From positions 26,575 to 90,574 of the IMG/VR virus record IMGVR_UViG_3300010885_061525: DNA of 64,000 nucleotides; one strand, written 5' to 3'. Source of the DNA: a virus. Positions 1 through 64,000 of the stretch are shown in pieces. The notes beneath the pieces were generated by a model, which worked only from the letters and a program-made list of their open reading frames with translations, did not search any database and was not told the DNA's origin. The stretch's first letter is position 1, and every line of letters starts with the position of its first letter. The position numbers were made by a program, and so were the translations under genes.

Positions 1-2
1 AA

Positions 3-638
3 AAACAGTTCAAAATACCTCTATTGATGGATGGTTTTAAATATGAGTATTATGATTTGGTTAAAGGCTCTATAGACAAAGGAAACTATGAGATACGAGG
101 GACTATTGACTTAATTACAGAAGTCGATAAAGATACTATAGAAATAGTTGATTGGAAAACAGGGTCTAGAAAATGTTGGAACAGCGGTGAAGTTAAAGAA
201 TATGAGTATCTCCAATCAAAAGATATACAGTTGAGAATGTATGATTTGGCATGCTCAATGATTTTTCCACAGTACAAAAATATTATACTGACCATTCATT
301 TTATAAATGACGGAGGTCCATTTACTGTGAGCTTCGATAATAGTCAAAGAAAAGAAACCATAGATATAATTAAAAACTCGTTCAACGCCATCAAATGGAA
401 TCAGCTTCCTTCTAGAATCAAGGATACCAAAGCTTCTGATAGATGGAAGTGCAAGAGTGTTTGCCATTTTGGTAAGACCCTTACTAATGCCGGCTGTAGT
501 ATCTGTGATACGATACATTCTTACGCTGTTGGAAACGGTATAGATAAAACCGTGTCGCAAATAAACGCTTTAAGAGCAGCTAAGGCTACAGAAAAAGCCA
601 AATTGACCAGCAATCGTAGAAATACATTTGAGGAATGA
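3..638 (+). CDS. PD-(D/E)XK (RecB/Cas4-like) nuclease, 5'-truncated by window edge
   Basis: RGTIDLI...IVDWKTG...QLRMY motifs plus C-terminal Cys cluster (WKCKSVCHF, CSIC); frame is open back to the window start. Confidence 0.8.
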   Translation, partial: KQFKIPLLMDGFKYEYYDLVKGSIDKGNYEIRGTIDLITEVDKDTIEIVDWKTGSRKCWNSGEVKEYEYLQSKDIQLRMYDLACSMIFPQYKNIILTIHFINDGGPFTVSFDNSQRKETIDIIKNSFNAIKWNQLPSRIKDTKASDRWKCKSVCHFGKTLTNAGCSICDTIHSYAVGNGIDKTVSQINALRAAKATEKAKLTSNRRNTFEE

Positions 639-639
639 A

Positions 640-2496
640 ATGAACTATATACCGCTGCATGTACATACCGGATGGTCTCTATTAGATAGCACTCTCGATG
701 TTGTCGAGTATGTAAATTTTATTAGTGAAAATGGCGGAAAAGCCTGCTCTATTACAGATCATAATAATATAAAGGCCCTAGTACCTTTTGCAAAAGCCTG
801 CAAAAATAAAGGAATAAAGCCGATAATTGGATGTGAACTAGACGTCTGGAATAATGACAGTTTTTTAGGTAGAATTACTCTAATAGCCAAAAACAAAACA
901 GGATATAAAAATCTTGTTTCTATTGTTTCCATAGCAAGAAGTAAGAACCGAGTAGAATCTGACGGATATCCAAAGTCATTTTTAAATGAACTTCATCAGT
1001 ATTCGGCTGGTCTTATTTGCCTTATTGGAGACTTGAGAAGTGAGATTTTCACTGAGTCATTCGTCAATCCCGAAATGGCATATAATTCAGACAGCGAAGA
1101 AGAGTGTAAGAAGCTACTACGGCATGATTTTAAATCGTCTATAGACTTAGTCATCAAAAAGTATCGTAAGATTTTCAATGATGTATTTATATACTTTGAC
1201 TATTCTAAACTCCCCTGTCTTAAGATACTAGGGTTGGCAATTAGGGATAATTTTCCGGAAGCTCTTCCGTCAAATAATATTCATTATCTTTCAAAATCAG
1301 ACTACATCATTCATAAGTTAATTGTCAATGATGAAGACAGGCTGTCAAATCCAATAGATGATAAACGAATTTTTAATGAGGAATATACCTTTTCTCACAT
1401 TTTAAAATCTCTTCCTGACGGGGAAAGGACTTTTAAACTGCTCGATTTAATTGAGAATTTTTCAATTGAAGAGAGGCCCATGATTCCAGATTTCAAGATT
1501 AAAGATCATATAATTTCAGATCAAGATGAATATCTAAGGAATATCTGTAGAAAGGGATTCTCAGAAAAAATACTTCCAAGGATAGGGGAGTCTTCAGAGA
1601 TTAAAGCGGTATATCTAGAAAGAATTAAACACGAGCTTTTTGTATTTAAACAAGCGAAAATATCAGGATATTTTTTGATTGTTAAAGACATAGTGGACTT
1701 CATTAAGTCTTTTGGTTATCCTGCAGACAGCAGAGGATCTTCATCTGGATCGATTATCTCTTACTTAATTGGAGTGTCGTCTATTGATCCGATTCTTCCA
1801 GACCCTACTCTAACCTACTCTAAGGAAAGAGAGCTTTCGTTTGAAAGATTCTATAACGAAGGAAGAAACACAGCCAGTAATGTTTCATTGCCAGATATAG
1901 ATATGGATCTACCACCTTCTATAAGAACGGATGTTATTGATCACATTAGAAATAAGTATGGAAACGATTGCGTTGCCCATATTATAACCCATTCTAGATT
2001 TAAAGGAAAGGGCGCTATTAAAGAGGCCTTTAGAATACTTAAGCCTATTAGCAACTACTTTGACGTAGCTAACGAAATAACAAAATTATTTGCAGAAGAG
2101 TCTAAGATTTCTGATGAACTTAGCGAGATCCAAGAAGAAGATCCGTCATATGGAATTATCCGCTGGAACATTGATAATATTTCGGATGTAGCCAAACACT
2201 ATGAAAAGTACAAAGAGGCTTTTGACTTTGCTATTAGAATAGAAAAACTCCCTAAAAATGAAAGCGTTCATGCCGCAGGCATTATCATAAGCGATAAAAT
2301 GCTTTCTAACCATTTTCCGATGACTTATTCTCAAAAGCTAGACCAAATGATAATCGATGTAGAAGGGGCTGATATAGAAATGCTGGGAGGGGTAAAGTTT
2401 GACATTCTTGGGGTTTCAGCCCTAGAAAAAATATATCAAATAGAAAAAATGATAAATCGTAAATTAAATGAAGTTCAATTTGGAATCTTGACTTGA
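640..2496 (+). CDS. dnaE: DNA polymerase III alpha subunit, N-terminal part (PHP + palm/thumb)
   Basis: LHVHTGWSLLDS, ITDHNN, RGSSSGS, FERF, SLPDIDMD (catalytic), HAAG, KFDILG; ends just after the KFD motif. ATG at 640 preferred over the track's 628. Confidence 0.93.
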   Translation: MNYIPLHVHTGWSLLDSTLDVVEYVNFISENGGKACSITDHNNIKALVPFAKACKNKGIKPIIGCELDVWNNDSFLGRITLIAKNKTGYKNLVSIVSIARSKNRVESDGYPKSFLNELHQYSAGLICLIGDLRSEIFTESFVNPEMAYNSDSEEECKKLLRHDFKSSIDLVIKKYRKIFNDVFIYFDYSKLPCLKILGLAIRDNFPEALPSNNIHYLSKSDYIIHKLIVNDEDRLSNPIDDKRIFNEEYTFSHILKSLPDGERTFKLLDLIENFSIEERPMIPDFKIKDHIISDQDEYLRNICRKGFSEKILPRIGESSEIKAVYLERIKHELFVFKQAKISGYFLIVKDIVDFIKSFGYPADSRGSSSGSIISYLIGVSSIDPILPDPTLTYSKERELSFERFYNEGRNTASNVSLPDIDMDLPPSIRTDVIDHIRNKYGNDCVAHIITHSRFKGKGAIKEAFRILKPISNYFDVANEITKLFAEESKISDELSEIQEEDPSYGIIRWNIDNISDVAKHYEKYKEAFDFAIRIEKLPKNESVHAAGIIISDKMLSNHFPMTYSQKLDQMIIDVEGADIEMLGGVKFDILGVSALEKIYQIEKMINRKLNEVQFGILT

Positions 2497-2553
2497 GAGA
2501 ATAAGAGGACTTAATTGACTCTAGAATAATTGAAGCCATATAAGAATAGAAAT

Positions 2554-2559
2554 GTGTAT
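2554..2559 (+). promoter_or_regulatory. GTGTAT putative phage late promoter element
   Basis: 11 nt upstream of ATG 2571; same hexamer precedes about 16 gene starts in the window. Confidence 0.65.
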
Positions 2560-2570
2560 GTCTATACAAG

Positions 2571-3539
2571 ATGAAAGATAAAGACCTTTTTATTTTATTA
2601 AACGATATAGCCAATACTTCTAAGGCCTTTAAGCCGTTTGAAGGAAATCCGCCCCCAAATGTTGACCTGCCGGCAGATCATGGGATAGAAGATTTAATTC
2701 CTGCAGATGCAGATATAACCCCTGGATGGTTACTACGATATGGTATAACTTTTTCTGGTGGGCCTCTATTAATTGTGCTGTTAATAAAAGGAATGAGAGC
2801 CAAAAAATGGACTAGTAAGATGATACTAGATTGGCTTAAGAGGTACTTTTCTAATGATCCAACAAACCCAGGACAGTCTGATGAGTGTATGAGAAATCTT
2901 AAAGAATTAAACGATTACTTAAAAAAACAGTCAACTGTTAATATGGGGGGAAATATACAGTTAGTTCTTGACTTTCTTAAAGCCGCACAATTACTTATTT
3001 CCCTTGTAATGAGTCAGTGCAACTTCACGGATGATATGATAGAGCTGTTACTCCTTGGGTTTCTTTTAGAAAGACTCTTAGCCGCAGGTCTCACGGAAGC
3101 CCAAGCGAGAGCTTATATCAAATTATACGTAGAGTGGATTAGAAATGGTGCCAATGGACCTATGCCTACTCCGACAGGATCTTCTTCTGATCCTGAATGC
3201 GCCCCTGACGAAGAGAAAATAAAAGAGAAACTAAAAGATCGAGGGCTTATGGACGATATAGGAGAGGTGGCATGGAAAGCAGCCGTTCTTGCCGCAATAA
3301 TAGCGTTAATCGCGTTAGTAGCTGGTATTATTAGTGGATCTGGTGGAATTGGAACTCCTGCGACTATTCCTATAATTGCTCAAATTATCGCCTTGGCCGC
3401 TTTGATTGGGATTACTCTTTCAGAAGATGACGTTCGTGCTATTTCTAGAGATGCCTCTGCTAACTGTCAACAGACAGGAGTAGATACTGGTGGCCCTGTT
3501 GAAGCTTTGGTCAAAAGACTAAAAAATAGAAATAAATGA
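2571..3539 (+). CDS. Orphan protein with N-terminal leader and hydrophobic helical hairpin (membrane-inserting)
   Basis: 322 aa ORF; long hydrophobic stretches (VAWKAAVLAAIIALIALVAGII-SGSGGIG-TPATIPIIAQIIALAALIGI); own promoter motif and terminator. Confidence 0.7.
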   Translation: MKDKDLFILLNDIANTSKAFKPFEGNPPPNVDLPADHGIEDLIPADADITPGWLLRYGITFSGGPLLIVLLIKGMRAKKWTSKMILDWLKRYFSNDPTNPGQSDECMRNLKELNDYLKKQSTVNMGGNIQLVLDFLKAAQLLISLVMSQCNFTDDMIELLLLGFLLERLLAAGLTEAQARAYIKLYVEWIRNGANGPMPTPTGSSSDPECAPDEEKIKEKLKDRGLMDDIGEVAWKAAVLAAIIALIALVAGIISGSGGIGTPATIPIIAQIIALAALIGITLSEDDVRAISRDASANCQQTGVDTGGPVEALVKRLKNRNK

Positions 3540-3551
3540 ATGACGAGATTT

Positions 3552-3585
3552 AATAAAGCGCACCCATTCTCGGGTGCGCTTTATT
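3552..3585. terminator. Intrinsic terminator hairpin
   Basis: AATAAAGCGCACCC-attctc-GGGTGCGCTTTATT perfect 14-bp inverted repeat just after stop 3539. Confidence 0.85.
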
Positions 3586-3590
3586 TATAA

Positions 3591-3596
3591 GTGTAT
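3591..3596 (+). promoter_or_regulatory. GTGTAT putative late promoter element
   Basis: Directly after terminator, 11 nt before ATG 3608. Confidence 0.65.
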
Positions 3597-3607
3597 TTAT
3601 TCGTAAG

Positions 3608-4672
3608 ATGCCTAATCATCAAAACGATAAAATTTTATTTGTTGTAAAAGAAAGACAAGTGTACGGAGGGACCGCTAAAGCATATGGTCTACTTAACTCT
3701 TGTAAATTTGTCGCTGAGACGCTCTCAAGAAAAGGCATTCCTTCTGAAGTAGTGTCAGTTTTAGACAACAATTTCATCGATGCCGAGGTTGCTAGATTTA
3801 AGCCTAAGTTCTGCTTTATAGAAGCTGTATGGGTGGTCCCTTCTAAATTTGAAGTTTTGGCCGAATTGCATCCAAATGTAAATTGGATAGTTAGAATACA
3901 TTCAATGATCCCATTCTTAGCTGCTGAAAGTTTCGCTTTTGAATGGCTAAATGACTACATAGAGTTACGTAAAAAAGGTATAAAAATATCTTTAAGCTGT
4001 AATAACAAAAGACTTTATAATGACATTCAGCCGATTTTTAACTATGTCTCATATACTCCAAATATATATATCGAAGACACGGAACCATCAAATCTAACAT
4101 TTGATTTTAGTGCTAAAGACACTATTAACATAGGTTGTTTTGGAGCATTAAGACCGTTGAAAAATACGGTAAAACAAGCTATTTTAGCGATTAAATTTGC
4201 AAATGAAATAAATAAGCATCTTAAATTTCACATAAACATATCTGAATACGAGCAAGCCTTAGCTGGACCCACCTTAAAAAACTTGAGAGAAGTGTTTTCA
4301 AACATATCCGCAGAGCTTGTAGAGCACCCTTGGTACGATCACAATGATTTTCTTAAACTAGTTGGGGCTATGGATATAGGCATGCAGTTATCACTAAGTG
4401 AAACATTTAATATAACTGCGGCAGACTTTGTTAGTCAAGGAATTCCTATCGTAGTTTCCAAGGAAATTGAATTTATTGATGATCGTTGTAGAGTTGACGT
4501 TCATAGTGATAAAGAAGCAATTAAGGCTCTTCGCTACGCCTACTATAAATCATTCGACGATGGAAGAGTTTATCATCAAAGAAGAAATATAGCTGAAGAT
4601 AATAGAGAAAAACTGCAATACCATAACCATGAAGCAACTCATGCCTGGATCACTTTTATGCAAAATTCTTAA
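3608..4672 (+). CDS. GT-B fold glycosyltransferase-like protein
   Basis: IGCFGALRPLKN and MDIGMQLSLSETFNITAADFVSQGIPIVVS resemble the GT4 C-terminal signature (E-x7-E position here E...D). Confidence 0.7.
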   Translation: MPNHQNDKILFVVKERQVYGGTAKAYGLLNSCKFVAETLSRKGIPSEVVSVLDNNFIDAEVARFKPKFCFIEAVWVVPSKFEVLAELHPNVNWIVRIHSMIPFLAAESFAFEWLNDYIELRKKGIKISLSCNNKRLYNDIQPIFNYVSYTPNIYIEDTEPSNLTFDFSAKDTINIGCFGALRPLKNTVKQAILAIKFANEINKHLKFHINISEYEQALAGPTLKNLREVFSNISAELVEHPWYDHNDFLKLVGAMDIGMQLSLSETFNITAADFVSQGIPIVVSKEIEFIDDRCRVDVHSDKEAIKALRYAYYKSFDDGRVYHQRRNIAEDNREKLQYHNHEATHAWITFMQNS

Positions 4673-5026
4673 TTATTTCAGTTTTTGAAGTAAATCTATA
4701 TCAAACTGTTTATTTCTAAATTTTCCATTAACAATGGCGTAAATAAAGCTCTCTACTCGATGATATCCCCACTCATCAGGAGCGTCTTCAGATGCAGCTC
4801 TTGAGGATGAATTAGTTTTATGAGCGGCTACTCCTCTTCTAAAAACTTTCATTAATATTTTATATGTTATTTTTTTTGAAGACTCAAGTCCAAAAGTTGA
4901 ATTATGCGCTTCGGCAATAGCCTTCAAGTTCTCAATTGCGTCAGCTGATATTTTTTCTGCCGATGCGAAAAAGACTATATCTAAAAAACTCAAGTTTAAT
5001 TCAGCTTCCGGTATCAACTTTTTCAT
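4673..5026 (-). CDS. Conserved phage hypothetical protein (VFRRG...W...RVxxF module)
   Basis: KVFRRGVAAH...EWGYHRVESF...DIDLL resembles a small module I recall in large-phage head-associated proteins. Confidence 0.6.
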   Translation of the reverse strand: MKKLIPEAELNLSFLDIVFFASAEKISADAIENLKAIAEAHNSTFGLESSKKITYKILMKVFRRGVAAHKTNSSSRAASEDAPDEWGYHRVESFIYAIVNGKFRNKQFDIDLLQKLK

Positions 5027-5270
5027 TTGAGCTATCCATTTTTTTTAAACTGTCACTATTATCTTTTTTAATAAACTCGCTATACGACCACATCATCCCA
5101 ATAAAAGCTATCGGAACATACCAAAATAACCAACCCCAGCCCGCTTCTTTTATGACCAAGTTAGATGAAGCATACACACCAGGCTGTTCAATTGGTTTTT
5201 TATATATGATCTCAGGAGTTCCTGAGCATCCAAATAACATTAACATTAAACATATTCTTATTTTTTTCAT
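5001..5270 (-). CDS. Small lipoprotein with C-terminal TM helix
   Basis: MKKIRICLMLMLFGC lipobox-like start; hydrophobic GWGWLFWYVPIAFIGMMW. Confidence 0.55.
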   Translation of the reverse strand: MKKIRICLMLMLFGCSGTPEIIYKKPIEQPGVYASSNLVIKEAGWGWLFWYVPIAFIGMMWSYSEFIKKDNSDSLKKMDSSNEKVDTGS

Positions 5271-5698
5271 GACTTATTGGCCGCAGCGGCGCTCCCAAAG
5301 TAAAAGCCCACAATGCTCAATAAAACCTGTCTATATTCAGCTGCGTATAGGTATCCGCTAACTTCAACAAAAAACGTCTTACTCACTGATGGTATAATAC
5401 CCATGTCAGGAGTTTGAGTTTGAACCTCTACGAACGTTGAAATTCCAAAAAATGGAAGTATAAAAGGGGCAGCTAGTGTAGAGAATAAGACTACTATTAC
5501 GATAAGCCTTCTAACGCCTTTTCCTATATCAATAGGAACTCTTTTAGCGGCACTGTCTAAAGCCTTCTCTTTTTGCTCATTTAAGGCGACGAGCCGTTCA
5601 AACATGACTTTATCGTTATCTCTTTTTTCGGCTAAGTATCTGAATATAAATCCAGTAATACTTCCGCCTAACATAGAGAGTAGTTCTAACGGTATCAT
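5267..5698 (-). CDS. Membrane protein, holin-like
   Basis: Three hydrophobic segments, ends SIVGFYFGS, typical of phage 3-TM holin-like proteins; ATGA overlaps with neighbours. Confidence 0.55.
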   Translation of the reverse strand: MIPLELLSMLGGSITGFIFRYLAEKRDNDKVMFERLVALNEQKEKALDSAAKRVPIDIGKGVRRLIVIVVLFSTLAAPFILPFFGISTFVEVQTQTPDMGIIPSVSKTFFVEVSGYLYAAEYRQVLLSIVGFYFGSAAAANKS

Positions 5699-6027
5699 GT
5701 TTGATTATTTATATATTCTATAAATTTCCTGTGAATTGTTGATGATGTGTAATCGGTTACACTCTTACCGCCCTCCCACATCTTACAAGACCAATATCTA
5801 GCCTTCCATTTTGGCCCAACGTTATCATCGCAACTATGTCTAGCTCTGAAATTCTTTCTTCTAGCGGGGTTGTCTCTTTTGATCTCCATATTAGGATCTC
5901 CAAAAGTAACGCGAACAACGTTTCCTCTATCGTTTTTAACGTATACAGCAAATTTCTTTTTGCCGTAACCCGGCTCGCCTTTACCGATTCTTCTTGGCTT
6001 ATTTAATGTTACATTCTTCTTATCCAT
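5695..6027 (-). CDS. Conserved basic phage protein (KKFxVYV...FGDPNM...RRKxFRARHxC...ARYWSC)
   Basis: Motif string recognised as widespread in large phages; start MDKKNV at 6027 preferred. Confidence 0.75.
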   Translation of the reverse strand: MDKKNVTLNKPRRIGKGEPGYGKKKFAVYVKNDRGNVVRVTFGDPNMEIKRDNPARRKNFRARHSCDDNVGPKWKARYWSCKMWEGGKSVTDYTSSTIHRKFIEYINNQT

Positions 6028-6058
6028 TTTATTTACCCTTTGCGCTCCGTTATACCAA

Positions 6059-6613
6059 CTATAAAGTACGCCGCACAACTTCCCAAGCTACTCGGGGAAA
6101 AGCTCCTAAAGGATCGAAAATATTCGCGGCAGGTGGATTTATTAAAGGAGGTTTGGGTGCTAGCGTAACACATTTACCGATACAATCCATCATTTTTTGG
6201 GTGCCGCTTTGGTATCCTAGATTAGAACAGTGAATCCAGCATTCCGCATAATTTGCAGATGCCCAAAAATTTGGACAATTGAGTGCCGCAGTTGCCACTG
6301 TATCTATCCCGCTAACATCCGAGCCTCTACTTAATCCCAAGTGGCGAAAACAGTAAGTTGTTATCCACTTGAGATGTGCATCCCACCCATCCCTACTAGT
6401 TACCAAATCAGTAGCCTGATCCAAAAGATCGTGAATACAGTTACAATATTTTCGAGTCCTTTCTTGTCGAGTTGTCCCTGAGGGAGTTATTTGGAAGTCC
6501 ATGTCATCATTTATTTCATAATTCGGGTGGGTGGGCGGTGTTTTTTGTTGGACCGAAGCTCGATCAGCTCCGCTAATTTTATTAAGTACTCTTTTTAAAT
6601 TATCATTATTCAT
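6059..6613 (-). CDS. Cys-rich orphan, leader-family paralog A1
   Basis: Starts MNNDNLKRVLNKISGADRASVQQKTPP, identical to neighbour; 8 conserved Cys. Confidence 0.8.
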   Translation of the reverse strand: MNNDNLKRVLNKISGADRASVQQKTPPTHPNYEINDDMDFQITPSGTTRQERTRKYCNCIHDLLDQATDLVTSRDGWDAHLKWITTYCFRHLGLSRGSDVSGIDTVATAALNCPNFWASANYAECWIHCSNLGYQSGTQKMMDCIGKCVTLAPKPPLINPPAANIFDPLGAFPRVAWEVVRRTL

Positions 6614-6644
6614 TTTATTTACCATTTGTACTCTGTTTCCCTAA

Positions 6645-7184
6645 CTATAAAAAACGCCGTTGAAGATGCCAAAGTATTCGGGGATAATCGCTTAAAGGAT
6701 CGAAACCATTCGTGGGGGGTACATAGTATGGAGGTAAGGGTCCTAGCTCAACACATTTACCGACACATTTTGTAAATTTTGAGCTTGATCTTATGTATCC
6801 TAGATTTTCACAGTGAATCTCGCATTCCACATAAGTTTCCATCGACCGAAACCATGAACAAACGTGTCTCGCAGCTGCCACTGTATCTATCCCGTTGTAT
6901 ACAACATCATATCCGGGACGAAATAGGTGGGGAATACAGGAAGTTGTTATCGACTTTAGCTGTGCATCCCACCCCTCTGTCGTAGCAGTAGCATTATTCA
7001 TAAGACCGTAAAGACAGTCACAAAATTTTTCAATTCTTTGTTTTTCAGTTGGAATCTCTGTGGGAGTTATTTGGAAGTCCATGTCATCATTTTGTTCATA
7101 TCCAGGTGGTGTTTTTTGTTGGACCGAAGCTCGATCAGCTCCGCTAATTTTATTGAGAACTCTTTTTAAATTATCATTATTCAT
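6645..7184 (-). CDS. Cys-rich orphan, leader-family paralog A2
   Basis: Same first 27 aa as A1, same Cys spacing (CxC...C...C...CxxxC...CxxxC). Confidence 0.8.
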   Translation of the reverse strand: MNNDNLKRVLNKISGADRASVQQKTPPGYEQNDDMDFQITPTEIPTEKQRIEKFCDCLYGLMNNATATTEGWDAQLKSITTSCIPHLFRPGYDVVYNGIDTVAAARHVCSWFRSMETYVECEIHCENLGYIRSSSKFTKCVGKCVELGPLPPYYVPPTNGFDPLSDYPRILWHLQRRFL

Positions 7185-7221
7185 TTAGCGTTCCTTTACG
7201 CCATCTCTGATAGTACCATTA

Positions 7222-7602
7222 TCAAGCATGGTAGGGCAATGGGTGTTCAAGACATCCTCTAACACATGTGTTGAGGTCCGGATTGGTTGTGAATCCTCTG
7301 TTAATACATCTAAGCCTGCACTGTGCCAAACGAAGCGTATAATCAAGATTTGGGCATTTTAATTTAGCAAAAGCTAAGGAGTCTACAGTTTCTGGCGCGG
7401 AATAGTTATTGGTTTTTAAACATTCACTTGTTATCTGCCTGACAACTTTTTCGTCTCTCAGAGTTTCCAAATCTTGACTTAGGAAATTTTTACGTATCTT
7501 ACTTATACCCACGTACACACAGTCGCAATAGTTTGAAATTTGAAAAGTTGACTGATCGATGCCGCTAATTTTATTGAGTATTCTTTTTAAATTATTATTC
7601 AT
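7222..7602 (-). CDS. Cys-rich orphan, leader-family paralog A3
   Basis: MNNNLKRILNKISGIDQS leader and same Cys pattern (CDC, C, C, CRLRC, CVRGC). Confidence 0.75.
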   Translation of the reverse strand: MNNNLKRILNKISGIDQSTFQISNYCDCVYVGISKIRKNFLSQDLETLRDEKVVRQITSECLKTNNYSAPETVDSLAFAKLKCPNLDYTLRLAQCRLRCINRGFTTNPDLNTCVRGCLEHPLPYHA

Positions 7603-7861
7603 TTTTAGATCCAAGTGAAAGTTGATCTTCTGTCTTGCTTAGGACGTCTCCAGGACTAAACGTAGCCCCATTGTTTGCGACCTTATAATGTATTACGTAT
7701 CCAGAGTTATTACCTAACTCCTCAATCCTCACCACCTCTCCCATACTTCCGTAATGTATACATTTTTTATTAGTGTTAACCACTATATCCCCAATCCTAA
7801 AGCCCTTATAGCTAGAGATTGTGTATCTGAGGAGTTTATTTATCGCTTCTTTTAAGGACAT
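7595..7861 (-). CDS. Small SH3/KOW-like beta-barrel phage protein with leader
   Basis: MSLKEAINKLLRYTISS then FRIGDIVVNTN..C.HYGSMGEV...YKV...GDVLSKT; ATG 7861 sits just behind the GTGTATACAC palindrome. Confidence 0.6.
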   Translation of the reverse strand: MSLKEAINKLLRYTISSYKGFRIGDIVVNTNKKCIHYGSMGEVVRIEELGNNSGYVIHYKVANNGATFSPGDVLSKTEDQLSLGSKNE

Positions 7862-7876
7862 TTTACAAATCCACAA

Positions 7877-7886
7877 GTGTATACAC
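7877..7886. promoter_or_regulatory. Palindromic GTGTATACAC: back-to-back GTGTAT elements for divergent genes
   Basis: Lies in the 29-nt gap between ATG 7861 (-) and ATG 7891 (+). Confidence 0.65.
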
Positions 7887-7890
7887 ATAT

Positions 7891-8502
7891 ATGTTGAGTT
7901 CAAGGAGCGCCAAACGTTTTTTGAAGCACGTAAGACAGACATGCAAAAAACATGGAGTCAGTTTTAAAATCGGTAGAGGAAAACTCATACGAATGCGTCC
8001 GTATGGTTTTATGGTGGCAGGATATTTTGATGAAGATGAAAAAGTTCTAGTCTGCTCAAAAGGAACTTCCCAAGAAAGCTTTCTTTCCATCTTGGTCCAT
8101 GAATTTGCCCACCTTCTTCAGTGGATAGAAAATGAAAAAACTTACTGCTTGTGCAGCCATGTGAAATATGGTAATGTTCAAAACGCTATATGTATGTGGA
8201 TAAGTAATGAACTTACCATAAAGGATAGCTTAGTAAGATCTTACACTAAGAAAATGATAGCCTGCGAACTGAACGCGGAAAGAAGAGCTGTCAAGCTTAT
8301 AAAGCAGTTCAACCTTCCCATAAATCTAGATGAATACTCGTCCTCAGCCTCCGCTGGCTTATTTACTCATTTAATGACGGCTAAGACTAAGCAGTGGGAT
8401 TTTAAAATAGGAATAAAGCAAAAAATGGCGAGTGGTACATCCTTGAGAAGATCATTTAAAACTTTGCCAAAGAGTGTAGAAACAACATTCTCCGAAGCCT
8501 AA
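7891..8502 (+). CDS. HExxH zincin-like metallopeptidase domain protein
   Basis: ILVHEFAHLLQW plus downstream CELNAERRA (third ligand E). Confidence 0.65.
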   Translation: MLSSRSAKRFLKHVRQTCKKHGVSFKIGRGKLIRMRPYGFMVAGYFDEDEKVLVCSKGTSQESFLSILVHEFAHLLQWIENEKTYCLCSHVKYGNVQNAICMWISNELTIKDSLVRSYTKKMIACELNAERRAVKLIKQFNLPINLDEYSSSASAGLFTHLMTAKTKQWDFKIGIKQKMASGTSLRRSFKTLPKSVETTFSEA

Positions 8503-8510
8503 AATAACCC

Positions 8511-9167
8511 GTGCCAAACAATAGAAATTTCGTTGTATTCGATATAGAAACATCGGGTTTAGATCCAAATAAAGGTGCTGAAATTGTTCAAATAGCAGCG
8601 GTGGCGTTAAGATACTCAGATTATTCTGAAATCGAAGGAAGTGAATTCAATTTACTTCTAAAGCCTCAAAAACCCGAATTGGCCAGCAAAGAAGCTTTGA
8701 CTGTAATAGGCGATAGTCTTTGGAAAGACTCTTGTGAAAAAGGACTTCATCCAAAAGTTGGAATAAGAAAATTCAAAGAGTATTTAGAGTCATTCAATCC
8801 CACAAAGAAATTTTGGACGGCCCCTATTCTTGTAGGCTTTAACATTGTTAATTTTGACACACCTTTTATTAAGCACCAAATGGCCGCTTATAAAATAAGC
8901 TCTGGCGACGACGATTTTCCTTGGTCCAATATGCAGATAGATATGCTTCCATTGATGTTTTCCATCTTTGGAAGAGATGGACTTAAGAACAATAAAATGG
9001 ATACATATGCGGGACTGTTAGGGCTGGCAAGAGCCTCAGAAAATCATGACGCTAAAGAGGATATAGATATAACAAAACAGATGTTCCAAAGATATATGAA
9101 CTTTATGAATTTTAAGATCAGACCAAAGATAAAGACGAAAGAGAAAAATGAACAAGTTGCCGTTTAA
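8511..9167 (+). CDS. DEDDh 3'-5' exonuclease (DnaQ / Pol III epsilon-like)
   Basis: VFDIETSG, GFNIVNFD, HDAKED motifs. Confidence 0.88.
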   Translation: MPNNRNFVVFDIETSGLDPNKGAEIVQIAAVALRYSDYSEIEGSEFNLLLKPQKPELASKEALTVIGDSLWKDSCEKGLHPKVGIRKFKEYLESFNPTKKFWTAPILVGFNIVNFDTPFIKHQMAAYKISSGDDDFPWSNMQIDMLPLMFSIFGRDGLKNNKMDTYAGLLGLARASENHDAKEDIDITKQMFQRYMNFMNFKIRPKIKTKEKNEQVAV

Positions 9168-9241
9168 AACCAATCCCCAATGCTTGAATGATTTATTAGA
9201 CGAGTTTGGATTAACAATGAATTATGAAGCTGGAAAAATAA

Positions 9242-9781
9242 ATGAATAATTTTAAATATGCTTACGAAAGAATAGTAAACAAAACAGAGGCTTTCGATAA
9301 CACTGATAGAGATTTAATATTTTCTAAAGTTTTATCGTTATTTAACGGAGGTTCTGTAGATATTTTTCAGGTTGGAGCGATAGAAACCTTTGATGAGAGA
9401 TGGAGATATGGATCAGGATGGTCCGATATAATCTTTGGCAATTATATAAAAAATAATGGAGGATCTCTAACCATTTGCGACATTCATTTAGATAATATAG
9501 CAAATAGTTATTTCGCGGCATCTCATATGGGTTATAAAATTAACTTTGAGTTAGCAGACGCAGGAGAAATAATCTCAGGAAAAGACTACGATATCTACTA
9601 CCTAGACGGTGGTAACGATCCTAATGAAACCGAAAAGCAATTTAATAGTATTACAGCAAAAAAATGCGCGGTAATTATTGACGATCTTTTAATCAAAGGA
9701 GTTACTCTGATGGATAACATTGATTTTAATCATAAATACAAAGTAGCCAATGGAGTAGGCTTAATTCTTAAGGGTTTTTAA
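9242..9781 (+). CDS. Class I SAM-dependent methyltransferase-like protein
   Basis: FQVGAIE...GSGWS...ICDI...YYLDG...IIDD pattern of small Rossmann methyltransferases. Confidence 0.6.
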   Translation: MNNFKYAYERIVNKTEAFDNTDRDLIFSKVLSLFNGGSVDIFQVGAIETFDERWRYGSGWSDIIFGNYIKNNGGSLTICDIHLDNIANSYFAASHMGYKINFELADAGEIISGKDYDIYYLDGGNDPNETEKQFNSITAKKCAVIIDDLLIKGVTLMDNIDFNHKYKVANGVGLILKGF

Positions 9782-9805
9782 AATATTTTTTAAGAAACAC
9801 AAAAT

Positions 9806-11326
9806 ATGAAGTTTGACGCATCAGATATATCCCTTAAAAATGATAAGACTTGGCGCTTAATCCAAAACGGCTATACTGTTGGAGTGTTCCAGCTCGAAAG
9901 CGATCTAGGTAAAAAATGGGCTGCAACAATAAAGCCTACTAATATAAATGAACTTAGCGCCGTAATATCTCTTATTAGGCCAGCCTGTCTTGAAGCAGGT
10001 ATGACTGAGATATACTCTAAAGTTAAAAACGGATTAGCTGAAAAGCCAGATTATAATGATGAGGCTGTTAATAACATATTATCTCCCACAATGGGGGTTT
10101 TGATATATCAAGAACAGTTGATGAAATTTGGTGGGGAAATAGCATGGGGAGATATGCCGTATTTAGATAGACTTGTTATTGTTGATAAGTTAAGAAAAGG
10201 CATTGGTAAAAAAGATCAGAAAATAATTATTGATCTTAAAGATAAATTCATTAATGGGTGTCTCAGAAATGGTCGATCTAAGGAAATAGCCGAACGGTTA
10301 TTTGCCCTAATTGAAGGAGCTGGAAGATACGCCTTTAATGACGCTCACGCTAAAAAATACGCTCTTTGGTCATACAAGACGGCGTATTTAAAAGCCAATT
10401 TCCCACTCGAGTTTTATTGCGTATATCTTACATATAGCAAGGGTAAGCAAAAGCCTCGTGAAGAGATACAAGATCTCATCAACGAAGGAAGAATGCTTGA
10501 AATAGATATCCTTGCCCCTTCTATCGAAAAGTCACAGTCCGACTTTAGCATACAAAATAATAAAATCGTGTTTGGTCTATCGCATATAAAGCAAGTTGGA
10601 GATTCCGATTCTGCCGTAATTATGAAGTACCGACCGAGTAAGTTCACTGATTTTATCAGACTTCATTTTAATACAGAGGGGGAAAAGCTAAGATCTCTTG
10701 CGGTAGAAAGCCTAATAGGCTGCGGGGCTTGTGATGCTTATGGATTGTCTAGAGCCGCAATGATGAGCGTTTATCTAATGCTCAAAGAATTGACCCCTAA
10801 AGAAATAGAATTTATATTTGCAAACACTCCAAGCGGAGCAGACACAAAAGAATTGATAGATGTCGTTTATAGGTGCGCTAATGAAAAGTCAATCAAAAAA
10901 CGCAAAGATATAGTATCTTCCGAAGCTTCTTCAATAAATCTTTTGATAGACGATTCAATAATAATCAAAAGCTCATCAGAAAAAGATCTTATGGGTTTCT
11001 CCTTTAGCTACGATCATAACGTAAATACTGAAGACAATTGGTCTTGCAAAGAATGTTTTAACAGAGCAAAAAACAACAGAAATTTAACCGCTGTGTTTAC
11101 AGCCAAAATAGATAAGATTAAAAAAACAATCACTAAGAAAGGAAAAAACCCAGGTCAGGAAATGTGTCAAATTTCAATATCAGATAACACTGGATCTATA
11201 AGTGTTGTTTGTTTTCCTGAACAGTATGGCAAGCATAAAAAGGAATTATACGAAGGATCTTATTGTACACTCAAGCTAAAAGGAGCCGGTTTCGGTTGGT
11301 CGATAGAAACGATCAAAATCAATTAA
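9806..11326 (+). CDS. dnaE: DNA polymerase III alpha subunit, C-terminal part (fingers, HhH, OB)
   Basis: GVFQLES, LIRPA, LIYQEQLM, RKGIGKK, YAFNDAHA, YLKANFP, FGLSHIKQVG, C-terminal OB fold (SDNTGSISVVCF). Confidence 0.93.
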   Translation: MKFDASDISLKNDKTWRLIQNGYTVGVFQLESDLGKKWAATIKPTNINELSAVISLIRPACLEAGMTEIYSKVKNGLAEKPDYNDEAVNNILSPTMGVLIYQEQLMKFGGEIAWGDMPYLDRLVIVDKLRKGIGKKDQKIIIDLKDKFINGCLRNGRSKEIAERLFALIEGAGRYAFNDAHAKKYALWSYKTAYLKANFPLEFYCVYLTYSKGKQKPREEIQDLINEGRMLEIDILAPSIEKSQSDFSIQNNKIVFGLSHIKQVGDSDSAVIMKYRPSKFTDFIRLHFNTEGEKLRSLAVESLIGCGACDAYGLSRAAMMSVYLMLKELTPKEIEFIFANTPSGADTKELIDVVYRCANEKSIKKRKDIVSSEASSINLLIDDSIIIKSSSEKDLMGFSFSYDHNVNTEDNWSCKECFNRAKNNRNLTAVFTAKIDKIKKTITKKGKNPGQEMCQISISDNTGSISVVCFPEQYGKHKKELYEGSYCTLKLKGAGFGWSIETIKIN

Positions 11327-11367
11327 AACCAAACGGGCGAAAGACTATAATTAATCACGAGATAAAC

Positions 11368-11787
11368 ATGGCAAATTTTAATAAAGTTATCGTTGCAGGA
11401 AATCTAGTTTCAGATCCAGAAGTTAAAACTATTGGAGACTCAAGCGTTGTGCGTTTTAGGATTGCTATCAATCGTAAATTCACAACAAAATCTGGAGAGA
11501 AGAAGGAGGAGAGTACTTATATTGACGCTGAAATGTGGGGACCACGAGCGGATGTAATATCTAAGTATGTCAAAAAGGGAGATCCTATCCTAATGGAGGG
11601 TCGTCTCAAACAAGAAAATTGGGAAACTAAAGACGGTGAAAAGCGTAGTAAAATTCTTGTAGCAATTGATGATTTTGAATTTATGAATGGAAAAAAGGAT
11701 AGTGATGAAAAAGCCTCTGCTGATTCAAAGCCTTACGTTAAAACGAAGCCTAAACAAGAAGTGTCATTACAAGATATTCCATTCTAA
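11368..11787 (+). CDS. ssb: Single-stranded DNA-binding protein
   Basis: NKVIVAGNLVSDPE, EGRLKQENWE, C-terminal DIPF tail. Confidence 0.95.
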   Translation: MANFNKVIVAGNLVSDPEVKTIGDSSVVRFRIAINRKFTTKSGEKKEESTYIDAEMWGPRADVISKYVKKGDPILMEGRLKQENWETKDGEKRSKILVAIDDFEFMNGKKDSDEKASADSKPYVKTKPKQEVSLQDIPF

Positions 11788-11981
11788 TGTCTAATAAATA
11801 CTTAACAGAATTTCTCTCATTCTTAGATAAGGAGGGGCTTTTAAAAAGGCCCCTCTCTTTTAATGAGATAATCGATAAATTTCAAAACAAAGCTACTGCT
11901 AGCACAAACATAAAGGCGCCAACAGGATATGCAGGATTCACAACAGGAAAATCGGAAAAAAAGAGTACTTCTGGTAACTGA
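11787..11981 (+). CDS. Small hypothetical protein
   Basis: TAATG-coupled to ssb; contains an internal hairpin (11832-11855), so uncertain. Confidence 0.4.
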   Translation: MSNKYLTEFLSFLDKEGLLKRPLSFNEIIDKFQNKATASTNIKAPTGYAGFTTGKSEKKSTSGN

Positions 11982-13611
11982 ATTTAGTCAATTAAATACC
12001 GGGTTCTCAGTAATGGCTAATGATATTCTCATCGCCATGCATAATAGCGGTAAGTACGAAGTAGCGGAATTGGCTTCCTACTTAGAGGACGGTTCCCCAA
12101 GGATCAATTCTGTTCCTTGGAAGGTCTATCCTGTAATACCGTCAGACCCAAAAGAGAATCAAGAATACCAGCAAAACTATAGAACATCTCAATTTGGAAG
12201 TCACAGATTTGATAAGGCTGTTATAGATTTCAAACCTGATGTCGTATTTTCATACCGAGATTTTTGGCATGATGAATGGATAACAAAATCGGCATCAAGA
12301 TATCTTTTTAATTACGTCTGGTCTGCTTGTATAGATTCTGAACCTCCAAAAGTTGATTGGATGGGAATATATTCAACAGTAGATAGAATGACCTCATACA
12401 CAGATTGGGGAATGTCCGTTCTAAAGAAATACTCTGGACGGCAGCTCAAAATGGCCGACACCAACACTATGCCAGGTGTAGATCAAAATGTCTTCAAGCC
12501 AATTAAAAAGAGTGATGCTAGACATTCATTAGGAATCAAAGATGACATCAATGTAGTATTAACAGTGATGAGAAATCAACCAAGAAAGCTTTTTCCTGAT
12601 CTTATGTTTGCGTTTTCTAAAACATTAGAAACGTGGAACGACCTTGGTCGAACTGATCTAGTAGATAATACATATCTGTACTTACATACCAGTTATCCAG
12701 ATGTTGGTTTTGATATTGGAAAAGACATATTAAAGTATAAGCTGTCTTCAAAGGTTTTGATGACGTATTGTTGTAATCATTGCCATGCGTATTTTGCCTC
12801 GTTTTTCAACGGGGAAATTTGCGCATGCAATAATTGCGGAAACTTCACCGCCCATCCCCCAAACACAGCCATGGGTCTTACAAGAGAGCAGTTGGCTGTA
12901 GTATATAATACCGCCGATCTTTACGCTCAACTAAGCATTGCCGGCGCTCTAGAGATTCCATTGATAGAAGCTAAGGCTTGCGGAATTCCTACAATAGCCA
13001 CCGACTACGCTGCTATGCATGAAATAAACTCTCTTGGAGGATCGTATGGAAGCATCAAAGTTTCAGCGTGGAGAGAGGAGTCAGATAAGGAGACAGGTCA
13101 AATCAGAGCAATGCCTGATCCAATTGACTGCTCTAAAAAGATCGCTGATTTCTTCATGGAGTCAAAATCCTTTAAAGAACAACTTTCAATTGATGCATTA
13201 AATACAGTCAAGCGACATCATTCTAACGAAGAGACGTATAATAAATGGGACAAAATATTCGATTCAATGCCCTTTCTACCTGATGATAGATGGTATAAAA
13301 AACCAAATGTGATCGATACGAGCAAGATAGACTTGAACATCGCTTATAATGATGAAGATTTTATCAATTATTTAGTTTTTAATTTTACCCCTCCAAAGGC
13401 TGCGCTAAGAGCTTTTGCTGCAAGAAAAGAGTTGTCTGCAGCCCTAAAGACTAAGATTAAAACGGAAAATAATGCAGCTAGAAAATTGAATAGGTCTGAT
13501 ATAGTAACAGCTGTAGTACAAACTGCTCATCAGTTTAATGCTTTTGAGCAATTCAGATACGGCGTGGTTAACAAGATTAAAAACAAAATTGATATGGTGG
13601 AGGTGGTATGA
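11929..13611 (+). CDS. GT4-family glycosyltransferase with inserted CxxC/CxxC zinc ribbon
   Basis: TGFSVMA, RNQPRK, GALEIPLIEAKACGIPTIATDY; insert YCCNHCH...CACNNCG. Confidence 0.85.
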   Translation: MQDSQQENRKKRVLLVTEFSQLNTGFSVMANDILIAMHNSGKYEVAELASYLEDGSPRINSVPWKVYPVIPSDPKENQEYQQNYRTSQFGSHRFDKAVIDFKPDVVFSYRDFWHDEWITKSASRYLFNYVWSACIDSEPPKVDWMGIYSTVDRMTSYTDWGMSVLKKYSGRQLKMADTNTMPGVDQNVFKPIKKSDARHSLGIKDDINVVLTVMRNQPRKLFPDLMFAFSKTLETWNDLGRTDLVDNTYLYLHTSYPDVGFDIGKDILKYKLSSKVLMTYCCNHCHAYFASFFNGEICACNNCGNFTAHPPNTAMGLTREQLAVVYNTADLYAQLSIAGALEIPLIEAKACGIPTIATDYAAMHEINSLGGSYGSIKVSAWREESDKETGQIRAMPDPIDCSKKIADFFMESKSFKEQLSIDALNTVKRHHSNEETYNKWDKIFDSMPFLPDDRWYKKPNVIDTSKIDLNIAYNDEDFINYLVFNFTPPKAALRAFAARKELSAALKTKIKTENNAARKLNRSDIVTAVVQTAHQFNAFEQFRYGVVNKIKNKIDMVEVV

Positions 13612-14708
13612 AAAAAATAGCTTATATATCAGTATATAGAGATGGAACTGGCTACGGAAATGCTGCAATATCGATGATCAAAGCTATCGATAAGGCCGGT
13701 ATAGATATTGTCCCAATTTGGCTAAGCCTGAACATGTTCCCATTAAAAAATACAGAGAGAATTTCCGAGCTAGAGAAGGGGAGTTTGGATGGAGTGTCTA
13801 CGGTAATCCAACAATCTCTTCCTGACACGTTTGTTAGGATAGAAGGGGTAAAGAATATAGGATATTTCTTTTGGGAAACTGATAGCTTCGTAGGATCTGG
13901 TTGGAAAAGCGGGTGTGAGTTAATGGATGAGATTTGGGTTACTACTGAAGAGCAGAAGGAGGCATGCGTTGCCTCTGGAGTCGATCCATTAAAAATACGC
14001 ATTGTAGATCAACCTAAAGAGCTAACGAAATCAGAACACAAGTTTGACTTCAAAAAGTATGGATTAGAAAATACTTTCAAATTTTATACTATATCTGATT
14101 ATTCAAACAAGAAAAATATTAATGGGCTGATGCATAGTTTCCTAACCGAATTTTCGATATATGACAACGTCTCTTTAACAATTAAAGCTTATATAAGTTC
14201 AAGACCTCCAATTGAAAGTAAAAATCATATTAAATCAACTATTCAAGAACTTAAAAAACAGATAGGAAAGCCTGATCATGTATATCCAAAAATTGCTATC
14301 ATAACTGATATGCTGTCTGAAAATGATTTATCGGGATTGGAAAACTCTTGCGACTGCTTTGTTTCTTCATCTCGCGGTGAAGGGGAAGGTCTTCCTATGG
14401 TTCAATCAGCATTAAAGGGGAAGCCAGTAATAGCTTCATGCATATCTGGAATTTCCAAAAATTTTAAAAACAAGGGACTGTTAATCAAAAACCTAATTAA
14501 AAAGAAGGTTTTCGGAATGAATAGCGGAGCATACTACAACTACAACGAAAATTGGCTAGACCCATCTACTACAGATATAGCTGATAAAATGCGCTATGTC
14601 CTAGAAAATCCAAACGAAGTACAAGAGATAGTCAAAGAGAATAAAGAGTATATAGAAGAGAACTTCTCAATAGAAGCCTGCGCAAAGAAACTGGCGGAAA
14701 TACTATGA
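13608..14708 (+). CDS. GT4-family glycosyltransferase
   Basis: TGYGNAA, FWET, KKNI, DCFVSSSRGEGEGLPMVQSALKGKPVIA. Confidence 0.85.
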   Translation: MKKIAYISVYRDGTGYGNAAISMIKAIDKAGIDIVPIWLSLNMFPLKNTERISELEKGSLDGVSTVIQQSLPDTFVRIEGVKNIGYFFWETDSFVGSGWKSGCELMDEIWVTTEEQKEACVASGVDPLKIRIVDQPKELTKSEHKFDFKKYGLENTFKFYTISDYSNKKNINGLMHSFLTEFSIYDNVSLTIKAYISSRPPIESKNHIKSTIQELKKQIGKPDHVYPKIAIITDMLSENDLSGLENSCDCFVSSSRGEGEGLPMVQSALKGKPVIASCISGISKNFKNKGLLIKNLIKKKVFGMNSGAYYNYNENWLDPSTTDIADKMRYVLENPNEVQEIVKENKEYIEENFSIEACAKKLAEIL

Positions 14709-15724
14709 ATCCTATTAGTTATATAAGCAATAAAATAAACAGAGTTAAAAAAGATAAATATAAAATCTTGACTTTTTCTACGCATGAAGCGTATCAAGAG
14801 GCCATGGCTAAAACCGGGCATCATTTCTACCTTCTTCAGACTGAAGGCTGCAAACAATGGAATGAGGATTTTAGAAAACTCCCAAGTAATTGCACTATTA
14901 TTAATAATATAGAACATATACCGTATGATATAGATTTTCTACTATCACAAGAGAGATACTCACAGCTGCAGAAAATGAGCGGATTATCTAATCATATTAG
15001 ACTTCCATTGATACATTTAGACCATGTCGAACCCGTAAAAAACGAATCGTTTCCCGCGCTAAAAGCACTCAAAGCTGACTTCAACGTCTTTATAACAGAG
15101 CATAATAAGGAAAGCTGGGAAAATACTGATGGAGTTGTTATATCTCATGGTATTAATACTGATACATTTTCGGGTTGGATTCCTAATACGTCTAAAACAG
15201 TTGTCTATATAGTCAATTACCTCAAAGAGAGAGATTTTTTCTGCGGATGGAAGGAGTGGGAATACATTAAAAATAAAGTAAACGCAATAGATCCTACGAT
15301 AAAGTTTAAGTTGATAGGAGACAATCCTGGAATAAGTAAGACTATATCTGATCCAAAAGAGCTTGCTCTTGAATTAAAAAAATGCGCCTGTTATATCAAC
15401 ACGTCTAAATTCTCCCCTGTTCCAATGTCTCTTCTTGAAGCTATGTCGTGCGGTATGCCGATAGTATCTACTAAACATCAACAAGTGGCTAAGCTTTTAA
15501 ATGAGTCGAATTCAATATCATCTAATGATTTAGATCAATTAGCAGATGGGATCGTTAATGTATGCAATAACAACAAACTTTATAAGAGCATTGGTGTTAA
15601 TGCTAGAAATGAAATATTGAACAAGTTTTCAATGGAATCGTTTATGAATAACTGGAACGACATTTTCGATAAAGCCTATAATAAAAGACTTGGTGAATTA
15701 AATGAAATATTTTATAACAAATAA
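14705..15724 (+). CDS. GT4-family glycosyltransferase
   Basis: HGINTDTF, YINTSKFSPVPMSLLEAMSCGMPIVS, FSMESFMNNW. Confidence 0.85.
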   Translation: MNPISYISNKINRVKKDKYKILTFSTHEAYQEAMAKTGHHFYLLQTEGCKQWNEDFRKLPSNCTIINNIEHIPYDIDFLLSQERYSQLQKMSGLSNHIRLPLIHLDHVEPVKNESFPALKALKADFNVFITEHNKESWENTDGVVISHGINTDTFSGWIPNTSKTVVYIVNYLKERDFFCGWKEWEYIKNKVNAIDPTIKFKLIGDNPGISKTISDPKELALELKKCACYINTSKFSPVPMSLLEAMSCGMPIVSTKHQQVAKLLNESNSISSNDLDQLADGIVNVCNNNKLYKSIGVNARNEILNKFSMESFMNNWNDIFDKAYNKRLGELNEIFYNK

Positions 15725-16112
15725 AGAAGAAACGTATTTAGATTTTATAAAGATCACATCTGATGATTTTAAAAGTCTAAAGGAAAAAACTATTGAAGAA
15801 ATTTTTGTGGCTAGCGGGACTTTTGAATCTATCAAAGATCCAAGCTCACTAATTGAAGATATCAAAAAGGCAACAGATAATAAGTGTAAAATTGCATTAA
15901 ATTTTATAAATATATATCAATTGTTTGTAGATGTAGCTTTTCATAGAACTGACATTGGTATTGGTCATTTAGTTTGCAGAAGCATGGAGAATCCATTTAA
16001 TGTGAATGCTGCATCTTCCTTTGTTAAAAAGTCGGGGCTAAAAATAATTAGAACCAACCTAGAGGAAAATTCAAAATTTATCAGAATTGAGTGTGTTAAT
16101 GAGTGGGAATAA
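15702..16112 (+). CDS. Hypothetical protein (possibly degenerate methyltransferase fold)
   Basis: Overlap-coupled ORF within the glycosyltransferase cluster. Confidence 0.5.
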   Translation: MKYFITNKEETYLDFIKITSDDFKSLKEKTIEEIFVASGTFESIKDPSSLIEDIKKATDNKCKIALNFINIYQLFVDVAFHRTDIGIGHLVCRSMENPFNVNAASSFVKKSGLKIIRTNLEENSKFIRIECVNEWE

Positions 16113-16812
16113 AAAAAATATATCTGTTATAATTACAACGTATAATGAAGAAAAATTCATAGCTGAAGCTTTAATGAGCGTTGTTAATCAAACGCTGAAT
16201 CCATTAAATTTTGAAATAATCGTTGTAGATGATGGAGGGACTGATAATACGGATAAAGTTCTAAACAGTCTTAAGAAAGAGCATAATCTATCCTTTCGAT
16301 ACATGAAAAAGAAAAATGGAGGAACCGCATCTGCTCGTAATTTCGGCGTAGCAAACTCCACAGGGGAGTTTATAGCCTTCTTAGATGGCGACGACTCATA
16401 TCTTCCTAACAAGCTGGTTAGTTCAGCTAGATTCATGGCTAAAGGCGGAAATATAGGAATTGTATATTCTGATTATATAGAAAAACACAGTGATAAATCT
16501 AACTATAGACTTAAGCAAAATTTCGATAGAGATAAACTATTTAGCGAATGTATAATTTCCACCAACTCTATGGTCAGAAGGAGTGCTTTAGAGAAAGTTG
16601 GAGGCTTAGATGAGACATTCAAATATGTGGAAGACTATGATCTTTGGTGTAGAATTGTCATGTCTGGATATTTTGCATTGAGAGTTCCAGAGCCTCTTTT
16701 TGTCTATAATTCACACGCTGCTAGCAAAACAAACTCAACAAATTTTGATAAAATCAACCCCGAATGGGCAAGAATAAGAGAAAGAATTTCAAAAAATGAA
16801 TGGCATATCTAA
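16087..16812 (+). CDS. GT2-family glycosyltransferase
   Basis: ISVIITTYNEE, VVDDGGTD, NGGTASARNFG, FLDGDD, EDYDLW. Confidence 0.92.
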   Translation: MSVLMSGNKKNISVIITTYNEEKFIAEALMSVVNQTLNPLNFEIIVVDDGGTDNTDKVLNSLKKEHNLSFRYMKKKNGGTASARNFGVANSTGEFIAFLDGDDSYLPNKLVSSARFMAKGGNIGIVYSDYIEKHSDKSNYRLKQNFDRDKLFSECIISTNSMVRRSALEKVGGLDETFKYVEDYDLWCRIVMSGYFALRVPEPLFVYNSHAASKTNSTNFDKINPEWARIRERISKNEWHI

Positions 16813-17314
16813 CGCTAATCCTATCCAAGACACGTTTTTAATTGGATCTAGATTCCCACAGACAAAATCTATAGCTGTTCTTTTAGACTCTTGTCGATCT
16901 CAAGAGTACTATGAATTATCTCAATCTATCTTTAGTAAAGAGGCTCATCAATACGATATAGCCATATTTTCATCAGACAACAATTCTCCTATCTTGATGC
17001 CTCCTTGTGGACTTTATTACTATAACTATCTAGAGAATTACAGCGGAAGCGTTTTAGCCGTAACTGTAAGAGGGGCTGTCAATGCAATGGATTGTGGAGC
17101 TATCTTTGATAAAAAGGTTTGGCATATATCGGATATATCAGATTTTTCCCAATTGGGAGTTACTCTTGATAATCTTTTTGACTTTTTTGATAATATAGTT
17201 TTCGTAAATAACTTCGTGAAAAAATCATTTTTTAGTATATATAAAAATACGAGTGATGCAAAAACTTCAATCTCCGAAATGGATATAATCTCTCTAGAAA
17301 CATATTTCCTATGA
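16796..17314 (+). CDS. Hypothetical protein
   Basis: Overlap-coupled 172 aa ORF in operon. Confidence 0.6.
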   Translation: MNGISNANPIQDTFLIGSRFPQTKSIAVLLDSCRSQEYYELSQSIFSKEAHQYDIAIFSSDNNSPILMPPCGLYYYNYLENYSGSVLAVTVRGAVNAMDCGAIFDKKVWHISDISDFSQLGVTLDNLFDFFDNIVFVNNFVKKSFFSIYKNTSDAKTSISEMDIISLETYFL

Positions 17315-18111
17315 AAAAAGAAGAACTTATTGCCTTTATAACCCAAAATGGCGGTCATACAGAAATCGATATCTCAAAACTAAAGTTAAGTGAACTAAAG
17401 GAGATCAAGAATCAAATCGAAATAAATAAAGAGCCTCAAAGCAATCACCCAGTGTCTGAATTTGACGAAGGATGGTCTGACTTTGTAATGAGCAACTTTT
17501 CAGAAAAAGAGCTAAGAGATAGCATGCCTACCTGCGATGGTCTTAGAAGAGTGTTTAAAAAATTAATTGGGGATATAACTCAGTGTTCAATGGATGTAAT
17601 TAAAGCTCCAACCACTACAGATCAAACCGCTACAGTATCATGTCACATATCATATGTTAAACATGGCTCTTCTAAGAGTAGAAGTATCAGCGATGCTTTT
17701 GATGTTAATCAAGACAATACACCGTGGCCTTATTGTAAATCAAGTGTTGGAACAGCAGCGACAAAGGCTGAGGCTAGAGCTTTGCGAAAAGCCCTTGGTC
17801 TAGTTAAAGTTTACTCAGCTGAAGAGGTGCAAGAGGGTCTTAATTCTGATGAAATGCAGAACTCGTCTCCTGACGCTAATCGACCAATCTCAGACAGTGC
17901 CAAGATTGCTATCAACACTATGTGCAATCGTTTGTCTGTCAAGCCTTCCAAATTATTCAAATTTATGGGGGTAGAAAAAGATGACGTTTCACATTTGAGC
18001 TACGCAGAATCACATTCGGTTTTAGCTAAATTAAACGCCTTCACAAGAGGAGAGATGAATGGCGGAGAGTCAGTTCCTGATGGAATCAAATCATCGGAGA
18101 TAATATTCTAA
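17311..18111 (+). CDS. ssDNA-annealing protein (Rad52/Sak-like)
   Basis: ATVSCHISY...TAATKAEARALRKALG motif typical of this fold. Confidence 0.65.
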   Translation: MKKEELIAFITQNGGHTEIDISKLKLSELKEIKNQIEINKEPQSNHPVSEFDEGWSDFVMSNFSEKELRDSMPTCDGLRRVFKKLIGDITQCSMDVIKAPTTTDQTATVSCHISYVKHGSSKSRSISDAFDVNQDNTPWPYCKSSVGTAATKAEARALRKALGLVKVYSAEEVQEGLNSDEMQNSSPDANRPISDSAKIAINTMCNRLSVKPSKLFKFMGVEKDDVSHLSYAESHSVLAKLNAFTRGEMNGGESVPDGIKSSEIIF

Positions 18112-18605
18112 TGCAAGACAAAAAATACAATCCTGCTTATAAGATATATAAGCCAAATCCAAAAGATACGAGCAAGGGTTCTGCTACATCTTGGGAATAC
18201 AATCCCTCCACAAAGAATTTCTTCTTAACGATTGCTAAACAGAGTGAAGCAAAAGACGATTCTGGAAATGCCACATTTAAATGGAAGGATGATTCTGAGA
18301 CTGTAAAACTTGATCTCGAAGAGTTGTCTGAGATAATGTTGGTTATTAGTAATAATAAATCACATCTTGGTTCTTCTGACGGTCAGACTCAAAAAGGAAA
18401 GGGTCTGTTTCATCAGACTAAGGACGGCAATACTATAGTTAAACTCTATCAAATAGATGGTGATAATGGTATTACATTTGGACTAGAAATAAGTTCTAAG
18501 AAATCAGATAAACTTTTTTGGTCAGGGCAAAGAATAACCCCAGCCGAAGCTGGGGTCATCTCGCAAATATGCTCTTTTTGCATCAAAGATATAATTTTTT
18601 ACTGA
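18111..18605 (+). CDS. Whirly/PC4-like ssDNA-binding protein (putative)
   Basis: YKIYK...FFLTIA...FKW...LxLxEL...LFHQ...ITPAEAxV pattern parallels the Whirly domain. Confidence 0.5.
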   Translation: MQDKKYNPAYKIYKPNPKDTSKGSATSWEYNPSTKNFFLTIAKQSEAKDDSGNATFKWKDDSETVKLDLEELSEIMLVISNNKSHLGSSDGQTQKGKGLFHQTKDGNTIVKLYQIDGDNGITFGLEISSKKSDKLFWSGQRITPAEAGVISQICSFCIKDIIFY

Positions 18606-18994
18606 TCCATATAACCGGCGTCGTTTTCCATGGTAGTATCAAGATTGGACGAGTCTAAGCTCATCGGATCAACTCCTTCGACCCCCTCAACCTCTCCGGG
18701 TTCTTCCACCTCTGAATTTTCACTCTTCATATAATCTGTAGCCGACGATATATAATCAGCGGCCAGTGTTATTTTTGACTGTATCCATTCAGGAAGATCA
18801 GCTTCCTCCATGATCATGTCATGAAGTTCTTGGGCATTTCTAATAATAGATCTGAGATCTGATTTAGCCATACCCCCTTCTCCTCCAAGTTCGTCATTGT
18901 TTGACGAAGTATCTGGAGCTAACACTGGCGCCATTAGCTCAGTAGAGTCCATCGCCGCACGTAACTTATTTAGTAATTTTATTTTATTTTTCAT
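18599..18994 (-). CDS. Conserved phage helical protein with leader (LPEWxQSKITLAxDYI module)
   Basis: MKNKIKLLNKLRAA leader; EGGMAKSDL...DLPEWIQSKITLAADYI; acidic tail. Confidence 0.75.
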   Translation of the reverse strand: MKNKIKLLNKLRAAMDSTELMAPVLAPDTSSNNDELGGEGGMAKSDLRSIIRNAQELHDMIMEEADLPEWIQSKITLAADYISSATDYMKSENSEVEEPGEVEGVEGVDPMSLDSSNLDTTMENDAGYMDQ

Positions 18995-18995
18995 A

Positions 18996-19751
18996 TTAGA
19001 ATCCGCAGAATAAACTATTTGACATTTGTCTGATTGGTGACGTAATGGTAGGATGCGCAGTTTTACAAGCTCTTACAGAAGCGCTGTATTGAGAGCATAA
19101 ATTCTTCAATTTAGTGTCAACGTCTGAGCAATTCATACTAGGTTGTTGAGAACAGAATTGTGTTACTATTCTTTCTAAGCCTCTCAATAATTCTCTTTCT
19201 ACATTGCAATAACATGAATATGCATTTATACTTTCTGCGCTACCAGGCTCAGTAGGAGTGGTATTTGCCATAGCGCATAAACTATCGACTGCCGAGCATC
19301 TATTTCTAAGCCAATTATTTACGATTGCTTGCAATTTCTTTCTGCAACGATCTAATGGATCAGAAGCGGGCATAGGGCTTGATCCCACATTCATTGCGTT
19401 CAAACATCTTGCCCATGGAATCTTATTAATAGTGCAACCATTTGTAGGTTCTACTGAAGTGGGTCTTTGGCCCCCACATCTGCTAGTTTCGCACGGTCCC
19501 TCACCAACCTGGGCTGTACGATTCGGAAAGTGTACAGAATCCATTTTCTGATTGCACATTTGTTGTAGTTCATTTCCCGAAATAATGGAGTCCGCAGTAC
19601 TTAGATTGGTACAACTTACGTAAGAACCATCGCGCTCTCTTATGCAGCAGTGTGATACGACGCTATAAACGTAAGGCCCTTCTATCGCTGGTTGCACGAA
19701 GGCCGCAGAAGCTCTCATCAATTTATCAAGTATTACATTTAATTTATTCAT
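18996..19751 (-). CDS. Cys-rich orphan, leader family
   Basis: ATGA-coupled start at 19751 gives MNKLNVILDKLMRASAAFVQP; about 18 Cys. Confidence 0.75.
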   Translation of the reverse strand: MNKLNVILDKLMRASAAFVQPAIEGPYVYSVVSHCCIRERDGSYVSCTNLSTADSIISGNELQQMCNQKMDSVHFPNRTAQVGEGPCETSRCGGQRPTSVEPTNGCTINKIPWARCLNAMNVGSSPMPASDPLDRCRKKLQAIVNNWLRNRCSAVDSLCAMANTTPTEPGSAESINAYSCYCNVERELLRGLERIVTQFCSQQPSMNCSDVDTKLKNLCSQYSASVRACKTAHPTITSPIRQMSNSLFCGF

Positions 19752-19966
19752 TTGATACCTAAAAAGTGAGTTACAAAGGTAATACCTACCGAAGCGAGAC
19801 ACGCGACCATTGCCGATCCAAAATACATTTTAGTCTTTAATATAGCTATTTCTTGCTTTATATGACTTAAATCTTCTTCAATCCGACTAAGTCTTAGATT
19901 AGACCTTGTCAGCTCTGAAAGTATTAGTTTTTTGTATTCGCCCCAGCCATTATTATCTTCTTCCAT
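19748..19966 (-). CDS. Small coiled-coil + C-terminal TM protein (holin/XhlA-like)
   Basis: Heptad region LSRIEEDLSHIKQEIAILK then hydrophobic tail. Confidence 0.6.
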   Translation of the reverse strand: MEEDNNGWGEYKKLILSELTRSNLRLSRIEEDLSHIKQEIAILKTKMYFGSAMVACLASVGITFVTHFLGIK

Positions 19967-19975
19967 TCAATACCT

Positions 19976-20674
19976 CTATAGATACTCTATTATACACGAA
20001 AATGGCATTAATGGAGTAGAATTTATATCTCTCGGCTTTATGGCTAAAGCTAAATACCAATCGTGTGTATTGGACGGAATTCCTGTACTGCCAACCTTGG
20101 AATAAAGTCCGCTAGGACCAGGATTTGCGGTTAGGCTTATTGAAGTATTAGCCAAATATAATAATGAAGACCAAGATGTTGATCCTGATCCAATCACTCC
20201 CGTGGAGTTAGATGGATGACTTATTTCAGCCACATATATATCGACAGAATCAGATCTGTTGTTTAAGGGTTTGGCGAGGACATCAACTCCACCTGAATAG
20301 TATAATACGTCTAATCCCGATGCTGTCACATAGGCGGATGTTACATTATAAGAGGTTGCTCCTGTAGCGTTTCCAAAATTTATATTTATGGTTGAAGATG
20401 AATTTGGAATACGAACAAGAGAAATTTGCGTCTCCTCTGATTCATCAAATGATATTGATCCTGAAGTTGAACCAAAGGGCTTGATGTTATTAGCTGAAAT
20501 GTGTCTTTTATACGAATTAGAATTCAATATATTAGTACGATCTTGGTACTCACCAACTTTTATTTTAAAATTGGCTCCAGTTCCAGCGAATCCAAATACG
20601 TCAGTTCCTAAATTCTCATGCAGTATACCGCTAGCAGCATTGAATAGAGGGATTCTGAATTTTATCGCAGGCAT
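19976..20674 (-). CDS. Virion structural protein (paralog of 20674-21318)
   Basis: Shared EYQDRT, GSGSTSW, PGxSGL, THDWY, IEYL with neighbour. Confidence 0.7.
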   Translation of the reverse strand: MPAIKFRIPLFNAASGILHENLGTDVFGFAGTGANFKIKVGEYQDRTNILNSNSYKRHISANNIKPFGSTSGSISFDESEETQISLVRIPNSSSTININFGNATGATSYNVTSAYVTASGLDVLYYSGGVDVLAKPLNNRSDSVDIYVAEISHPSNSTGVIGSGSTSWSSLLYLANTSISLTANPGPSGLYSKVGSTGIPSNTHDWYLALAIKPRDINSTPLMPFSCIIEYL

Positions 20675-21318
20675 TACAGGTACTCAATAGAAAAGTAAAG
20701 TCCAAACGCAGTATGTGAGCCAATCCCTGTAGGAGAGGCAGATAAACAAACGTACCAATCGTGAGTTGTTGAATAAGTATTCGATCCACTGGGTCTCAAT
20801 CCGCTTAAACCCGGACTGTCCGTTAGAGAAAGATACGGCGAGCTTCCGCTGCACGAAACCCATGAAGTAGAACCAGATCCAAGCACCGCTTGACTCGTCT
20901 CTGGATGCACTACTTCACATGCTTGACAAATTACCCCAACTGGACCGGTGTTAATATCTGATCTGTTGTATACTTGTATTTTTCCGTTTTGAGTTCTAAC
21001 AGAAGAGTCATTAGTAAATCTAACATTTAAAGTAGACTTGTAATTTGGAATGTTCTTAATACCAATAGTGGCATCCGCAGTTCCTCCTCTTGATATTAAA
21101 GCGCCTGTTGCGCTGACATATTTAACATTGTCTATTTCCGCGCTTACCGCAGTTCCGTTTGCGTTGGAAATGAAAGTTCTATCCTGATACTCGTTTATTC
21201 TAACGCTAGAATAAGCTCCGCTATTACCAAAAAATCCTAGTCCAGAGCCGCTCATATTCTGAACGCCAGAATTTATCGCCCCAACACCCTCATTCGCGAA
21301 AAAAGTTACAGTTGCCAT
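20674..21318 (-). CDS. Virion structural protein
   Basis: Gly/Ser/Thr-rich beta protein; own GTGTAT element (21327-21332). Confidence 0.7.
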   Translation of the reverse strand: MATVTFFANEGVGAINSGVQNMSGSGLGFFGNSGAYSSVRINEYQDRTFISNANGTAVSAEIDNVKYVSATGALISRGGTADATIGIKNIPNYKSTLNVRFTNDSSVRTQNGKIQVYNRSDINTGPVGVICQACEVVHPETSQAVLGSGSTSWVSCSGSSPYLSLTDSPGLSGLRPSGSNTYSTTHDWYVCLSASPTGIGSHTAFGLYFSIEYL

Positions 21319-21335
21319 AGTATTATATACACCTT

Positions 21336-22646
21336 TTAATTAGTTCTCTTTACTGTAGTATTCTCTCCAGCTCCAGAATCATAAGTCAGATTTCTGAACG
21401 GCCAAATTCCAGTAGAACACGATCCGTCGTGAGCGTTTGGGCAACTGAAGTAATATACAGGACCATAATTTGTTACACTATTATTATCCATTCCTGTAAG
21501 TCTAGTACCCTCTACTATCGTGTTATGAGAAATAGCCTTAATTGAGAATCCTGACGGATAAGCACTTTTTGATCCGCCAGGAATAACGACTCCAGTCCAA
21601 TTCAAGTTTGGAGTAGAATTATTTAATGCTACATCCTTTAAAACGGTTATAACTCCTGGAGATACCATTCCTCTTTGACCTACAGGATTTCCAAATTCAA
21701 TTAAATTTATCGCTTGAGTATAGACTGCCGGTACATATGCTTTAAATCCACCCCAAGGACTGGCCCCAAATCCCTCATTATATGTTTTTTCAAAATAAAC
21801 TACTTCAGCCTTATAGAGATATCTGTTGCAAAACCCAAGTCCAGCGGCTGTCCATTGGTCATCATCTGCTGCAAGAGGGGCTGGGTATCCTTCATTACTG
21901 TTCCATTCAATTCGTAAAAATACATTTTGCGTTGTATTATGATTAAATATATATATAGGCTTAAGAGTGAAGTCTGGATCCGAAGCTTGGTTCGGCGCCA
22001 AATAAGACTTTAATTCAATTATAGTTCCGCTAGCCACTTCTTGAAAAACGGCATCTTTTTCATTTAAAGTAAGCTCTGATAAATTAATAGCCTTTCCCTG
22101 AGCAGGTGCAGTAATAGTTCTATTAATTGGATCTTTAGCGGTTCCGCCTATGACATCCTTCGTTATTTCAACTTCTTCCCAGCCATATATATTATAAACA
22201 TTTTTATTGGCTCCAGCTTTTTCCACGTATGTTATCTTGCCTAAAAATACAGGGTCCGCTTGCCAAACTCCGTGTCTTTGGTTATACCTTACGTCTAAAG
22301 CTCCTGCCACATATTTTTCTGCTGGAACTTCAGCTCCGTATGGAGCAGGAGTCCCTCTTGTATCTATCGATGAGCCAGAGTTATTAGCAAACCCATATTG
22401 CGCGCTATTATCTTTAGATCCATTGTTAAGATTTGTCAAGCTAGTAGCTTGGCTTGGCGCCGGTCTTCCAAATATATCATATCCCCATCCTGCTATAATT
22501 AAAGGACCTTTGTGCGCCATTCCTCTTGCGTTATCCGCATTATACTCACCAGGAAAGGCTCCCATGGACACTCCAGGGCTTCCAGCATTTCTATTTATTC
22601 GCGCTCTAAAAGGATTAAGAGTATTTGTTCCAGTTGGATTTATCAT
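21336..22646 (-). CDS. Tail-tip/baseplate protein (putative)
   Basis: Position after hub gene; GPLIIAGWGYD motif; beta-rich composition. Confidence 0.6.
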   Translation of the reverse strand: MINPTGTNTLNPFRARINRNAGSPGVSMGAFPGEYNADNARGMAHKGPLIIAGWGYDIFGRPAPSQATSLTNLNNGSKDNSAQYGFANNSGSSIDTRGTPAPYGAEVPAEKYVAGALDVRYNQRHGVWQADPVFLGKITYVEKAGANKNVYNIYGWEEVEITKDVIGGTAKDPINRTITAPAQGKAINLSELTLNEKDAVFQEVASGTIIELKSYLAPNQASDPDFTLKPIYIFNHNTTQNVFLRIEWNSNEGYPAPLAADDDQWTAAGLGFCNRYLYKAEVVYFEKTYNEGFGASPWGGFKAYVPAVYTQAINLIEFGNPVGQRGMVSPGVITVLKDVALNNSTPNLNWTGVVIPGGSKSAYPSGFSIKAISHNTIVEGTRLTGMDNNSVTNYGPVYYFSCPNAHDGSCSTGIWPFRNLTYDSGAGENTTVKRTN

Positions 22647-25603
22647 GTTATAACTCCTCCCTCTATTGTAGGAACTCGATTCTTTGCGTTTGAAGCGGGA
22701 ATAGTAGTATATACAGTGAATAGTGAGCTTAACTTTGCATCTGCTGATTCTTTATAAGCGTTATTATCTAACTCGGCTCTAGTTTTCACAACGTTTGGAT
22801 TTTTAACCGTTGTTTCAGACGACTGTCCTACTGAATTAATATGTCCCGTTAAAGTAGAAACTCCTGGACTGTTTTGAGACTGAGGCATATAACCACCGTA
22901 ATTATTTTTCATGAATTGAGCTTCCATGTCTTCAAATATCTTACCGAAATTTATTACTCCACTGCGATTATTAGATGCTGAAAATGAATTATATGAAATA
23001 GCCTCTAACTCTGGTCTTTTTGTGAAGCCGATGGGGCCAAAAAACGTCTTAAATTTATAAGTTGTTTTCACTCCATCTGTTCCAAAACTAAGACTTATAT
23101 CGCTAATATTACCCATATTGTCTGTTCCAGATTTTATTTCATAACCAAGATCAAATTCAGGATAGCCTTCAACGGTTACTGTCGCATATGACGTTGTATG
23201 AGTTTCAGTGTTGGCTCTTTGGGCTATTATCTTTGCGGCGTCTGTCATTCTTTGATAAGAACCATAATTTCAAGGATTTAACCTAGCATCTTCTATAACG
23301 TTAACGGGTCTGTTGTTATTACTTCCGTCTACCCAAGGACCGTATTTAATAAAATTCCATTGTAATGGAATATAAAAACCGCTCAAATTACTGTTGAAGT
23401 CAGATAGTCGATATTCAGCCAAGTTTAAATATTCTTGAAGGCCAATTGCTGAGGACTGAAGATATAAAAGATGGCTTACTCCTATAACTTTTGCTGCTAA
23501 ATTCATTCGCTTTCTAATTCCAGTCGAATTCAAAAGCGTGTCGTTGTCAGAAACAACTGTAAAACCTGATATTATCCTAGAAATAAATTCAAGATAGCCC
23601 CCCGTTTTATCGAATTTAGTTATTGGAGAAGCTGCGGCCGCAAGACTCCAAGTAGTTATTACATTATTAGAATCTCTTACCACTGTTAATTTATAATAAG
23701 AGCCTATTCCACAGTTCAATGGATCGTTTAGTGTAACTACCGCAAATCTAGGGTCATACCTATAAGGCTCCACCGAAACTCCAGAATATAAAAGCGTTCC
23801 AGGTGTTAATATTCCCTCTGCCACGGTACTACTAGACCAAATGGAGTTGAAAGGACTAAATTGTTCATATCTTAAGTAATTATAATTTGGGGCTATGGTG
23901 GATATACTAAAATATGCAAAACACTTGAATAAACCATTTGGATTTCTAAATCCAGCTGAATCAGAATTTAATAACGAAATTGGGAATGTTATTGGTGTAG
24001 TATTAGTGTAATTAGCAATGTTAGGGGCCGCGTCAACTACTTCATATTCTATTGGTATTTTCTTTTGATTGTTGACATATGAAGGTCCTATCTCAGTACA
24101 TATAGCTGAATCAGGAAGTCTGCACATAAACTTTTTCCCATAATACTCTTGAGCAACTCTAAGAGTCGCTTGGTAACAAGCCTCCTTAATAGCTTCATTT
24201 AGAACGTCTGAATATTGACTGACAACAGAAACAAAAGGGTCTCCGTTTTCAATAGAAAAAGCGGGAGAAAGTATTCCTAACTGGCCAGGATTCATTGAAA
24301 AATTAGCTGTTGTCTGCTCCGTCTCTGCACCAAAACCATATCCTATATCATAATCATTATATATATTATATCGCACATTCTTTGGCGCTCCAGAACTTAT
24401 ATCTCTATATTCATACCATATTGCACTCACCCACGAATCTTTCGAATGCAAAGCTGCTCTTAAAACTGTTTCTGTAACAATATATCCCTTTCTACTTGCC
24501 GACAATTGATCTTTTACAGCAGTTGGAAAAGCTACTATACTGTTGCCGTTAACATCTACAGTGTTTGTAACAGAAGGAGCTATGGTCGTGTTTATAACCT
24601 TTAATGTTACCGTTGGAGGATTAGTCCACCCACCAATATTGGTAAAATCTAAACTTACGAATGGCATATCTATGGCTATACCATTACCTAGCTCAGAAAA
24701 AATATTAAATGTTCCACCCGGATGAGTGTTCCAAAGAGTTCTAACTCTATCTCCAACTACTATTGCGACCGAAGGCTCTTGTCTTAATTCTCTTCCGACC
24801 TCCCAAGAACTTACTCTATCAGCTCTATCACTTATAAAAGTTTCCAAATCATTCTCCGCATTAAATACGTACTGATTTTTTCTTTTTATGCCGAAAATTT
24901 GAATAGTATTATACCCCGGATTAACTGTTAAATTAATTTTTATATACCAATCCATGCCAGCGTCTTTTGCTGCTTGATTAATAGCCTCTTCTACTGATCC
25001 GACTTGCTGTTTTAATCTATATCCTCCAATTAAATTTTGAGAGAAAGAAGAATGTAACGCTATTTTAAAATTTTTGCTATAGAAACCAAAAGTTTTTTGA
25101 GACAAAGCGGTCATCAATGTAGCAAATCCAACACCCTGACTATGCCAATCTAATGTAACAGGATTATCAAAAATAGCAGGAGAACAAAATATATTCCAAG
25201 TAGTTGCGTTAAATGAAGTTGTATTTATATTTAAATTTACATCATTTATAATTGGAATTTGCGACAGTAAAAATCTAGGGTCTGACATCTCAAGGTATAT
25301 TAAATTTCCAGAAGTTGATTTTGTTCTTCTATAACCGGTAACAAAGCCTGTGAAATTTAGATTCTCGTCTGGCGTTGAAAACGTTGCTAAAGTTCCAGGA
25401 TTTCCACTTGCTAAGGGGGTGCCTCCTGATGTTGCCGCAAGTTCATTGGCTATTGAATGATCATCAGCAAGAAAATTATCTGAATTGTCAAAATCTTCTG
25501 CCAAAGTGATAGACATAGTCGATGGATTCGAGTTGAACCCCATCGTTGATGAAAAGCTGACAACACTACATCCTAAAAATTTAATAGTTGATATAGTTGT
25601 CAT
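22643..25603 (-). CDS. Tail hub/tip protein interrupted by a single in-frame TGA at 23272-23270
   Basis: ORFs 23270-25603 and 22643-23248 are in the same frame, joined by TGA-N-Y-G-S-Y-Q-R; FLGCSVVSFS N-terminus typical of post-tape-measure tail proteins. Confidence 0.65.
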
Positions 25604-27112
25604 TTATTTCTCCACGTATCCAATATTCATAGAATATTTTCCGGCAATTATATCCAAATTATGTGAGAAAGATGTTTGCCAATAATCTGAGTTTGCCGTA
25701 CCGGTAGGAGTCGCTCCTAATTTTCCTAGGAAAACGAAGCCGGAGGTCTTATAACCATTCATCAAATCAAATGTGGTTCCAGAAGATGATAAAATAAAAT
25801 TAGCGGTAACAGATCTCTTTTTAGTCTGCCTTGTTACTATATCTTGAATTATTGGACCTTCTGCTCTGCCAGGTATGGCAATCTCCGCAATAACTCTTTC
25901 ATCTATATTTTTAGACACGCTTAATTCTACGTCGTAAAAACAAGCGGGTAATTCGGCTATCTTTTTATAAAACTCATACTCATAACCTATGGTTCCAGCA
26001 AAATCATTGTGACTTACTACTGAATTCAAAGGTCCTAAAATTGACGGACTAGAAACTCCAAAAGCTGTGGCTATTCTACCCTTTAATATTGCAGTCGTTA
26101 TAGTTGTAAAATAAGAAGTGGCGGCGTCATATGCGTCGTTTTTTGTATTTGAATTGCTTCCTTTGATTGATCCGCTTAATTTATAGCTAGTCTTATTTCC
26201 AATGATCGAATCGCTTTTTGATAAAGTATATTCATCTAACGAATACCTTCCTACACTCTTAACGGGTCCGTAAGTCCATGTTACGGTAACTCCATAATCG
26301 CCATTCAATCGGTCCATCTCTTCGGCAAGAACCGCTCCTACATATTCGTAGTCACCTGGAAGATCAACAATCGGAACTCCCGATATAGCTAATGTGGGAG
26401 CAGATCTAGGATCTGCAGGAAATTGTGCCTTAACCCACTCTCTTGCAAACTGCCACCCGCTTGTTGCGTTTATACCTCCTTGGATCTCATTATCAAATGA
26501 CTTATAACCTTGAGCTTTGACCGATCTCGTTACCGATACTGTTTCATCTCTATCCGGCGATCTAGATATACTCATAGAGTCGTTAGCTGATCTTAAGTTG
26601 TAATCTTGAAAAGAGCCAGAGGCTGGATTTATACTTTTGCCATTAAGTCTCACATCATTAGCGGTGAAATTAATAGTATAATTTGAAATAGTAGTAACGG
26701 TAGAAGGTTCGAACTCTATATTTCCAGCTAAATAATTAAATTCTATTCTGGTGCTTGTTTGCTGATTAATGTCTCCTCTCGTGTTAATTATCTCTACTTT
26801 TTTATTAGAACTATAGCCCGATCCTTCTAGTAAGACCAATTCCTTTATTGCTGCCTGTTTGTTTAGAAGTGATTCAAACCACTTCCTATCTGTATCTACG
26901 CTGGGTTCGAATAAATCTAAATCCTGATCAGTACTATTAGACATTGCGCCAGCGCTCGTCGGATACCCTCTATCCGCGACCAATGATCCTGTAAGAGTGA
27001 TGTTATATGTACATGACAAAATCACTCCACCTGCAGTTCTATTTATATCGTGAGATATTGCATAAAGGGGGGCTGGTACTATTCTTTTTCCGTCGATCCA
27101 TACGTTAGCCAT
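25604..27112 (-). CDS. Tail protein (distal tail/baseplate-like)
   Basis: IVPAPLY...ITLTGSL, IPGRAEGPIIQD; position downstream of tape measure. Confidence 0.65.
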   Translation of the reverse strand: MANVWIDGKRIVPAPLYAISHDINRTAGGVILSCTYNITLTGSLVADRGYPTSAGAMSNSTDQDLDLFEPSVDTDRKWFESLLNKQAAIKELVLLEGSGYSSNKKVEIINTRGDINQQTSTRIEFNYLAGNIEFEPSTVTTISNYTINFTANDVRLNGKSINPASGSFQDYNLRSANDSMSISRSPDRDETVSVTRSVKAQGYKSFDNEIQGGINATSGWQFAREWVKAQFPADPRSAPTLAISGVPIVDLPGDYEYVGAVLAEEMDRLNGDYGVTVTWTYGPVKSVGRYSLDEYTLSKSDSIIGNKTSYKLSGSIKGSNSNTKNDAYDAATSYFTTITTAILKGRIATAFGVSSPSILGPLNSVVSHNDFAGTIGYEYEFYKKIAELPACFYDVELSVSKNIDERVIAEIAIPGRAEGPIIQDIVTRQTKKRSVTANFILSSSGTTFDLMNGYKTSGFVFLGKLGATPTGTANSDYWQTSFSHNLDIIAGKYSMNIGYVEK

Positions 27113-27899
27113 TTCTTAATACTCCTGATGCTATTCTTTGTCCAATCCAATTGATTCCATGATCGTAAGAATAAAAATCAAATATATCCATTTCTCCAGA
27201 AGTTGGAGCATATCCGCTCGGTGTAAGTTTTGGATATCTATTTAATGCTGAAGTCCATTGTCCGGAAGGAAAATGTATGTTTCCATTCGCTTGCCCTGTT
27301 GCGGGCCAAGATAAATCTCTACTTCCTGAGCCATCCTGTACTACTACTAATCGAAGCCAATAAGCTCTGTCAGTAGCAGCATAATAGTCATTTAAAATAA
27401 AAGTTGGGGTTGATATGGAAACGGTAGTTGACGAAGAAGTTATCGTAGCCTTGAATACAGGGCCTGTTTCGGGGTTTATGCTTATGCTACTAACCAGCCC
27501 GAGATTATTCATTACATATCCAAATGGGCCTGCCCCAAAGTTTGAAATGGTTCCATTGGACACCCCTCCTCCGTTTGATATAAGATCTATATCTCCTCCT
27601 AAAGTAAATAATCCCCTATTACTATCTACGGTAAGGACTTTGTTTGATTGAAAAATACCATCAGAAACAGATCTATTGAGTTTATTTAAGTCATCAACTG
27701 AGGCTATTAAACTTGTCCCGGAAAGGGATATTGCCCCAGATACATCAACTCCTGAAGTAGATATGCTGATAATTGAATCAGTACCACCTCCATCCCCCAC
27801 TCTTTTAAGCGTGGAGTTTAAACCAGTATTACTATTACTTATTTTAAGTAAATCTATATAAGATTCAGAAGGCGTTTGTCCAGTTAAAGGTGTTCCCAT
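27105..27899 (-). CDS. Tail fibre/receptor-binding-like protein
   Basis: SYIDLLK N-terminus; C-terminal LVVVQDGSGSR...W...DIFDFYSYDHGINWIG fibre module. Confidence 0.65.
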   Translation of the reverse strand: MGTPLTGQTPSESYIDLLKISNSNTGLNSTLKRVGDGGGTDSIISISTSGVDVSGAISLSGTSLIASVDDLNKLNRSVSDGIFQSNKVLTVDSNRGLFTLGGDIDLISNGGGVSNGTISNFGAGPFGYVMNNLGLVSSISINPETGPVFKATITSSSTTVSISTPTFILNDYYAATDRAYWLRLVVVQDGSGSRDLSWPATGQANGNIHFPSGQWTSALNRYPKLTPSGYAPTSGEMDIFDFYSYDHGINWIGQRIASGVLRNG

Positions 27900-27905
27900 A
27901 TTTAA

Positions 27906-28535
27906 TTATATACCCGACACGAATAGTTTTATTATTCCTGTCGAATCTCCATAAGAATCGCAAAATATAGTGATATATCCACTAGAGTCCGGATACGATC
28001 CGCTCATAACCATTTCTAAATAAGAACTTATTGCATCGTGACCGACTGTATTCAATGTAATACTATCATATTTTATTAATTCATTGTTTTCAGCATAAAC
28101 AAATAAACCAATAGATTGATCTATAAATCCCTCTCCGCTGTTATTAACAAAAAGAGGCATTGCTCCCGAAGTTGAAACCCTGTAAGCGCCCTTCGAGAAA
28201 AGAGTCATCTCATTTTTAACACCAGAAGTTCCTGCTGAGAAATATGGTATATATTCCCAATCTTGGCAAAAATTGGGCGCTCCTGTTGAGCATGAAATAT
28301 TATACGCAGACCACTGATTTCCTAAACTTTCCCAAGAGTTTGTTTTTGATATAGCTGCAAGATATAAAGATAAAGATTCTGTTTTAGTTTCTTTTGCTTG
28401 AAGAAATAAAGGCATTGCCCCAGAAGACACATTGCCCGTTCCAGATATAAACAATGACGCAGTTCCAGAGGCATTATCAAATGAACCTGTGAAGTATAAA
28501 TACGCTGCATTGTTTATTTTAATTGGAACAGACAT
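27906..28535 (-). CDS. Virion protein with repeated 'SG.MPLF/LxLxxxG' units
   Basis: Repeats SGAMPLF twice and related units. Confidence 0.6.
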   Translation of the reverse strand: MSVPIKINNAAYLYFTGSFDNASGTASLFISGTGNVSSGAMPLFLQAKETKTESLSLYLAAISKTNSWESLGNQWSAYNISCSTGAPNFCQDWEYIPYFSAGTSGVKNEMTLFSKGAYRVSTSGAMPLFVNNSGEGFIDQSIGLFVYAENNELIKYDSITLNTVGHDAISSYLEMVMSGSYPDSSGYITIFCDSYGDSTGIIKLFVSGI

Positions 28536-28537
28536 TT

Positions 28538-31500
28538 TTACAATCCTGGAAGAGGTATATTGCTAGCCTGGAATACCTCTCTGAGTTTTCCAATAACATT
28601 ATCAAAAACCTTATCTCCAACGGTTCTCATTGACTCCTCTACCTTAGTAAGATCAAACGTAACGCTTATATCTTTGACTCCGCTTATTACTACATTTATC
28701 TGTTTTGGTATAGCGCTAATAGCAGCTGTTAGACTGCTTACTTGATCATTCATTATGCTTAAGTTTGCAGAAGTGGATTTGTCCATTTGCATTCTAGCCG
28801 ATTGTATTTCCGTAGCTATTTTTTGAGCGTCTTGTATGAGCTTGTTTGCTTGATCTACAGTTGATTTTATGTCTGTTGTTTTAACATCAATTCCTAAGGC
28901 TTGGAATTCTGGTCTGCTGGCTAAGGCCGCCTGTATAGCCGCAGCCAATTGCTCTCCACTTAAACCTGATTGTGTTAGCGTGTTAGCACCGATCTGTCTT
29001 GAAAAATCCATCAACTCAGTTAGTTGCTTTGTGCTTAGACCTGCAATTTGATTTTCTACAAGTCTAGCAACATTTTGGTTTGTTAGAATTGTATTTACGC
29101 CTTGATCCTTGGCGTTTGGAATGGCTCTTGTTATTGCCGCAGCTATATCATTGGCATTTCCTGCGGCTCTTGAAAGAGTCATTTTATTCATTGAATTATC
29201 AGCAGGAGTTCCTCCATATAACTTTCCAATAAGTGATTCTAACGTCGCCTTTTGTTCTGACAGCTTCTTGGATGTTATGTCTACTTGACTTCCGACTAAT
29301 TTAAACTGAGACTCCAACACCTCTAATGAATTTATTAAACCTCTCTCAATCGAGCTTCTTAAATTCATTAAACGGCCGCTAAGCTCGAATACGTTATCGC
29401 TTATATTAAAACTAGAATCTAAAGCAGCAAGTTGGCTCATTAGATCCTTTATGTATGGAAGCTCAAGAATGTTACTAGGAGCATTATTTGGCATTGATGG
29501 ATCTGCTGTCAGCGCCCTTTGAGCTTCTATACTTGTTTGTAATTGTTTGATAATAGAAAGCTCGGAACCTGCCTTACTAGGATCCCTAGTTGATATTGCT
29601 GCTGTTAACTCTGAGAGCGGATTAGCGGTCGTTGACTCAGGCGCTCTTGGCAGCTCAACTGCTCGCGCTGCTGTCGGAGGGACTTTTGGAAGTTTCTCGT
29701 CTGCTAATAGTTTACCTTGTGCGGCGAGATTAGTATTATCACTTTCTTTAATTGCATCAGAGACATTCGGACCAAGGGAGTTATGGCCTCTACTTTTATC
29801 TTTTCTGCTCTGCTGTATCACCTTCTGCATTATTACTCTTGCTTTATCTAACCGAGACTCTCTATCTTCCGACAACCCCCGCTGTTCTGCAGTATTAGGT
29901 AGCTGAGCTTGTAAACCATAAGGCAATCTCTCTTCTACAGCTGGAAATTTATATGTTTGGTTAGACCTGAGCACGTCCCCAGGTTGCTGTGCCGCAGTAC
30001 TAGGTTCCTGAATTGATAAATCATCAGATTGACCTCTAGTTTTTGCGTCTTTCACTTCCAATATCACTCGGTCCATTTTCGCTCTTGCGTCATCTAACCG
30101 AGACTCTCTATCTTTCGACAACCCCCGCTGTTCTGCAGTATTAGGTAGCTGAAGTTCTAAATTAGGACTTAGTTTGGCGTCTAATTTTAATCTCCTATAA
30201 GTCTTAGGTGGATCATCAGATTTACCTCTATTTTTATCGTTTGATGGTGATCGTTTGTCGTTAGTAGTAGTTGCATTTGAACTATTTACTACAGCTGACC
30301 CACTTTCAGTTTCTATATTTGTTTGTAATAGTCCAGCGGCAGTGGTCTTATTACCTATTATATTAGAGTTTGGTATATTTTGACGCTGGCTTAAGGCCTG
30401 TGTCTGAATATCTAAGGAAGCTTGAGCCGCCCCTCTTTGAGTTTTTAGACCAAGGGCGCCTTGAAAACCCTCTATAGTTGAGCGGTTGTCTGCAATAGCT
30501 TTGGCTAATTCAACTTGAGATTTATATGACTCTTGTTCAGCCGCAGCCCTTGCTTCTATTGTTTTTGCCTGTAATTCATATGCGTTATTTGCTAATGTTA
30601 TTAAGGCGTTTGCTTGAGCGATTTGGGCGGAACCAGCTTCGTCAACTCCTAAAAGTTTACTAGAATTAAACCCTCCGGTATTTTTATCTTGCAATGCCTT
30701 TCCTAATGCCTCTAGACTAAATGGTAACTTTCCTTGTGATCCTGATTTTTGAATAATATCAAATAATTTTTGTCCTGCGCTACCCAATCCCTTCAGATCG
30801 CCGAGCCTATCGTCTATGACTGCTCTCACGTCTTTTGCTGACTGAAATGTAGTTCCACTCGTAACCGATCCGCTTTTTGCTGCGGCCGCATCTTCTTCTT
30901 GAGTGGCCCTAGCTTGAAGCCCTCCAATCGCTTTTAAGCTTTCCGGCTCTAAATTAAGAAGTAAATTATTTTGAACATTCTTATCCGCTTGGCTGAATTG
31001 AATAAAAACTTCGTTGAGTGTGTTTTTTAATGACTGTATTTCAGGACTGTTTACTCTTTGAGCTTTTTGTCCAGTGATTGCTTCGATAGCGTTAGAAGCT
31101 GCTGCTACATTTCTATCGGTAGGATCTGTATTTATCTGCTGAATTGATCCAACCTTGAATGGAGAAGACAATATACCTTTAGTTGTTTCTAATTGAGTTG
31201 ATAGTCTTTGAGTTTCTGAAACAAGAACGCCTATTAAGGATGTTTGGCTTTTTATTGATGATGAAAGAGCGTTACTGAATACGTTTAATGAACGCTCCGC
31301 AGCATCTGATATTTCCGCTAATGATTTAAATGTAAACTTAAATCTAGTTATAGACGCAGTAAATACATCAGCCCCTTCTTCTACTGCTGTAAACTCGTCA
31401 CGTAAAGACTTGAATATTTTTTCCTCATCAAATTTAACTCCCTCAACAGTAAGTTTTTCGGCTAAAACTTTAGCGGTTTTCTCAGCAGCAGCTGTTCTTG

Positions 31501-34500
31501 TCTCAACATTATCTTGGCTCTCAGGTATCGATCTAGCATTTCTTTGGAAATTAGAAATGATTGTGTTTCTTACGAACTCAGCCGTTGCGGCAAGCCCTTT
31601 TTCCGCTTCAGCTATTTTTTCTTCATCGCCGCCAAAGGCTTGCTTGAGTGACTCTCTTATTTCCCCTTTATTTGTTTCGCTTGCTGACTTTCCAGCCCCT
31701 CCCGATATTAAAAAGTCTTGTATGCCACCAGTAGTTGTCGCTGCTCCTGTGCCAACTTTATATTGCTGACCCTTTTTCAAAAACCCATTCTTTAACGCTT
31801 GCTTTTGTATCTCTTGCACTTTTGCTATAGCTTTAAGATAATCCTCAGTGTCTTTATTTGCTGAAGGTAGGTCAAAATCCGTCTTTAATTCGCCAGAAGC
31901 TATCACTTTTTCAGCGGCGTTAAATCTGGATCCTCGATTAGATTGATCTCTAATTTTTCCCAACTCTTTTTCTTGAGCGTTTGATTCTGTAAGAGCGCCA
32001 TATGCAGATATTCCAGCAGAAGCAATAGCTGTTCCAGCAATAATGTATGGATTTCCGGTTAATAACGAAGCGGTGAGTCCTCCTAGAGCGCCACCTTGGA
32101 CTGAAGATGATGCAATATTTTGATTAGCATCACTCATATCCGTCATAGGAAGAATAGTATTTACTATGGCTGGAGCCGCTGTAGCCGCAGCTAGTCCATA
32201 CAAAGGATTTATTCCACCCGAAAGTCTTCCAATTAAGTTTCTACCGCCACCTCTTGCTGCTCCAGCAGCAGCACCAGCAACTCCTGCAGGTATTCCTCCT
32301 CCCGCGCCTCCTGGTCTTATTGCCGCCGCCATTCCTATAGCCTGCCCTCCAGCCCCTGGAGGTCTAATTGTTTCTATAGCGGTTCTTAATCTATCGAGAG
32401 ACTGAGTATTTAATCTAACACTGTTTTGCCCCGCAACATAGGCTCTTATAGATCCTCTTAAAACTGCTACTATTCCTACTGTTATAGCGCCTTGCGCTAA
32501 AGGATTCAATACATCCGCCCCTTTTACTGGGCCAATTCTTGCCTCTGGAACTGCTGACAGTATCGAACCCAATCCTACAGGAATTCTTAGTATGGCTTTA
32601 GTTCCGGGGTTATTATAAATTCCTTCTATGAATCTAAGGTAACTAGCTCTTATCTTATCAATAGCTGGGCCTATATCATCTAAGCGTCTTCTGGCGTCGT
32701 TCACTATGGAATCGGACGCCCCCGCGCTTAATTCTAGAATTCTAGTTTCAACTTCTTTTAATCCGTCTAAAAGAGACGCAAGCCTTCCTACAGACCTTAC
32801 ATCAACGATTGACGCTAGCGATTGCGTTGCACCTTGACTCTTGCTAATTTTTTGGTATTCCGTAGCTAAAGATATAAGTCTTTCGTATGGATCAGATATA
32901 TTATCAACGTCAACTCCCAACTTTCTCATAGCCGCTTCGGCTCTAGGAGTGTTAATTCTAACAGAAAGGCTTTTCAAAAACGTTCCGATTGCAGGAGCGG
33001 CCTCTCTAGTCTTTTCTCTTAACACAGTAACTAACTTTATATAGTCTTCAAAGTTTCCTCCTACAGCAGCAAACGATCCTCCTCCTCGTTTAATAGCTTC
33101 GAATAAATCTTGTGCTTCAACAGCATATGCCTTTGAATACTCATTGACCAACCCTAATATGTACGGGGTTTCTGACAATGATCTATTAAACTGATTTACT
33201 GTAGCAATCAATCCGTCAATTACTTCCGCCGAGCTTCCGAAGCTGGGACCAAGAGTAGCAAAAGATACCGCTCTAATAGTCTCATCAAATCCCGGCTTTC
33301 CTCTACTAAATCCTGCCGCAGCAAGAGTCTTGGCTGATACAGCTAAAGATTTAGCAGTCTCCCCTGTAATCTCTGAAAGATCTAGAACTTGCTTCTTAGT
33401 TTTAGCTGCTGCTAATGACGCCTCATCAAATGATTCTGCTAATGAACCAGTGTTATTAAATCCTGAGTCAAAAATCTGCTCTATACTAGTAATTTCTTTT
33501 TCTAACAAGGCTGTTTCTACAATCGCTGCTCTTGAAGCTGATATTAATCCGTATAAACCAATCGCTCCAAAAGCGTAAGAAGCTAGTTTTTGCGTGGCCA
33601 GTCCCACTCTTGCTCCTACGCGATCAAAAGCAGACTCCCCATACTTCGCTATAATTTCAAATCCAGATTTAGATCCTTGTGAAACGGCAGCTAGGTCATC
33701 ATTGAATTGTCTCAGGCCTGCGCTCTGTTCACTCATTCTTTGCTGAGATCCGGTTCTTATTACCGACAATCTTTGACTTGGAATCTGTGTTAAATCTCTT
33801 CCCGCATCATCCCCCAATACCTGTCTTGTCGCCTGCGCTCTTAGTCTTTGTTGGTCTATTTGAATTGGTTTTAGAGGATCTCCGTTAGCATCAGAACCCC
33901 CTCTTCTAGAGAAATTGTTTACCGCCCGAGCCTGCTTTTCGAGAGCTAAAGTAGTTTGATCTATGAGTTTATTTATTGCCGCTATTTCTGCGACTTGGCG
34001 TCGTCTTTCTGTAGCTTCTTCTATTAATCTCTGACGATTTCTAGCGTTAGTAGCGGCTACACGTCTTTCGTTCTCGGCCTCAAGCGCTCCTTGCGCTTTA
34101 ATAGCCTCATTCTGAGCATTTGTCGCTACGACAATTTTGTTTCTAGTAGCTACATTCTCAGCAGCATCAGAAGAAGAAAGTGTTTGTCTGGCCGATGCTA
34201 ACGTTTTCACCTCTGGCCCAGAATCAGATTTTCTAACATTACTGCTTACAATTTTAGCTTCTATGTCTGCGTTAGAAGGAGCCGCGCCTCCTGTAAATGC
34301 AGCTTTTCTTCTTTCTAATTCTATTTGTTTTTCTATTAATCTACTTAGGCGTCCAATATTCTTTTCCGTTGCAACTTCTATATTAGCCCTAGCTGATATG
34401 ATTTGCAACTCCTGCTGTCTTTGATCCGATACAGGCTTGGTGGCGGAGGCCAATCTATCTCTTACCGCTCTTCTGTCAGGGTTCGCTAAATCCTCTTCGG

Positions 34501-37495
34501 TAATACCCAATCTTCTCAGAGCAAGCTCTCTTGGATTTCCTGCGGGAGCCACTTGAGTAACAGGACCTAAGCCTGACGGCGTAGAAGGAGCAGCTTCGCC
34601 CGTTTGCTTATTGAATACAACACCTTGTGTCGCTAACTTATCTTGTATTCTCAATCTTAGCTTAGCCTCATCTCTCATCACCTTTTCAATAGTTTGCTCA
34701 ATGAAAAGATTGTCTTTCCTGAGAGCGTTCAACGCCCTATTTTGTTCGGTGAGAGCTTTTATGTCTTCTTTTTGAAGTTTAATTGATGCATTTATTGATC
34801 TTAGCGCTTTTTCTGTCTCTGCTAATTTGGAGGTGTCAAGAACTGAAGATTCATTTACTTTAGTAGGGTCAGTTGCACTCATGCCAAAAGCGGCAGATCT
34901 AACTGCGTTCTTATTGCTTTCCAATAATGTTCGCGCGCCAGTTTCTCTCAGAGCTGATGTAGTAGCGGCAGGATCAATATTTGCTCGTAACACTCCAGCC
35001 TTAGCTGATAATCTATCCGAATCTTCTAATCTTTGCTTAACAACCCTTGCTCTTTCTAATTGATTTAATCTACCAAGAGTGCCAACTAACTCCTCGCTTC
35101 GTTGTGAAGCTATATTGGGCCTCGCCTCTTTTAGCCTTGTTAGAAGCTCCGGAGTTGGATTTTGCATTTGCTCCGGAGTCACATTCAATCTTTGAATAGC
35201 CTTTTCTCTTGCGTCTGAGAACTCGGGCTTTATTCCAACATTACTAAGAGATTTTCCAATTCTATTCTGAAGATTCTTTTCTTCTTGGACCGTTCTCTCT
35301 ACTATTGCTAAAACTTGCCTTCTTAGTTGAACGTCCGCAGATAGATTCCCCGTCATTTTTAAAGCAGCTTCAGCCTGCCGTTTCTCAAGATCAATGCCAT
35401 TAGCCTTTGCTTTGTTTATTGCGTTCTCAAGTTTTAATATTCTATCGTCGTATTCTTGAACTTTACCCGCTTGTTGATTTCTATCCGAAATGGCGGTTCT
35501 AAAATTTTTCCTACTCATCTCTACGCCGCCGCTTTCAAATGATTCTTTTTCAAGTTCCTTTCTTTTCCCAGTCGCCTCCGTCGCAATTTTCTGCGCGGAA
35601 TCTCTCTTTGCACGAATTTCAGTTAACTGCTTTTCAGCGTTCGTTATTCTGTTTATTCCTGCAACTTTATCAGCATCTGATCTCTTTTCATTTTCCGCCC
35701 TCTGTAACTCTATAGCCCGTATATTCTCTTGTGCGTTTTGTTCTTTGATAAGATTGGTTACAACTGATTTAGCCTGAGATTCTGCCTTTTTGGCTAAAGA
35801 TAACTTTTCATCAATACTTGCCATTTGAAGAAGTTTCAATCTCGCCGCAGAATTTGATTTATTCGTAGTTGCTTCTTGCACGTTTGCTGCTGCAGTAGTC
35901 CCCGCCTTCCCTCCTCCTTTACTAGCGTCCTCAAGGGCAGTTACTTTAGTCTGAGCCGCTTCCCGATTCTTATCGGCAGCTTCCCAAGCTTTATTCTTAG
36001 CTTCAGCAGCTTTTGTTGACGCCGCTATCACCGCATTATGCGCCGCCTCTGCTTTAGCAACCGCATCTACTTGAGACTTAATCTCCTTCCAAGTGTTAGC
36101 TTGAGCTTGATCAAGAGTTAATAACTTAGAGGCTTCTAGAATCGAATTCTTTCTGATCTGAAGCGTCCTTTCAGCTGAAGAGACGACAAGTTCACTTTTT
36201 GCAATGTCTGCTCGAATAGGAACAAGATCTGCTCCTTTTTTGACTTCGTCGAAAGCTCTATTGGCCGCAGATTTTTTGTCGGAGAAAGATTTAAGACTCG
36301 CGTCTCTGGCCTTAATATCTGTTTTTCCAGGGTTCGCTTTACCATAATCTGAAGCGGCTTTGTCATAAGCCTTTTGCGCAGCATCCGATGCTTTTCTTAA
36401 ACTACCTAATTGATCATTTCTAACCGTTTCGGCACTGCTCAACTTTCCTTGCAGTGTAGTCAATTCCAGTTTAGCGTATGTCAGACTCCTTGACTCGTCT
36501 TTAAGCTGCTTTTTAGCGTCTCGTGTTTTTAGCGCATCCTCTTGTTTTTTACTAAACGCTTCCTCGGCTGCACGATTTTTTTGCTTGATAGCAACGTCAA
36601 GCGCGCTTCCTGTAGCACTAGGAGTTATCCCATTTTTTAAGTTGTCTTTGACGAGTTTGGCTTCTTCCGCAGCCCGCTTTGCTCGCATAGTTTCTATCTT
36701 TTTGGAGGTTAAGTCGTCCTGAGCTATAGCTATAGCTTTATCAGTCGGCTTCGCAGCGTTCTGAGCTTTTTGCGCTTGCTCTAATAATAAACCCTTACTC
36801 TTTAAATCTTCTTCAGCGCCTTTAATGATCCCAGGTCTATCTGCAGCAGTAGTTTTTGAAACATTAGAAGCGTTTATAAAAGCCTGCTTAGCCTTGTCTC
36901 TGGCACTAGTAAGCGGATTTAGCCGTTCCGCAGCCGCGCTTCTATCGGCCTTTACTTGAGCAAGATGTTCAGCTAACTTGGCAGCACGAGTTGAAGCTCC
37001 TATTATTTTACTGTCAAATTTTCTAACAGGCTCTAATTCTGGAGCCACTTGTATTTTTACAACTTTACTGGCGGATTTCTGTACAGTCTCAACGGCATTT
37101 TTAATAAGAGCGAGTTTTCCAAGTTCCTGCTCCGCGTTTGGGACAAACGTTGAGTTGTTACGGATAGCCGCCATGACCGTCTTGATACTGGTCAGAAGTG
37201 GTGGTATTAATGCTAATTTTCCAGCGGCATTGGTAAGCTCATTAGTGTTCAACACTATTGACGGAGCTATTTTTGCTTTGCCTATAGTATTTTGAAGATC
37301 GGTTACAAGACTATTTGCCGCACTTGTTACCTGTCCTATTTTGCCTATGTCAAAATCAACCGCAACCTTTTTTCTGATTGTGCTACTGCCTACACTTTTG
37401 GATATTCCAGCCAACGCATCTGTAACGTTTGAGGATATGTTAACCCTACTAACGTCTATCTGAGCCGCAAAATTAAGAAGAAAGTTGTCAGCCAA
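28538..37495 (-). CDS. Tape measure protein
   Basis: 2985 aa, Ala/Lys/Glu/Gln-rich helical; TMP core (SAKTLAAAGF...VNEYSKAYAVEAQDLFEAIKRGG...TREAAPAIGTFLKSL); Gly-rich TM segments. Confidence 0.9.
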   Translation of the reverse strand: MADNFLLNFAAQIDVSRVNISSNVTDALAGISKSVGSSTIRKKVAVDFDIGKIGQVTSAANSLVTDLQNTIGKAKIAPSIVLNTNELTNAAGKLALIPPLLTSIKTVMAAIRNNSTFVPNAEQELGKLALIKNAVETVQKSASKVVKIQVAPELEPVRKFDSKIIGASTRAAKLAEHLAQVKADRSAAAERLNPLTSARDKAKQAFINASNVSKTTAADRPGIIKGAEEDLKSKGLLLEQAQKAQNAAKPTDKAIAIAQDDLTSKKIETMRAKRAAEEAKLVKDNLKNGITPSATGSALDVAIKQKNRAAEEAFSKKQEDALKTRDAKKQLKDESRSLTYAKLELTTLQGKLSSAETVRNDQLGSLRKASDAAQKAYDKAASDYGKANPGKTDIKARDASLKSFSDKKSAANRAFDEVKKGADLVPIRADIAKSELVVSSAERTLQIRKNSILEASKLLTLDQAQANTWKEIKSQVDAVAKAEAAHNAVIAASTKAAEAKNKAWEAADKNREAAQTKVTALEDASKGGGKAGTTAAANVQEATTNKSNSAARLKLLQMASIDEKLSLAKKAESQAKSVVTNLIKEQNAQENIRAIELQRAENEKRSDADKVAGINRITNAEKQLTEIRAKRDSAQKIATEATGKRKELEKESFESGGVEMSRKNFRTAISDRNQQAGKVQEYDDRILKLENAINKAKANGIDLEKRQAEAALKMTGNLSADVQLRRQVLAIVERTVQEEKNLQNRIGKSLSNVGIKPEFSDAREKAIQRLNVTPEQMQNPTPELLTRLKEARPNIASQRSEELVGTLGRLNQLERARVVKQRLEDSDRLSAKAGVLRANIDPAATTSALRETGARTLLESNKNAVRSAAFGMSATDPTKVNESSVLDTSKLAETEKALRSINASIKLQKEDIKALTEQNRALNALRKDNLFIEQTIEKVMRDEAKLRLRIQDKLATQGVVFNKQTGEAAPSTPSGLGPVTQVAPAGNPRELALRRLGITEEDLANPDRRAVRDRLASATKPVSDQRQQELQIISARANIEVATEKNIGRLSRLIEKQIELERRKAAFTGGAAPSNADIEAKIVSSNVRKSDSGPEVKTLASARQTLSSSDAAENVATRNKIVVATNAQNEAIKAQGALEAENERRVAATNARNRQRLIEEATERRRQVAEIAAINKLIDQTTLALEKQARAVNNFSRRGGSDANGDPLKPIQIDQQRLRAQATRQVLGDDAGRDLTQIPSQRLSVIRTGSQQRMSEQSAGLRQFNDDLAAVSQGSKSGFEIIAKYGESAFDRVGARVGLATQKLASYAFGAIGLYGLISASRAAIVETALLEKEITSIEQIFDSGFNNTGSLAESFDEASLAAAKTKKQVLDLSEITGETAKSLAVSAKTLAAAGFSRGKPGFDETIRAVSFATLGPSFGSSAEVIDGLIATVNQFNRSLSETPYILGLVNEYSKAYAVEAQDLFEAIKRGGGSFAAVGGNFEDYIKLVTVLREKTREAAPAIGTFLKSLSVRINTPRAEAAMRKLGVDVDNISDPYERLISLATEYQKISKSQGATQSLASIVDVRSVGRLASLLDGLKEVETRILELSAGASDSIVNDARRRLDDIGPAIDKIRASYLRFIEGIYNNPGTKAILRIPVGLGSILSAVPEARIGPVKGADVLNPLAQGAITVGIVAVLRGSIRAYVAGQNSVRLNTQSLDRLRTAIETIRPPGAGGQAIGMAAAIRPGGAGGGIPAGVAGAAAGAARGGGRNLIGRLSGGINPLYGLAAATAAPAIVNTILPMTDMSDANQNIASSSVQGGALGGLTASLLTGNPYIIAGTAIASAGISAYGALTESNAQEKELGKIRDQSNRGSRFNAAEKVIASGELKTDFDLPSANKDTEDYLKAIAKVQEIQKQALKNGFLKKGQQYKVGTGAATTTGGIQDFLISGGAGKSASETNKGEIRESLKQAFGGDEEKIAEAEKGLAATAEFVRNTIISNFQRNARSIPESQDNVETRTAAAEKTAKVLAEKLTVEGVKFDEEKIFKSLRDEFTAVEEGADVFTASITRFKFTFKSLAEISDAAERSLNVFSNALSSSIKSQTSLIGVLVSETQRLSTQLETTKGILSSPFKVGSIQQINTDPTDRNVAAASNAIEAITGQKAQRVNSPEIQSLKNTLNEVFIQFSQADKNVQNNLLLNLEPESLKAIGGLQARATQEEDAAAAKSGSVTSGTTFQSAKDVRAVIDDRLGDLKGLGSAGQKLFDIIQKSGSQGKLPFSLEALGKALQDKNTGGFNSSKLLGVDEAGSAQIAQANALITLANNAYELQAKTIEARAAAEQESYKSQVELAKAIADNRSTIEGFQGALGLKTQRGAAQASLDIQTQALSQRQNIPNSNIIGNKTTAAGLLQTNIETESGSAVVNSSNATTTNDKRSPSNDKNRGKSDDPPKTYRRLKLDAKLSPNLELQLPNTAEQRGLSKDRESRLDDARAKMDRVILEVKDAKTRGQSDDLSIQEPSTAAQQPGDVLRSNQTYKFPAVEERLPYGLQAQLPNTAEQRGLSEDRESRLDKARVIMQKVIQQSRKDKSRGHNSLGPNVSDAIKESDNTNLAAQGKLLADEKLPKVPPTAARAVELPRAPESTTANPLSELTAAISTRDPSKAGSELSIIKQLQTSIEAQRALTADPSMPNNAPSNILELPYIKDLMSQLAALDSSFNISDNVFELSGRLMNLRSSIERGLINSLEVLESQFKLVGSQVDITSKKLSEQKATLESLIGKLYGGTPADNSMNKMTLSRAAGNANDIAAAITRAIPNAKDQGVNTILTNQNVARLVENQIAGLSTKQLTELMDFSRQIGANTLTQSGLSGEQLAAAIQAALASRPEFQALGIDVKTTDIKSTVDQANKLIQDAQKIATEIQSARMQMDKSTSANLSIMNDQVSSLTAAISAIPKQINVVISGVKDISVTFDLTKVEESMRTVGDKVFDNVIGKLREVFQASNIPLPGL
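29846..30152. repeat. 61-bp direct repeat inside tape measure (29846-29906 and 30092-30152)
   Basis: Encodes QLPNTAEQRGLS[K/E]DRESRLD twice, one mismatch, 246-bp period. Confidence 0.9.
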
Positions 37496-37516
37496 TGTAT
37501 TCCTCGCTTATAAGAA

Positions 37517-37522
37517 ATACAC
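37517..37522 (-). promoter_or_regulatory. GTGTAT element upstream of tape measure
   Basis: ATACAC on + strand, 21 nt before TTG start with GAGGA SD. Confidence 0.6.
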
Positions 37523-38205
37523 TATAATTCAGTCGTATCCAAAGCTTCCTTCTTTGCCTTTTTGGACTTATGCTCCTTGGCGGGCTTTGATTCTGTGTCC
37601 TCTATTTCTAGATTCTTTAGCTCTTGGTCCTTATACCAAACGTTCTCTGGGCGAATTTTTTCCAGCTCCGCCATAAGCTCGCGAGTTCCGTCATATATTA
37701 TATGAATCATTTCCGTGGCGAACTTATTTGACAATTCCGAAAGATCGTCTTTGTAGTCTTCGACCTTGTCCCACACTCGTTCGTTATCTACTGTAAATGA
37801 GCAATGAGTGACAAAATAAGAGAATCTTTCGTTTTCGGCTTGAATGGAGGCTGACTGGGTTGACAGCTCTCTTTTAGCTCTGTCTAAGTCGTCAAGACCC
37901 TTTCTTAGTTCAAGAATTCTATCGTATGCAGTCATTCCTTCTTCAAAAGAAGCAAAGGAGCTACTGTTGAATTTGATCTCGAAGTCCTTTATTTCCTTGT
38001 CTATCTCTTTTCTCTCTTTTTCGTTGTACGCTCTTATTCCTCTATCTTTAATTATATTGTCCACTTCGGCTTCTAGGAAGAAGCCTTCGGCTATTGCTTT
38101 TCTATACGATTTAGCGTAGACTGCATCGCTTTCTTTTCTGATCTTATTGTTAGGCTTTACTATCTTGTAATCTGATTCTTCGTGTGTAAATTTTACTTCA
38201 TCCAT
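37522..38205 (-). CDS. Tail assembly chaperone-like protein
   Basis: Acidic helical protein immediately before tape measure. Confidence 0.55.
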   Translation of the reverse strand: MDEVKFTHEESDYKIVKPNNKIRKESDAVYAKSYRKAIAEGFFLEAEVDNIIKDRGIRAYNEKERKEIDKEIKDFEIKFNSSSFASFEEGMTAYDRILELRKGLDDLDRAKRELSTQSASIQAENERFSYFVTHCSFTVDNERVWDKVEDYKDDLSELSNKFATEMIHIIYDGTRELMAELEKIRPENVWYKDQELKNLEIEDTESKPAKEHKSKKAKKEALDTTEL

Positions 38206-38530
38206 TTTTTTCGGTCCTTAGTGATATATAGAAAGATTTTAGCTTTGAAATGGCTATTTTCTTTTCTCTGTTTCCTTGGTTGAATATTTTATCCCTTAAA
38301 TTTAGGAATTTTTCGTACCAAATTTTTTGTTCTTCTGTGAGTTTAGATTCGTCGAAATCTTCAGATTCCCCCCATAGGTAGCCAAGCTCGTCCTCTATGT
38401 GGCATACTGCTCCTACAAAAACAGTCCTAAAGTGCGTCTCAAGCATTTTTTTAAGAATTTTTTCCGATGTCTCTTCGAGAGAGTCGAAGTGCATGTTTAC
38501 TATAATCGGCTCTAATCTTTCTTCTTTCAT
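38198..38530 (-). CDS. Hypothetical protein
   Basis: Overlap-coupled ORF in tail operon. Confidence 0.6.
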   Translation of the reverse strand: MKEERLEPIIVNMHFDSLEETSEKILKKMLETHFRTVFVGAVCHIEDELGYLWGESEDFDESKLTEEQKIWYEKFLNLRDKIFNQGNREKKIAISKLKSFYISLRTEKNG

Positions 38531-39597
38531 TGTTTTTTAAGTCCCATTCTATTTATTTCCATTCTTATTCCTTCGCTAACATCCGGTAATTGATCTTCTG
38601 ACAATTCTCCGTGCTTATCAATTGCTATTGATCTTTTGGATATAATGCTCTTTGCCGCAGAGCTATTTAATTCTTCATACACTTTTTGAGCATCTTCAGG
38701 AGTATCTACAGCAATGAAAACTTCAGAAGCATTATTTATTTTTGAGCTTGAGCTTATTTGATTTGATTTTTTCTTTGTGGAGGAGCCGTTTTTATCGCTT
38801 TGTTGTATAAACCAATCATCCAATTTATCATCGTCGTCTATAACGTCTTGACCTGGATAGTCTGCACTCTCATAGACGGAATCATATACATTTGACCAAT
38901 AGCATAATTCATACTGAGCTTTAGTCATATTAGAAGCAGAGTGTTCAAATAATGGAGTTCCTGTCTTAGATGAAGTCTTCCATATGGTTCTCCAAGGCTC
39001 GGTTCTAGCTATATCTCGAATAGTCTTTGAATTAACTCTAGTTGCTTCAGAGCTTGTTATTCTTAAAAGCTGTTCAGTTTCAGATACGCCTATAGACTCT
39101 TCCATCCCCTCCATTGTCTTCCAAATCAATTCAGCATTGCTGCTTCTTACACATTGACTTAGAAGCATCACGCTGGTTCTATAGTATTTTTGATACTCAA
39201 TAGTATGAACATACATAGAGCTTCGTATTTGAGATAGCTCTTTTATCATTTCATCTAAGGCTTTTATTGTCATTTCAACAGCTTTAAGCTTATTGGCCTG
39301 ATATTGTAATTTGCCTTTTTCTTTGCGAAGAGTCTCAATATCATTTTTACAGGTGTCAAGCTCTTTTTCTTTTTCTTCAGACCAAAGGCCACTTTTAATC
39401 AAAAATTGCTTTTCTTCATCCCCTGTCAAAAATCCATCTTTTTTCAATTCTTCATCTAAAGTTTTAGTGTAAAATGAAACTTCAGAAAATAGTGCGTTCG
39501 TAGGCTCAAAATACTTATATATAATATTTTTGAATTTAAAATGAAAAAAGCCAGATACTATCTGGCGTAATTTCTCCTCGCGCTCATAATGATTCAT
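38527..39597 (-). CDS. Tail assembly chaperone-like protein
   Basis: Between tail tube and tape measure; ARTEPWR...W...YDSVYE...VIDDDDKLDDW. Confidence 0.55.
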   Translation of the reverse strand: MNHYEREEKLRQIVSGFFHFKFKNIIYKYFEPTNALFSEVSFYTKTLDEELKKDGFLTGDEEKQFLIKSGLWSEEKEKELDTCKNDIETLRKEKGKLQYQANKLKAVEMTIKALDEMIKELSQIRSSMYVHTIEYQKYYRTSVMLLSQCVRSSNAELIWKTMEGMEESIGVSETEQLLRITSSEATRVNSKTIRDIARTEPWRTIWKTSSKTGTPLFEHSASNMTKAQYELCYWSNVYDSVYESADYPGQDVIDDDDKLDDWFIQQSDKNGSSTKKKSNQISSSSKINNASEVFIAVDTPEDAQKVYEELNSSAAKSIISKRSIAIDKHGELSEDQLPDVSEGIRMEINRMGLKKQ

Positions 39598-39923
39598 TTA
39601 TTGATGAATGGAAGCTTACTCTTGACCCAACTCCACGCTGGAGCAAACAGAACTCCGCCTGCAATAAAAATTAACACTGAGTATGACACCATTCCAATAG
39701 TTGAGTTTAAAAAATCTTGCATTTTATGTTCCTTATTATATTCTAGCTTTTCAACTTCTAATTTTTTGTCGTTTTCTACAACAACAATTGGTTTTTCTAC
39801 TTTTAAAATTTCAATTTCTTTGCTTTGAAGCGCCGATGATTGTTTATTTAATTGTTGTTTGCTGATTTCGTTACATCCCGCGCCAGCAATCAAAAATAAT
39901 GTTATAATTAAAATCTTTTTCAT
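39594..39923 (-). CDS. Lipoprotein with C-terminal TM helix (u-spanin-like architecture)
   Basis: MKKILIITLFLIAGAGC lipobox; C-terminal hydrophobic helix followed by basic tail. Confidence 0.55.
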   Translation of the reverse strand: MKKILIITLFLIAGAGCNEISKQQLNKQSSALQSKEIEILKVEKPIVVVENDKKLEVEKLEYNKEHKMQDFLNSTIGMVSYSVLIFIAGGVLFAPAWSWVKSKLPFINK

Positions 39924-39929
39924 AATGCT

Positions 39930-39951
39930 AAAGGGGGCTTTCGCCCCCTTT
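39930..39951 (-). terminator. Intrinsic terminator after major tail gene
   Basis: AAAGGGGGC-tttc-GCCCCCTTT hairpin (GAAA loop on - strand). Confidence 0.8.
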
Positions 39952-39960
39952 CACCATTCG

Positions 39961-41151
39961 TTAAGCGTAACCTGGAGTAGTTGGGGTTGTGTCAGTTGCT
40001 TGTGCAGGATCCATAGCGGTTGAAGCCTGAGCGCCATCAGGAGTCGCCCCAATGTATCTAGTTACTGTTAATTCGTTGTAGTTAACATAATTAAAGGTCA
40101 GAGTTCTATTTCCACCGCCTGTATCGCCAGCTGAAGACGAAACGGAAGTTAGTCTGTTCTTTGCTCCTAGATCTATAACGGTTCCATCGTTTATTACTAT
40201 ATAAATCTTTTGATCAGTTACGTTATCAGTTTCTGTCTGAGCAATCATACTATCTCCTTGAGTATCGACAACCTCGACAGCGCAAGTCACTTCAATTGGA
40301 AAGTCAAGATATCTATGGTAAGGACCTCTTTTGCCAAGTTCAAACAGTTCGGTTCTTCCTAAATCTGCTGAAATTTGAATGCTTTGAATGTGAGCCGCAT
40401 TGCCTTGCCAATCTGCAATGTCTCCCTTTGCTAGAGTTCCATAAGAAAGCCTATTGTATCCGGTCGAATCTATACCAGGAATTTCCTTAGGTAAAAGTGT
40501 AACCGTGCCTCCTGTTGGAGTAACATAACCAAATACGACATTCTGTCTTCTTGCAACGAAACCTGTTGGAGGAGAAAGCTGTCCAGCGGCACCAAACGCT
40601 GGATAGAACATCGTGCTTCCTCCAAATCCTGTGGCGGTAGGAGATCCTGTAACAGAAGCCCAGTTCTTTGAATTTCCCACCAAGCTAACAGTCTCAGTGA
40701 AATTTCCATCAACGCCAAGATTAAAACCAATGGAGCTTACATACATTCCGCTCATGTAGCACGATTGAGCTTGCTTATTAGCAGGGTCTGTTGGCACCCC
40801 CGAAGCATTAGACATGGTATCTTTGTAGAAGTTGACGGCAACGTCGCATCTTTGATTTCCATATCGTCCGATAAGCTCAGGCCCTACCCCTGCCTGAGGC
40901 GTAGCCAAGTGTTGAGCCAAGGCTGTTCCGTCCATAACTCTTTCTATAGTTACTTCGACGTTGGGAATATTCTCAACGTTTTGGTAAATCGAAAGCTGTC
41001 CTAATTGATAAACCTGCTCAAGATTAAAAGTGGTATCGATACCAACACTTTGAACGCCAGAAACGACTTTAAATGCTCCTCCGGTTGCCGCCATACCTAC
41101 AGCTGTCACTCCGTAGAAAAGTCTATTATTATTATTAATTCTTGTTGCCAT
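39961..41151 (-). CDS. Major tail tube protein
   Basis: GVQSVGIDTTFNLEQVYQLGQL...FELGKRGPYHRY...; own promoter element and terminator as expected for an abundant subunit. Confidence 0.75.
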   Translation of the reverse strand: MATRINNNNRLFYGVTAVGMAATGGAFKVVSGVQSVGIDTTFNLEQVYQLGQLSIYQNVENIPNVEVTIERVMDGTALAQHLATPQAGVGPELIGRYGNQRCDVAVNFYKDTMSNASGVPTDPANKQAQSCYMSGMYVSSIGFNLGVDGNFTETVSLVGNSKNWASVTGSPTATGFGGSTMFYPAFGAAGQLSPPTGFVARRQNVVFGYVTPTGGTVTLLPKEIPGIDSTGYNRLSYGTLAKGDIADWQGNAAHIQSIQISADLGRTELFELGKRGPYHRYLDFPIEVTCAVEVVDTQGDSMIAQTETDNVTDQKIYIVINDGTVIDLGAKNRLTSVSSSAGDTGGGNRTLTFNYVNYNELTVTRYIGATPDGAQASTAMDPAQATDTTPTTPGYA

Positions 41152-41179
41152 ATTTTTTGTCTCTGAAAATCATACACTA

Positions 41180-42112
41180 TTATATAAAAATTTCTAAATC
41201 TACGGCTATCTCACCTCTTATAACGGGCAAAGCCATAAATGAGTCTGTTTCAAAAGAGTCCTCTGTAAATCTTAAATTTTTCCAAAAGTGATTAATAGAT
41301 CTTTGTTGCACCGAAAGCCTGTTTGAATTCAAAGAACCGTCGTAATTAAGTCCGTAAAATCCTCCTGCGTATACTTGGTTTGCGTCATAACCAACTATAG
41401 TATTGGACTGAATAGATGTGCAACAATCCATTAAGAAATCATAATGTATCATGTCTTCAGTAATTATATCAAAAGACACTGTATATTTATCCATACGAAC
41501 TGCAGAGCCTAACTCGTAAGGAACTCCTTCTTTTCTTTTGATATCTACGAAAATCCCAGGTAAAAAAGTCTTTATTTCTTGTGGTATTTCATCGTATCCA
41601 GATCCTGGAGGACTTCCTCTCCAATTTCTAAGATGGGCATTAAATAGCTTTCTATACTCAGGGCTAGTTGAAGGGTATACGAATCCCGCTCTTTCCGAGT
41701 GTTGACAAGAAACATTTAAACCAGAAGGCTTAGGATTTGTAAATAAGATCCCTCCTTTTGCGTAGTCTATGTAGTGGTCGTAAGCCCCTCCATCTCTTTC
41801 GGAATAAAACTGTCCAGAAACCCATATTCCACTTACCTGTATAGGACTAGCCCCTCCAGTGTATGTAGGGCTTTGACTTTCCCATACCCAGTTTGAACTA
41901 TTTCCCGCCCAAAATCTAAAATCTGACACCTCAGGTCTATACGAAGGTCTTAATTGAGAAAAGTTAAATCCACCATAGCCCAAAGTTCCTGTTGAAAAAT
42001 TATAATATCCCCCCGCATCTATCATTGCTTGAGATAGAGAAGATATTATATTCTCTCTTATTAAAGATCTTGTGGTTAATTGACCGAATCGTTCTATGCC
42101 TCTAAATAACAT
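41180..42112 (-). CDS. Tail terminator/neck protein (putative)
   Basis: Position directly before tail tube; IDYAKGGILF, LPGIFVD. Confidence 0.55.
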   Translation of the reverse strand: MLFRGIERFGQLTTRSLIRENIISSLSQAMIDAGGYYNFSTGTLGYGGFNFSQLRPSYRPEVSDFRFWAGNSSNWVWESQSPTYTGGASPIQVSGIWVSGQFYSERDGGAYDHYIDYAKGGILFTNPKPSGLNVSCQHSERAGFVYPSTSPEYRKLFNAHLRNWRGSPPGSGYDEIPQEIKTFLPGIFVDIKRKEGVPYELGSAVRMDKYTVSFDIITEDMIHYDFLMDCCTSIQSNTIVGYDANQVYAGGFYGLNYDGSLNSNRLSVQQRSINHFWKNLRFTEDSFETDSFMALPVIRGEIAVDLEIFI

Positions 42113-42114
42113 TT

Positions 42115-43347
42115 TTATCCTTTAGTGCTAAATTTAGTGCTTATTTTTAAAAGACTTTCAAGTACATTAATTTTACTGTAACCATAAAAAGGTGAGGTGG
42201 AAAGTTTCACCACAGCCTGGGTAATTTCGGCTAAAGGTTTATTTGTAAATTCGGCAGCACGAACTAGCGCTGCATCTAAATCAATCCCAGCGGTTGCTAA
42301 TATCTCATTGATGTCTGAAGTATTACTACCTTGGTCAAAATTATTATCAGAAGCCTTGACTACTTTAGAATTATCGGTGCTGCTAGCATTTTCCACGATG
42401 TTTGAATTGCTTATATTTCTTTTCTTTGCCTTGGGAGCTTCGGCGGGAGCTGCTGCGGGAGCTGCAGCTTTCACATTTGCTACTACCTCCTCCTTTACTT
42501 TAGCCTTTAACCTTCTTAAACATTTCGGTATTGTTTTTCTCACTCTATCTACAATATTAGGAATCATCTCAAGAAATTTTTTCCGTATAATATGAGTCTC
42601 TCCAGGATTAGGCCTCCATTCATTTGGGTCATATGAATTAGTACTCTCAATCATTATATGAGTTCCGGATCTACTATAATGCGTTTCAGCAGATTTATCT
42701 TCTTCGCGCAACTCATAAACGTCATACCCACTGACGTCCGTCTCTCCAAGATCCGCCTCTCTTAACCAGTCCCTCCTGCCAATATTCCTTTGGCCTCCAG
42801 TTCTAAAGGAGGTTTCTCTATAAGCCTTTTCTGCAAATTTGTCTAAATTATTCGTTAAATAGGCGTCTCCAGTTCCTTCAAAAGCCTTTCCTGATTTAAT
42901 TAGCAGCTTGACATCTTTTCTAGATTTTGCGTCACTTCTTGCTTGTCCTTTAAAAGCTTTAAAAAGATCAACATTTTTTCCACATGCCGTAACTTCTAAT
43001 ACAAGAACTCTCAATAAGTATTTTTCTACTTTTTTGTAATTATACCTTTGGGGAACACCAAGCGCCCCCCTTAAATTTTTATTTTTTCTGAAGTCTAAGT
43101 TTGGATGTCTTACTATTTTCGGTATCACATTTCTTTTGATGTAGATGTTGGCCGCTTTTGTCATAGACGCCCCGCAATATTTGCATATATTGTTTAGCAC
43201 TGCGGCAGCCACCGCTCCTTGAAAGATAGTCGCAAATCTACCCAACTCTCCGTTCAACTGCTCTGTGTCCATATTTAAATATGTAGAGATATTTATTAAT
43301 ACGTCTCTAGGTTTTTTTGGTTTTTTGGGTTTGTCTTCGCCTGCCAT
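42115..43347 (-). CDS. Neck/tail completion protein (putative)
   Basis: Basic protein in head-tail joining position; SRSGTHIM motif. Confidence 0.5.
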   Translation of the reverse strand: MAGEDKPKKPKKPRDVLINISTYLNMDTEQLNGELGRFATIFQGAVAAAVLNNICKYCGASMTKAANIYIKRNVIPKIVRHPNLDFRKNKNLRGALGVPQRYNYKKVEKYLLRVLVLEVTACGKNVDLFKAFKGQARSDAKSRKDVKLLIKSGKAFEGTGDAYLTNNLDKFAEKAYRETSFRTGGQRNIGRRDWLREADLGETDVSGYDVYELREEDKSAETHYSRSGTHIMIESTNSYDPNEWRPNPGETHIIRKKFLEMIPNIVDRVRKTIPKCLRRLKAKVKEEVVANVKAAAPAAAPAEAPKAKKRNISNSNIVENASSTDNSKVVKASDNNFDQGSNTSDINEILATAGIDLDAALVRAAEFTNKPLAEITQAVVKLSTSPFYGYSKINVLESLLKISTKFSTKG

Positions 43348-43348
43348 T

Positions 43349-43876
43349 TTAAACCTTTATTGAAGTCCAATATGATATGCAATTAACGTCTTGACCCAAA
43401 CCATACGACTGAGGAGGTCTTGATAGTTTAGATTTAAATTCTTTTGTTGATCCATAATAAAACGTGGCGTGACTAGCTCTTAAGAGATCAGGTATGTATT
43501 TTTTATCACACACAAACTTCCAAATATTGTCTGAGCTTTGTACCGTGCCATCGGTTAAGAAGCTTCTAACGTATTCAGAATGTCCGCCGTAGATTCTTCC
43601 CTCTATAGTTTTTGTCATTTCAGCTTGATAAAAACCACTAGCACTTGTGAAAGACGCTTCTTGATATCCAACTACTGAGTTAGGGTTAGTCATACCTCCC
43701 ATTGGGGGCATGAATCTCGGTTTAGAACTTACTGCATCAGCCATTATTGTACTTGACGGTCTTACGTCAACATTGAATGTCAATAGACAAGAAGTTCCAG
43801 CCCCTCCGCTTGCCGCAGTCAGTGCTTGAGAAGCTTCTTTCCATGCGGTTTTTATCTCGTCTGGTATATAAGCCAT
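43349..43876 (-). CDS. Head closure protein (putative)
   Basis: Position; ends PQSYGLGQ...ISYW. Confidence 0.5.
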   Translation of the reverse strand: MAYIPDEIKTAWKEASQALTAASGGAGTSCLLTFNVDVRPSSTIMADAVSSKPRFMPPMGGMTNPNSVVGYQEASFTSASGFYQAEMTKTIEGRIYGGHSEYVRSFLTDGTVQSSDNIWKFVCDKKYIPDLLRASHATFYYGSTKEFKSKLSRPPQSYGLGQDVNCISYWTSIKV

Positions 43877-43878
43877 TA

Positions 43879-44400
43879 TTATCTCCTAGCAGGTCCATAT
43901 TCAGGATAATAAGCACTGCTTCTTGCAGAGTAATTTAGATCTGCGCTTTCGTATGGTCCAAGAATAGCTCTTCCTGCAAACTTATTACCCATCTCCCATT
44001 CCCACTTTGACTTCTCATAGTTATCTAAATACATATTCACAATATCCTGCTTACCCTTGAGGGCAGCTGTTCCATCGTATGAGGTAAGATCGTCCTTGAT
44101 TCTTACTCCGTATTTAGATACGTCTCTTTTTACTTCTGACATGGTTAATATGACTGCTGACTTCAAAACAAATAAATTGGCAAGCCCTCTATTTGATTCA
44201 CTGCTTGTGGGATCTGGTGTTATTGTCCAACTAGCAATGTCTATAGAATAGTTTAAAGGCATTATTGTTACTTCTGAAGTAACAGCAATAGCCGATAGAA
44301 CTATAAATTGATTCAACACTTCATCGGTATAAGAATATGGAGAAGCTATGTCTCCAATATAATATCTTAAAGTTGTGACAAGTGTTGAGTATGTTGGCAT
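43879..44400 (-). CDS. Head-tail adaptor protein
   Basis: LRYYIGD...YTDEVL N-terminus characteristic of gp15/gp6-type adaptors. Confidence 0.65.
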   Translation of the reverse strand: MPTYSTLVTTLRYYIGDIASPYSYTDEVLNQFIVLSAIAVTSEVTIMPLNYSIDIASWTITPDPTSSESNRGLANLFVLKSAVILTMSEVKRDVSKYGVRIKDDLTSYDGTAALKGKQDIVNMYLDNYEKSKWEWEMGNKFAGRAILGPYESADLNYSARSSAYYPEYGPARR

Positions 44401-44879
44401 TATAGATTCTCAAAATTTGAAAACTGCTGATAAACATTGGCTATCTGAGTTTGTCCTGGGGCTGTTATTGCCCAAATATTTCTAATCGGAGCGGTTGCGA
44501 ATCCACCGAACTCAAAACTCGCACCACCGCTTAGAGGAGTGCCTAAGCCTGTATTCAAAGCAGCCGCATTTCCTGTTGCGTTAATTCCCACCCAAATAAC
44601 ATGGTTAGCTGTAGGGGCGTAATTAACTACGCGAGCCTTAAATAACGGGGATAATAATCCACTGTGATTAGAATACAACCAAGTTCCTGTCGGGACTACT
44701 ACCGTTCCCGATGAGAACGGAATCCTGTTAGCAAATAAATTCGCATTATATCCGCTTGGAGACTCAGCCACAGATCCGTATTGTCCACGATCCATTGAGT
44801 ATTGAACAAGCGGACCATGTCCAATAAATGCTTTTGTAGACGTTGGTACTGCACTAGATGATGTATACGCTATAGCCAT
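44400..44879 (-). CDS. Virion-associated hypothetical protein
   Basis: Start MAIAY at 44879 lies 8 nt after GTGTAT (44888-44893) and after the capsid terminator. Confidence 0.6.
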   Translation of the reverse strand: MAIAYTSSSAVPTSTKAFIGHGPLVQYSMDRGQYGSVAESPSGYNANLFANRIPFSSGTVVVPTGTWLYSNHSGLLSPLFKARVVNYAPTANHVIWVGINATGNAAALNTGLGTPLSGGASFEFGGFATAPIRNIWAITAPGQTQIANVYQQFSNFENL

Positions 44880-44900
44880 AAAATTTAATACACAAAATAA

Positions 44901-44923
44901 AAGCCCCCGAAAAACGGGGGCTT
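44901..44923 (-). terminator. Intrinsic terminator after major capsid gene
   Basis: AAGCCCCCG-aaaaa-CGGGGGCTT followed by U-rich tract on - strand. Confidence 0.8.
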
Positions 44924-44944
44924 CCATTGTTTAAAGTTTGTTCT

Positions 44945-46006
44945 TTAGAACGATCCAGCGAGGACGTGTCTTACATCAAGGACGGCCCATCCGCCTTCCA
45001 TGGATCCATAGAATCCAACAAGGCCGTGTCTATGAAGATTCTCGTCTTCAGTAATATCTATTTCTTGACTTACCGGATGAATGAAGCACTTATCTGGCTG
45101 AGTAAGATCTAGACCGATTACTAGTTCTTCATCACTTGTAGGTCCTAGAGATCCACTAAGGGTTGAAGTGTAATACGTCTGATACTCTTGGCCTACGCCC
45201 AGCTCGTCGAGGTCATGGAAATTAACACCATACATACCTCTGACAGCACCCTCTTCGCTTCTTTGAATTTGGGTTCTAATATCATCAGAAACCATACCTA
45301 ATCCCCAAGCAGACATGTCTTCGAAAGCCTCTGGAGACATGTAAATATCGGTCATTTTTCTGCGACCTACTGAAGTGGAGTTACCTCCACCGTTTCGTCT
45401 TACAACAGTCTTCATTAAGCTAATCAGCTTTGGAGTAAATGAACCTGGATCAGCATCGGAGTCGTAAGCTATGATTCCACGACCTTTGGCTGAAGAGATA
45501 ATAGTCTGCCAGCCGTCATCGTTATTTTTCTTAACGAATGACATGTTGAGGACTTCTATCATTCTTCGAAGAACATCGTAACGAGCATGCTTTAAGAATC
45601 TTCTGGTGCAGTCAATCGAACTTCCGATGGAATAAGTGTTCAATTGAATGTAATCAGCTTCTACTCTTCGCATTGGAATCTTGCCGTGATCAGGAATCAC
45701 GTAAGCAACGTGCTCTTTCTCATTTCCTGGGGCGAGCAAATCTAATGGAATTCTTAGATCTGTGGTTTCAGTAAAGTCTTCTGTGACGAAAATATCTGAA
45801 ACGATATCCCCATCAAGAACGCCTTCACGGATTGGGCCATCAACAGCCTGAGTGTATTCATTTAACGCTGCAGCAATGCCTTTTGCGATTTGAGCTTGCG
45901 CTCGCATGGCTACTGGCTTATCATTGCTACCAGCTGAAATTAAGAGGTCTTTTGCCTCTGGTGTTAGGTCGTTTGAATCGACGCTTGCTTTAATTGAATT
46001 TTTCAT
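44945..46006 (-). CDS. Major capsid protein (HK97 fold)
   Basis: 353 aa after protease-scaffold and decoration gene; PDHGKIP, ARYDVLRR, GFYGSMEGGWAVLD C-terminus; followed by terminator. Confidence 0.85.
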   Translation of the reverse strand: MKNSIKASVDSNDLTPEAKDLLISAGSNDKPVAMRAQAQIAKGIAAALNEYTQAVDGPIREGVLDGDIVSDIFVTEDFTETTDLRIPLDLLAPGNEKEHVAYVIPDHGKIPMRRVEADYIQLNTYSIGSSIDCTRRFLKHARYDVLRRMIEVLNMSFVKKNNDDGWQTIISSAKGRGIIAYDSDADPGSFTPKLISLMKTVVRRNGGGNSTSVGRRKMTDIYMSPEAFEDMSAWGLGMVSDDIRTQIQRSEEGAVRGMYGVNFHDLDELGVGQEYQTYYTSTLSGSLGPTSDEELVIGLDLTQPDKCFIHPVSQEIDITEDENLHRHGLVGFYGSMEGGWAVLDVRHVLAGSF

Positions 46007-46031
46007 GTGTGTGTGTTTTCCTCTTTTTAAA

Positions 46032-46550
46032 TTATAAGTCTACGTATACTTTAGCGTAACCATCTTCGTCTGGTAACGAGAGGAATGTTCCAATTTGAGT
46101 AAGAGCGGTAACGTTAGAGGCACCCCAAACTCCAGCGTTTCCGCTGTTCGGAGTTATGTTTCCAGAAGAACCTAAATAAGCTCTTCCTCCAACAGTTATA
46201 GTTCCAGTAGGATAAATCATGTTGGTTACAACATATCCTTTTCTAACTATAGTAACCTTATCTCCAATTTGAGCTTCGCTCTTATATGGATTCAAGATTT
46301 GTCTAGTGAGATCTATGTTAACGACATCCTGCATTAGAATGCCGAGAGGCCTGGCTCCCGATGCGAAAACTGGAACAGATGCATACCAAACTTGGTTTTG
46401 CGATTGATCCATAGCAGCTCCCGAAGGGGCTGTTACTGAGTTTCCTGTAGCCACAACAACTCCGCCACGAGCTGAACCGTAAGGCCAGCTGGTTGCTGAG
46501 AAGAACGAAATATCTTCATCGATTATGTTTCTGTCTGGTTTTAGTGCCAT
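46032..46550 (-). CDS. Capsid decoration/cement protein
   Basis: MALKPDR...PLGILMQDVVNIDLTRQ...DEDGYAKVYVDL immediately upstream of MCP. Confidence 0.7.
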   Translation of the reverse strand: MALKPDRNIIDEDISFFSATSWPYGSARGGVVVATGNSVTAPSGAAMDQSQNQVWYASVPVFASGARPLGILMQDVVNIDLTRQILNPYKSEAQIGDKVTIVRKGYVVTNMIYPTGTITVGGRAYLGSSGNITPNSGNAGVWGASNVTALTQIGTFLSLPDEDGYAKVYVDL

Positions 46551-46596
46551 GATTATACCTTTTTATTTTATACACAGTTTTTATTAAAAACTTAAA

Positions 46597-47103
46597 TTAT
46601 CGTTTCTTTCCCATAGTAAATCCGATTAAAGACTCGGCAGGATTTAGTTTATCAGCTCTTGTCTCTGGAACAATGAATGCTGCAGAGATAGGTCTTTTAG
46701 CCATAGAAACAGCTTTTGCTGCTGTGTTGGCGTTAACTATTTCTTCAGCAGCTTTGTCTATAGATGAGACTACTTTGCTTATTGATTTCTTTAATGATGC
46801 AAAAGTCTTTTCATCCATAGAGGCAAGATCTTCTGCAGTTATCTCAGAATCATTTCCAAGAAGCGTCTTGATTTGTGAAAATCTATCAGCTCCAATCTTG
46901 TTGGAGTATGCCTTTTCAGCAATTTGCTCAACAGAATTGGCGAAATTTTCAAATTCAGCTATTTTTATATTTAGCTGCTCGATATGCTCTGTTGCTAAAA
47001 TTACGGCTTCTTCGTATTCTTTATTTTCCGATTTTACCGTTTTTATAACTTCAGCGGCTTGAGTAATGACTTTTTCTAGTTCTTCTTCATTAATATCTGT
47101 CAT
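46597..47103 (-). CDS. Nested scaffolding protein (internal in-frame start MTDINEEE)
   Basis: Internal ATG at 47103 preceded by GAG/A-rich leader and GTGTAT at 47125-47130; downstream is a pure coiled coil. Confidence 0.55.
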   Translation of the reverse strand: MTDINEEELEKVITQAAEVIKTVKSENKEYEEAVILATEHIEQLNIKIAEFENFANSVEQIAEKAYSNKIGADRFSQIKTLLGNDSEITAEDLASMDEKTFASLKKSISKVVSSIDKAAEEIVNANTAAKAVSMAKRPISAAFIVPETRADKLNPAESLIGFTMGKKR

Positions 47104-48609
47104 ATTATTTTCTCTTGGAGTGTTATACACAGCATTATCAATATTGGTTAAATTAATGTTCGGTGAGATTCTTTTGTTTGTTTTAGTTGCAGCTAAATCC
47201 GCGCTAGTATTACCTACAGGTGTTTGCGAATTAGGATCGGCGGATGGCGCTTGCGTATTATCGACGACCGGCTCTTGAGAAGTAGGAGCTGTAGTTGAAC
47301 CCCCTCCTCCAGAACCTGGTTGCTGGGATGACTGTTGAGTATCAGATAATCTTCCGCTTCTTCTTAATACCAACCCCTTCTTTGCCATGTTCTGTAGAAC
47401 GAATCTTAATTCTTGCTCGTCTGCGCACGGTCTGTATTGGGCTACTTTTAATTGGTCTTCTAGGTCAGAAGGGTCTCCCAAAAGTTTGGCGTATAGTAGC
47501 GGAGCGTCTCCATGTCTATCTTGTAGATAAATATGGTATCCAGTACATCCCAATTCTATCTCAGATACCTTAGAGGCCTCTTTTTGACTGTAAAATAAAA
47601 GACCATCTAATGGTATCTCGAATGTCTTAGGGAGATTTTCTTTGCTGGTTGGGTCTTTACTAGTAACAGGCTCTCCAGGCGCTCCCGTTTGAAGCTCCTG
47701 GGGGTTTAACATGGCTCCAGGCTCTTGTACAGGTCCGGTTGGAGGGTTAGTAGCGTTTGGATCAAATTCTTGACTTATATCAGCTTTCGCGTTGTTGTTT
47801 ATAATAACACTCAATATTTTTCCTTTTCTTTTATTAGCAGGCTCGGCAACTATGCCTTGTCCTGAAAAAATGATATTTTTTAGCCATCGACCTATTTGAT
47901 ATTTCGATCCCTTGTATTTTGTATATCCAGAGCCTTTATACTGTACTAAATCCTTAGTCATAGATGACGATGATTCAGTTCTGTTTATAAAAATAGGCTT
48001 CTCATCATTCTCGTTTTTTCTTAAGCAATATCCAAAGTCCTCAAAGAAACACTCCATAGATACATACAAATTACCCTTATCTATTCCGGCTTTTATTTTT
48101 GAGGCATAAGTTGGAAAATATTGAGACCATATGATACCATCTTGCTTTATGTGAACTTTTCCTGATAGAGTTTTATTTTCTGAAGACAAAAGCTCTTGTC
48201 TATATTCATTGTCAATAAAATCCATATTTGGTAAATCGCCACTTATCAACTGCGCCTTTACCATAACTCCTATATTTTCATTTTCACTATCTTCTGATCC
48301 TCTATGCATCCAATTAATTGGTTTAAAATGCGGAGTTTCTTCAGCTTTAACTATTTCCTCAGCCGTAAAAACGTCATTATTAGCATTCCAAATATCAGTA
48401 ACTAAAATAGATGATATAGGCATTATGTCGTCAGTAATCTTAAAGTTTTCTTCTTTGATAGCTGAAAAAGCGCAGGCATTTCCAATGCATGCTTTAGCCA
48501 GTTCTAGACGGTTGTCCTCATTAGATCTTAGTATGTAATCAACGTCGCACGTAGCTTTGTTATTTTGAACTAAGCTCTCTATAGATTTTTCTAATTTAAA
48601 TATTTTCAT
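46597..48609 (-). CDS. Prohead protease-scaffold fusion
   Basis: NANNDVF...KPINWMH...VSMEC...FSGQGIVAEPAN protease motifs; Pro/Gln linker; C-terminal coiled coil. Confidence 0.8.
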   Translation of the reverse strand: MKIFKLEKSIESLVQNNKATCDVDYILRSNEDNRLELAKACIGNACAFSAIKEENFKITDDIMPISSILVTDIWNANNDVFTAEEIVKAEETPHFKPINWMHRGSEDSENENIGVMVKAQLISGDLPNMDFIDNEYRQELLSSENKTLSGKVHIKQDGIIWSQYFPTYASKIKAGIDKGNLYVSMECFFEDFGYCLRKNENDEKPIFINRTESSSSMTKDLVQYKGSGYTKYKGSKYQIGRWLKNIIFSGQGIVAEPANKRKGKILSVIINNNAKADISQEFDPNATNPPTGPVQEPGAMLNPQELQTGAPGEPVTSKDPTSKENLPKTFEIPLDGLLFYSQKEASKVSEIELGCTGYHIYLQDRHGDAPLLYAKLLGDPSDLEDQLKVAQYRPCADEQELRFVLQNMAKKGLVLRRSGRLSDTQQSSQQPGSGGGGSTTAPTSQEPVVDNTQAPSADPNSQTPVGNTSADLAATKTNKRISPNINLTNIDNAVYNTPRENNMTDINEEELEKVITQAAEVIKTVKSENKEYEEAVILATEHIEQLNIKIAEFENFANSVEQIAEKAYSNKIGADRFSQIKTLLGNDSEITAEDLASMDEKTFASLKKSISKVVSSIDKAAEEIVNANTAAKAVSMAKRPISAAFIVPETRADKLNPAESLIGFTMGKKR

Positions 48610-48674
48610 ATTTCACCTTTTATGATACACATCTTGCCTTATTGCTAGTGCTACTCTTATATTTGGCTATGTTT

Positions 48675-50645
48675 TTAACGACTTTGCTTCTCTGATAGAA
48701 TGCTATTCTTAATCATTCTTATGTTCGAAATGGTTGGATTTTTCATTTCAGACAACTCCTCATTTAACTTATTTTCAAACTCTGAAGAGTCTATTTTTGA
48801 CTGAGATATCTTAACAGCCTCTTCCGTAGTTATACTTTCACCACAATAACATGATAATACTTTATTCTTAGCTTTTTCTAGTTCTATTTTTTGCTTGCCC
48901 GTTAGTTGTCTTTTATTTGACACCTCAAATTTGCTAAGATAAAATGACTCTACCGCTGAATCTATAGATGTTTGAAAATCTTCAGCCAAAGCTAATTCGC
49001 TCGCTTTTATTCTTTTCGACACTTTTCTTTTTACTGTGTCTTTTGATCCGCCAGGTCTTCCGGCTTTCATTCCTGGGTTTTCGGTATTACCAAAGGGCTT
49101 AACTCCTGCAGGTCCCTTCATCTTTAAAAGTTCTTTTGTCTTTTTATGATTACTATTAGGAACTTCGGTTTGTATGAATGGGCTGTATTTAGTCGAAACA
49201 GACCCTTCATCTCTTTCTTTACTCTCATTAATAATTCTTGCTTTTTCGATATCCCACATTTCTCCTATTTTCTCAACCACCGTTTGATTGGAAATAACAT
49301 TTCTATCGTTAAGCTCAGTTAATAGTTTAAAATAACTTGGTTGATCGAATAGATTATCAACACTAAATTTGATTTTTGGCTTGTTGCTGAAAGACAACTC
49401 TTCGCATATAATATCTATTTCAGTCTGAATCCAGTCAGTTATAGCTCTTCTTATAGCGTCTATTCTCTTCATGAGATTTCTTAAACCCATGAAAGAATCA
49501 TTAGACCCACTAGATCCACTTGTACCACCAATTAAACTTTTATGCACTCCTAGGCCTAAAAGCATGGACTCGTAGTTTTCCGTAAAATTTTCAAGTTTTT
49601 CAATCGGAGGAAAGTACTGATCATACTGAAGCATTGAGTCCCATATTATGTCTAGCGTTCCGCCGCTATGATTTTCTAAAACGTTGGAGAGTCTTACTAT
49701 AGATCCGATATCTGGTAAGATTTCCTCTTTGTGATCTCCGAGTCTCCAAAGACGAACTGAGTTATACCAGCTGTCTAAAGCACTGATTTTCGCGAGTCTT
49801 AATTTTTCATTGTATATCACGTCATGAAGAATGCTGTATATAAAACTCTTCGCCCATATAGCGCTATCTTTTTTCTTATAATGAGCTACGTATACCGAGT
49901 CCTCATCTAAAGGAATTGATATATTAGACCCATTCTTTGCTGTCAATATAGCTTTTTTGACTTCATCAGTGAGACCGCTTAAAACAGCATCTCCTTCTTT
50001 CTTAACCAAGGCTTTAAATTGACTTATGTGTGTTGGGCTTATGTTTATAGCCCATCTTTTAATTCCCGAAAATATGGCAGCTTCTCCGCCCATTAAGGTT
50101 ACGGTTTGCGGATCATAAAGAACGTAATCTAATGGTATTTTAGATTTTACGGCAGCGGTAACTGAATCTCTTCGCATTCTTCTTACTGTCGGAACGTCAA
50201 TACTCTCATATCTGCGTCCAACAACAACGTTTCCTTCAACTACAAAGTAATTGGCAAATCTTTCAGCTCGCTCTTTTAAATTAACCTTTGTGGACCACTG
50301 CTTAAAGAAATTTTCTATTCCTTTGTTATCGCTCACTATCTCCAATCCTTCAACAGCGATTTCGGTCATTAAATCTATTACAGAACGGATAAGGCCGACG
50401 CTCTCATATGCATTTCTGCATGCGGTCATTATCTCTTCGTCTTTACTTGGTATTCTTTCGTTCGGCCTGAATCTTTCCCAAGTTTTTCTATTGAACGGCG
50501 GCCTTACAGATATTCCATCTTCGACATTAGAGTAAAAACCTCCAAAAGCCATTTGCTCTGGGGTTATTTCGGCCATAGCCTTGTTATGTTCTTCAAGACC
50601 GGCTTTTTTCTCAGCATTTGTAGAAGTGTAAAATTTATTATCCAT
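48675..50645 (-). CDS. Portal protein
   Basis: Follows terminase; CRNAYESVGLIRSVIDLMTE, FVVEGNV, HYKKKD..WA, VRLWRLG. Confidence 0.85.
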   Translation of the reverse strand: MDNKFYTSTNAEKKAGLEEHNKAMAEITPEQMAFGGFYSNVEDGISVRPPFNRKTWERFRPNERIPSKDEEIMTACRNAYESVGLIRSVIDLMTEIAVEGLEIVSDNKGIENFFKQWSTKVNLKERAERFANYFVVEGNVVVGRRYESIDVPTVRRMRRDSVTAAVKSKIPLDYVLYDPQTVTLMGGEAAIFSGIKRWAINISPTHISQFKALVKKEGDAVLSGLTDEVKKAILTAKNGSNISIPLDEDSVYVAHYKKKDSAIWAKSFIYSILHDVIYNEKLRLAKISALDSWYNSVRLWRLGDHKEEILPDIGSIVRLSNVLENHSGGTLDIIWDSMLQYDQYFPPIEKLENFTENYESMLLGLGVHKSLIGGTSGSSGSNDSFMGLRNLMKRIDAIRRAITDWIQTEIDIICEELSFSNKPKIKFSVDNLFDQPSYFKLLTELNDRNVISNQTVVEKIGEMWDIEKARIINESKERDEGSVSTKYSPFIQTEVPNSNHKKTKELLKMKGPAGVKPFGNTENPGMKAGRPGGSKDTVKRKVSKRIKASELALAEDFQTSIDSAVESFYLSKFEVSNKRQLTGKQKIELEKAKNKVLSCYCGESITTEEAVKISQSKIDSSEFENKLNEELSEMKNPTISNIRMIKNSILSEKQSR

Positions 50646-50682
50646 TTTAATCCAATCGCAATCCAATTAAATACACTAAGAG

Positions 50683-52707
50683 TCAATACGCTATTGATCC
50701 GTTTGGCCCATCTGTTCTTCTAACTATAGAAGATCTGTTGTTCATAGATTGAGCGTTTTTCATTTTCTTAAGCCCTTTTCCTTGGTACATCTGGCCATTA
50801 GGGCTTCTTTGATTAGCCGCTTCCTTAGAGGAGTATCCTCCAAAGACGTGTTTTTGGGGAACCTCGACAACATTGATTGTAGCCCTGGCCGCGTCATTCG
50901 CTAATAGCAAGCTTGTAAAATGATCTTTTCTTAGTCTTAGCTTTATACCTTCTGTAACCACACCTTTTATTCTTGGGAGATCCCAAGTTTTATTACCTTT
51001 AGCTGTGGTTTGTTCTTGTATCAAGGTTGTTTGATATTTGCATTCTTCTATCTCGTATTGGATGTTTTCCAAAGACAGATCAACCATATCATCTTCATTA
51101 GAAAACATTCTTGACTGTTCTACGCCAATGGCATCATAAGCAGGAAATAATTGAGCCATAGTGGTTATATCCTTAAGAAGATTAAAATGTGCAGTCTCGT
51201 ACCAATCTCTTGATGAGAACTCTATTACCTTGATTAAATGCGCCCCTTTTCTATCAGAAACCTCCTCATCGTTGATATCAAATATGCAATATTCGTCATT
51301 TTTTAATTTTGATGAGTCTTTTAATCCTTCTACCACGGAGCGCCCTCCTCCTCCGGAGTCAAGATGTATTCTTACTATGTTAAATCTTGCACAGATTTCA
51401 TGTATTTTTCTAATAATAAACGTGTTATAGTCTTCCACCCCCTCGAATGACTGAGGCTTCTTTTTCTTTTGCGCTTCAAATTTTCTTCTATTAGTACTCC
51501 AACAAAAAACTAATGCTCTATACTCATCTGTTATTTTAACGATTGAAATAGCAAAATTGTCTCTTTCAGACGCCGGGTCTATACCCATTACATATCTATA
51601 GTTTTTTTCACCGTACTCTTCAGCGTAAAACTTCAACTCTCCACTCTGAGTTTTGATCGGACAAGTAGCCTTATGTATCGAAGAGGCGGGAAAAAAGCCA
51701 TCCGAATCCTTAGCAAAGACGCATCCGTATTCCATTTTAAAAATTGCGGAATCCATTGTTGCTCGACCTTGCTCAAGAATCGTCTTATCCATCAATCCAT
51801 TCGGCAGATACTCCCAAGGCAGTCTTATAATAGCATACTCGCAACTAGTCTTGTTTTTTGATTGTTCGTATACCAAATTGCAATAATCCTGATAGTATTT
51901 ATAAAAATGATTAAATTGATATGTAGCAGTTCCAGCTAATATAATTTGATTTCCCTCTGCCTTGCTGTCCCCTATAAATCCTTCTATAGAGTCATTATTC
52001 ATTCCTATGGCCTTTAGCGCTTCTATTTGATATTGCTGTTTTACTTTTTCAAAGGTGTTGTTGCTTTGAACGGAGGCGAATCCTCGAATAACCGTTTCAA
52101 ATATATCAGGATTGACAGATCCGAATTCGTCAACGATAATTGTGTTAGCCCTAAGACCTCTAATCTTTTCGCCTGTTCCGATTGGAATACCCATGATCCT
52201 GCTGTCGCCAATATCCCAGTGGAATCCAAGAATTCCTCTTTTTGGTCCGTTATTCGCTCCGCAGATATCCTGAAGAATTGGAGCGTTTTTCCATATATTT
52301 TCCATTGACTCAAACACTAATCCAGACTGACGCAATCCGGCTCCTGCTATGACTATTTTACTTCCTTGGTCAAGTAAAGCCTTAGTTATTGCATAACATC
52401 CCAACATGGTGGTTTTAGAACCACCTCTCGTAGCTATAAGCATTGGAAGTCTTTTAAGCCAAAGAATTTTTAATATAGCCATCTGATAAGGGAACAAATT
52501 CATGCCTAATAAAGTCTTAACGGTAAATGGCATGTAATCAATGTTTTTAAACACTTTGACTAAATCTTCAGCCACATTGTCTTTTTTAATATCTAAATCA
52601 AATGGATTATTTGTTTTTACATCAAAAGTATCGCCTATCTCTAGATAGGCGTTGTCTAAATACGATTTTATTCTGTCTTCCGACCAGGAAGTGTTTACTT
52701 GTGTCAT
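50683..52707 (-). CDS. terL: Terminase large subunit
   Basis: LFPYQ, Walker A ATRGGSKT, RGLRANTIIVDEF (Walker B), MEYGCVF, GIDPASE nuclease, RKDHFTSLLLA. Confidence 0.92.
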   Translation of the reverse strand: MTQVNTSWSEDRIKSYLDNAYLEIGDTFDVKTNNPFDLDIKKDNVAEDLVKVFKNIDYMPFTVKTLLGMNLFPYQMAILKILWLKRLPMLIATRGGSKTTMLGCYAITKALLDQGSKIVIAGAGLRQSGLVFESMENIWKNAPILQDICGANNGPKRGILGFHWDIGDSRIMGIPIGTGEKIRGLRANTIIVDEFGSVNPDIFETVIRGFASVQSNNTFEKVKQQYQIEALKAIGMNNDSIEGFIGDSKAEGNQIILAGTATYQFNHFYKYYQDYCNLVYEQSKNKTSCEYAIIRLPWEYLPNGLMDKTILEQGRATMDSAIFKMEYGCVFAKDSDGFFPASSIHKATCPIKTQSGELKFYAEEYGEKNYRYVMGIDPASERDNFAISIVKITDEYRALVFCWSTNRRKFEAQKKKKPQSFEGVEDYNTFIIRKIHEICARFNIVRIHLDSGGGGRSVVEGLKDSSKLKNDEYCIFDINDEEVSDRKGAHLIKVIEFSSRDWYETAHFNLLKDITTMAQLFPAYDAIGVEQSRMFSNEDDMVDLSLENIQYEIEECKYQTTLIQEQTTAKGNKTWDLPRIKGVVTEGIKLRLRKDHFTSLLLANDAARATINVVEVPQKHVFGGYSSKEAANQRSPNGQMYQGKGLKKMKNAQSMNNRSSIVRRTDGPNGSIAY

Positions 52708-53249
52708 TTAGTTTGAGTTTCTTCTATCAGTTGTTTAAATAGGTTGCACATATACTTTTTCGCAAAATATTTATTTGATAGAAATAGAGTCTTTATATTC
52801 CACTTATGATCTATCTCGCAAACTCTTTTAAGAATAAAGTCTGGGGAAAGAGTGAAATACTTTCCTTTTTTGGGATCTCTTATTTCATACTTCGCAAATG
52901 AATCCCTTAAGTCATCCTCTACCAATATGTAGGGTCTTTTATATTCAGCGAGCTTGTCCAGTTCTTTTTGGAATCTATCCCAGTTTTTTCCAAAGTTTCC
53001 TATGACTTCCTCTATACTATTCTTTCTTTCTATTATGATTCCGTCTTTTCCGTCATGTCCCTCAAGAGAGTAGTCTCCGCATGGAAGAGCTATGTTTTTT
53101 ATTTCCCTAACCGCAAAAAAACTTGGAAGACCATCCGAAAAATTCCACGGCTTTTTCTCTCTAGTATCAACGATTACGTTGGCGTATATTGTTTCTTTTA
53201 ATGTTTTTTGAGCCTGTCTTCTTGCGTCTGTGTATCCTTTTCGGGGCAT
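52704..53249 (-). CDS. ERCC4-domain nuclease
   Basis: IVDTREK...GDYSL...IERKN motif. Confidence 0.85.
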   Translation of the reverse strand: MPRKGYTDARRQAQKTLKETIYANVIVDTREKKPWNFSDGLPSFFAVREIKNIALPCGDYSLEGHDGKDGIIIERKNSIEEVIGNFGKNWDRFQKELDKLAEYKRPYILVEDDLRDSFAKYEIRDPKKGKYFTLSPDFILKRVCEIDHKWNIKTLFLSNKYFAKKYMCNLFKQLIEETQTK

Positions 53250-53550
53250 TCAATTTCTCACATTCTGGTTGGTTTGCATTTGCTATAACCGTTCTAAAAA
53301 ACAAAGACTCATACTGCTCTTCTTTTCCTGTTACCAAGCAGTGGTGTTTTTTACATAATGTGACGCCATTGAACACTTCAGTCCTTAGTCTATGATGGTT
53401 CGCATACTTTTTAATATGATGAACCTCTAGACTACTTCTGACTTTACAGTTTGGATATTGACACGTATAACTATCTCTTTTTAAAACAAATCTTCTGAAC
53501 GCTTTATACATCTCATTATCACGAGGATTTCTATGTTTACTTTGTCTCAC
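53167..53550 (-). CDS. HNH endonuclease
   Basis: VLKRDSYTCQ..C...EVHHI...NGVTLCKKHH. Confidence 0.88.
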   Translation of the reverse strand: MRQSKHRNPRDNEMYKAFRRFVLKRDSYTCQYPNCKVRSSLEVHHIKKYANHHRLRTEVFNGVTLCKKHHCLVTGKEEQYESLFFRTVIANANQPECEKLNAPKRIHRRKKTGSKNIKRNNIRQRNR

Positions 53551-54526
53551 TCATACTAAATACACTACTTTTATCAGCTGATTCTAGGTCGTTAAAGAAC
53601 ATCTCTGCCAAAAGCTCTTTCCATGTTATCTTGGCCTTCCATCCAAGCTTTTCCTCTGCCTTTCTTGGATCTGATATCAGCCTGTTCACTTCTGCCGGTC
53701 TAATCAGTTTTGGATCTTGATAATAAGGCTTGTCTTTTATTCCAGCTATCTCACATACATAATTAATAGCATCTTCAATTGATGCGGTGGTTCCAGTTCC
53801 TATTACATAATCGTCAGCAGAATCCTGTTGTAGCATTTTATGCATTACCTGAACATATTCCTTTGCATGACCCCAATCTCTTTGGGCATTAATATTTCCT
53901 ATACTGAATCTTTCTCCAGTTATCATGTAATTTACAACACCCCTTGTTATTTTTCTTGTTACAAAGTCTGATCCTCGTCTCGGGCTTTCATGATTAAATA
54001 AAATCCCACAGCTCGAATGTAACCCATAAGCCTCCCTGTAAAGTCCCACAATTTTATGAGCATAAAGCTTAGCGGCGGCATAAGGACTTTTGATAGAGAA
54101 TTCAGTATTTTCATTTTGTGGACCAGGGGAATTTCCAAACAACTCTGACGTAGAAGCTTGATAGAATCTTGTTAACGGGCTGTATTTTAAAATAGCGTCT
54201 AAAGCGATGATAACCGCCTCGCCATCTACCTTCAGTGTGCTTATAGGCTCCTTGAAGCTTTGACCCACATGAGACATTGCTGCTAAATTATAATATTCAT
54301 TAGGTTTTATCTCAGATATTATTTCTGCGACACCTGATGGATCAGTTATGTCTAAATTAATAAGAGTGAAGTTGGTATTGGATAAAGCCCTATCTAGATA
54401 ATCATTAGATCTCGAAGATGCTCTTCTTGAAACCCCATAAACTTTATATCCTATCTCTAAGAGATATTCTGCTAGATATGAACCATCCTGACCGTGACAC
54501 CCGGTAATTATCGCACTTTTATTCAT
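53537..54526 (-). CDS. gmd: GDP-mannose 4,6-dehydratase
   Basis: ITGCHGQDGSYLAE, NLAAMSHV, YQASTSELFG, SPYAAAK, LFNHESPRRG, RDWGHA. Confidence 0.95.
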   Translation of the reverse strand: MNKSAIITGCHGQDGSYLAEYLLEIGYKVYGVSRRASSRSNDYLDRALSNTNFTLINLDITDPSGVAEIISEIKPNEYYNLAAMSHVGQSFKEPISTLKVDGEAVIIALDAILKYSPLTRFYQASTSELFGNSPGPQNENTEFSIKSPYAAAKLYAHKIVGLYREAYGLHSSCGILFNHESPRRGSDFVTRKITRGVVNYMITGERFSIGNINAQRDWGHAKEYVQVMHKMLQQDSADDYVIGTGTTASIEDAINYVCEIAGIKDKPYYQDPKLIRPAEVNRLISDPRKAEEKLGWKAKITWKELLAEMFFNDLESADKSSVFSMSETK

Positions 54527-55346
54527 TTGTTTGTTCCATCATCCTAATAGTATCCGAATCGAGCAGCTGCGGAGCGATTTCTCCATCCATAAAAGAAACG
54601 CCGTTTCTAAGATCATCCGTCTTTTTATTCATAGATATTCTCATAAGCTCCGCCATTCTTCCTTCTTGACCTTTTGTTTTCTTAGAGTCGAATTTTTTAC
54701 ATAGGGCGAAGAATGTATCAGCTCCTATTTTACCCTTTTCTTCTCTTTGTTTTCTGGTTATGTTAAGGCTTTCACTTATTTTAGTGCTTTTTTCAAGCAG
54801 GTCTTTGTACTCTTTATTTAGATCCGTCAACCTAAGACTCGCGGCAAAAATCTTTTCGTATATAGAAGCTTCTTTTGGATTTGTAAGGTCCAAGTCTTTT
54901 ATATCTCTAATGTTGTTTTCCTTCATTAGAACGTCTCTAAGATTCACGCACTTGGAGTAGTCTGATTGATTTTTATCTATTCTAAGCTTGAGCATTATTA
55001 TTTGCTCGATGTTATTAGCTTCAGTATGATTAAGATCCTCAAGCTGGACATGATATCCAGACCAATCCTCACAAAAAGACTCCCACTCATCTTTGGTAAG
55101 AATGCCTTTTATTCTACGCCCTCGTGCGGAATTGAGTAGATCTTTTGACCAAAACGCATAATCTCTTTCCTCTTTTGATTCTACCCTACCCCCTTCTTCT
55201 ATAATACCACCGCTAAGTAATTTCTTTTTATACCTTTCAATGGTTTTTGACGAACAGTCAAGTCTTCTACCCATTTCTGCCTGTGACAAATTATCTAAAT
55301 TATCTTTTATAAATTTTATATCAGTGACTGAAAGCTTCTTATTCAC
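54519..55346 (-). CDS. Terminase small subunit (putative, N-terminal HTH)
   Basis: N-terminal HTH (LSQAEMGRRLDCSSKTIERY), helical body, upstream of terL. Confidence 0.55.
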   Translation of the reverse strand: MNKKLSVTDIKFIKDNLDNLSQAEMGRRLDCSSKTIERYKKKLLSGGIIEEGGRVESKEERDYAFWSKDLLNSARGRRIKGILTKDEWESFCEDWSGYHVQLEDLNHTEANNIEQIIMLKLRIDKNQSDYSKCVNLRDVLMKENNIRDIKDLDLTNPKEASIYEKIFAASLRLTDLNKEYKDLLEKSTKISESLNITRKQREEKGKIGADTFFALCKKFDSKKTKGQEGRMAELMRISMNKKTDDLRNGVSFMDGEIAPQLLDSDTIRMMEQTNE

Positions 55347-55926
55347 GATTCCACTCCTTCATTATTTCGCTTATTTTGGTCAAAAGTTTATTTTTATAAT
55401 ACGGAGTCACAGCCTCATCATTTATGCAGGCATTATAAATTTCCACATATGACTCATCAAGATTTTTAATGATGAAAATTTTCAATTCTTCGTACTCAAC
55501 ATCTTCGTAAACGGTTGATTTTTGAACCGAGTTAGAGTCAAAAGATTGGTTTTTATCAGGCAAAGAAGAAGCGGATCTGCTAAGACTTTGTCTTGCTGAA
55601 GAATGTTTTTCATTTACGGATAGACAATGATCTCTGTAAAAATTCTTCAGTCGATTCTTGACAATTTTGTTAAGCCATCTTTCCAACGATTTATGATGGG
55701 TAATATCCGCCTCTTTGCTCAAATCGAAAAATTTTAATTGCTGAATGCATATAAGTCTAACCTGAGACTCTATATCCTCTTCGGTCATAAATCCAAATTT
55801 TTTAGCCCTGTGAGTACGAGCTATCATCTCAATGATGTTAATTACCTCATCATAAGATATTTTTTCCTTGCCTTTTTTATTTATTTTTTTTAAAAAAGTT
55901 TTAATTGGATCTATAATTTTTCCCAC
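55339..55926 (-). CDS. Phage sigma-70-family (ECF-sized) sigma factor
   Basis: Region-2-like EEDIESQVRL...FFD...LERWLNKIVKNRLKNFYRD; region 4 short or degenerate. Confidence 0.7.
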   Translation of the reverse strand: MGKIIDPIKTFLKKINKKGKEKISYDEVINIIEMIARTHRAKKFGFMTEEDIESQVRLICIQQLKFFDLSKEADITHHKSLERWLNKIVKNRLKNFYRDHCLSVNEKHSSARQSLSRSASSLPDKNQSFDSNSVQKSTVYEDVEYEELKIFIIKNLDESYVEIYNACINDEAVTPYYKNKLLTKISEIMKEWNRE

Positions 55927-55968
55927 GATTCATTATAGATAGATGTGTATATTTTTGCGGAGTTATAT

Positions 55969-56175
55969 ATGAGCACACCAAAAAAGCGCTGGAGCGAAAT
56001 CGAAAAACACTTCTTAATTACTAACGCTGCGTCTATGAAAGACTTAGACATATCCGTTCATCTTAAAAAGAGCTTAAAATCTGTCAGAGAGATGCGAAGA
56101 AGACTTGGACTGATAAAGCTTTCTGGGCGAGGACGAGTGCAGCTCAAAGGCAGAATAGCTGTTGTTGCCGACTAA
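55969..56175 (+). CDS. Small HTH (Myb-like) DNA-binding protein
   Basis: KRWSEIEKHFL...DLDISVHLKKSLKSVREMRRRLGL; GTGTAT at 55945-55950 and GGAG SD. Confidence 0.7.
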   Translation: MSTPKKRWSEIEKHFLITNAASMKDLDISVHLKKSLKSVREMRRRLGLIKLSGRGRVQLKGRIAVVAD

Positions 56176-56197
56176 ATAAACCCCGTTATTATAAAAC

Positions 56198-56232
56198 AAA
56201 ATTCCCGGCGCTATTTCAGACCGGGAATTTTT
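56198..56232. terminator. Bidirectional terminator between convergent genes
   Basis: AAAATTCCCGG...CCGGGAATTTT inverted repeat. Confidence 0.8.
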
Positions 56233-56256
56233 CTTGTCTCGTTTGGTTTACTATTA

Positions 56257-57090
56257 TTAGGGTACTACAGCCCCAGTTTCGCCACATTTAGTGCATATGT
56301 ATTCACACGCTTTGCCATAAGTGTGTTTTCCGGTAGCTCCCTTATGACATTTATTTGATGACGGATAATCTTTTGTTAATTCTGCGCAAGCGCTTTTAAA
56401 CCTCTTCTTTCTTGCCTCTTCTGCTTTATTAGCCTCTATTGAGTTATTAGATGATGCTATTTGAAAAGGTTTGCATCCTGCAGCATAAAGCTCGGCCAAT
56501 CTTGACTGTTCTAATAAGAAAGCCAATCTTCTTTCGTTAAATTCACAATTGCATCTTACTTTATTAATAATACAATTTCTTTGTAATGTTTGATCTATCC
56601 TGGCTGGCTGTAGTTGCTCGGGAGGACCAACTCCTTCCGATTTATGTAGGATCGATCCTCCCGCAGATCCCTGACTAATATAATTATCTAAGCGTGCGTT
56701 TAAACAATTTTCAAAATTGTATCCTGGATCGTCGGAAGATAAACACTGACCTTTACAGGCGCTCAAGTGACCCTTCAGTGCTGTATAGTATCTATTTATG
56801 GATGAACATTTGGCTGCTGAATCATATCCCGCGTCTCCTGTAGGAGAAAATATACTAATCTTAGGCCAAACAGAACGATTAATCGGTTGTCCGTCGCACC
56901 CCATTACACTTGCAGGCGGGGGTGGCGGAGGTGGAGCGGGCTGACCTGCCGGCTGGGTTGGAGCAGTTGGTCTTCGTGACGGTTTTGGGATGGATCCAGG
57001 CCTTGTGTCAGGACTCGGTGGAGGATCCTCCGCAGCGTAAGCCTTCATTGCAAGACCCAGTTTTTCAAGTATGTTTTTAAATTTATTCAT
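56257..57090 (-). CDS. Cys-rich orphan with leader and poly-Pro linker
   Basis: MNKFKNILEKLGLAMKAYAAEDPPPSP...PPPPPPP; about 14 Cys. Confidence 0.75.
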   Translation of the reverse strand: MNKFKNILEKLGLAMKAYAAEDPPPSPDTRPGSIPKPSRRPTAPTQPAGQPAPPPPPPPASVMGCDGQPINRSVWPKISIFSPTGDAGYDSAAKCSSINRYYTALKGHLSACKGQCLSSDDPGYNFENCLNARLDNYISQGSAGGSILHKSEGVGPPEQLQPARIDQTLQRNCIINKVRCNCEFNERRLAFLLEQSRLAELYAAGCKPFQIASSNNSIEANKAEEARKKRFKSACAELTKDYPSSNKCHKGATGKHTYGKACEYICTKCGETGAVVP

Positions 57091-57103
57091 GTTTATATAT
57101 TCT

Positions 57104-57490
57104 TTACATTATAGACTGAAGATCATCCCAATTCTTACTGCTGTATCGGCCCGTATAATCTGAAATCTTCGCAACTAAATAACGAGCCTCCAAACCCCAC
57201 CCTTTTTCGCTCATCTTATTCAAAATAAAACCCAACCTACCATTATCCATTATATGCCGCAGCATTCTTACGTTGATGTAGGTAAACGTTTTGTCCCGAA
57301 CATCTATCTCTACTGTCGGCATTTCTATGAAATCATTAAATAGATTTCGCACATCTTCTTTCGCACCCTCAAATATATCTACTATGTTCACTGAGAAATC
57401 ATCTGAATTATCTCTAGGGGGCATTACAGCATTGTCAAGTCTTATTCCTATCGCTTGATCTTTCAGTAGGCCGATCAGCTTGCTTTTTAT
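57104..57490 (-). CDS. Hypothetical protein, start uncertain
   Basis: Open frame; the natural coupled start overlapping the upstream stop reads ATA (IKSKLIGLLKDQAIG), otherwise an internal ATG. Confidence 0.45.
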   Translation of the reverse strand: MKSKLIGLLKDQAIGIRLDNAVMPPRDNSDDFSVNIVDIFEGAKEDVRNLFNDFIEMPTVEIDVRDKTFTYINVRMLRHIMDNGRLGFILNKMSEKGWGLEARYLVAKISDYTGRYSSKNWDDLQSIM

Positions 57491-58215
57491 GCAACACCGC
57501 TTATAAAAACGTGACATTTGGTAACTGCTATGTAGTGAGTCTTTGTTCCGCATTTGACTGAAAAAATGCCTGTGAAATTTGGATTAGATTCTAATGTTTT
57601 AATAAACACATCTTTAGCATTTTGACAGATGTATTTCCACTTCTTAAAGGCGTCCGGCGTCATATAATGTTTGACTTTGCGTCTCTCGCTTTGAGGAAAA
57701 CCCAAAGCCTTAAGAGTTTCGTCTCGAGATATACCTGTGAAACTACCTGCTGCTATTGGTCTATTTCCACAAAGACCATTTAAGCGATTTAGCCGAGCAG
57801 TAAGGGCTGCGCAACTTGAAAAGGGGTCTACACCATTTTCAGCATTCCAACAACTAAACTGCATCTTACGAATAGCCTGTGCTGCGGGTCCGCTAATACT
57901 ACATACCCCTCTGTCGATTGTAGATGGTGAGGATCCGGCAGGAGTTTCTTCGGTTCTGTTCAATATTACAGCCCAAACCGCCTGTCTATCAAGATCGGAA
58001 CAGCCTGCGGCTTCTCCGCAAACGGTTGCTCTAATTATATCCCCCTCTGAAAATCCACAGCAGATAGCAGTGGTGTCTCGATCAATACTCCAAGGAACGT
58101 CACTGGGAACAACTTCGGTGTCAACCCCCGGTGTTTGTTGAATACTATTATCGTTTGGAGGGGCCATGCCCATAGCGAGTTGTAGTTTACTTAGTACTTT
58201 ATTTAGATTTTTCAT
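57487..58215 (-). CDS. SleB/CwlJ-like cell wall hydrolase (Hydrolase_2) with leader
   Basis: IIRATVCGEAAG...QAVWAVILNR...QFSCWN is the SleB catalytic signature; leader MKNLNKVLSKLQLAMGMA. Confidence 0.8.
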   Translation of the reverse strand: MKNLNKVLSKLQLAMGMAPPNDNSIQQTPGVDTEVVPSDVPWSIDRDTTAICCGFSEGDIIRATVCGEAAGCSDLDRQAVWAVILNRTEETPAGSSPSTIDRGVCSISGPAAQAIRKMQFSCWNAENGVDPFSSCAALTARLNRLNGLCGNRPIAAGSFTGISRDETLKALGFPQSERRKVKHYMTPDAFKKWKYICQNAKDVFIKTLESNPNFTGIFSVKCGTKTHYIAVTKCHVFISGVA

Positions 58216-58220
58216 GATTA

Positions 58221-58781
58221 TTATTTTAGTGTTAAAAGATATCTGGTATGCTGAACAAGACCAAGCATTTCGTCTCTTATGTTAAGAAGAGCTGTTTCTT
58301 GATCTCCTAGATCGCCTTGAATTTGATTTTTGAATATGTCCTCAAGTTTATCGAGAACTGTTGTAGGATCACCGTCTGCGGAGACGGAAAGGTTCGACAC
58401 AGTCTTAAGAAGATCTCTGCTTTTTGCCCCAATATAAGTCTCTACAAAGTTATCTATAAGACCATCAAGCTGGCCATAAGCTTCTCCAAGAGCCTCATGT
58501 TGAGAAAATGAAGTAGCATTCCAATGAAGAAGATGCAAACTAACATGAGATTCAAGTAAACCCGTTAGAAATTCGCCCTCGGATCCCCCTCCTCCTACCA
58601 GAGGATCAGTTTCTGGAGCAGAGTCAGAAGGAATATTCGTGGCGTCGTTTTCGATAGCATTAGGATCAAACTCCATCTGCTGTTGGTTTGGATCGGCTAT
58701 ATCTTCGAAGGCAGATATGGCTCTTTTAAAGAGTCCCCGTCCCGCTATTTGTTTGTTTAAATTTGATATACTTCGTTTCAT
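58221..58781 (-). CDS. Ferritin/Dps-like four-helix protein with N-terminal extension
   Basis: HLLHWNATSFSQHEALGEAYGQLDGLIDNFVETYIG...LLNIRDEML...YLLTLK. Confidence 0.8.
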   Translation of the reverse strand: MKRSISNLNKQIAGRGLFKRAISAFEDIADPNQQQMEFDPNAIENDATNIPSDSAPETDPLVGGGGSEGEFLTGLLESHVSLHLLHWNATSFSQHEALGEAYGQLDGLIDNFVETYIGAKSRDLLKTVSNLSVSADGDPTTVLDKLEDIFKNQIQGDLGDQETALLNIRDEMLGLVQHTRYLLTLK

Positions 58782-58805
58782 GATATTTGTCCATACACTT
58801 AAAAT

Positions 58806-59600
58806 TTACGCCTGCGCTCCGCCAGCTTCAACGGCGTTCATAACACAAGCAATTATATCTCGCCATAAATCACGCCAAAACTTATCATAGGCACCTTCGT
58901 CAAAGATTGTGCCGGCAAGATCTGGTTTCGCTATTAAGAAAAAGAATTTGAACTCTCTAAGAACATGATTTAGCATATAAAGGCTGTTTTTAAGACAAAT
59001 TTGGCAGCTACTATCATCTTCTTCGTGGGTCTTATCGAAGAGTCCGTCAAAAACACGCATTTCGTTAACTCCAAACCATGGATTATCAGATCCTTCGAAG
59101 TGCCTGATTTTATCCTTATATTCTGTCATTAATAGAGGGTTTGGAGACAGGCAACCACTCGTTATCCCGCTTTTAACGTACTCGCAAACACGTTTAAAAA
59201 CCCCTCTAACAAAAGCTCCTTCGTTTTTGAAAAATTTCGCAGCATTTTCCGATAAGGAATCAACGCATGTGATTGTAATCTCCATTTGATCATCTCCTGG
59301 AAGATTAGGAAACATACGTTTCTCCGAAAAGCACACGCAAGGCCAATCGTTAAGATTTCCCAAAAACCCTCTATCATTACAAAGAGGGTCATCAGAACGA
59401 CTAGGAGGACTAAGCTTATTTAAATACTCAGAAAAAGGTCGGCAAGTCAGATCATAAGTGACGTCATCTTGTATCTCGGTGTTCTGAACCACTGCAGGCT
59501 TAACAGCAGGCTTAACAACAACGTCATCAATCTGAGTTTTCGATACACCCAAGGCAAATGACAATCGGTCCAATATTGTTTTTTTATTCGTATAAGCCAT
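58806..59600 (-). CDS. Cys-containing orphan, leader-family paralog B1
   Basis: NKKTILDRLSFALGVS; collinear with neighbour (TCxPFSEYL, SGCLxPNPxLM, DLxGTIF, IIAC). Confidence 0.8.
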   Translation of the reverse strand: MAYTNKKTILDRLSFALGVSKTQIDDVVVKPAVKPAVVQNTEIQDDVTYDLTCRPFSEYLNKLSPPSRSDDPLCNDRGFLGNLNDWPCVCFSEKRMFPNLPGDDQMEITITCVDSLSENAAKFFKNEGAFVRGVFKRVCEYVKSGITSGCLSPNPLLMTEYKDKIRHFEGSDNPWFGVNEMRVFDGLFDKTHEEDDSSCQICLKNSLYMLNHVLREFKFFFLIAKPDLAGTIFDEGAYDKFWRDLWRDIIACVMNAVEAGGAQA

Positions 59601-59628
59601 AGTTAATTACCCAGACACTTAAAATTTA

Positions 59629-60414
59629 TCACACAGATCCGGCAGGCTCAATAGCATCCATAGTGCAAGCAATGATTTCTTCCCATATTTTACGAAAAAG
59701 CTTTTCGTTGGGAGGGCCGTCTAGTTTTTCAAATATCGTGCCTTTCAGATCATCTTGATAACCCATACCTCTAGAAAGTTTTCCAAGATTATCAAGAATA
59801 TTCCCAAGCCCATGAATATTATCCCACAGACACCCCCGGCATTTCCCTACTTCCGGGGTGTTGTCAAATTGATCAAAGAGTCCCCACAAAACAGGAAATG
59901 GCTTGGATCGGTCTGGCGCTTTAAAAGATGGATTCATCGGGTCTGTTCTTGTATCGAAGTTCTTGATGCTATCTCTATACTGATTCATTAATTTAGGATT
60001 TGGAGTCAAACATCCACTCTTTATTCCGTTTGTAACGTACGAGCAAATGCCTTCTAAAACCCCTTGAACAAAAGGTCCGTCGTGTCTGAAATATTCAAGT
60101 GTCATTTCCTCTTTCCCAAGGAATTCAACGATAGGACCCAATTCTCGGGATTCAACCAGAGTAATGCTAATGCAAGGAAAACCCTTGATGTCTTTTAAAA
60201 AATCTGTAGAATTACAATCAGCATCGTGTTCAAATGGAGGTCTCATCACTCTTAAATATTCAGAAAAAGGCTGGCAAGTCGTATCATCAGTAACGACAAC
60301 GTCGTTCACATCAGTTATATCAACCCCTGCAGGCTTAACCGGAAGTTTATCGATCTGGTTTAACGTTACACCCAAGGCAAACGCCAGTCGATCCAATATT
60401 GTTTTTTTATTCAT
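59629..60414 (-). CDS. Cys-containing orphan, leader-family paralog B2
   Basis: Start MNKKTILDRLAFALGV at 60414, 20 nt after GTGTAT (60435-60440). Confidence 0.8.
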   Translation of the reverse strand: MNKKTILDRLAFALGVTLNQIDKLPVKPAGVDITDVNDVVVTDDTTCQPFSEYLRVMRPPFEHDADCNSTDFLKDIKGFPCISITLVESRELGPIVEFLGKEEMTLEYFRHDGPFVQGVLEGICSYVTNGIKSGCLTPNPKLMNQYRDSIKNFDTRTDPMNPSFKAPDRSKPFPVLWGLFDQFDNTPEVGKCRGCLWDNIHGLGNILDNLGKLSRGMGYQDDLKGTIFEKLDGPPNEKLFRKIWEEIIACTMDAIEPAGSV

Positions 60415-60472
60415 AAAACCCTTATTATAAATAAATACACGAATATGGATTTTATAGGGTGTATAAATTAGA

Positions 60473-60841
60473 ATGATCACATGGCTAGAATTACCATCGA
60501 ACCCTTCCTATGAAGTAAGCAATACAGGGCTTGTAAAGCAAAAGAACAGGATGATTTTTAATAGGGGGCGACTATACAATAAGGCGGGTGGAATGGTAAA
60601 GATACATCAAGATGAGGATGGGTACTGCTTTGTCGTTCTTGCTCATAGGGGGAAAAATGGGAAAAAGTTCGTTCATAGATTGGTGGCCGAAGTGTTTATA
60701 GGGCCGTGTCCAACGAATATGACTGTCGATCATATTAATAGAGTGAGGGATGATAATAAAATAGAGAATTTGAGATATGCCACCTCCTCGGAACAAAATA
60801 AGAATAGGGTGTTTAAAAAAAATGCAGCTAAAAATAATTGA
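60473..60841 (+). CDS. NUMOD4-HNH homing endonuclease
   Basis: YEVSNTGLVK (NUMOD4), VHRLVAEVFIG...VDHINRVRDDNKIENLR (HNH). Confidence 0.9.
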   Translation: MITWLELPSNPSYEVSNTGLVKQKNRMIFNRGRLYNKAGGMVKIHQDEDGYCFVVLAHRGKNGKKFVHRLVAEVFIGPCPTNMTVDHINRVRDDNKIENLRYATSSEQNKNRVFKKNAAKNN

Positions 60842-62216
60842 GGAGTTTAGAAATTTAATAAGTCCCCTTCCAAAGGAACAAAAGGAAGCTCTTAAACAAA
60901 ACATAAAAACCTATGGACTCAGGGATCCACTAATAGTTTGGCTGGAAGAAGATGTGCTTATCGATGGGCATAACCGATATGATATATGTGAAGAATTACA
61001 GATAGAGCCTAAGTACGTTTATTATAGTTTTAAAGATAAATATGACGTTCTGTCTTTTATAATTGAAAATCAGATAATAAGAAGAAATCTCCAGCCCTAC
61101 GAGAAAATAGAAATTTATGTAAAACTGAAAGCGGAGCTAAACAAGGAGGGGTCTTCTAAGAAGACTACGAAAAAAGATAAAAAACACAACACTTTACTTC
61201 TATTAGCAGAAAAAACAGGATATTCCCATGACACTTTACATAAAGCTTTTTATATAGATAAAAATGGAAGTCATGATTTAAAGCAGCAGTTAAGAAATGG
61301 AATTATAAGCATAAGTCAAGCTTATAATAAGCTAAAAAGTCTATCTGCAGGCGGGCTTAAAGACAAGTTTATTTTTCCGCCGTTTAGCATCTTGGACTCC
61401 TCTTCGATGGATTGGTTAATTAGAAAAAGAGAATGGTTTAATACTATAGGAGGAGCGACTGAGACTAGAGATGGCGCTTTTGGAAGGACTAGTGTAGGAG
61501 AAAATGAAGTGAAAATTTTATCTCAAATAAATGCCGGAACAAGTGTTTTCGATCCTGTTTTATGTGAAGTTCTTTTAAAATGGTTTTCTGTTAAAGACAG
61601 TATTATATTAGATCCTTTTGCGGGTAGTCATGTGCGAGGTGCTGTATGCGGGCTTTTAGGAAGGAATTACGTTGGGGTCGACATAAGGGAAGATCAAGTG
61701 AGTGTTAATAAAGCCATTATTGAGAAATTGGGCTTGTCTGAAAGGGTTGTTTATAATATTGGGGATTCTATTGAGATTGGTAGTGTGTTAAAGGGGGAGT
61801 CTTTTGATATGTGTTTGACATGTCCACCTTACTATAACTTGGAAGTCTATTCGAAAGAGGATTTGAGTTCCTTTGCGAGTTACGAAGAATTCATTTTAAA
61901 TTATTCTAAAATAATAAAAGAGTCTATTAGTTTATTAAAGAACGAGGCGTTTTTTATTGTGATAGTTGGTGATGTTAGAAATAAATATGGTGCTTATCAT
62001 GGATTTATATATGATAATATTAGGATATTTTTTGAGGCTGGATTGAAATTATATAATGAAATTATACTTAAGAATTCTATTGGAACAGCAGCGTTGCGCG
62101 CTAGCAATAGTATGAAAAATAAAAAAGTTACCAAAATACATCAAAATGTATTAGTGTTTTACAAAGGGGATGTTAAGAAAATAGGGGAAATTATTGATGA
62201 TTTATCAGATATATGA
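60822..62216 (+). CDS. ParB/Srx-domain + amino (N4C/N6A) DNA methyltransferase fusion
   Basis: GLRDPLIV...LIDGHNRY...N..RRNL (ParB); DPFAGS (motif I) and TCPPYY (motif IV). Confidence 0.88.
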   Translation: MQLKIIEEFRNLISPLPKEQKEALKQNIKTYGLRDPLIVWLEEDVLIDGHNRYDICEELQIEPKYVYYSFKDKYDVLSFIIENQIIRRNLQPYEKIEIYVKLKAELNKEGSSKKTTKKDKKHNTLLLLAEKTGYSHDTLHKAFYIDKNGSHDLKQQLRNGIISISQAYNKLKSLSAGGLKDKFIFPPFSILDSSSMDWLIRKREWFNTIGGATETRDGAFGRTSVGENEVKILSQINAGTSVFDPVLCEVLLKWFSVKDSIILDPFAGSHVRGAVCGLLGRNYVGVDIREDQVSVNKAIIEKLGLSERVVYNIGDSIEIGSVLKGESFDMCLTCPPYYNLEVYSKEDLSSFASYEEFILNYSKIIKESISLLKNEAFFIVIVGDVRNKYGAYHGFIYDNIRIFFEAGLKLYNEIILKNSIGTAALRASNSMKNKKVTKIHQNVLVFYKGDVKKIGEIIDDLSDI

Positions 62217-62448
62217 TAAGTGATATAATAGTCCTTATTTGGCTTACCAAGGCGCCCCGTTTTTGCGGGGTGTTTTTGTAAAAAGAAAGTGCTTATAACT
62301 GGTTTTTGCTTGTGAAAACGCGTGGACCACCGGCGCCGCCGGCGATCCTTCCGGTCCCTATTAGTAGAAGACGGACATTCTAACCAACGCGGTTCGGATC
62401 CGATCTTCGCATTCAAGTCAAGCGCCCTATCAGGGCGAGGAATCTCTC

Positions 62449-62910
62449 ATGCTCCCAGGTGCCACCACCATCGCTTCCGTGTCCGTGTCTCTCCGTCTCA
62501 TCCCTGCGATCGCTTCGACCGTCAAGACCGCGACTTGGAACGCCGTGACTGCGAAGAAGTCGCCCGAGAAGTTCGCCCGCGATCTCGAGGCTACGCTTCT
62601 CTCCCGCCGAGCCGATCGTGCGCTCCCCGAGCAGACCGCCTACGATCTGCGGAAGGCGCGCGCGCGCGCCATTCGCGGAGCGATCGGCTCCGCCGATCTG
62701 CTCGCGGCGAACGCGAAGCACTCCGCCGCCGAAGCCTTCATGGCGGACGCTACCGATCTGCTCGTCTCCCTCCCCAAGTCTGCGCACAATATGCCGATGC
62801 GCGCTGATGGTTACGGTGGAAATTGGACGATCAGCGACCTCGTTTCGTATTGGCTCACGAGCGAGTCCAAGTCGGACGCGTCTAAGCGCGCGGGATATAG
62901 CGGCGCGTGA
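62449..62910 (+). CDS. GC-rich hypothetical protein
   Basis: GAGGA SD 7 nt before ATG; strong GC3 bias in this frame; followed by hairpin. Confidence 0.65.
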   Translation: MLPGATTIASVSVSLRLIPAIASTVKTATWNAVTAKKSPEKFARDLEATLLSRRADRALPEQTAYDLRKARARAIRGAIGSADLLAANAKHSAAEAFMADATDLLVSLPKSAHNMPMRADGYGGNWTISDLVSYWLTSESKSDASKRAGYSGA

Positions 62911-62930
62911 ACGCGTTACGGTGAACGGAT

Positions 62931-62958
62931 ACCCTCCCCCCCCTAGGGGGGAGGGGTT
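62931..62958 (+). terminator. GC-rich hairpin after ORF 62449-62910
   Basis: CCCTCCCCCC..cta..GGGGGGAGGG inverted repeat; lacks a good U-tract. Confidence 0.5.
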
Positions 62959-62989
62959 CCCTTCCTCGTGAAGTGAGAACATATACTGT

Positions 62990-63853
62990 AAAGTAGTCGA
63001 GAGACCAGTTCGGTCTCGCAGAGACTCCCTACTCCGTGAAAGACCGGATGGCTGGGACCGATCACGAGCGAATGAGCGGCGTCGGCTAGGGAACCGCTTT
63101 CGGGTAATTACCCGATTCTCTTAAGGTGGCGCAAGCCTGCGGGAGTCTTTACTGAAATTCAATATGGTATGTCGCGTCGATCACGCAAGTGATTGCAGCA
63201 ACCCGTCCGAGGAATCGGATAACGCAAATGGGATGCTTATATACCATATGATGCGAGTGCGTGAAACGCTCGTGTCGGAGGCTTCCTCTAGTGGGGGCTG
63301 ATCCTTGAATGACCGCCTGGGCAAACCAGGCGAATAGATAGCAAACTAGATAGGTGCGAGTTGGAACCGCTCCCGGAAAGTCAACCTTACGGTAAGTACG
63401 AAAGTCCTTACGCAGGGGGGTATGAGCCGGGGTATAGCGAAGCCCGAGCAGCCTAGGTGTCGAACACGCCGAGAGTTAGTTACTCTCATAAACATGTGCG
63501 AATAGAGCCTAGGGTAAACTTAGTATTGACCGTGCGGACGAAAGTCCACATGGTAACGACATGCGATGCTACTAAGTTGAAACAGGGATGTGGCGCACGT
63601 ACCGGCGTAAATCAAGCGTGACTTGTGATGTGGACGAAAGTCCACAGGCTACAAGTTGTCGTGAGGTATGCGTCGATGGCGGCAATGCCTATTCCGTCTA
63701 CGGACAGAACTGCAAGTATGAATCCCAATCGCCTATGCGACAGCCATATCAAAGGCTGCGCACGGGTTGGACGGAGAGTAGACCCGCACTGAATAATACG
63801 CTACTGAGAGTGGGGTAAGTCGGTCGATTCTCTCAGTAGACGTGCGCATGCCC
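62990..63853 (+). ncRNA. Large highly structured ncRNA, GOLLD-like (family assignment tentative)
   Basis: No credible ORF; many nested helices (63022-29/63141-48, 63162-70/63241-49, 63517-25/63570-78, 63593-600/63840-47, 63801-10/63830-39) and GNRA-capped stems (GCAA x2, GGAA, GAAA x3) that read as GNRA on the + strand. Confidence 0.75.
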
Positions 63854-63889
63854 AGCGCCGTCTGACGTTACGATATACGTCACATTCAA

Positions 63890-63924
63890 GGGGGGCGGCG
63901 GATGATTCCGTCGCCCCCTCTTTA
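63890..63924 (+). terminator. Hairpin downstream of the large RNA
   Basis: GGGGGCGGCGGA-tgat-TCCGTCGCCCCC then TCTTT. Confidence 0.55.
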
Positions 63925-64000
63925 CGTCCCACATGACTGGAAGGTTGTGTGGGACTTTCAGTGTTGAGTTGGCTCTGTCATAGCCCTCTACGAGTGGGCG

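Follow-up and report, generated by a model that had tools for sequence, protein, structure and literature searches.

The window analysed here, a stretch of 64,000 nucleotides, comprises bases 26575-90574 of G000, a linear 90.6-kb (90,574-bp) IMG/VR virus contig that is ~58% complete and carries the large terminase gene of a tailed phage (TerL, 50683-52707), a split DnaE and many orphan genes. The two DnaE (DNA polymerase III alpha) ORFs are found on the forward strand ~7.3 kb apart (628-2496 and 9806-11326), one with PHP and NTPase domains and the other with finger, HhH and OB domains, and other genes, some of them on the opposite strand, are located between the two halves. A 2985-aa ORF on the reverse strand (28538-37495) gave zero sequence matches in Pfam, PHROG or PDB, and the idea that it might encode an N4-like virion RNA polymerase was thus unsupported. 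Inference of the host from TerL failed, the protein being only 24-28% identical to the terminases of Bacillus and Clostridium phages.

The RNA described in this work is encoded in the last kilobase of the window. At ~62300 the GC content leaps from ~0.35 to 0.60-0.67 and is then ~0.52 across the RNA stretch; the same AT-to-GC switch is present at the same position in two related contigs, G001 (IMGVR_UViG_3300033571_028777) and G002 (IMGVR_UViG_3300032282_003797). The step from AT-rich (0.35-0.45) to GC-rich DNA (0.6-0.7) was mapped to 62200-64000 in the window, ~4500-16000 in G002 (L103) and 1-9000 in G001 (L104). Since the switch recurs in two further contigs, it is a genuine property of these phage genomes, an assembly chimera can be discarded as its cause, and the GC-rich block is a compositionally distinct genome module. 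In G002 the block is ~11 kb long, contains small co-directional orphan ORFs and has AT-rich phage DNA on either side. The RNA is positioned at the head of this block, with ~11 kb of small ORFs downstream of it and co-directional with it in G001 and G002, and small orphan ORFs as its immediate flanks. Among the flanking genes examined there was no reverse transcriptase, Cas, TnpB(-like) or transposase gene. The 64-kb window, G001 and G002 are all free of tRNA genes, none lies within 60 kb of the RNA, and the sole tRNA-Arg of G000 lies ~87 kb away.

Several neighbouring genes were recorded in passing. An HNH_3/NUMOD4 homing-type endonuclease gene (60473-60841, forward strand) is located at the AT-rich edge in both lineages (also L003, 4371-4733); it overlaps the start of a gene for a 479-aa N6/N4 DNA methylase (60777-62216, forward strand), which is absent from G001. 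The small genes downstream in G002 include one encoding a Cas_VVA1548-family protein (PF09652, E = 1e-14; L103 13446-13829, reverse strand), followed by an SLT/destabilase-like lysozyme gene (L103 11774-12244). The end of the window (position 64000, where the 90.6-kb contig stops) and position 1 of a 2.3-kb metagenome contig (L098) are breaks no more than 3 nt apart, ~40 nt past the second of the two hairpins that follow the RNA, and the relatives run on through this point; the break shared by these two independent assemblies suggests that strains differ, or that a repeat lies, immediately after the RNA unit.

The coordinates of the features at the locus are collected in Table 1.

Table 1. Features of the RNA locus and RNA-library contigs placed on it, in window coordinates
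Feature	Position	Strand	Remarks
Putative sigma-70-like promoter	62202-62229	+	TTATCA-16-TATAAT with TG; from a consensus scan only; at the AT-rich/GC-rich boundary
Orphan ORF, 153 aa	62449-62910	+	Real coding gene; third-position bias 16/11/44
Conserved leader	62918-62972	+	GC hairpin 62933-62957 (CCCUCCCCCC...GGGGGGAGGG) and conserved GGGGTTCCCYTCCYCGTGAR tract
Whole RNA	62973-63853	+	~881 nt as seen in metatranscriptomes
Domain 1	62988-63152	+	Closed by GUAAAG/CUUUAC; 4 covarying pairs
Domain 2	63158-63309	+	Closed by UUCA/UGAA; 4 covarying pairs
Hairpin CGCCUGG-GCAAA-CCAGGCG	63311-63342	+	2 covarying pairs
Central junction AAACUAGAUAGGUGCGAGUUGGAACCGCU	63343-63371	+	100% identical in all lineages
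Domain 3	63361-63447	+	Long irregular stem capped by invariant GAAA hairpin (63392-63411); 4 covarying pairs
Domain 4	63448-63713	+	Closed by GCAG/CUGC; >15 covarying pairs
Domain 5	63716-63783	+	Least conserved (41% identity, 14-nt indel); structure poorly supported
3' hairpin ACGCUACUGAGAG/CUCUCAGUAGACGU	63798-63843	+	4 covarying pairs; conserved loop with invariant UGGGGUA
GC-rich hairpin, then CUCUUU	63892-63917	+	Terminator-like, short U tract; 2 double and 3 single covarying changes
Second hairpin, then UUUC	63926-63955	+	Terminator-like; 4 covarying pairs
X3 (lake metatranscriptome)	62973-63853		One 882-nt contig, 0 mismatches, depth 9.2
X4	within 63007-63783		Three contigs
X21	63153-63713		One contig
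X22	63359-63588		One contig

The 153-aa ORF that precedes the RNA ends with its own conserved stop codon and C-terminus. The encoded protein has homologs in 11 metagenome clusters (90% identity), only five at 50% identity among 1.84 billion proteins; it has no match in Pfam or PHROG, and its helical AF2 model (pLDDT 79) has no fold match in PDB. This gene is mosaic among the relatives, as the G002 ORF (L103 15546-16040, reverse strand) is homologous only in its N-terminal ~65 residues (46% identity), the conserved C-terminal part WT.SDL..YW..GESK.DA..RAGY having been replaced, with the recombination joint just before the RNA leader. As G002 has retained the RNA but not this C-terminal half, the 153-aa protein is probably not an obligate partner of the RNA. 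The leader is kept in all three lineages, and leader plus RNA are 91% identical between G001 and G002 despite the replaced half of the ORF. The unit that stays together starts at ~62918 and consists of the leader hairpin, the RNA and the two terminator-like hairpins.

The leader may be a promoter, a processing site or an upstream terminator; it lies outside the cover of the RNA-library contigs. The possibility that its hairpin and tract form a repeated phage promoter was rejected, the motif being unique in all three contigs. The only other site of the leader word GGAGGGGTTCC is outside the window at G000:C1:12190-12260 (L120 ~1480-1550), a match near G000:12220 that belongs to a coding Gly/Pro repeat: a tandem GGAGGGGTTCCTCCTCC repeat in a Gly/Pro-rich gene on the reverse strand, unrelated to the leader. 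The candidate promoter at 62202-62229 could possibly start a transcription unit comprising the small ORF and the RNA. The first-pass annotation had pointed to a TATACT box as the -10 element of the RNA, which did not hold up: the relatives read CATACAGC and CATAGCGC at this place, and the RNA contig begins 10 nt upstream, at 62973. With TATACT not conserved and a good candidate promoter at 62202-62229, the RNA may be processed from a longer transcript or be made from an unrecognised promoter in the leader. The strong hairpin noted behind the RNA proved to be two conserved and covarying GC hairpins (Table 1). Neither of them passes a strict terminator scan, and the first resembles, in a search of Rfam, only the generic terminator hairpin of CsrC.

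The first-pass annotation had claimed a giant structured non-coding RNA in this stretch, and strong covariation, the missing coding signal and a transcript of its own in metatranscriptomes all bear this out. No ORF of more than 76 aa is present on either strand of the stretch. When 62990-63853 is compared with G001, the substitutions are spread over the three codon positions as 81/79/92, with no codon phase, and the indels measure 1, 2, 4, 9, 14 and 26 nt; the upstream ORF by contrast shows the third-position bias listed in Table 1 and a single 3-nt indel. The minimum free energy of the forward strand is -332 kcal/mol, well below that of dinucleotide shuffles (z = -4.8 from 20 shuffles; z = -3.9 for the reverse strand), as the proposal of a folded RNA had demanded.

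Covariation was examined in an alignment of three sequences (window, G001 and G002), two of which are 91% alike. RNAalifold predicted 296 pairs, 63 of them with compensatory double changes. The consensus used for counting was ribosum-scored and contains 311 pairs in 42 helices; standard pairs were found in 94.9% of its 927 cells, compared with 36-40% when the partners were slid by 1-3 columns, and 64 pairs had changed on both sides, compared with 3-8 in the slid controls. Neither value was equalled in any of 500 shuffles. As a control for circularity, the window sequence was folded alone and its pairs were then examined in G001, where 30 of 43 double-changed pairs were canonical; shifted controls gave 5-13 double-changed pairs, ~30% of which stayed paired. 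Natural variants in the metatranscriptomes keep the pairing at 9 of 11 consensus-pair positions. In the GCAA hairpin at 63179-63194, for example, C63184U and G63189A change together (closing pair C-G to U-A) while the loop goes from GCAA to GCGA and is still of the GNRA type. Among the consensus cells, G·U pairs number 110 and A·C pairs 11; an excess of G·U this far above A·C means that the pairing works on the forward strand only, and the same strand is indicated by the GNRA loops and by the U-runs after the hairpins. Compensatory pairing, the missing coding signal and expression, the general marks of a structured ncRNA, are thus found together, and 62973-63853 is a real structured non-coding RNA, a conclusion that we hold with very high confidence.

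The consensus structure comprises some 40 helices, organised as five or six nested multi-branch domains, and several of its GNRA tetraloops are conserved. In the 5' 110 nt of domain 1 (62988-63097) identity reaches 92%, compared with ~70% for the lineages overall, and a 26-nt insertion peculiar to this phage follows (63098-63123). Domain 2 contains an AUAUGG/CCAUAU helix, GNRA hairpins and a hairpin loop with an invariant CUAGU (63288-63292). The central junction has its partners in two predicted long-range contacts: the predicted partner of GGUGCGAG (63353-63360) is CCGCACU (63784-63790), a pairing that would enclose the 3' domains (3-5) and that, both arms being invariant, is only inferred; and the ACUAG of the junction is complementary to the CUAGU loop of domain 2, a possible pseudoknot. 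Domain 4 has three arms (63452-63513, 63517-63579 and 63586-63695). Two single-stranded segments, 63343-63352 and 63811-63817, are strictly invariant.

All inverted repeats named in the first-pass annotation are present where it had placed them, and the pairs that they form fared unevenly in the relatives. The helices ATATGGTAT/ATACCATAT, AACTTAGTA/TACTAAGTT and CTACTGAGAG/CTCTCAGTAG are maintained by compensatory changes, with 2, 4 and 4 covarying pairs, respectively. For GCGCACGT/ACGTGCGC both arms are invariant and pairing is possible, RNAalifold favouring other partners. The proposed helix AGACTCCC/GGGAGTCT is contradicted by G002, in which the 5' arm reads GUGCGG, and a rival local helix changes consistently from UCCC/GGGA to UGCG/CGCA. 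The GNRA loops were confirmed in part: the GAAA loops at 63400 and 63636 are invariant and the GGAA at 63210 becomes GCAA or GCGA, both again GNRA, but the GCAA at 63185 is not of the GNRA type in G001 and G002, where the hairpin itself persists. The repeated 15-mer GGACGAAAGTCCACA does occur twice (63536 and 63632; 0 copies expected by chance). The AGUA word taken for a loop-E element is not conserved, the relatives having AAGA. Neither site suggested for multimerisation could be upheld, as the two CCTAGG words are pairing partners within the same molecule, in the first arm of domain 4 (CGCAGA/UCUGCG in the relatives) and the palindrome TCGGGTAATTACCCGA lies in the 26-nt insertion, which is missing from the relatives. 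The conserved CUAG in the loop at 63288-63291 may be considered as a self-assembly contact, only as a lead.

Transcription, the other point on which the proposal depended, was examined in public sequencing runs. The segment 62300-64000 was found in 24 runs of 22 studies, all from freshwater or lakes, six of them recorded as RNA. Contigs from four RNA runs of four studies (X3, X4, X21 and X22) were placed on the window; the X3 contig covers the RNA from end to end and those of the other three runs lie inside it (Table 1). No contig of these four RNA runs falls on 60402-62947. This span includes the 153-aa ORF, which the query contained, and the missing cover serves as a within-query contrast, not as proof of a silent ORF. 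The DNA runs X1 and X2 contain 87-88% of the words of the query. X3 has two further short contigs of low depth from a phage gene (60000-60315), evidence of phage activity in that sample. The RNA contigs are confined to the RNA span and none lies on the neighbouring ORF; the RNA therefore accumulates as a discrete species well above the neighbouring mRNA, with abundance read from assembled contigs. The contigs end at 63853, before the downstream hairpins, and none extends further or contains a joint or a circular junction. The RNA ends at 62973 and 63853 are read from assembled contigs and are hints only, and the strand is taken from the base pairing and not from these contigs.

G001 was reached through the 153-aa upstream ORF, and blastn shows 71% nucleotide identity with the window across 62251-63860, from the ORF through the entire gene-free stretch. 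G002 was reached through a conserved 20-mer and its element is complete. The 2.3-kb metagenome contig, reached by the same kind of scan, and the window share 99.4% identity. As G001 and G002 are 84-91% alike (91% in the RNA itself), the family effectively consists of two deep lineages and one shallow split, and with two of the three lineages so close, many helices rest on one event. The RNA has ~70% nucleotide identity where the neighbouring proteins have 22-48% amino-acid identity. Nothing else is as well conserved between these phages, which have otherwise diverged. Its conservation is uneven, from 92% in 62988-63097 and 100% in the central junction to 27-47% in peripheral arms, a pattern typical for a folded functional RNA.

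Scans of IMG/VR with five DNA motifs, the 153-aa protein, its alignment and the neighbouring SleB-like protein returned the same three contigs only, the remaining motif hits being judged chance by nhmmer. The single hit in the GTDB species set was a chance 21-mer in an Actinomycetota MAG, and blastn gave no match in INPHARED phages, PLSDB plasmids or E. coli genomes. The contigs that encode the at least 10 further homologs of the 153-aa protein probably contain more copies of the RNA beside them.

The first-pass annotation had called the RNA GOLLD-like or a new class; the comparisons favour the second option, and the first fails. At the gathering score none of the 4227 families of Rfam 15 matched the window or G001, and cmscan with lax filters (E<=10) found nothing inside the RNA in any of the three homologs (window 62800-64000, G001 and G002), which is consistent with a new class. 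Direct searches of the whole 90,574-bp contig gave no hit at E<=10 to GOLLD (RF02032) or ROOL (RF03087); the ROOL search matched none of its control genomes and carries less weight than the full cmscan. None of the homologs gave an Rfam match (E<=10) to group I and II introns, RNase P, tmRNA, OLE, HEARO or raiA. An exon context is missing, the upstream ORF is intact to its own stop and no joints occur in the RNA contigs; the partner genes OapA, IscB/IsrB and reverse transcriptase are absent beside the RNA. A weak match to a group II domain model (RF01998) was seen elsewhere, not in the RNA. A search of the published literature found no description of this RNA. Judged by these comparisons, the RNA very probably lies outside every Rfam 15 family. 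We consider it a genuine new family: the kind is known, namely large structured phage RNAs of unknown function, and the family, the architecture and the genomic setting are new.

We consider it rather probable that 62973-63853 on the forward strand specifies a stand-alone, stable RNA of ~880 nt that belongs to an uncatalogued family found in a small clade of uncultured freshwater phages. Such an RNA would be made as a stable stand-alone transcript and would act in trans during infection through its three-dimensional fold, which would probably rely on several conserved GNRA loops and the invariant junctions; it might be a scaffold or particle and in that form bind or sequester a macromolecule of the host or the phage. 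This trans-acting mode follows by analogy the proposals made for GOLLD and ROOL (PMC12286853), and we advance it tentatively, as the likeliest single mechanism, at odds somewhat below even. That the RNA is the most conserved element and stands at the head of an unusual GC-rich block in AT-rich genomes suggests that it is central to infection. A further-reaching proposal, that an undescribed giant RNA, the best-conserved element of these phages, serves as a self-assembled RNA-only particle or a new large ribozyme in early host takeover or counter-defence, is possible and in our judgement somewhat doubtful. Action as a guide, as an intron or in cis seems unlikely to us.

A large ribozyme or self-processing RNA, with the invariant junctions as catalytic core and the ends cleaved from a transcript that starts at 62202-62229, would be in keeping with the size and complexity, which are of the order seen in group I/II introns and RNase P, with the strictly invariant single-stranded segments (63343-63352, 63811-63817), with contig ends that match neither a recognisable promoter nor the terminator-like hairpins, and with the unconserved TATACT box. 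The contig ends are, however, weak evidence for the RNA ends, no ribozyme or intron model matches at E<=10, and neither exon context nor a joint or circular junction in the RNA contigs was found; we regard a ribozyme as unlikely. The position directly upstream of ~11 kb of co-directional small ORFs in G001 and G002, and the weak U tracts on both hairpins before the first ORF, would also suit a giant cis-acting leader that, like a riboswitch or an antitermination element, sets how much transcription continues past both hairpins to the small early-like genes. Against such control are the RNA contigs, which stop at 63853 ahead of the hairpins, and the conservation of the RNA, which exceeds that of the surrounding genes; moreover, a leader of ~880 nt and ~40 helices is far larger than any cis-regulator familiar to us, and we think this still less likely than the ribozyme.

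A very divergent GOLLD or ROOL missed by the covariance models was considered in view of the same size class, the phage origin, the derivation from lakes, the abundance in metatranscriptomes and the wealth of GNRA loops, as well as the variable 5' half of GOLLD (PMC12286853). RF02032, with its conserved 3' domain, and RF03087 nevertheless gave no hit at E<=10 in the 90.6-kb contig, lax cmscan was empty inside the RNA in three homologs and no tRNA lies within 60 kb, and membership in either family appears very improbable to us. The GC jump from ~0.35 to 0.65 at ~62300, together with a contig that ends 150 nt past the element where an independent contig ends as well, could raise the suspicion of an artefact, be it a chimeric assembly joined where the GC content switches, decayed coding sequence or a fold that arose by chance. 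The junction and the GC switch recur, however, in two further contigs, the G002 block is AT-flanked on both sides, and covariation, the missing codon phase and the RNA-library contigs contradict such an origin, which we can practically dismiss.

To our knowledge, only a handful of natural RNAs are as large and complex (rRNAs, group II introns, RNase P, GOLLD, ROOL, OLE and HEARO). Each such large RNA held unexpected biochemistry, the latest case being the RNA-only nanocages, and a further, unrelated ornate RNA of ~880 nt expressed in lakes would be a new object for RNA structural biology and phage biology. GOLLD, which was reportedly described by Weinberg et al. in 2009, is often found in phages and prophages beside tRNA genes or islands, and RF02032 models its conserved 3' domain. 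Like GOLLD, the present RNA is a phage-encoded (TerL context), ornate and covarying RNA of at least ~800 nt (800-900 nt in both); the two RNAs have dozens of helices arranged in nested multi-branch domains, carry GNRA loops, come from lake samples and are abundant as RNA. Unlike GOLLD, it matches no family model, has no adjoining tRNA genes or islands and heads a GC-rich block of small genes, and its most conserved parts are the 5' ~110 nt and the central junction whereas GOLLD has a universally conserved 3' half. The 5' half of GOLLD is variable, and GOLLD forms a 14-mer cage by cryo-EM (Kretsch et al. 2025, PMC12286853).

With ROOL the RNA shares the character of a large ornate RNA of phages and prophages; it differs in having no model match, ~300 nt of additional length and no tRNA islands, and in habitat, ROOL occurring in the rumen and in Lactobacillales and the present RNA in lakes. 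The phi29 pRNA (~174 nt) is a phage-encoded, separately transcribed RNA that acts via its fold and loop-loop contacts; the likeness to it is functional only, and at ~174 vs ~880 nt no homology is expected. In architecture, the RNA is of a complexity comparable to that of OLE, HEARO, raiA, group I/II introns, RNase P and tmRNA, with which it has conserved junctions and tetraloops in common.
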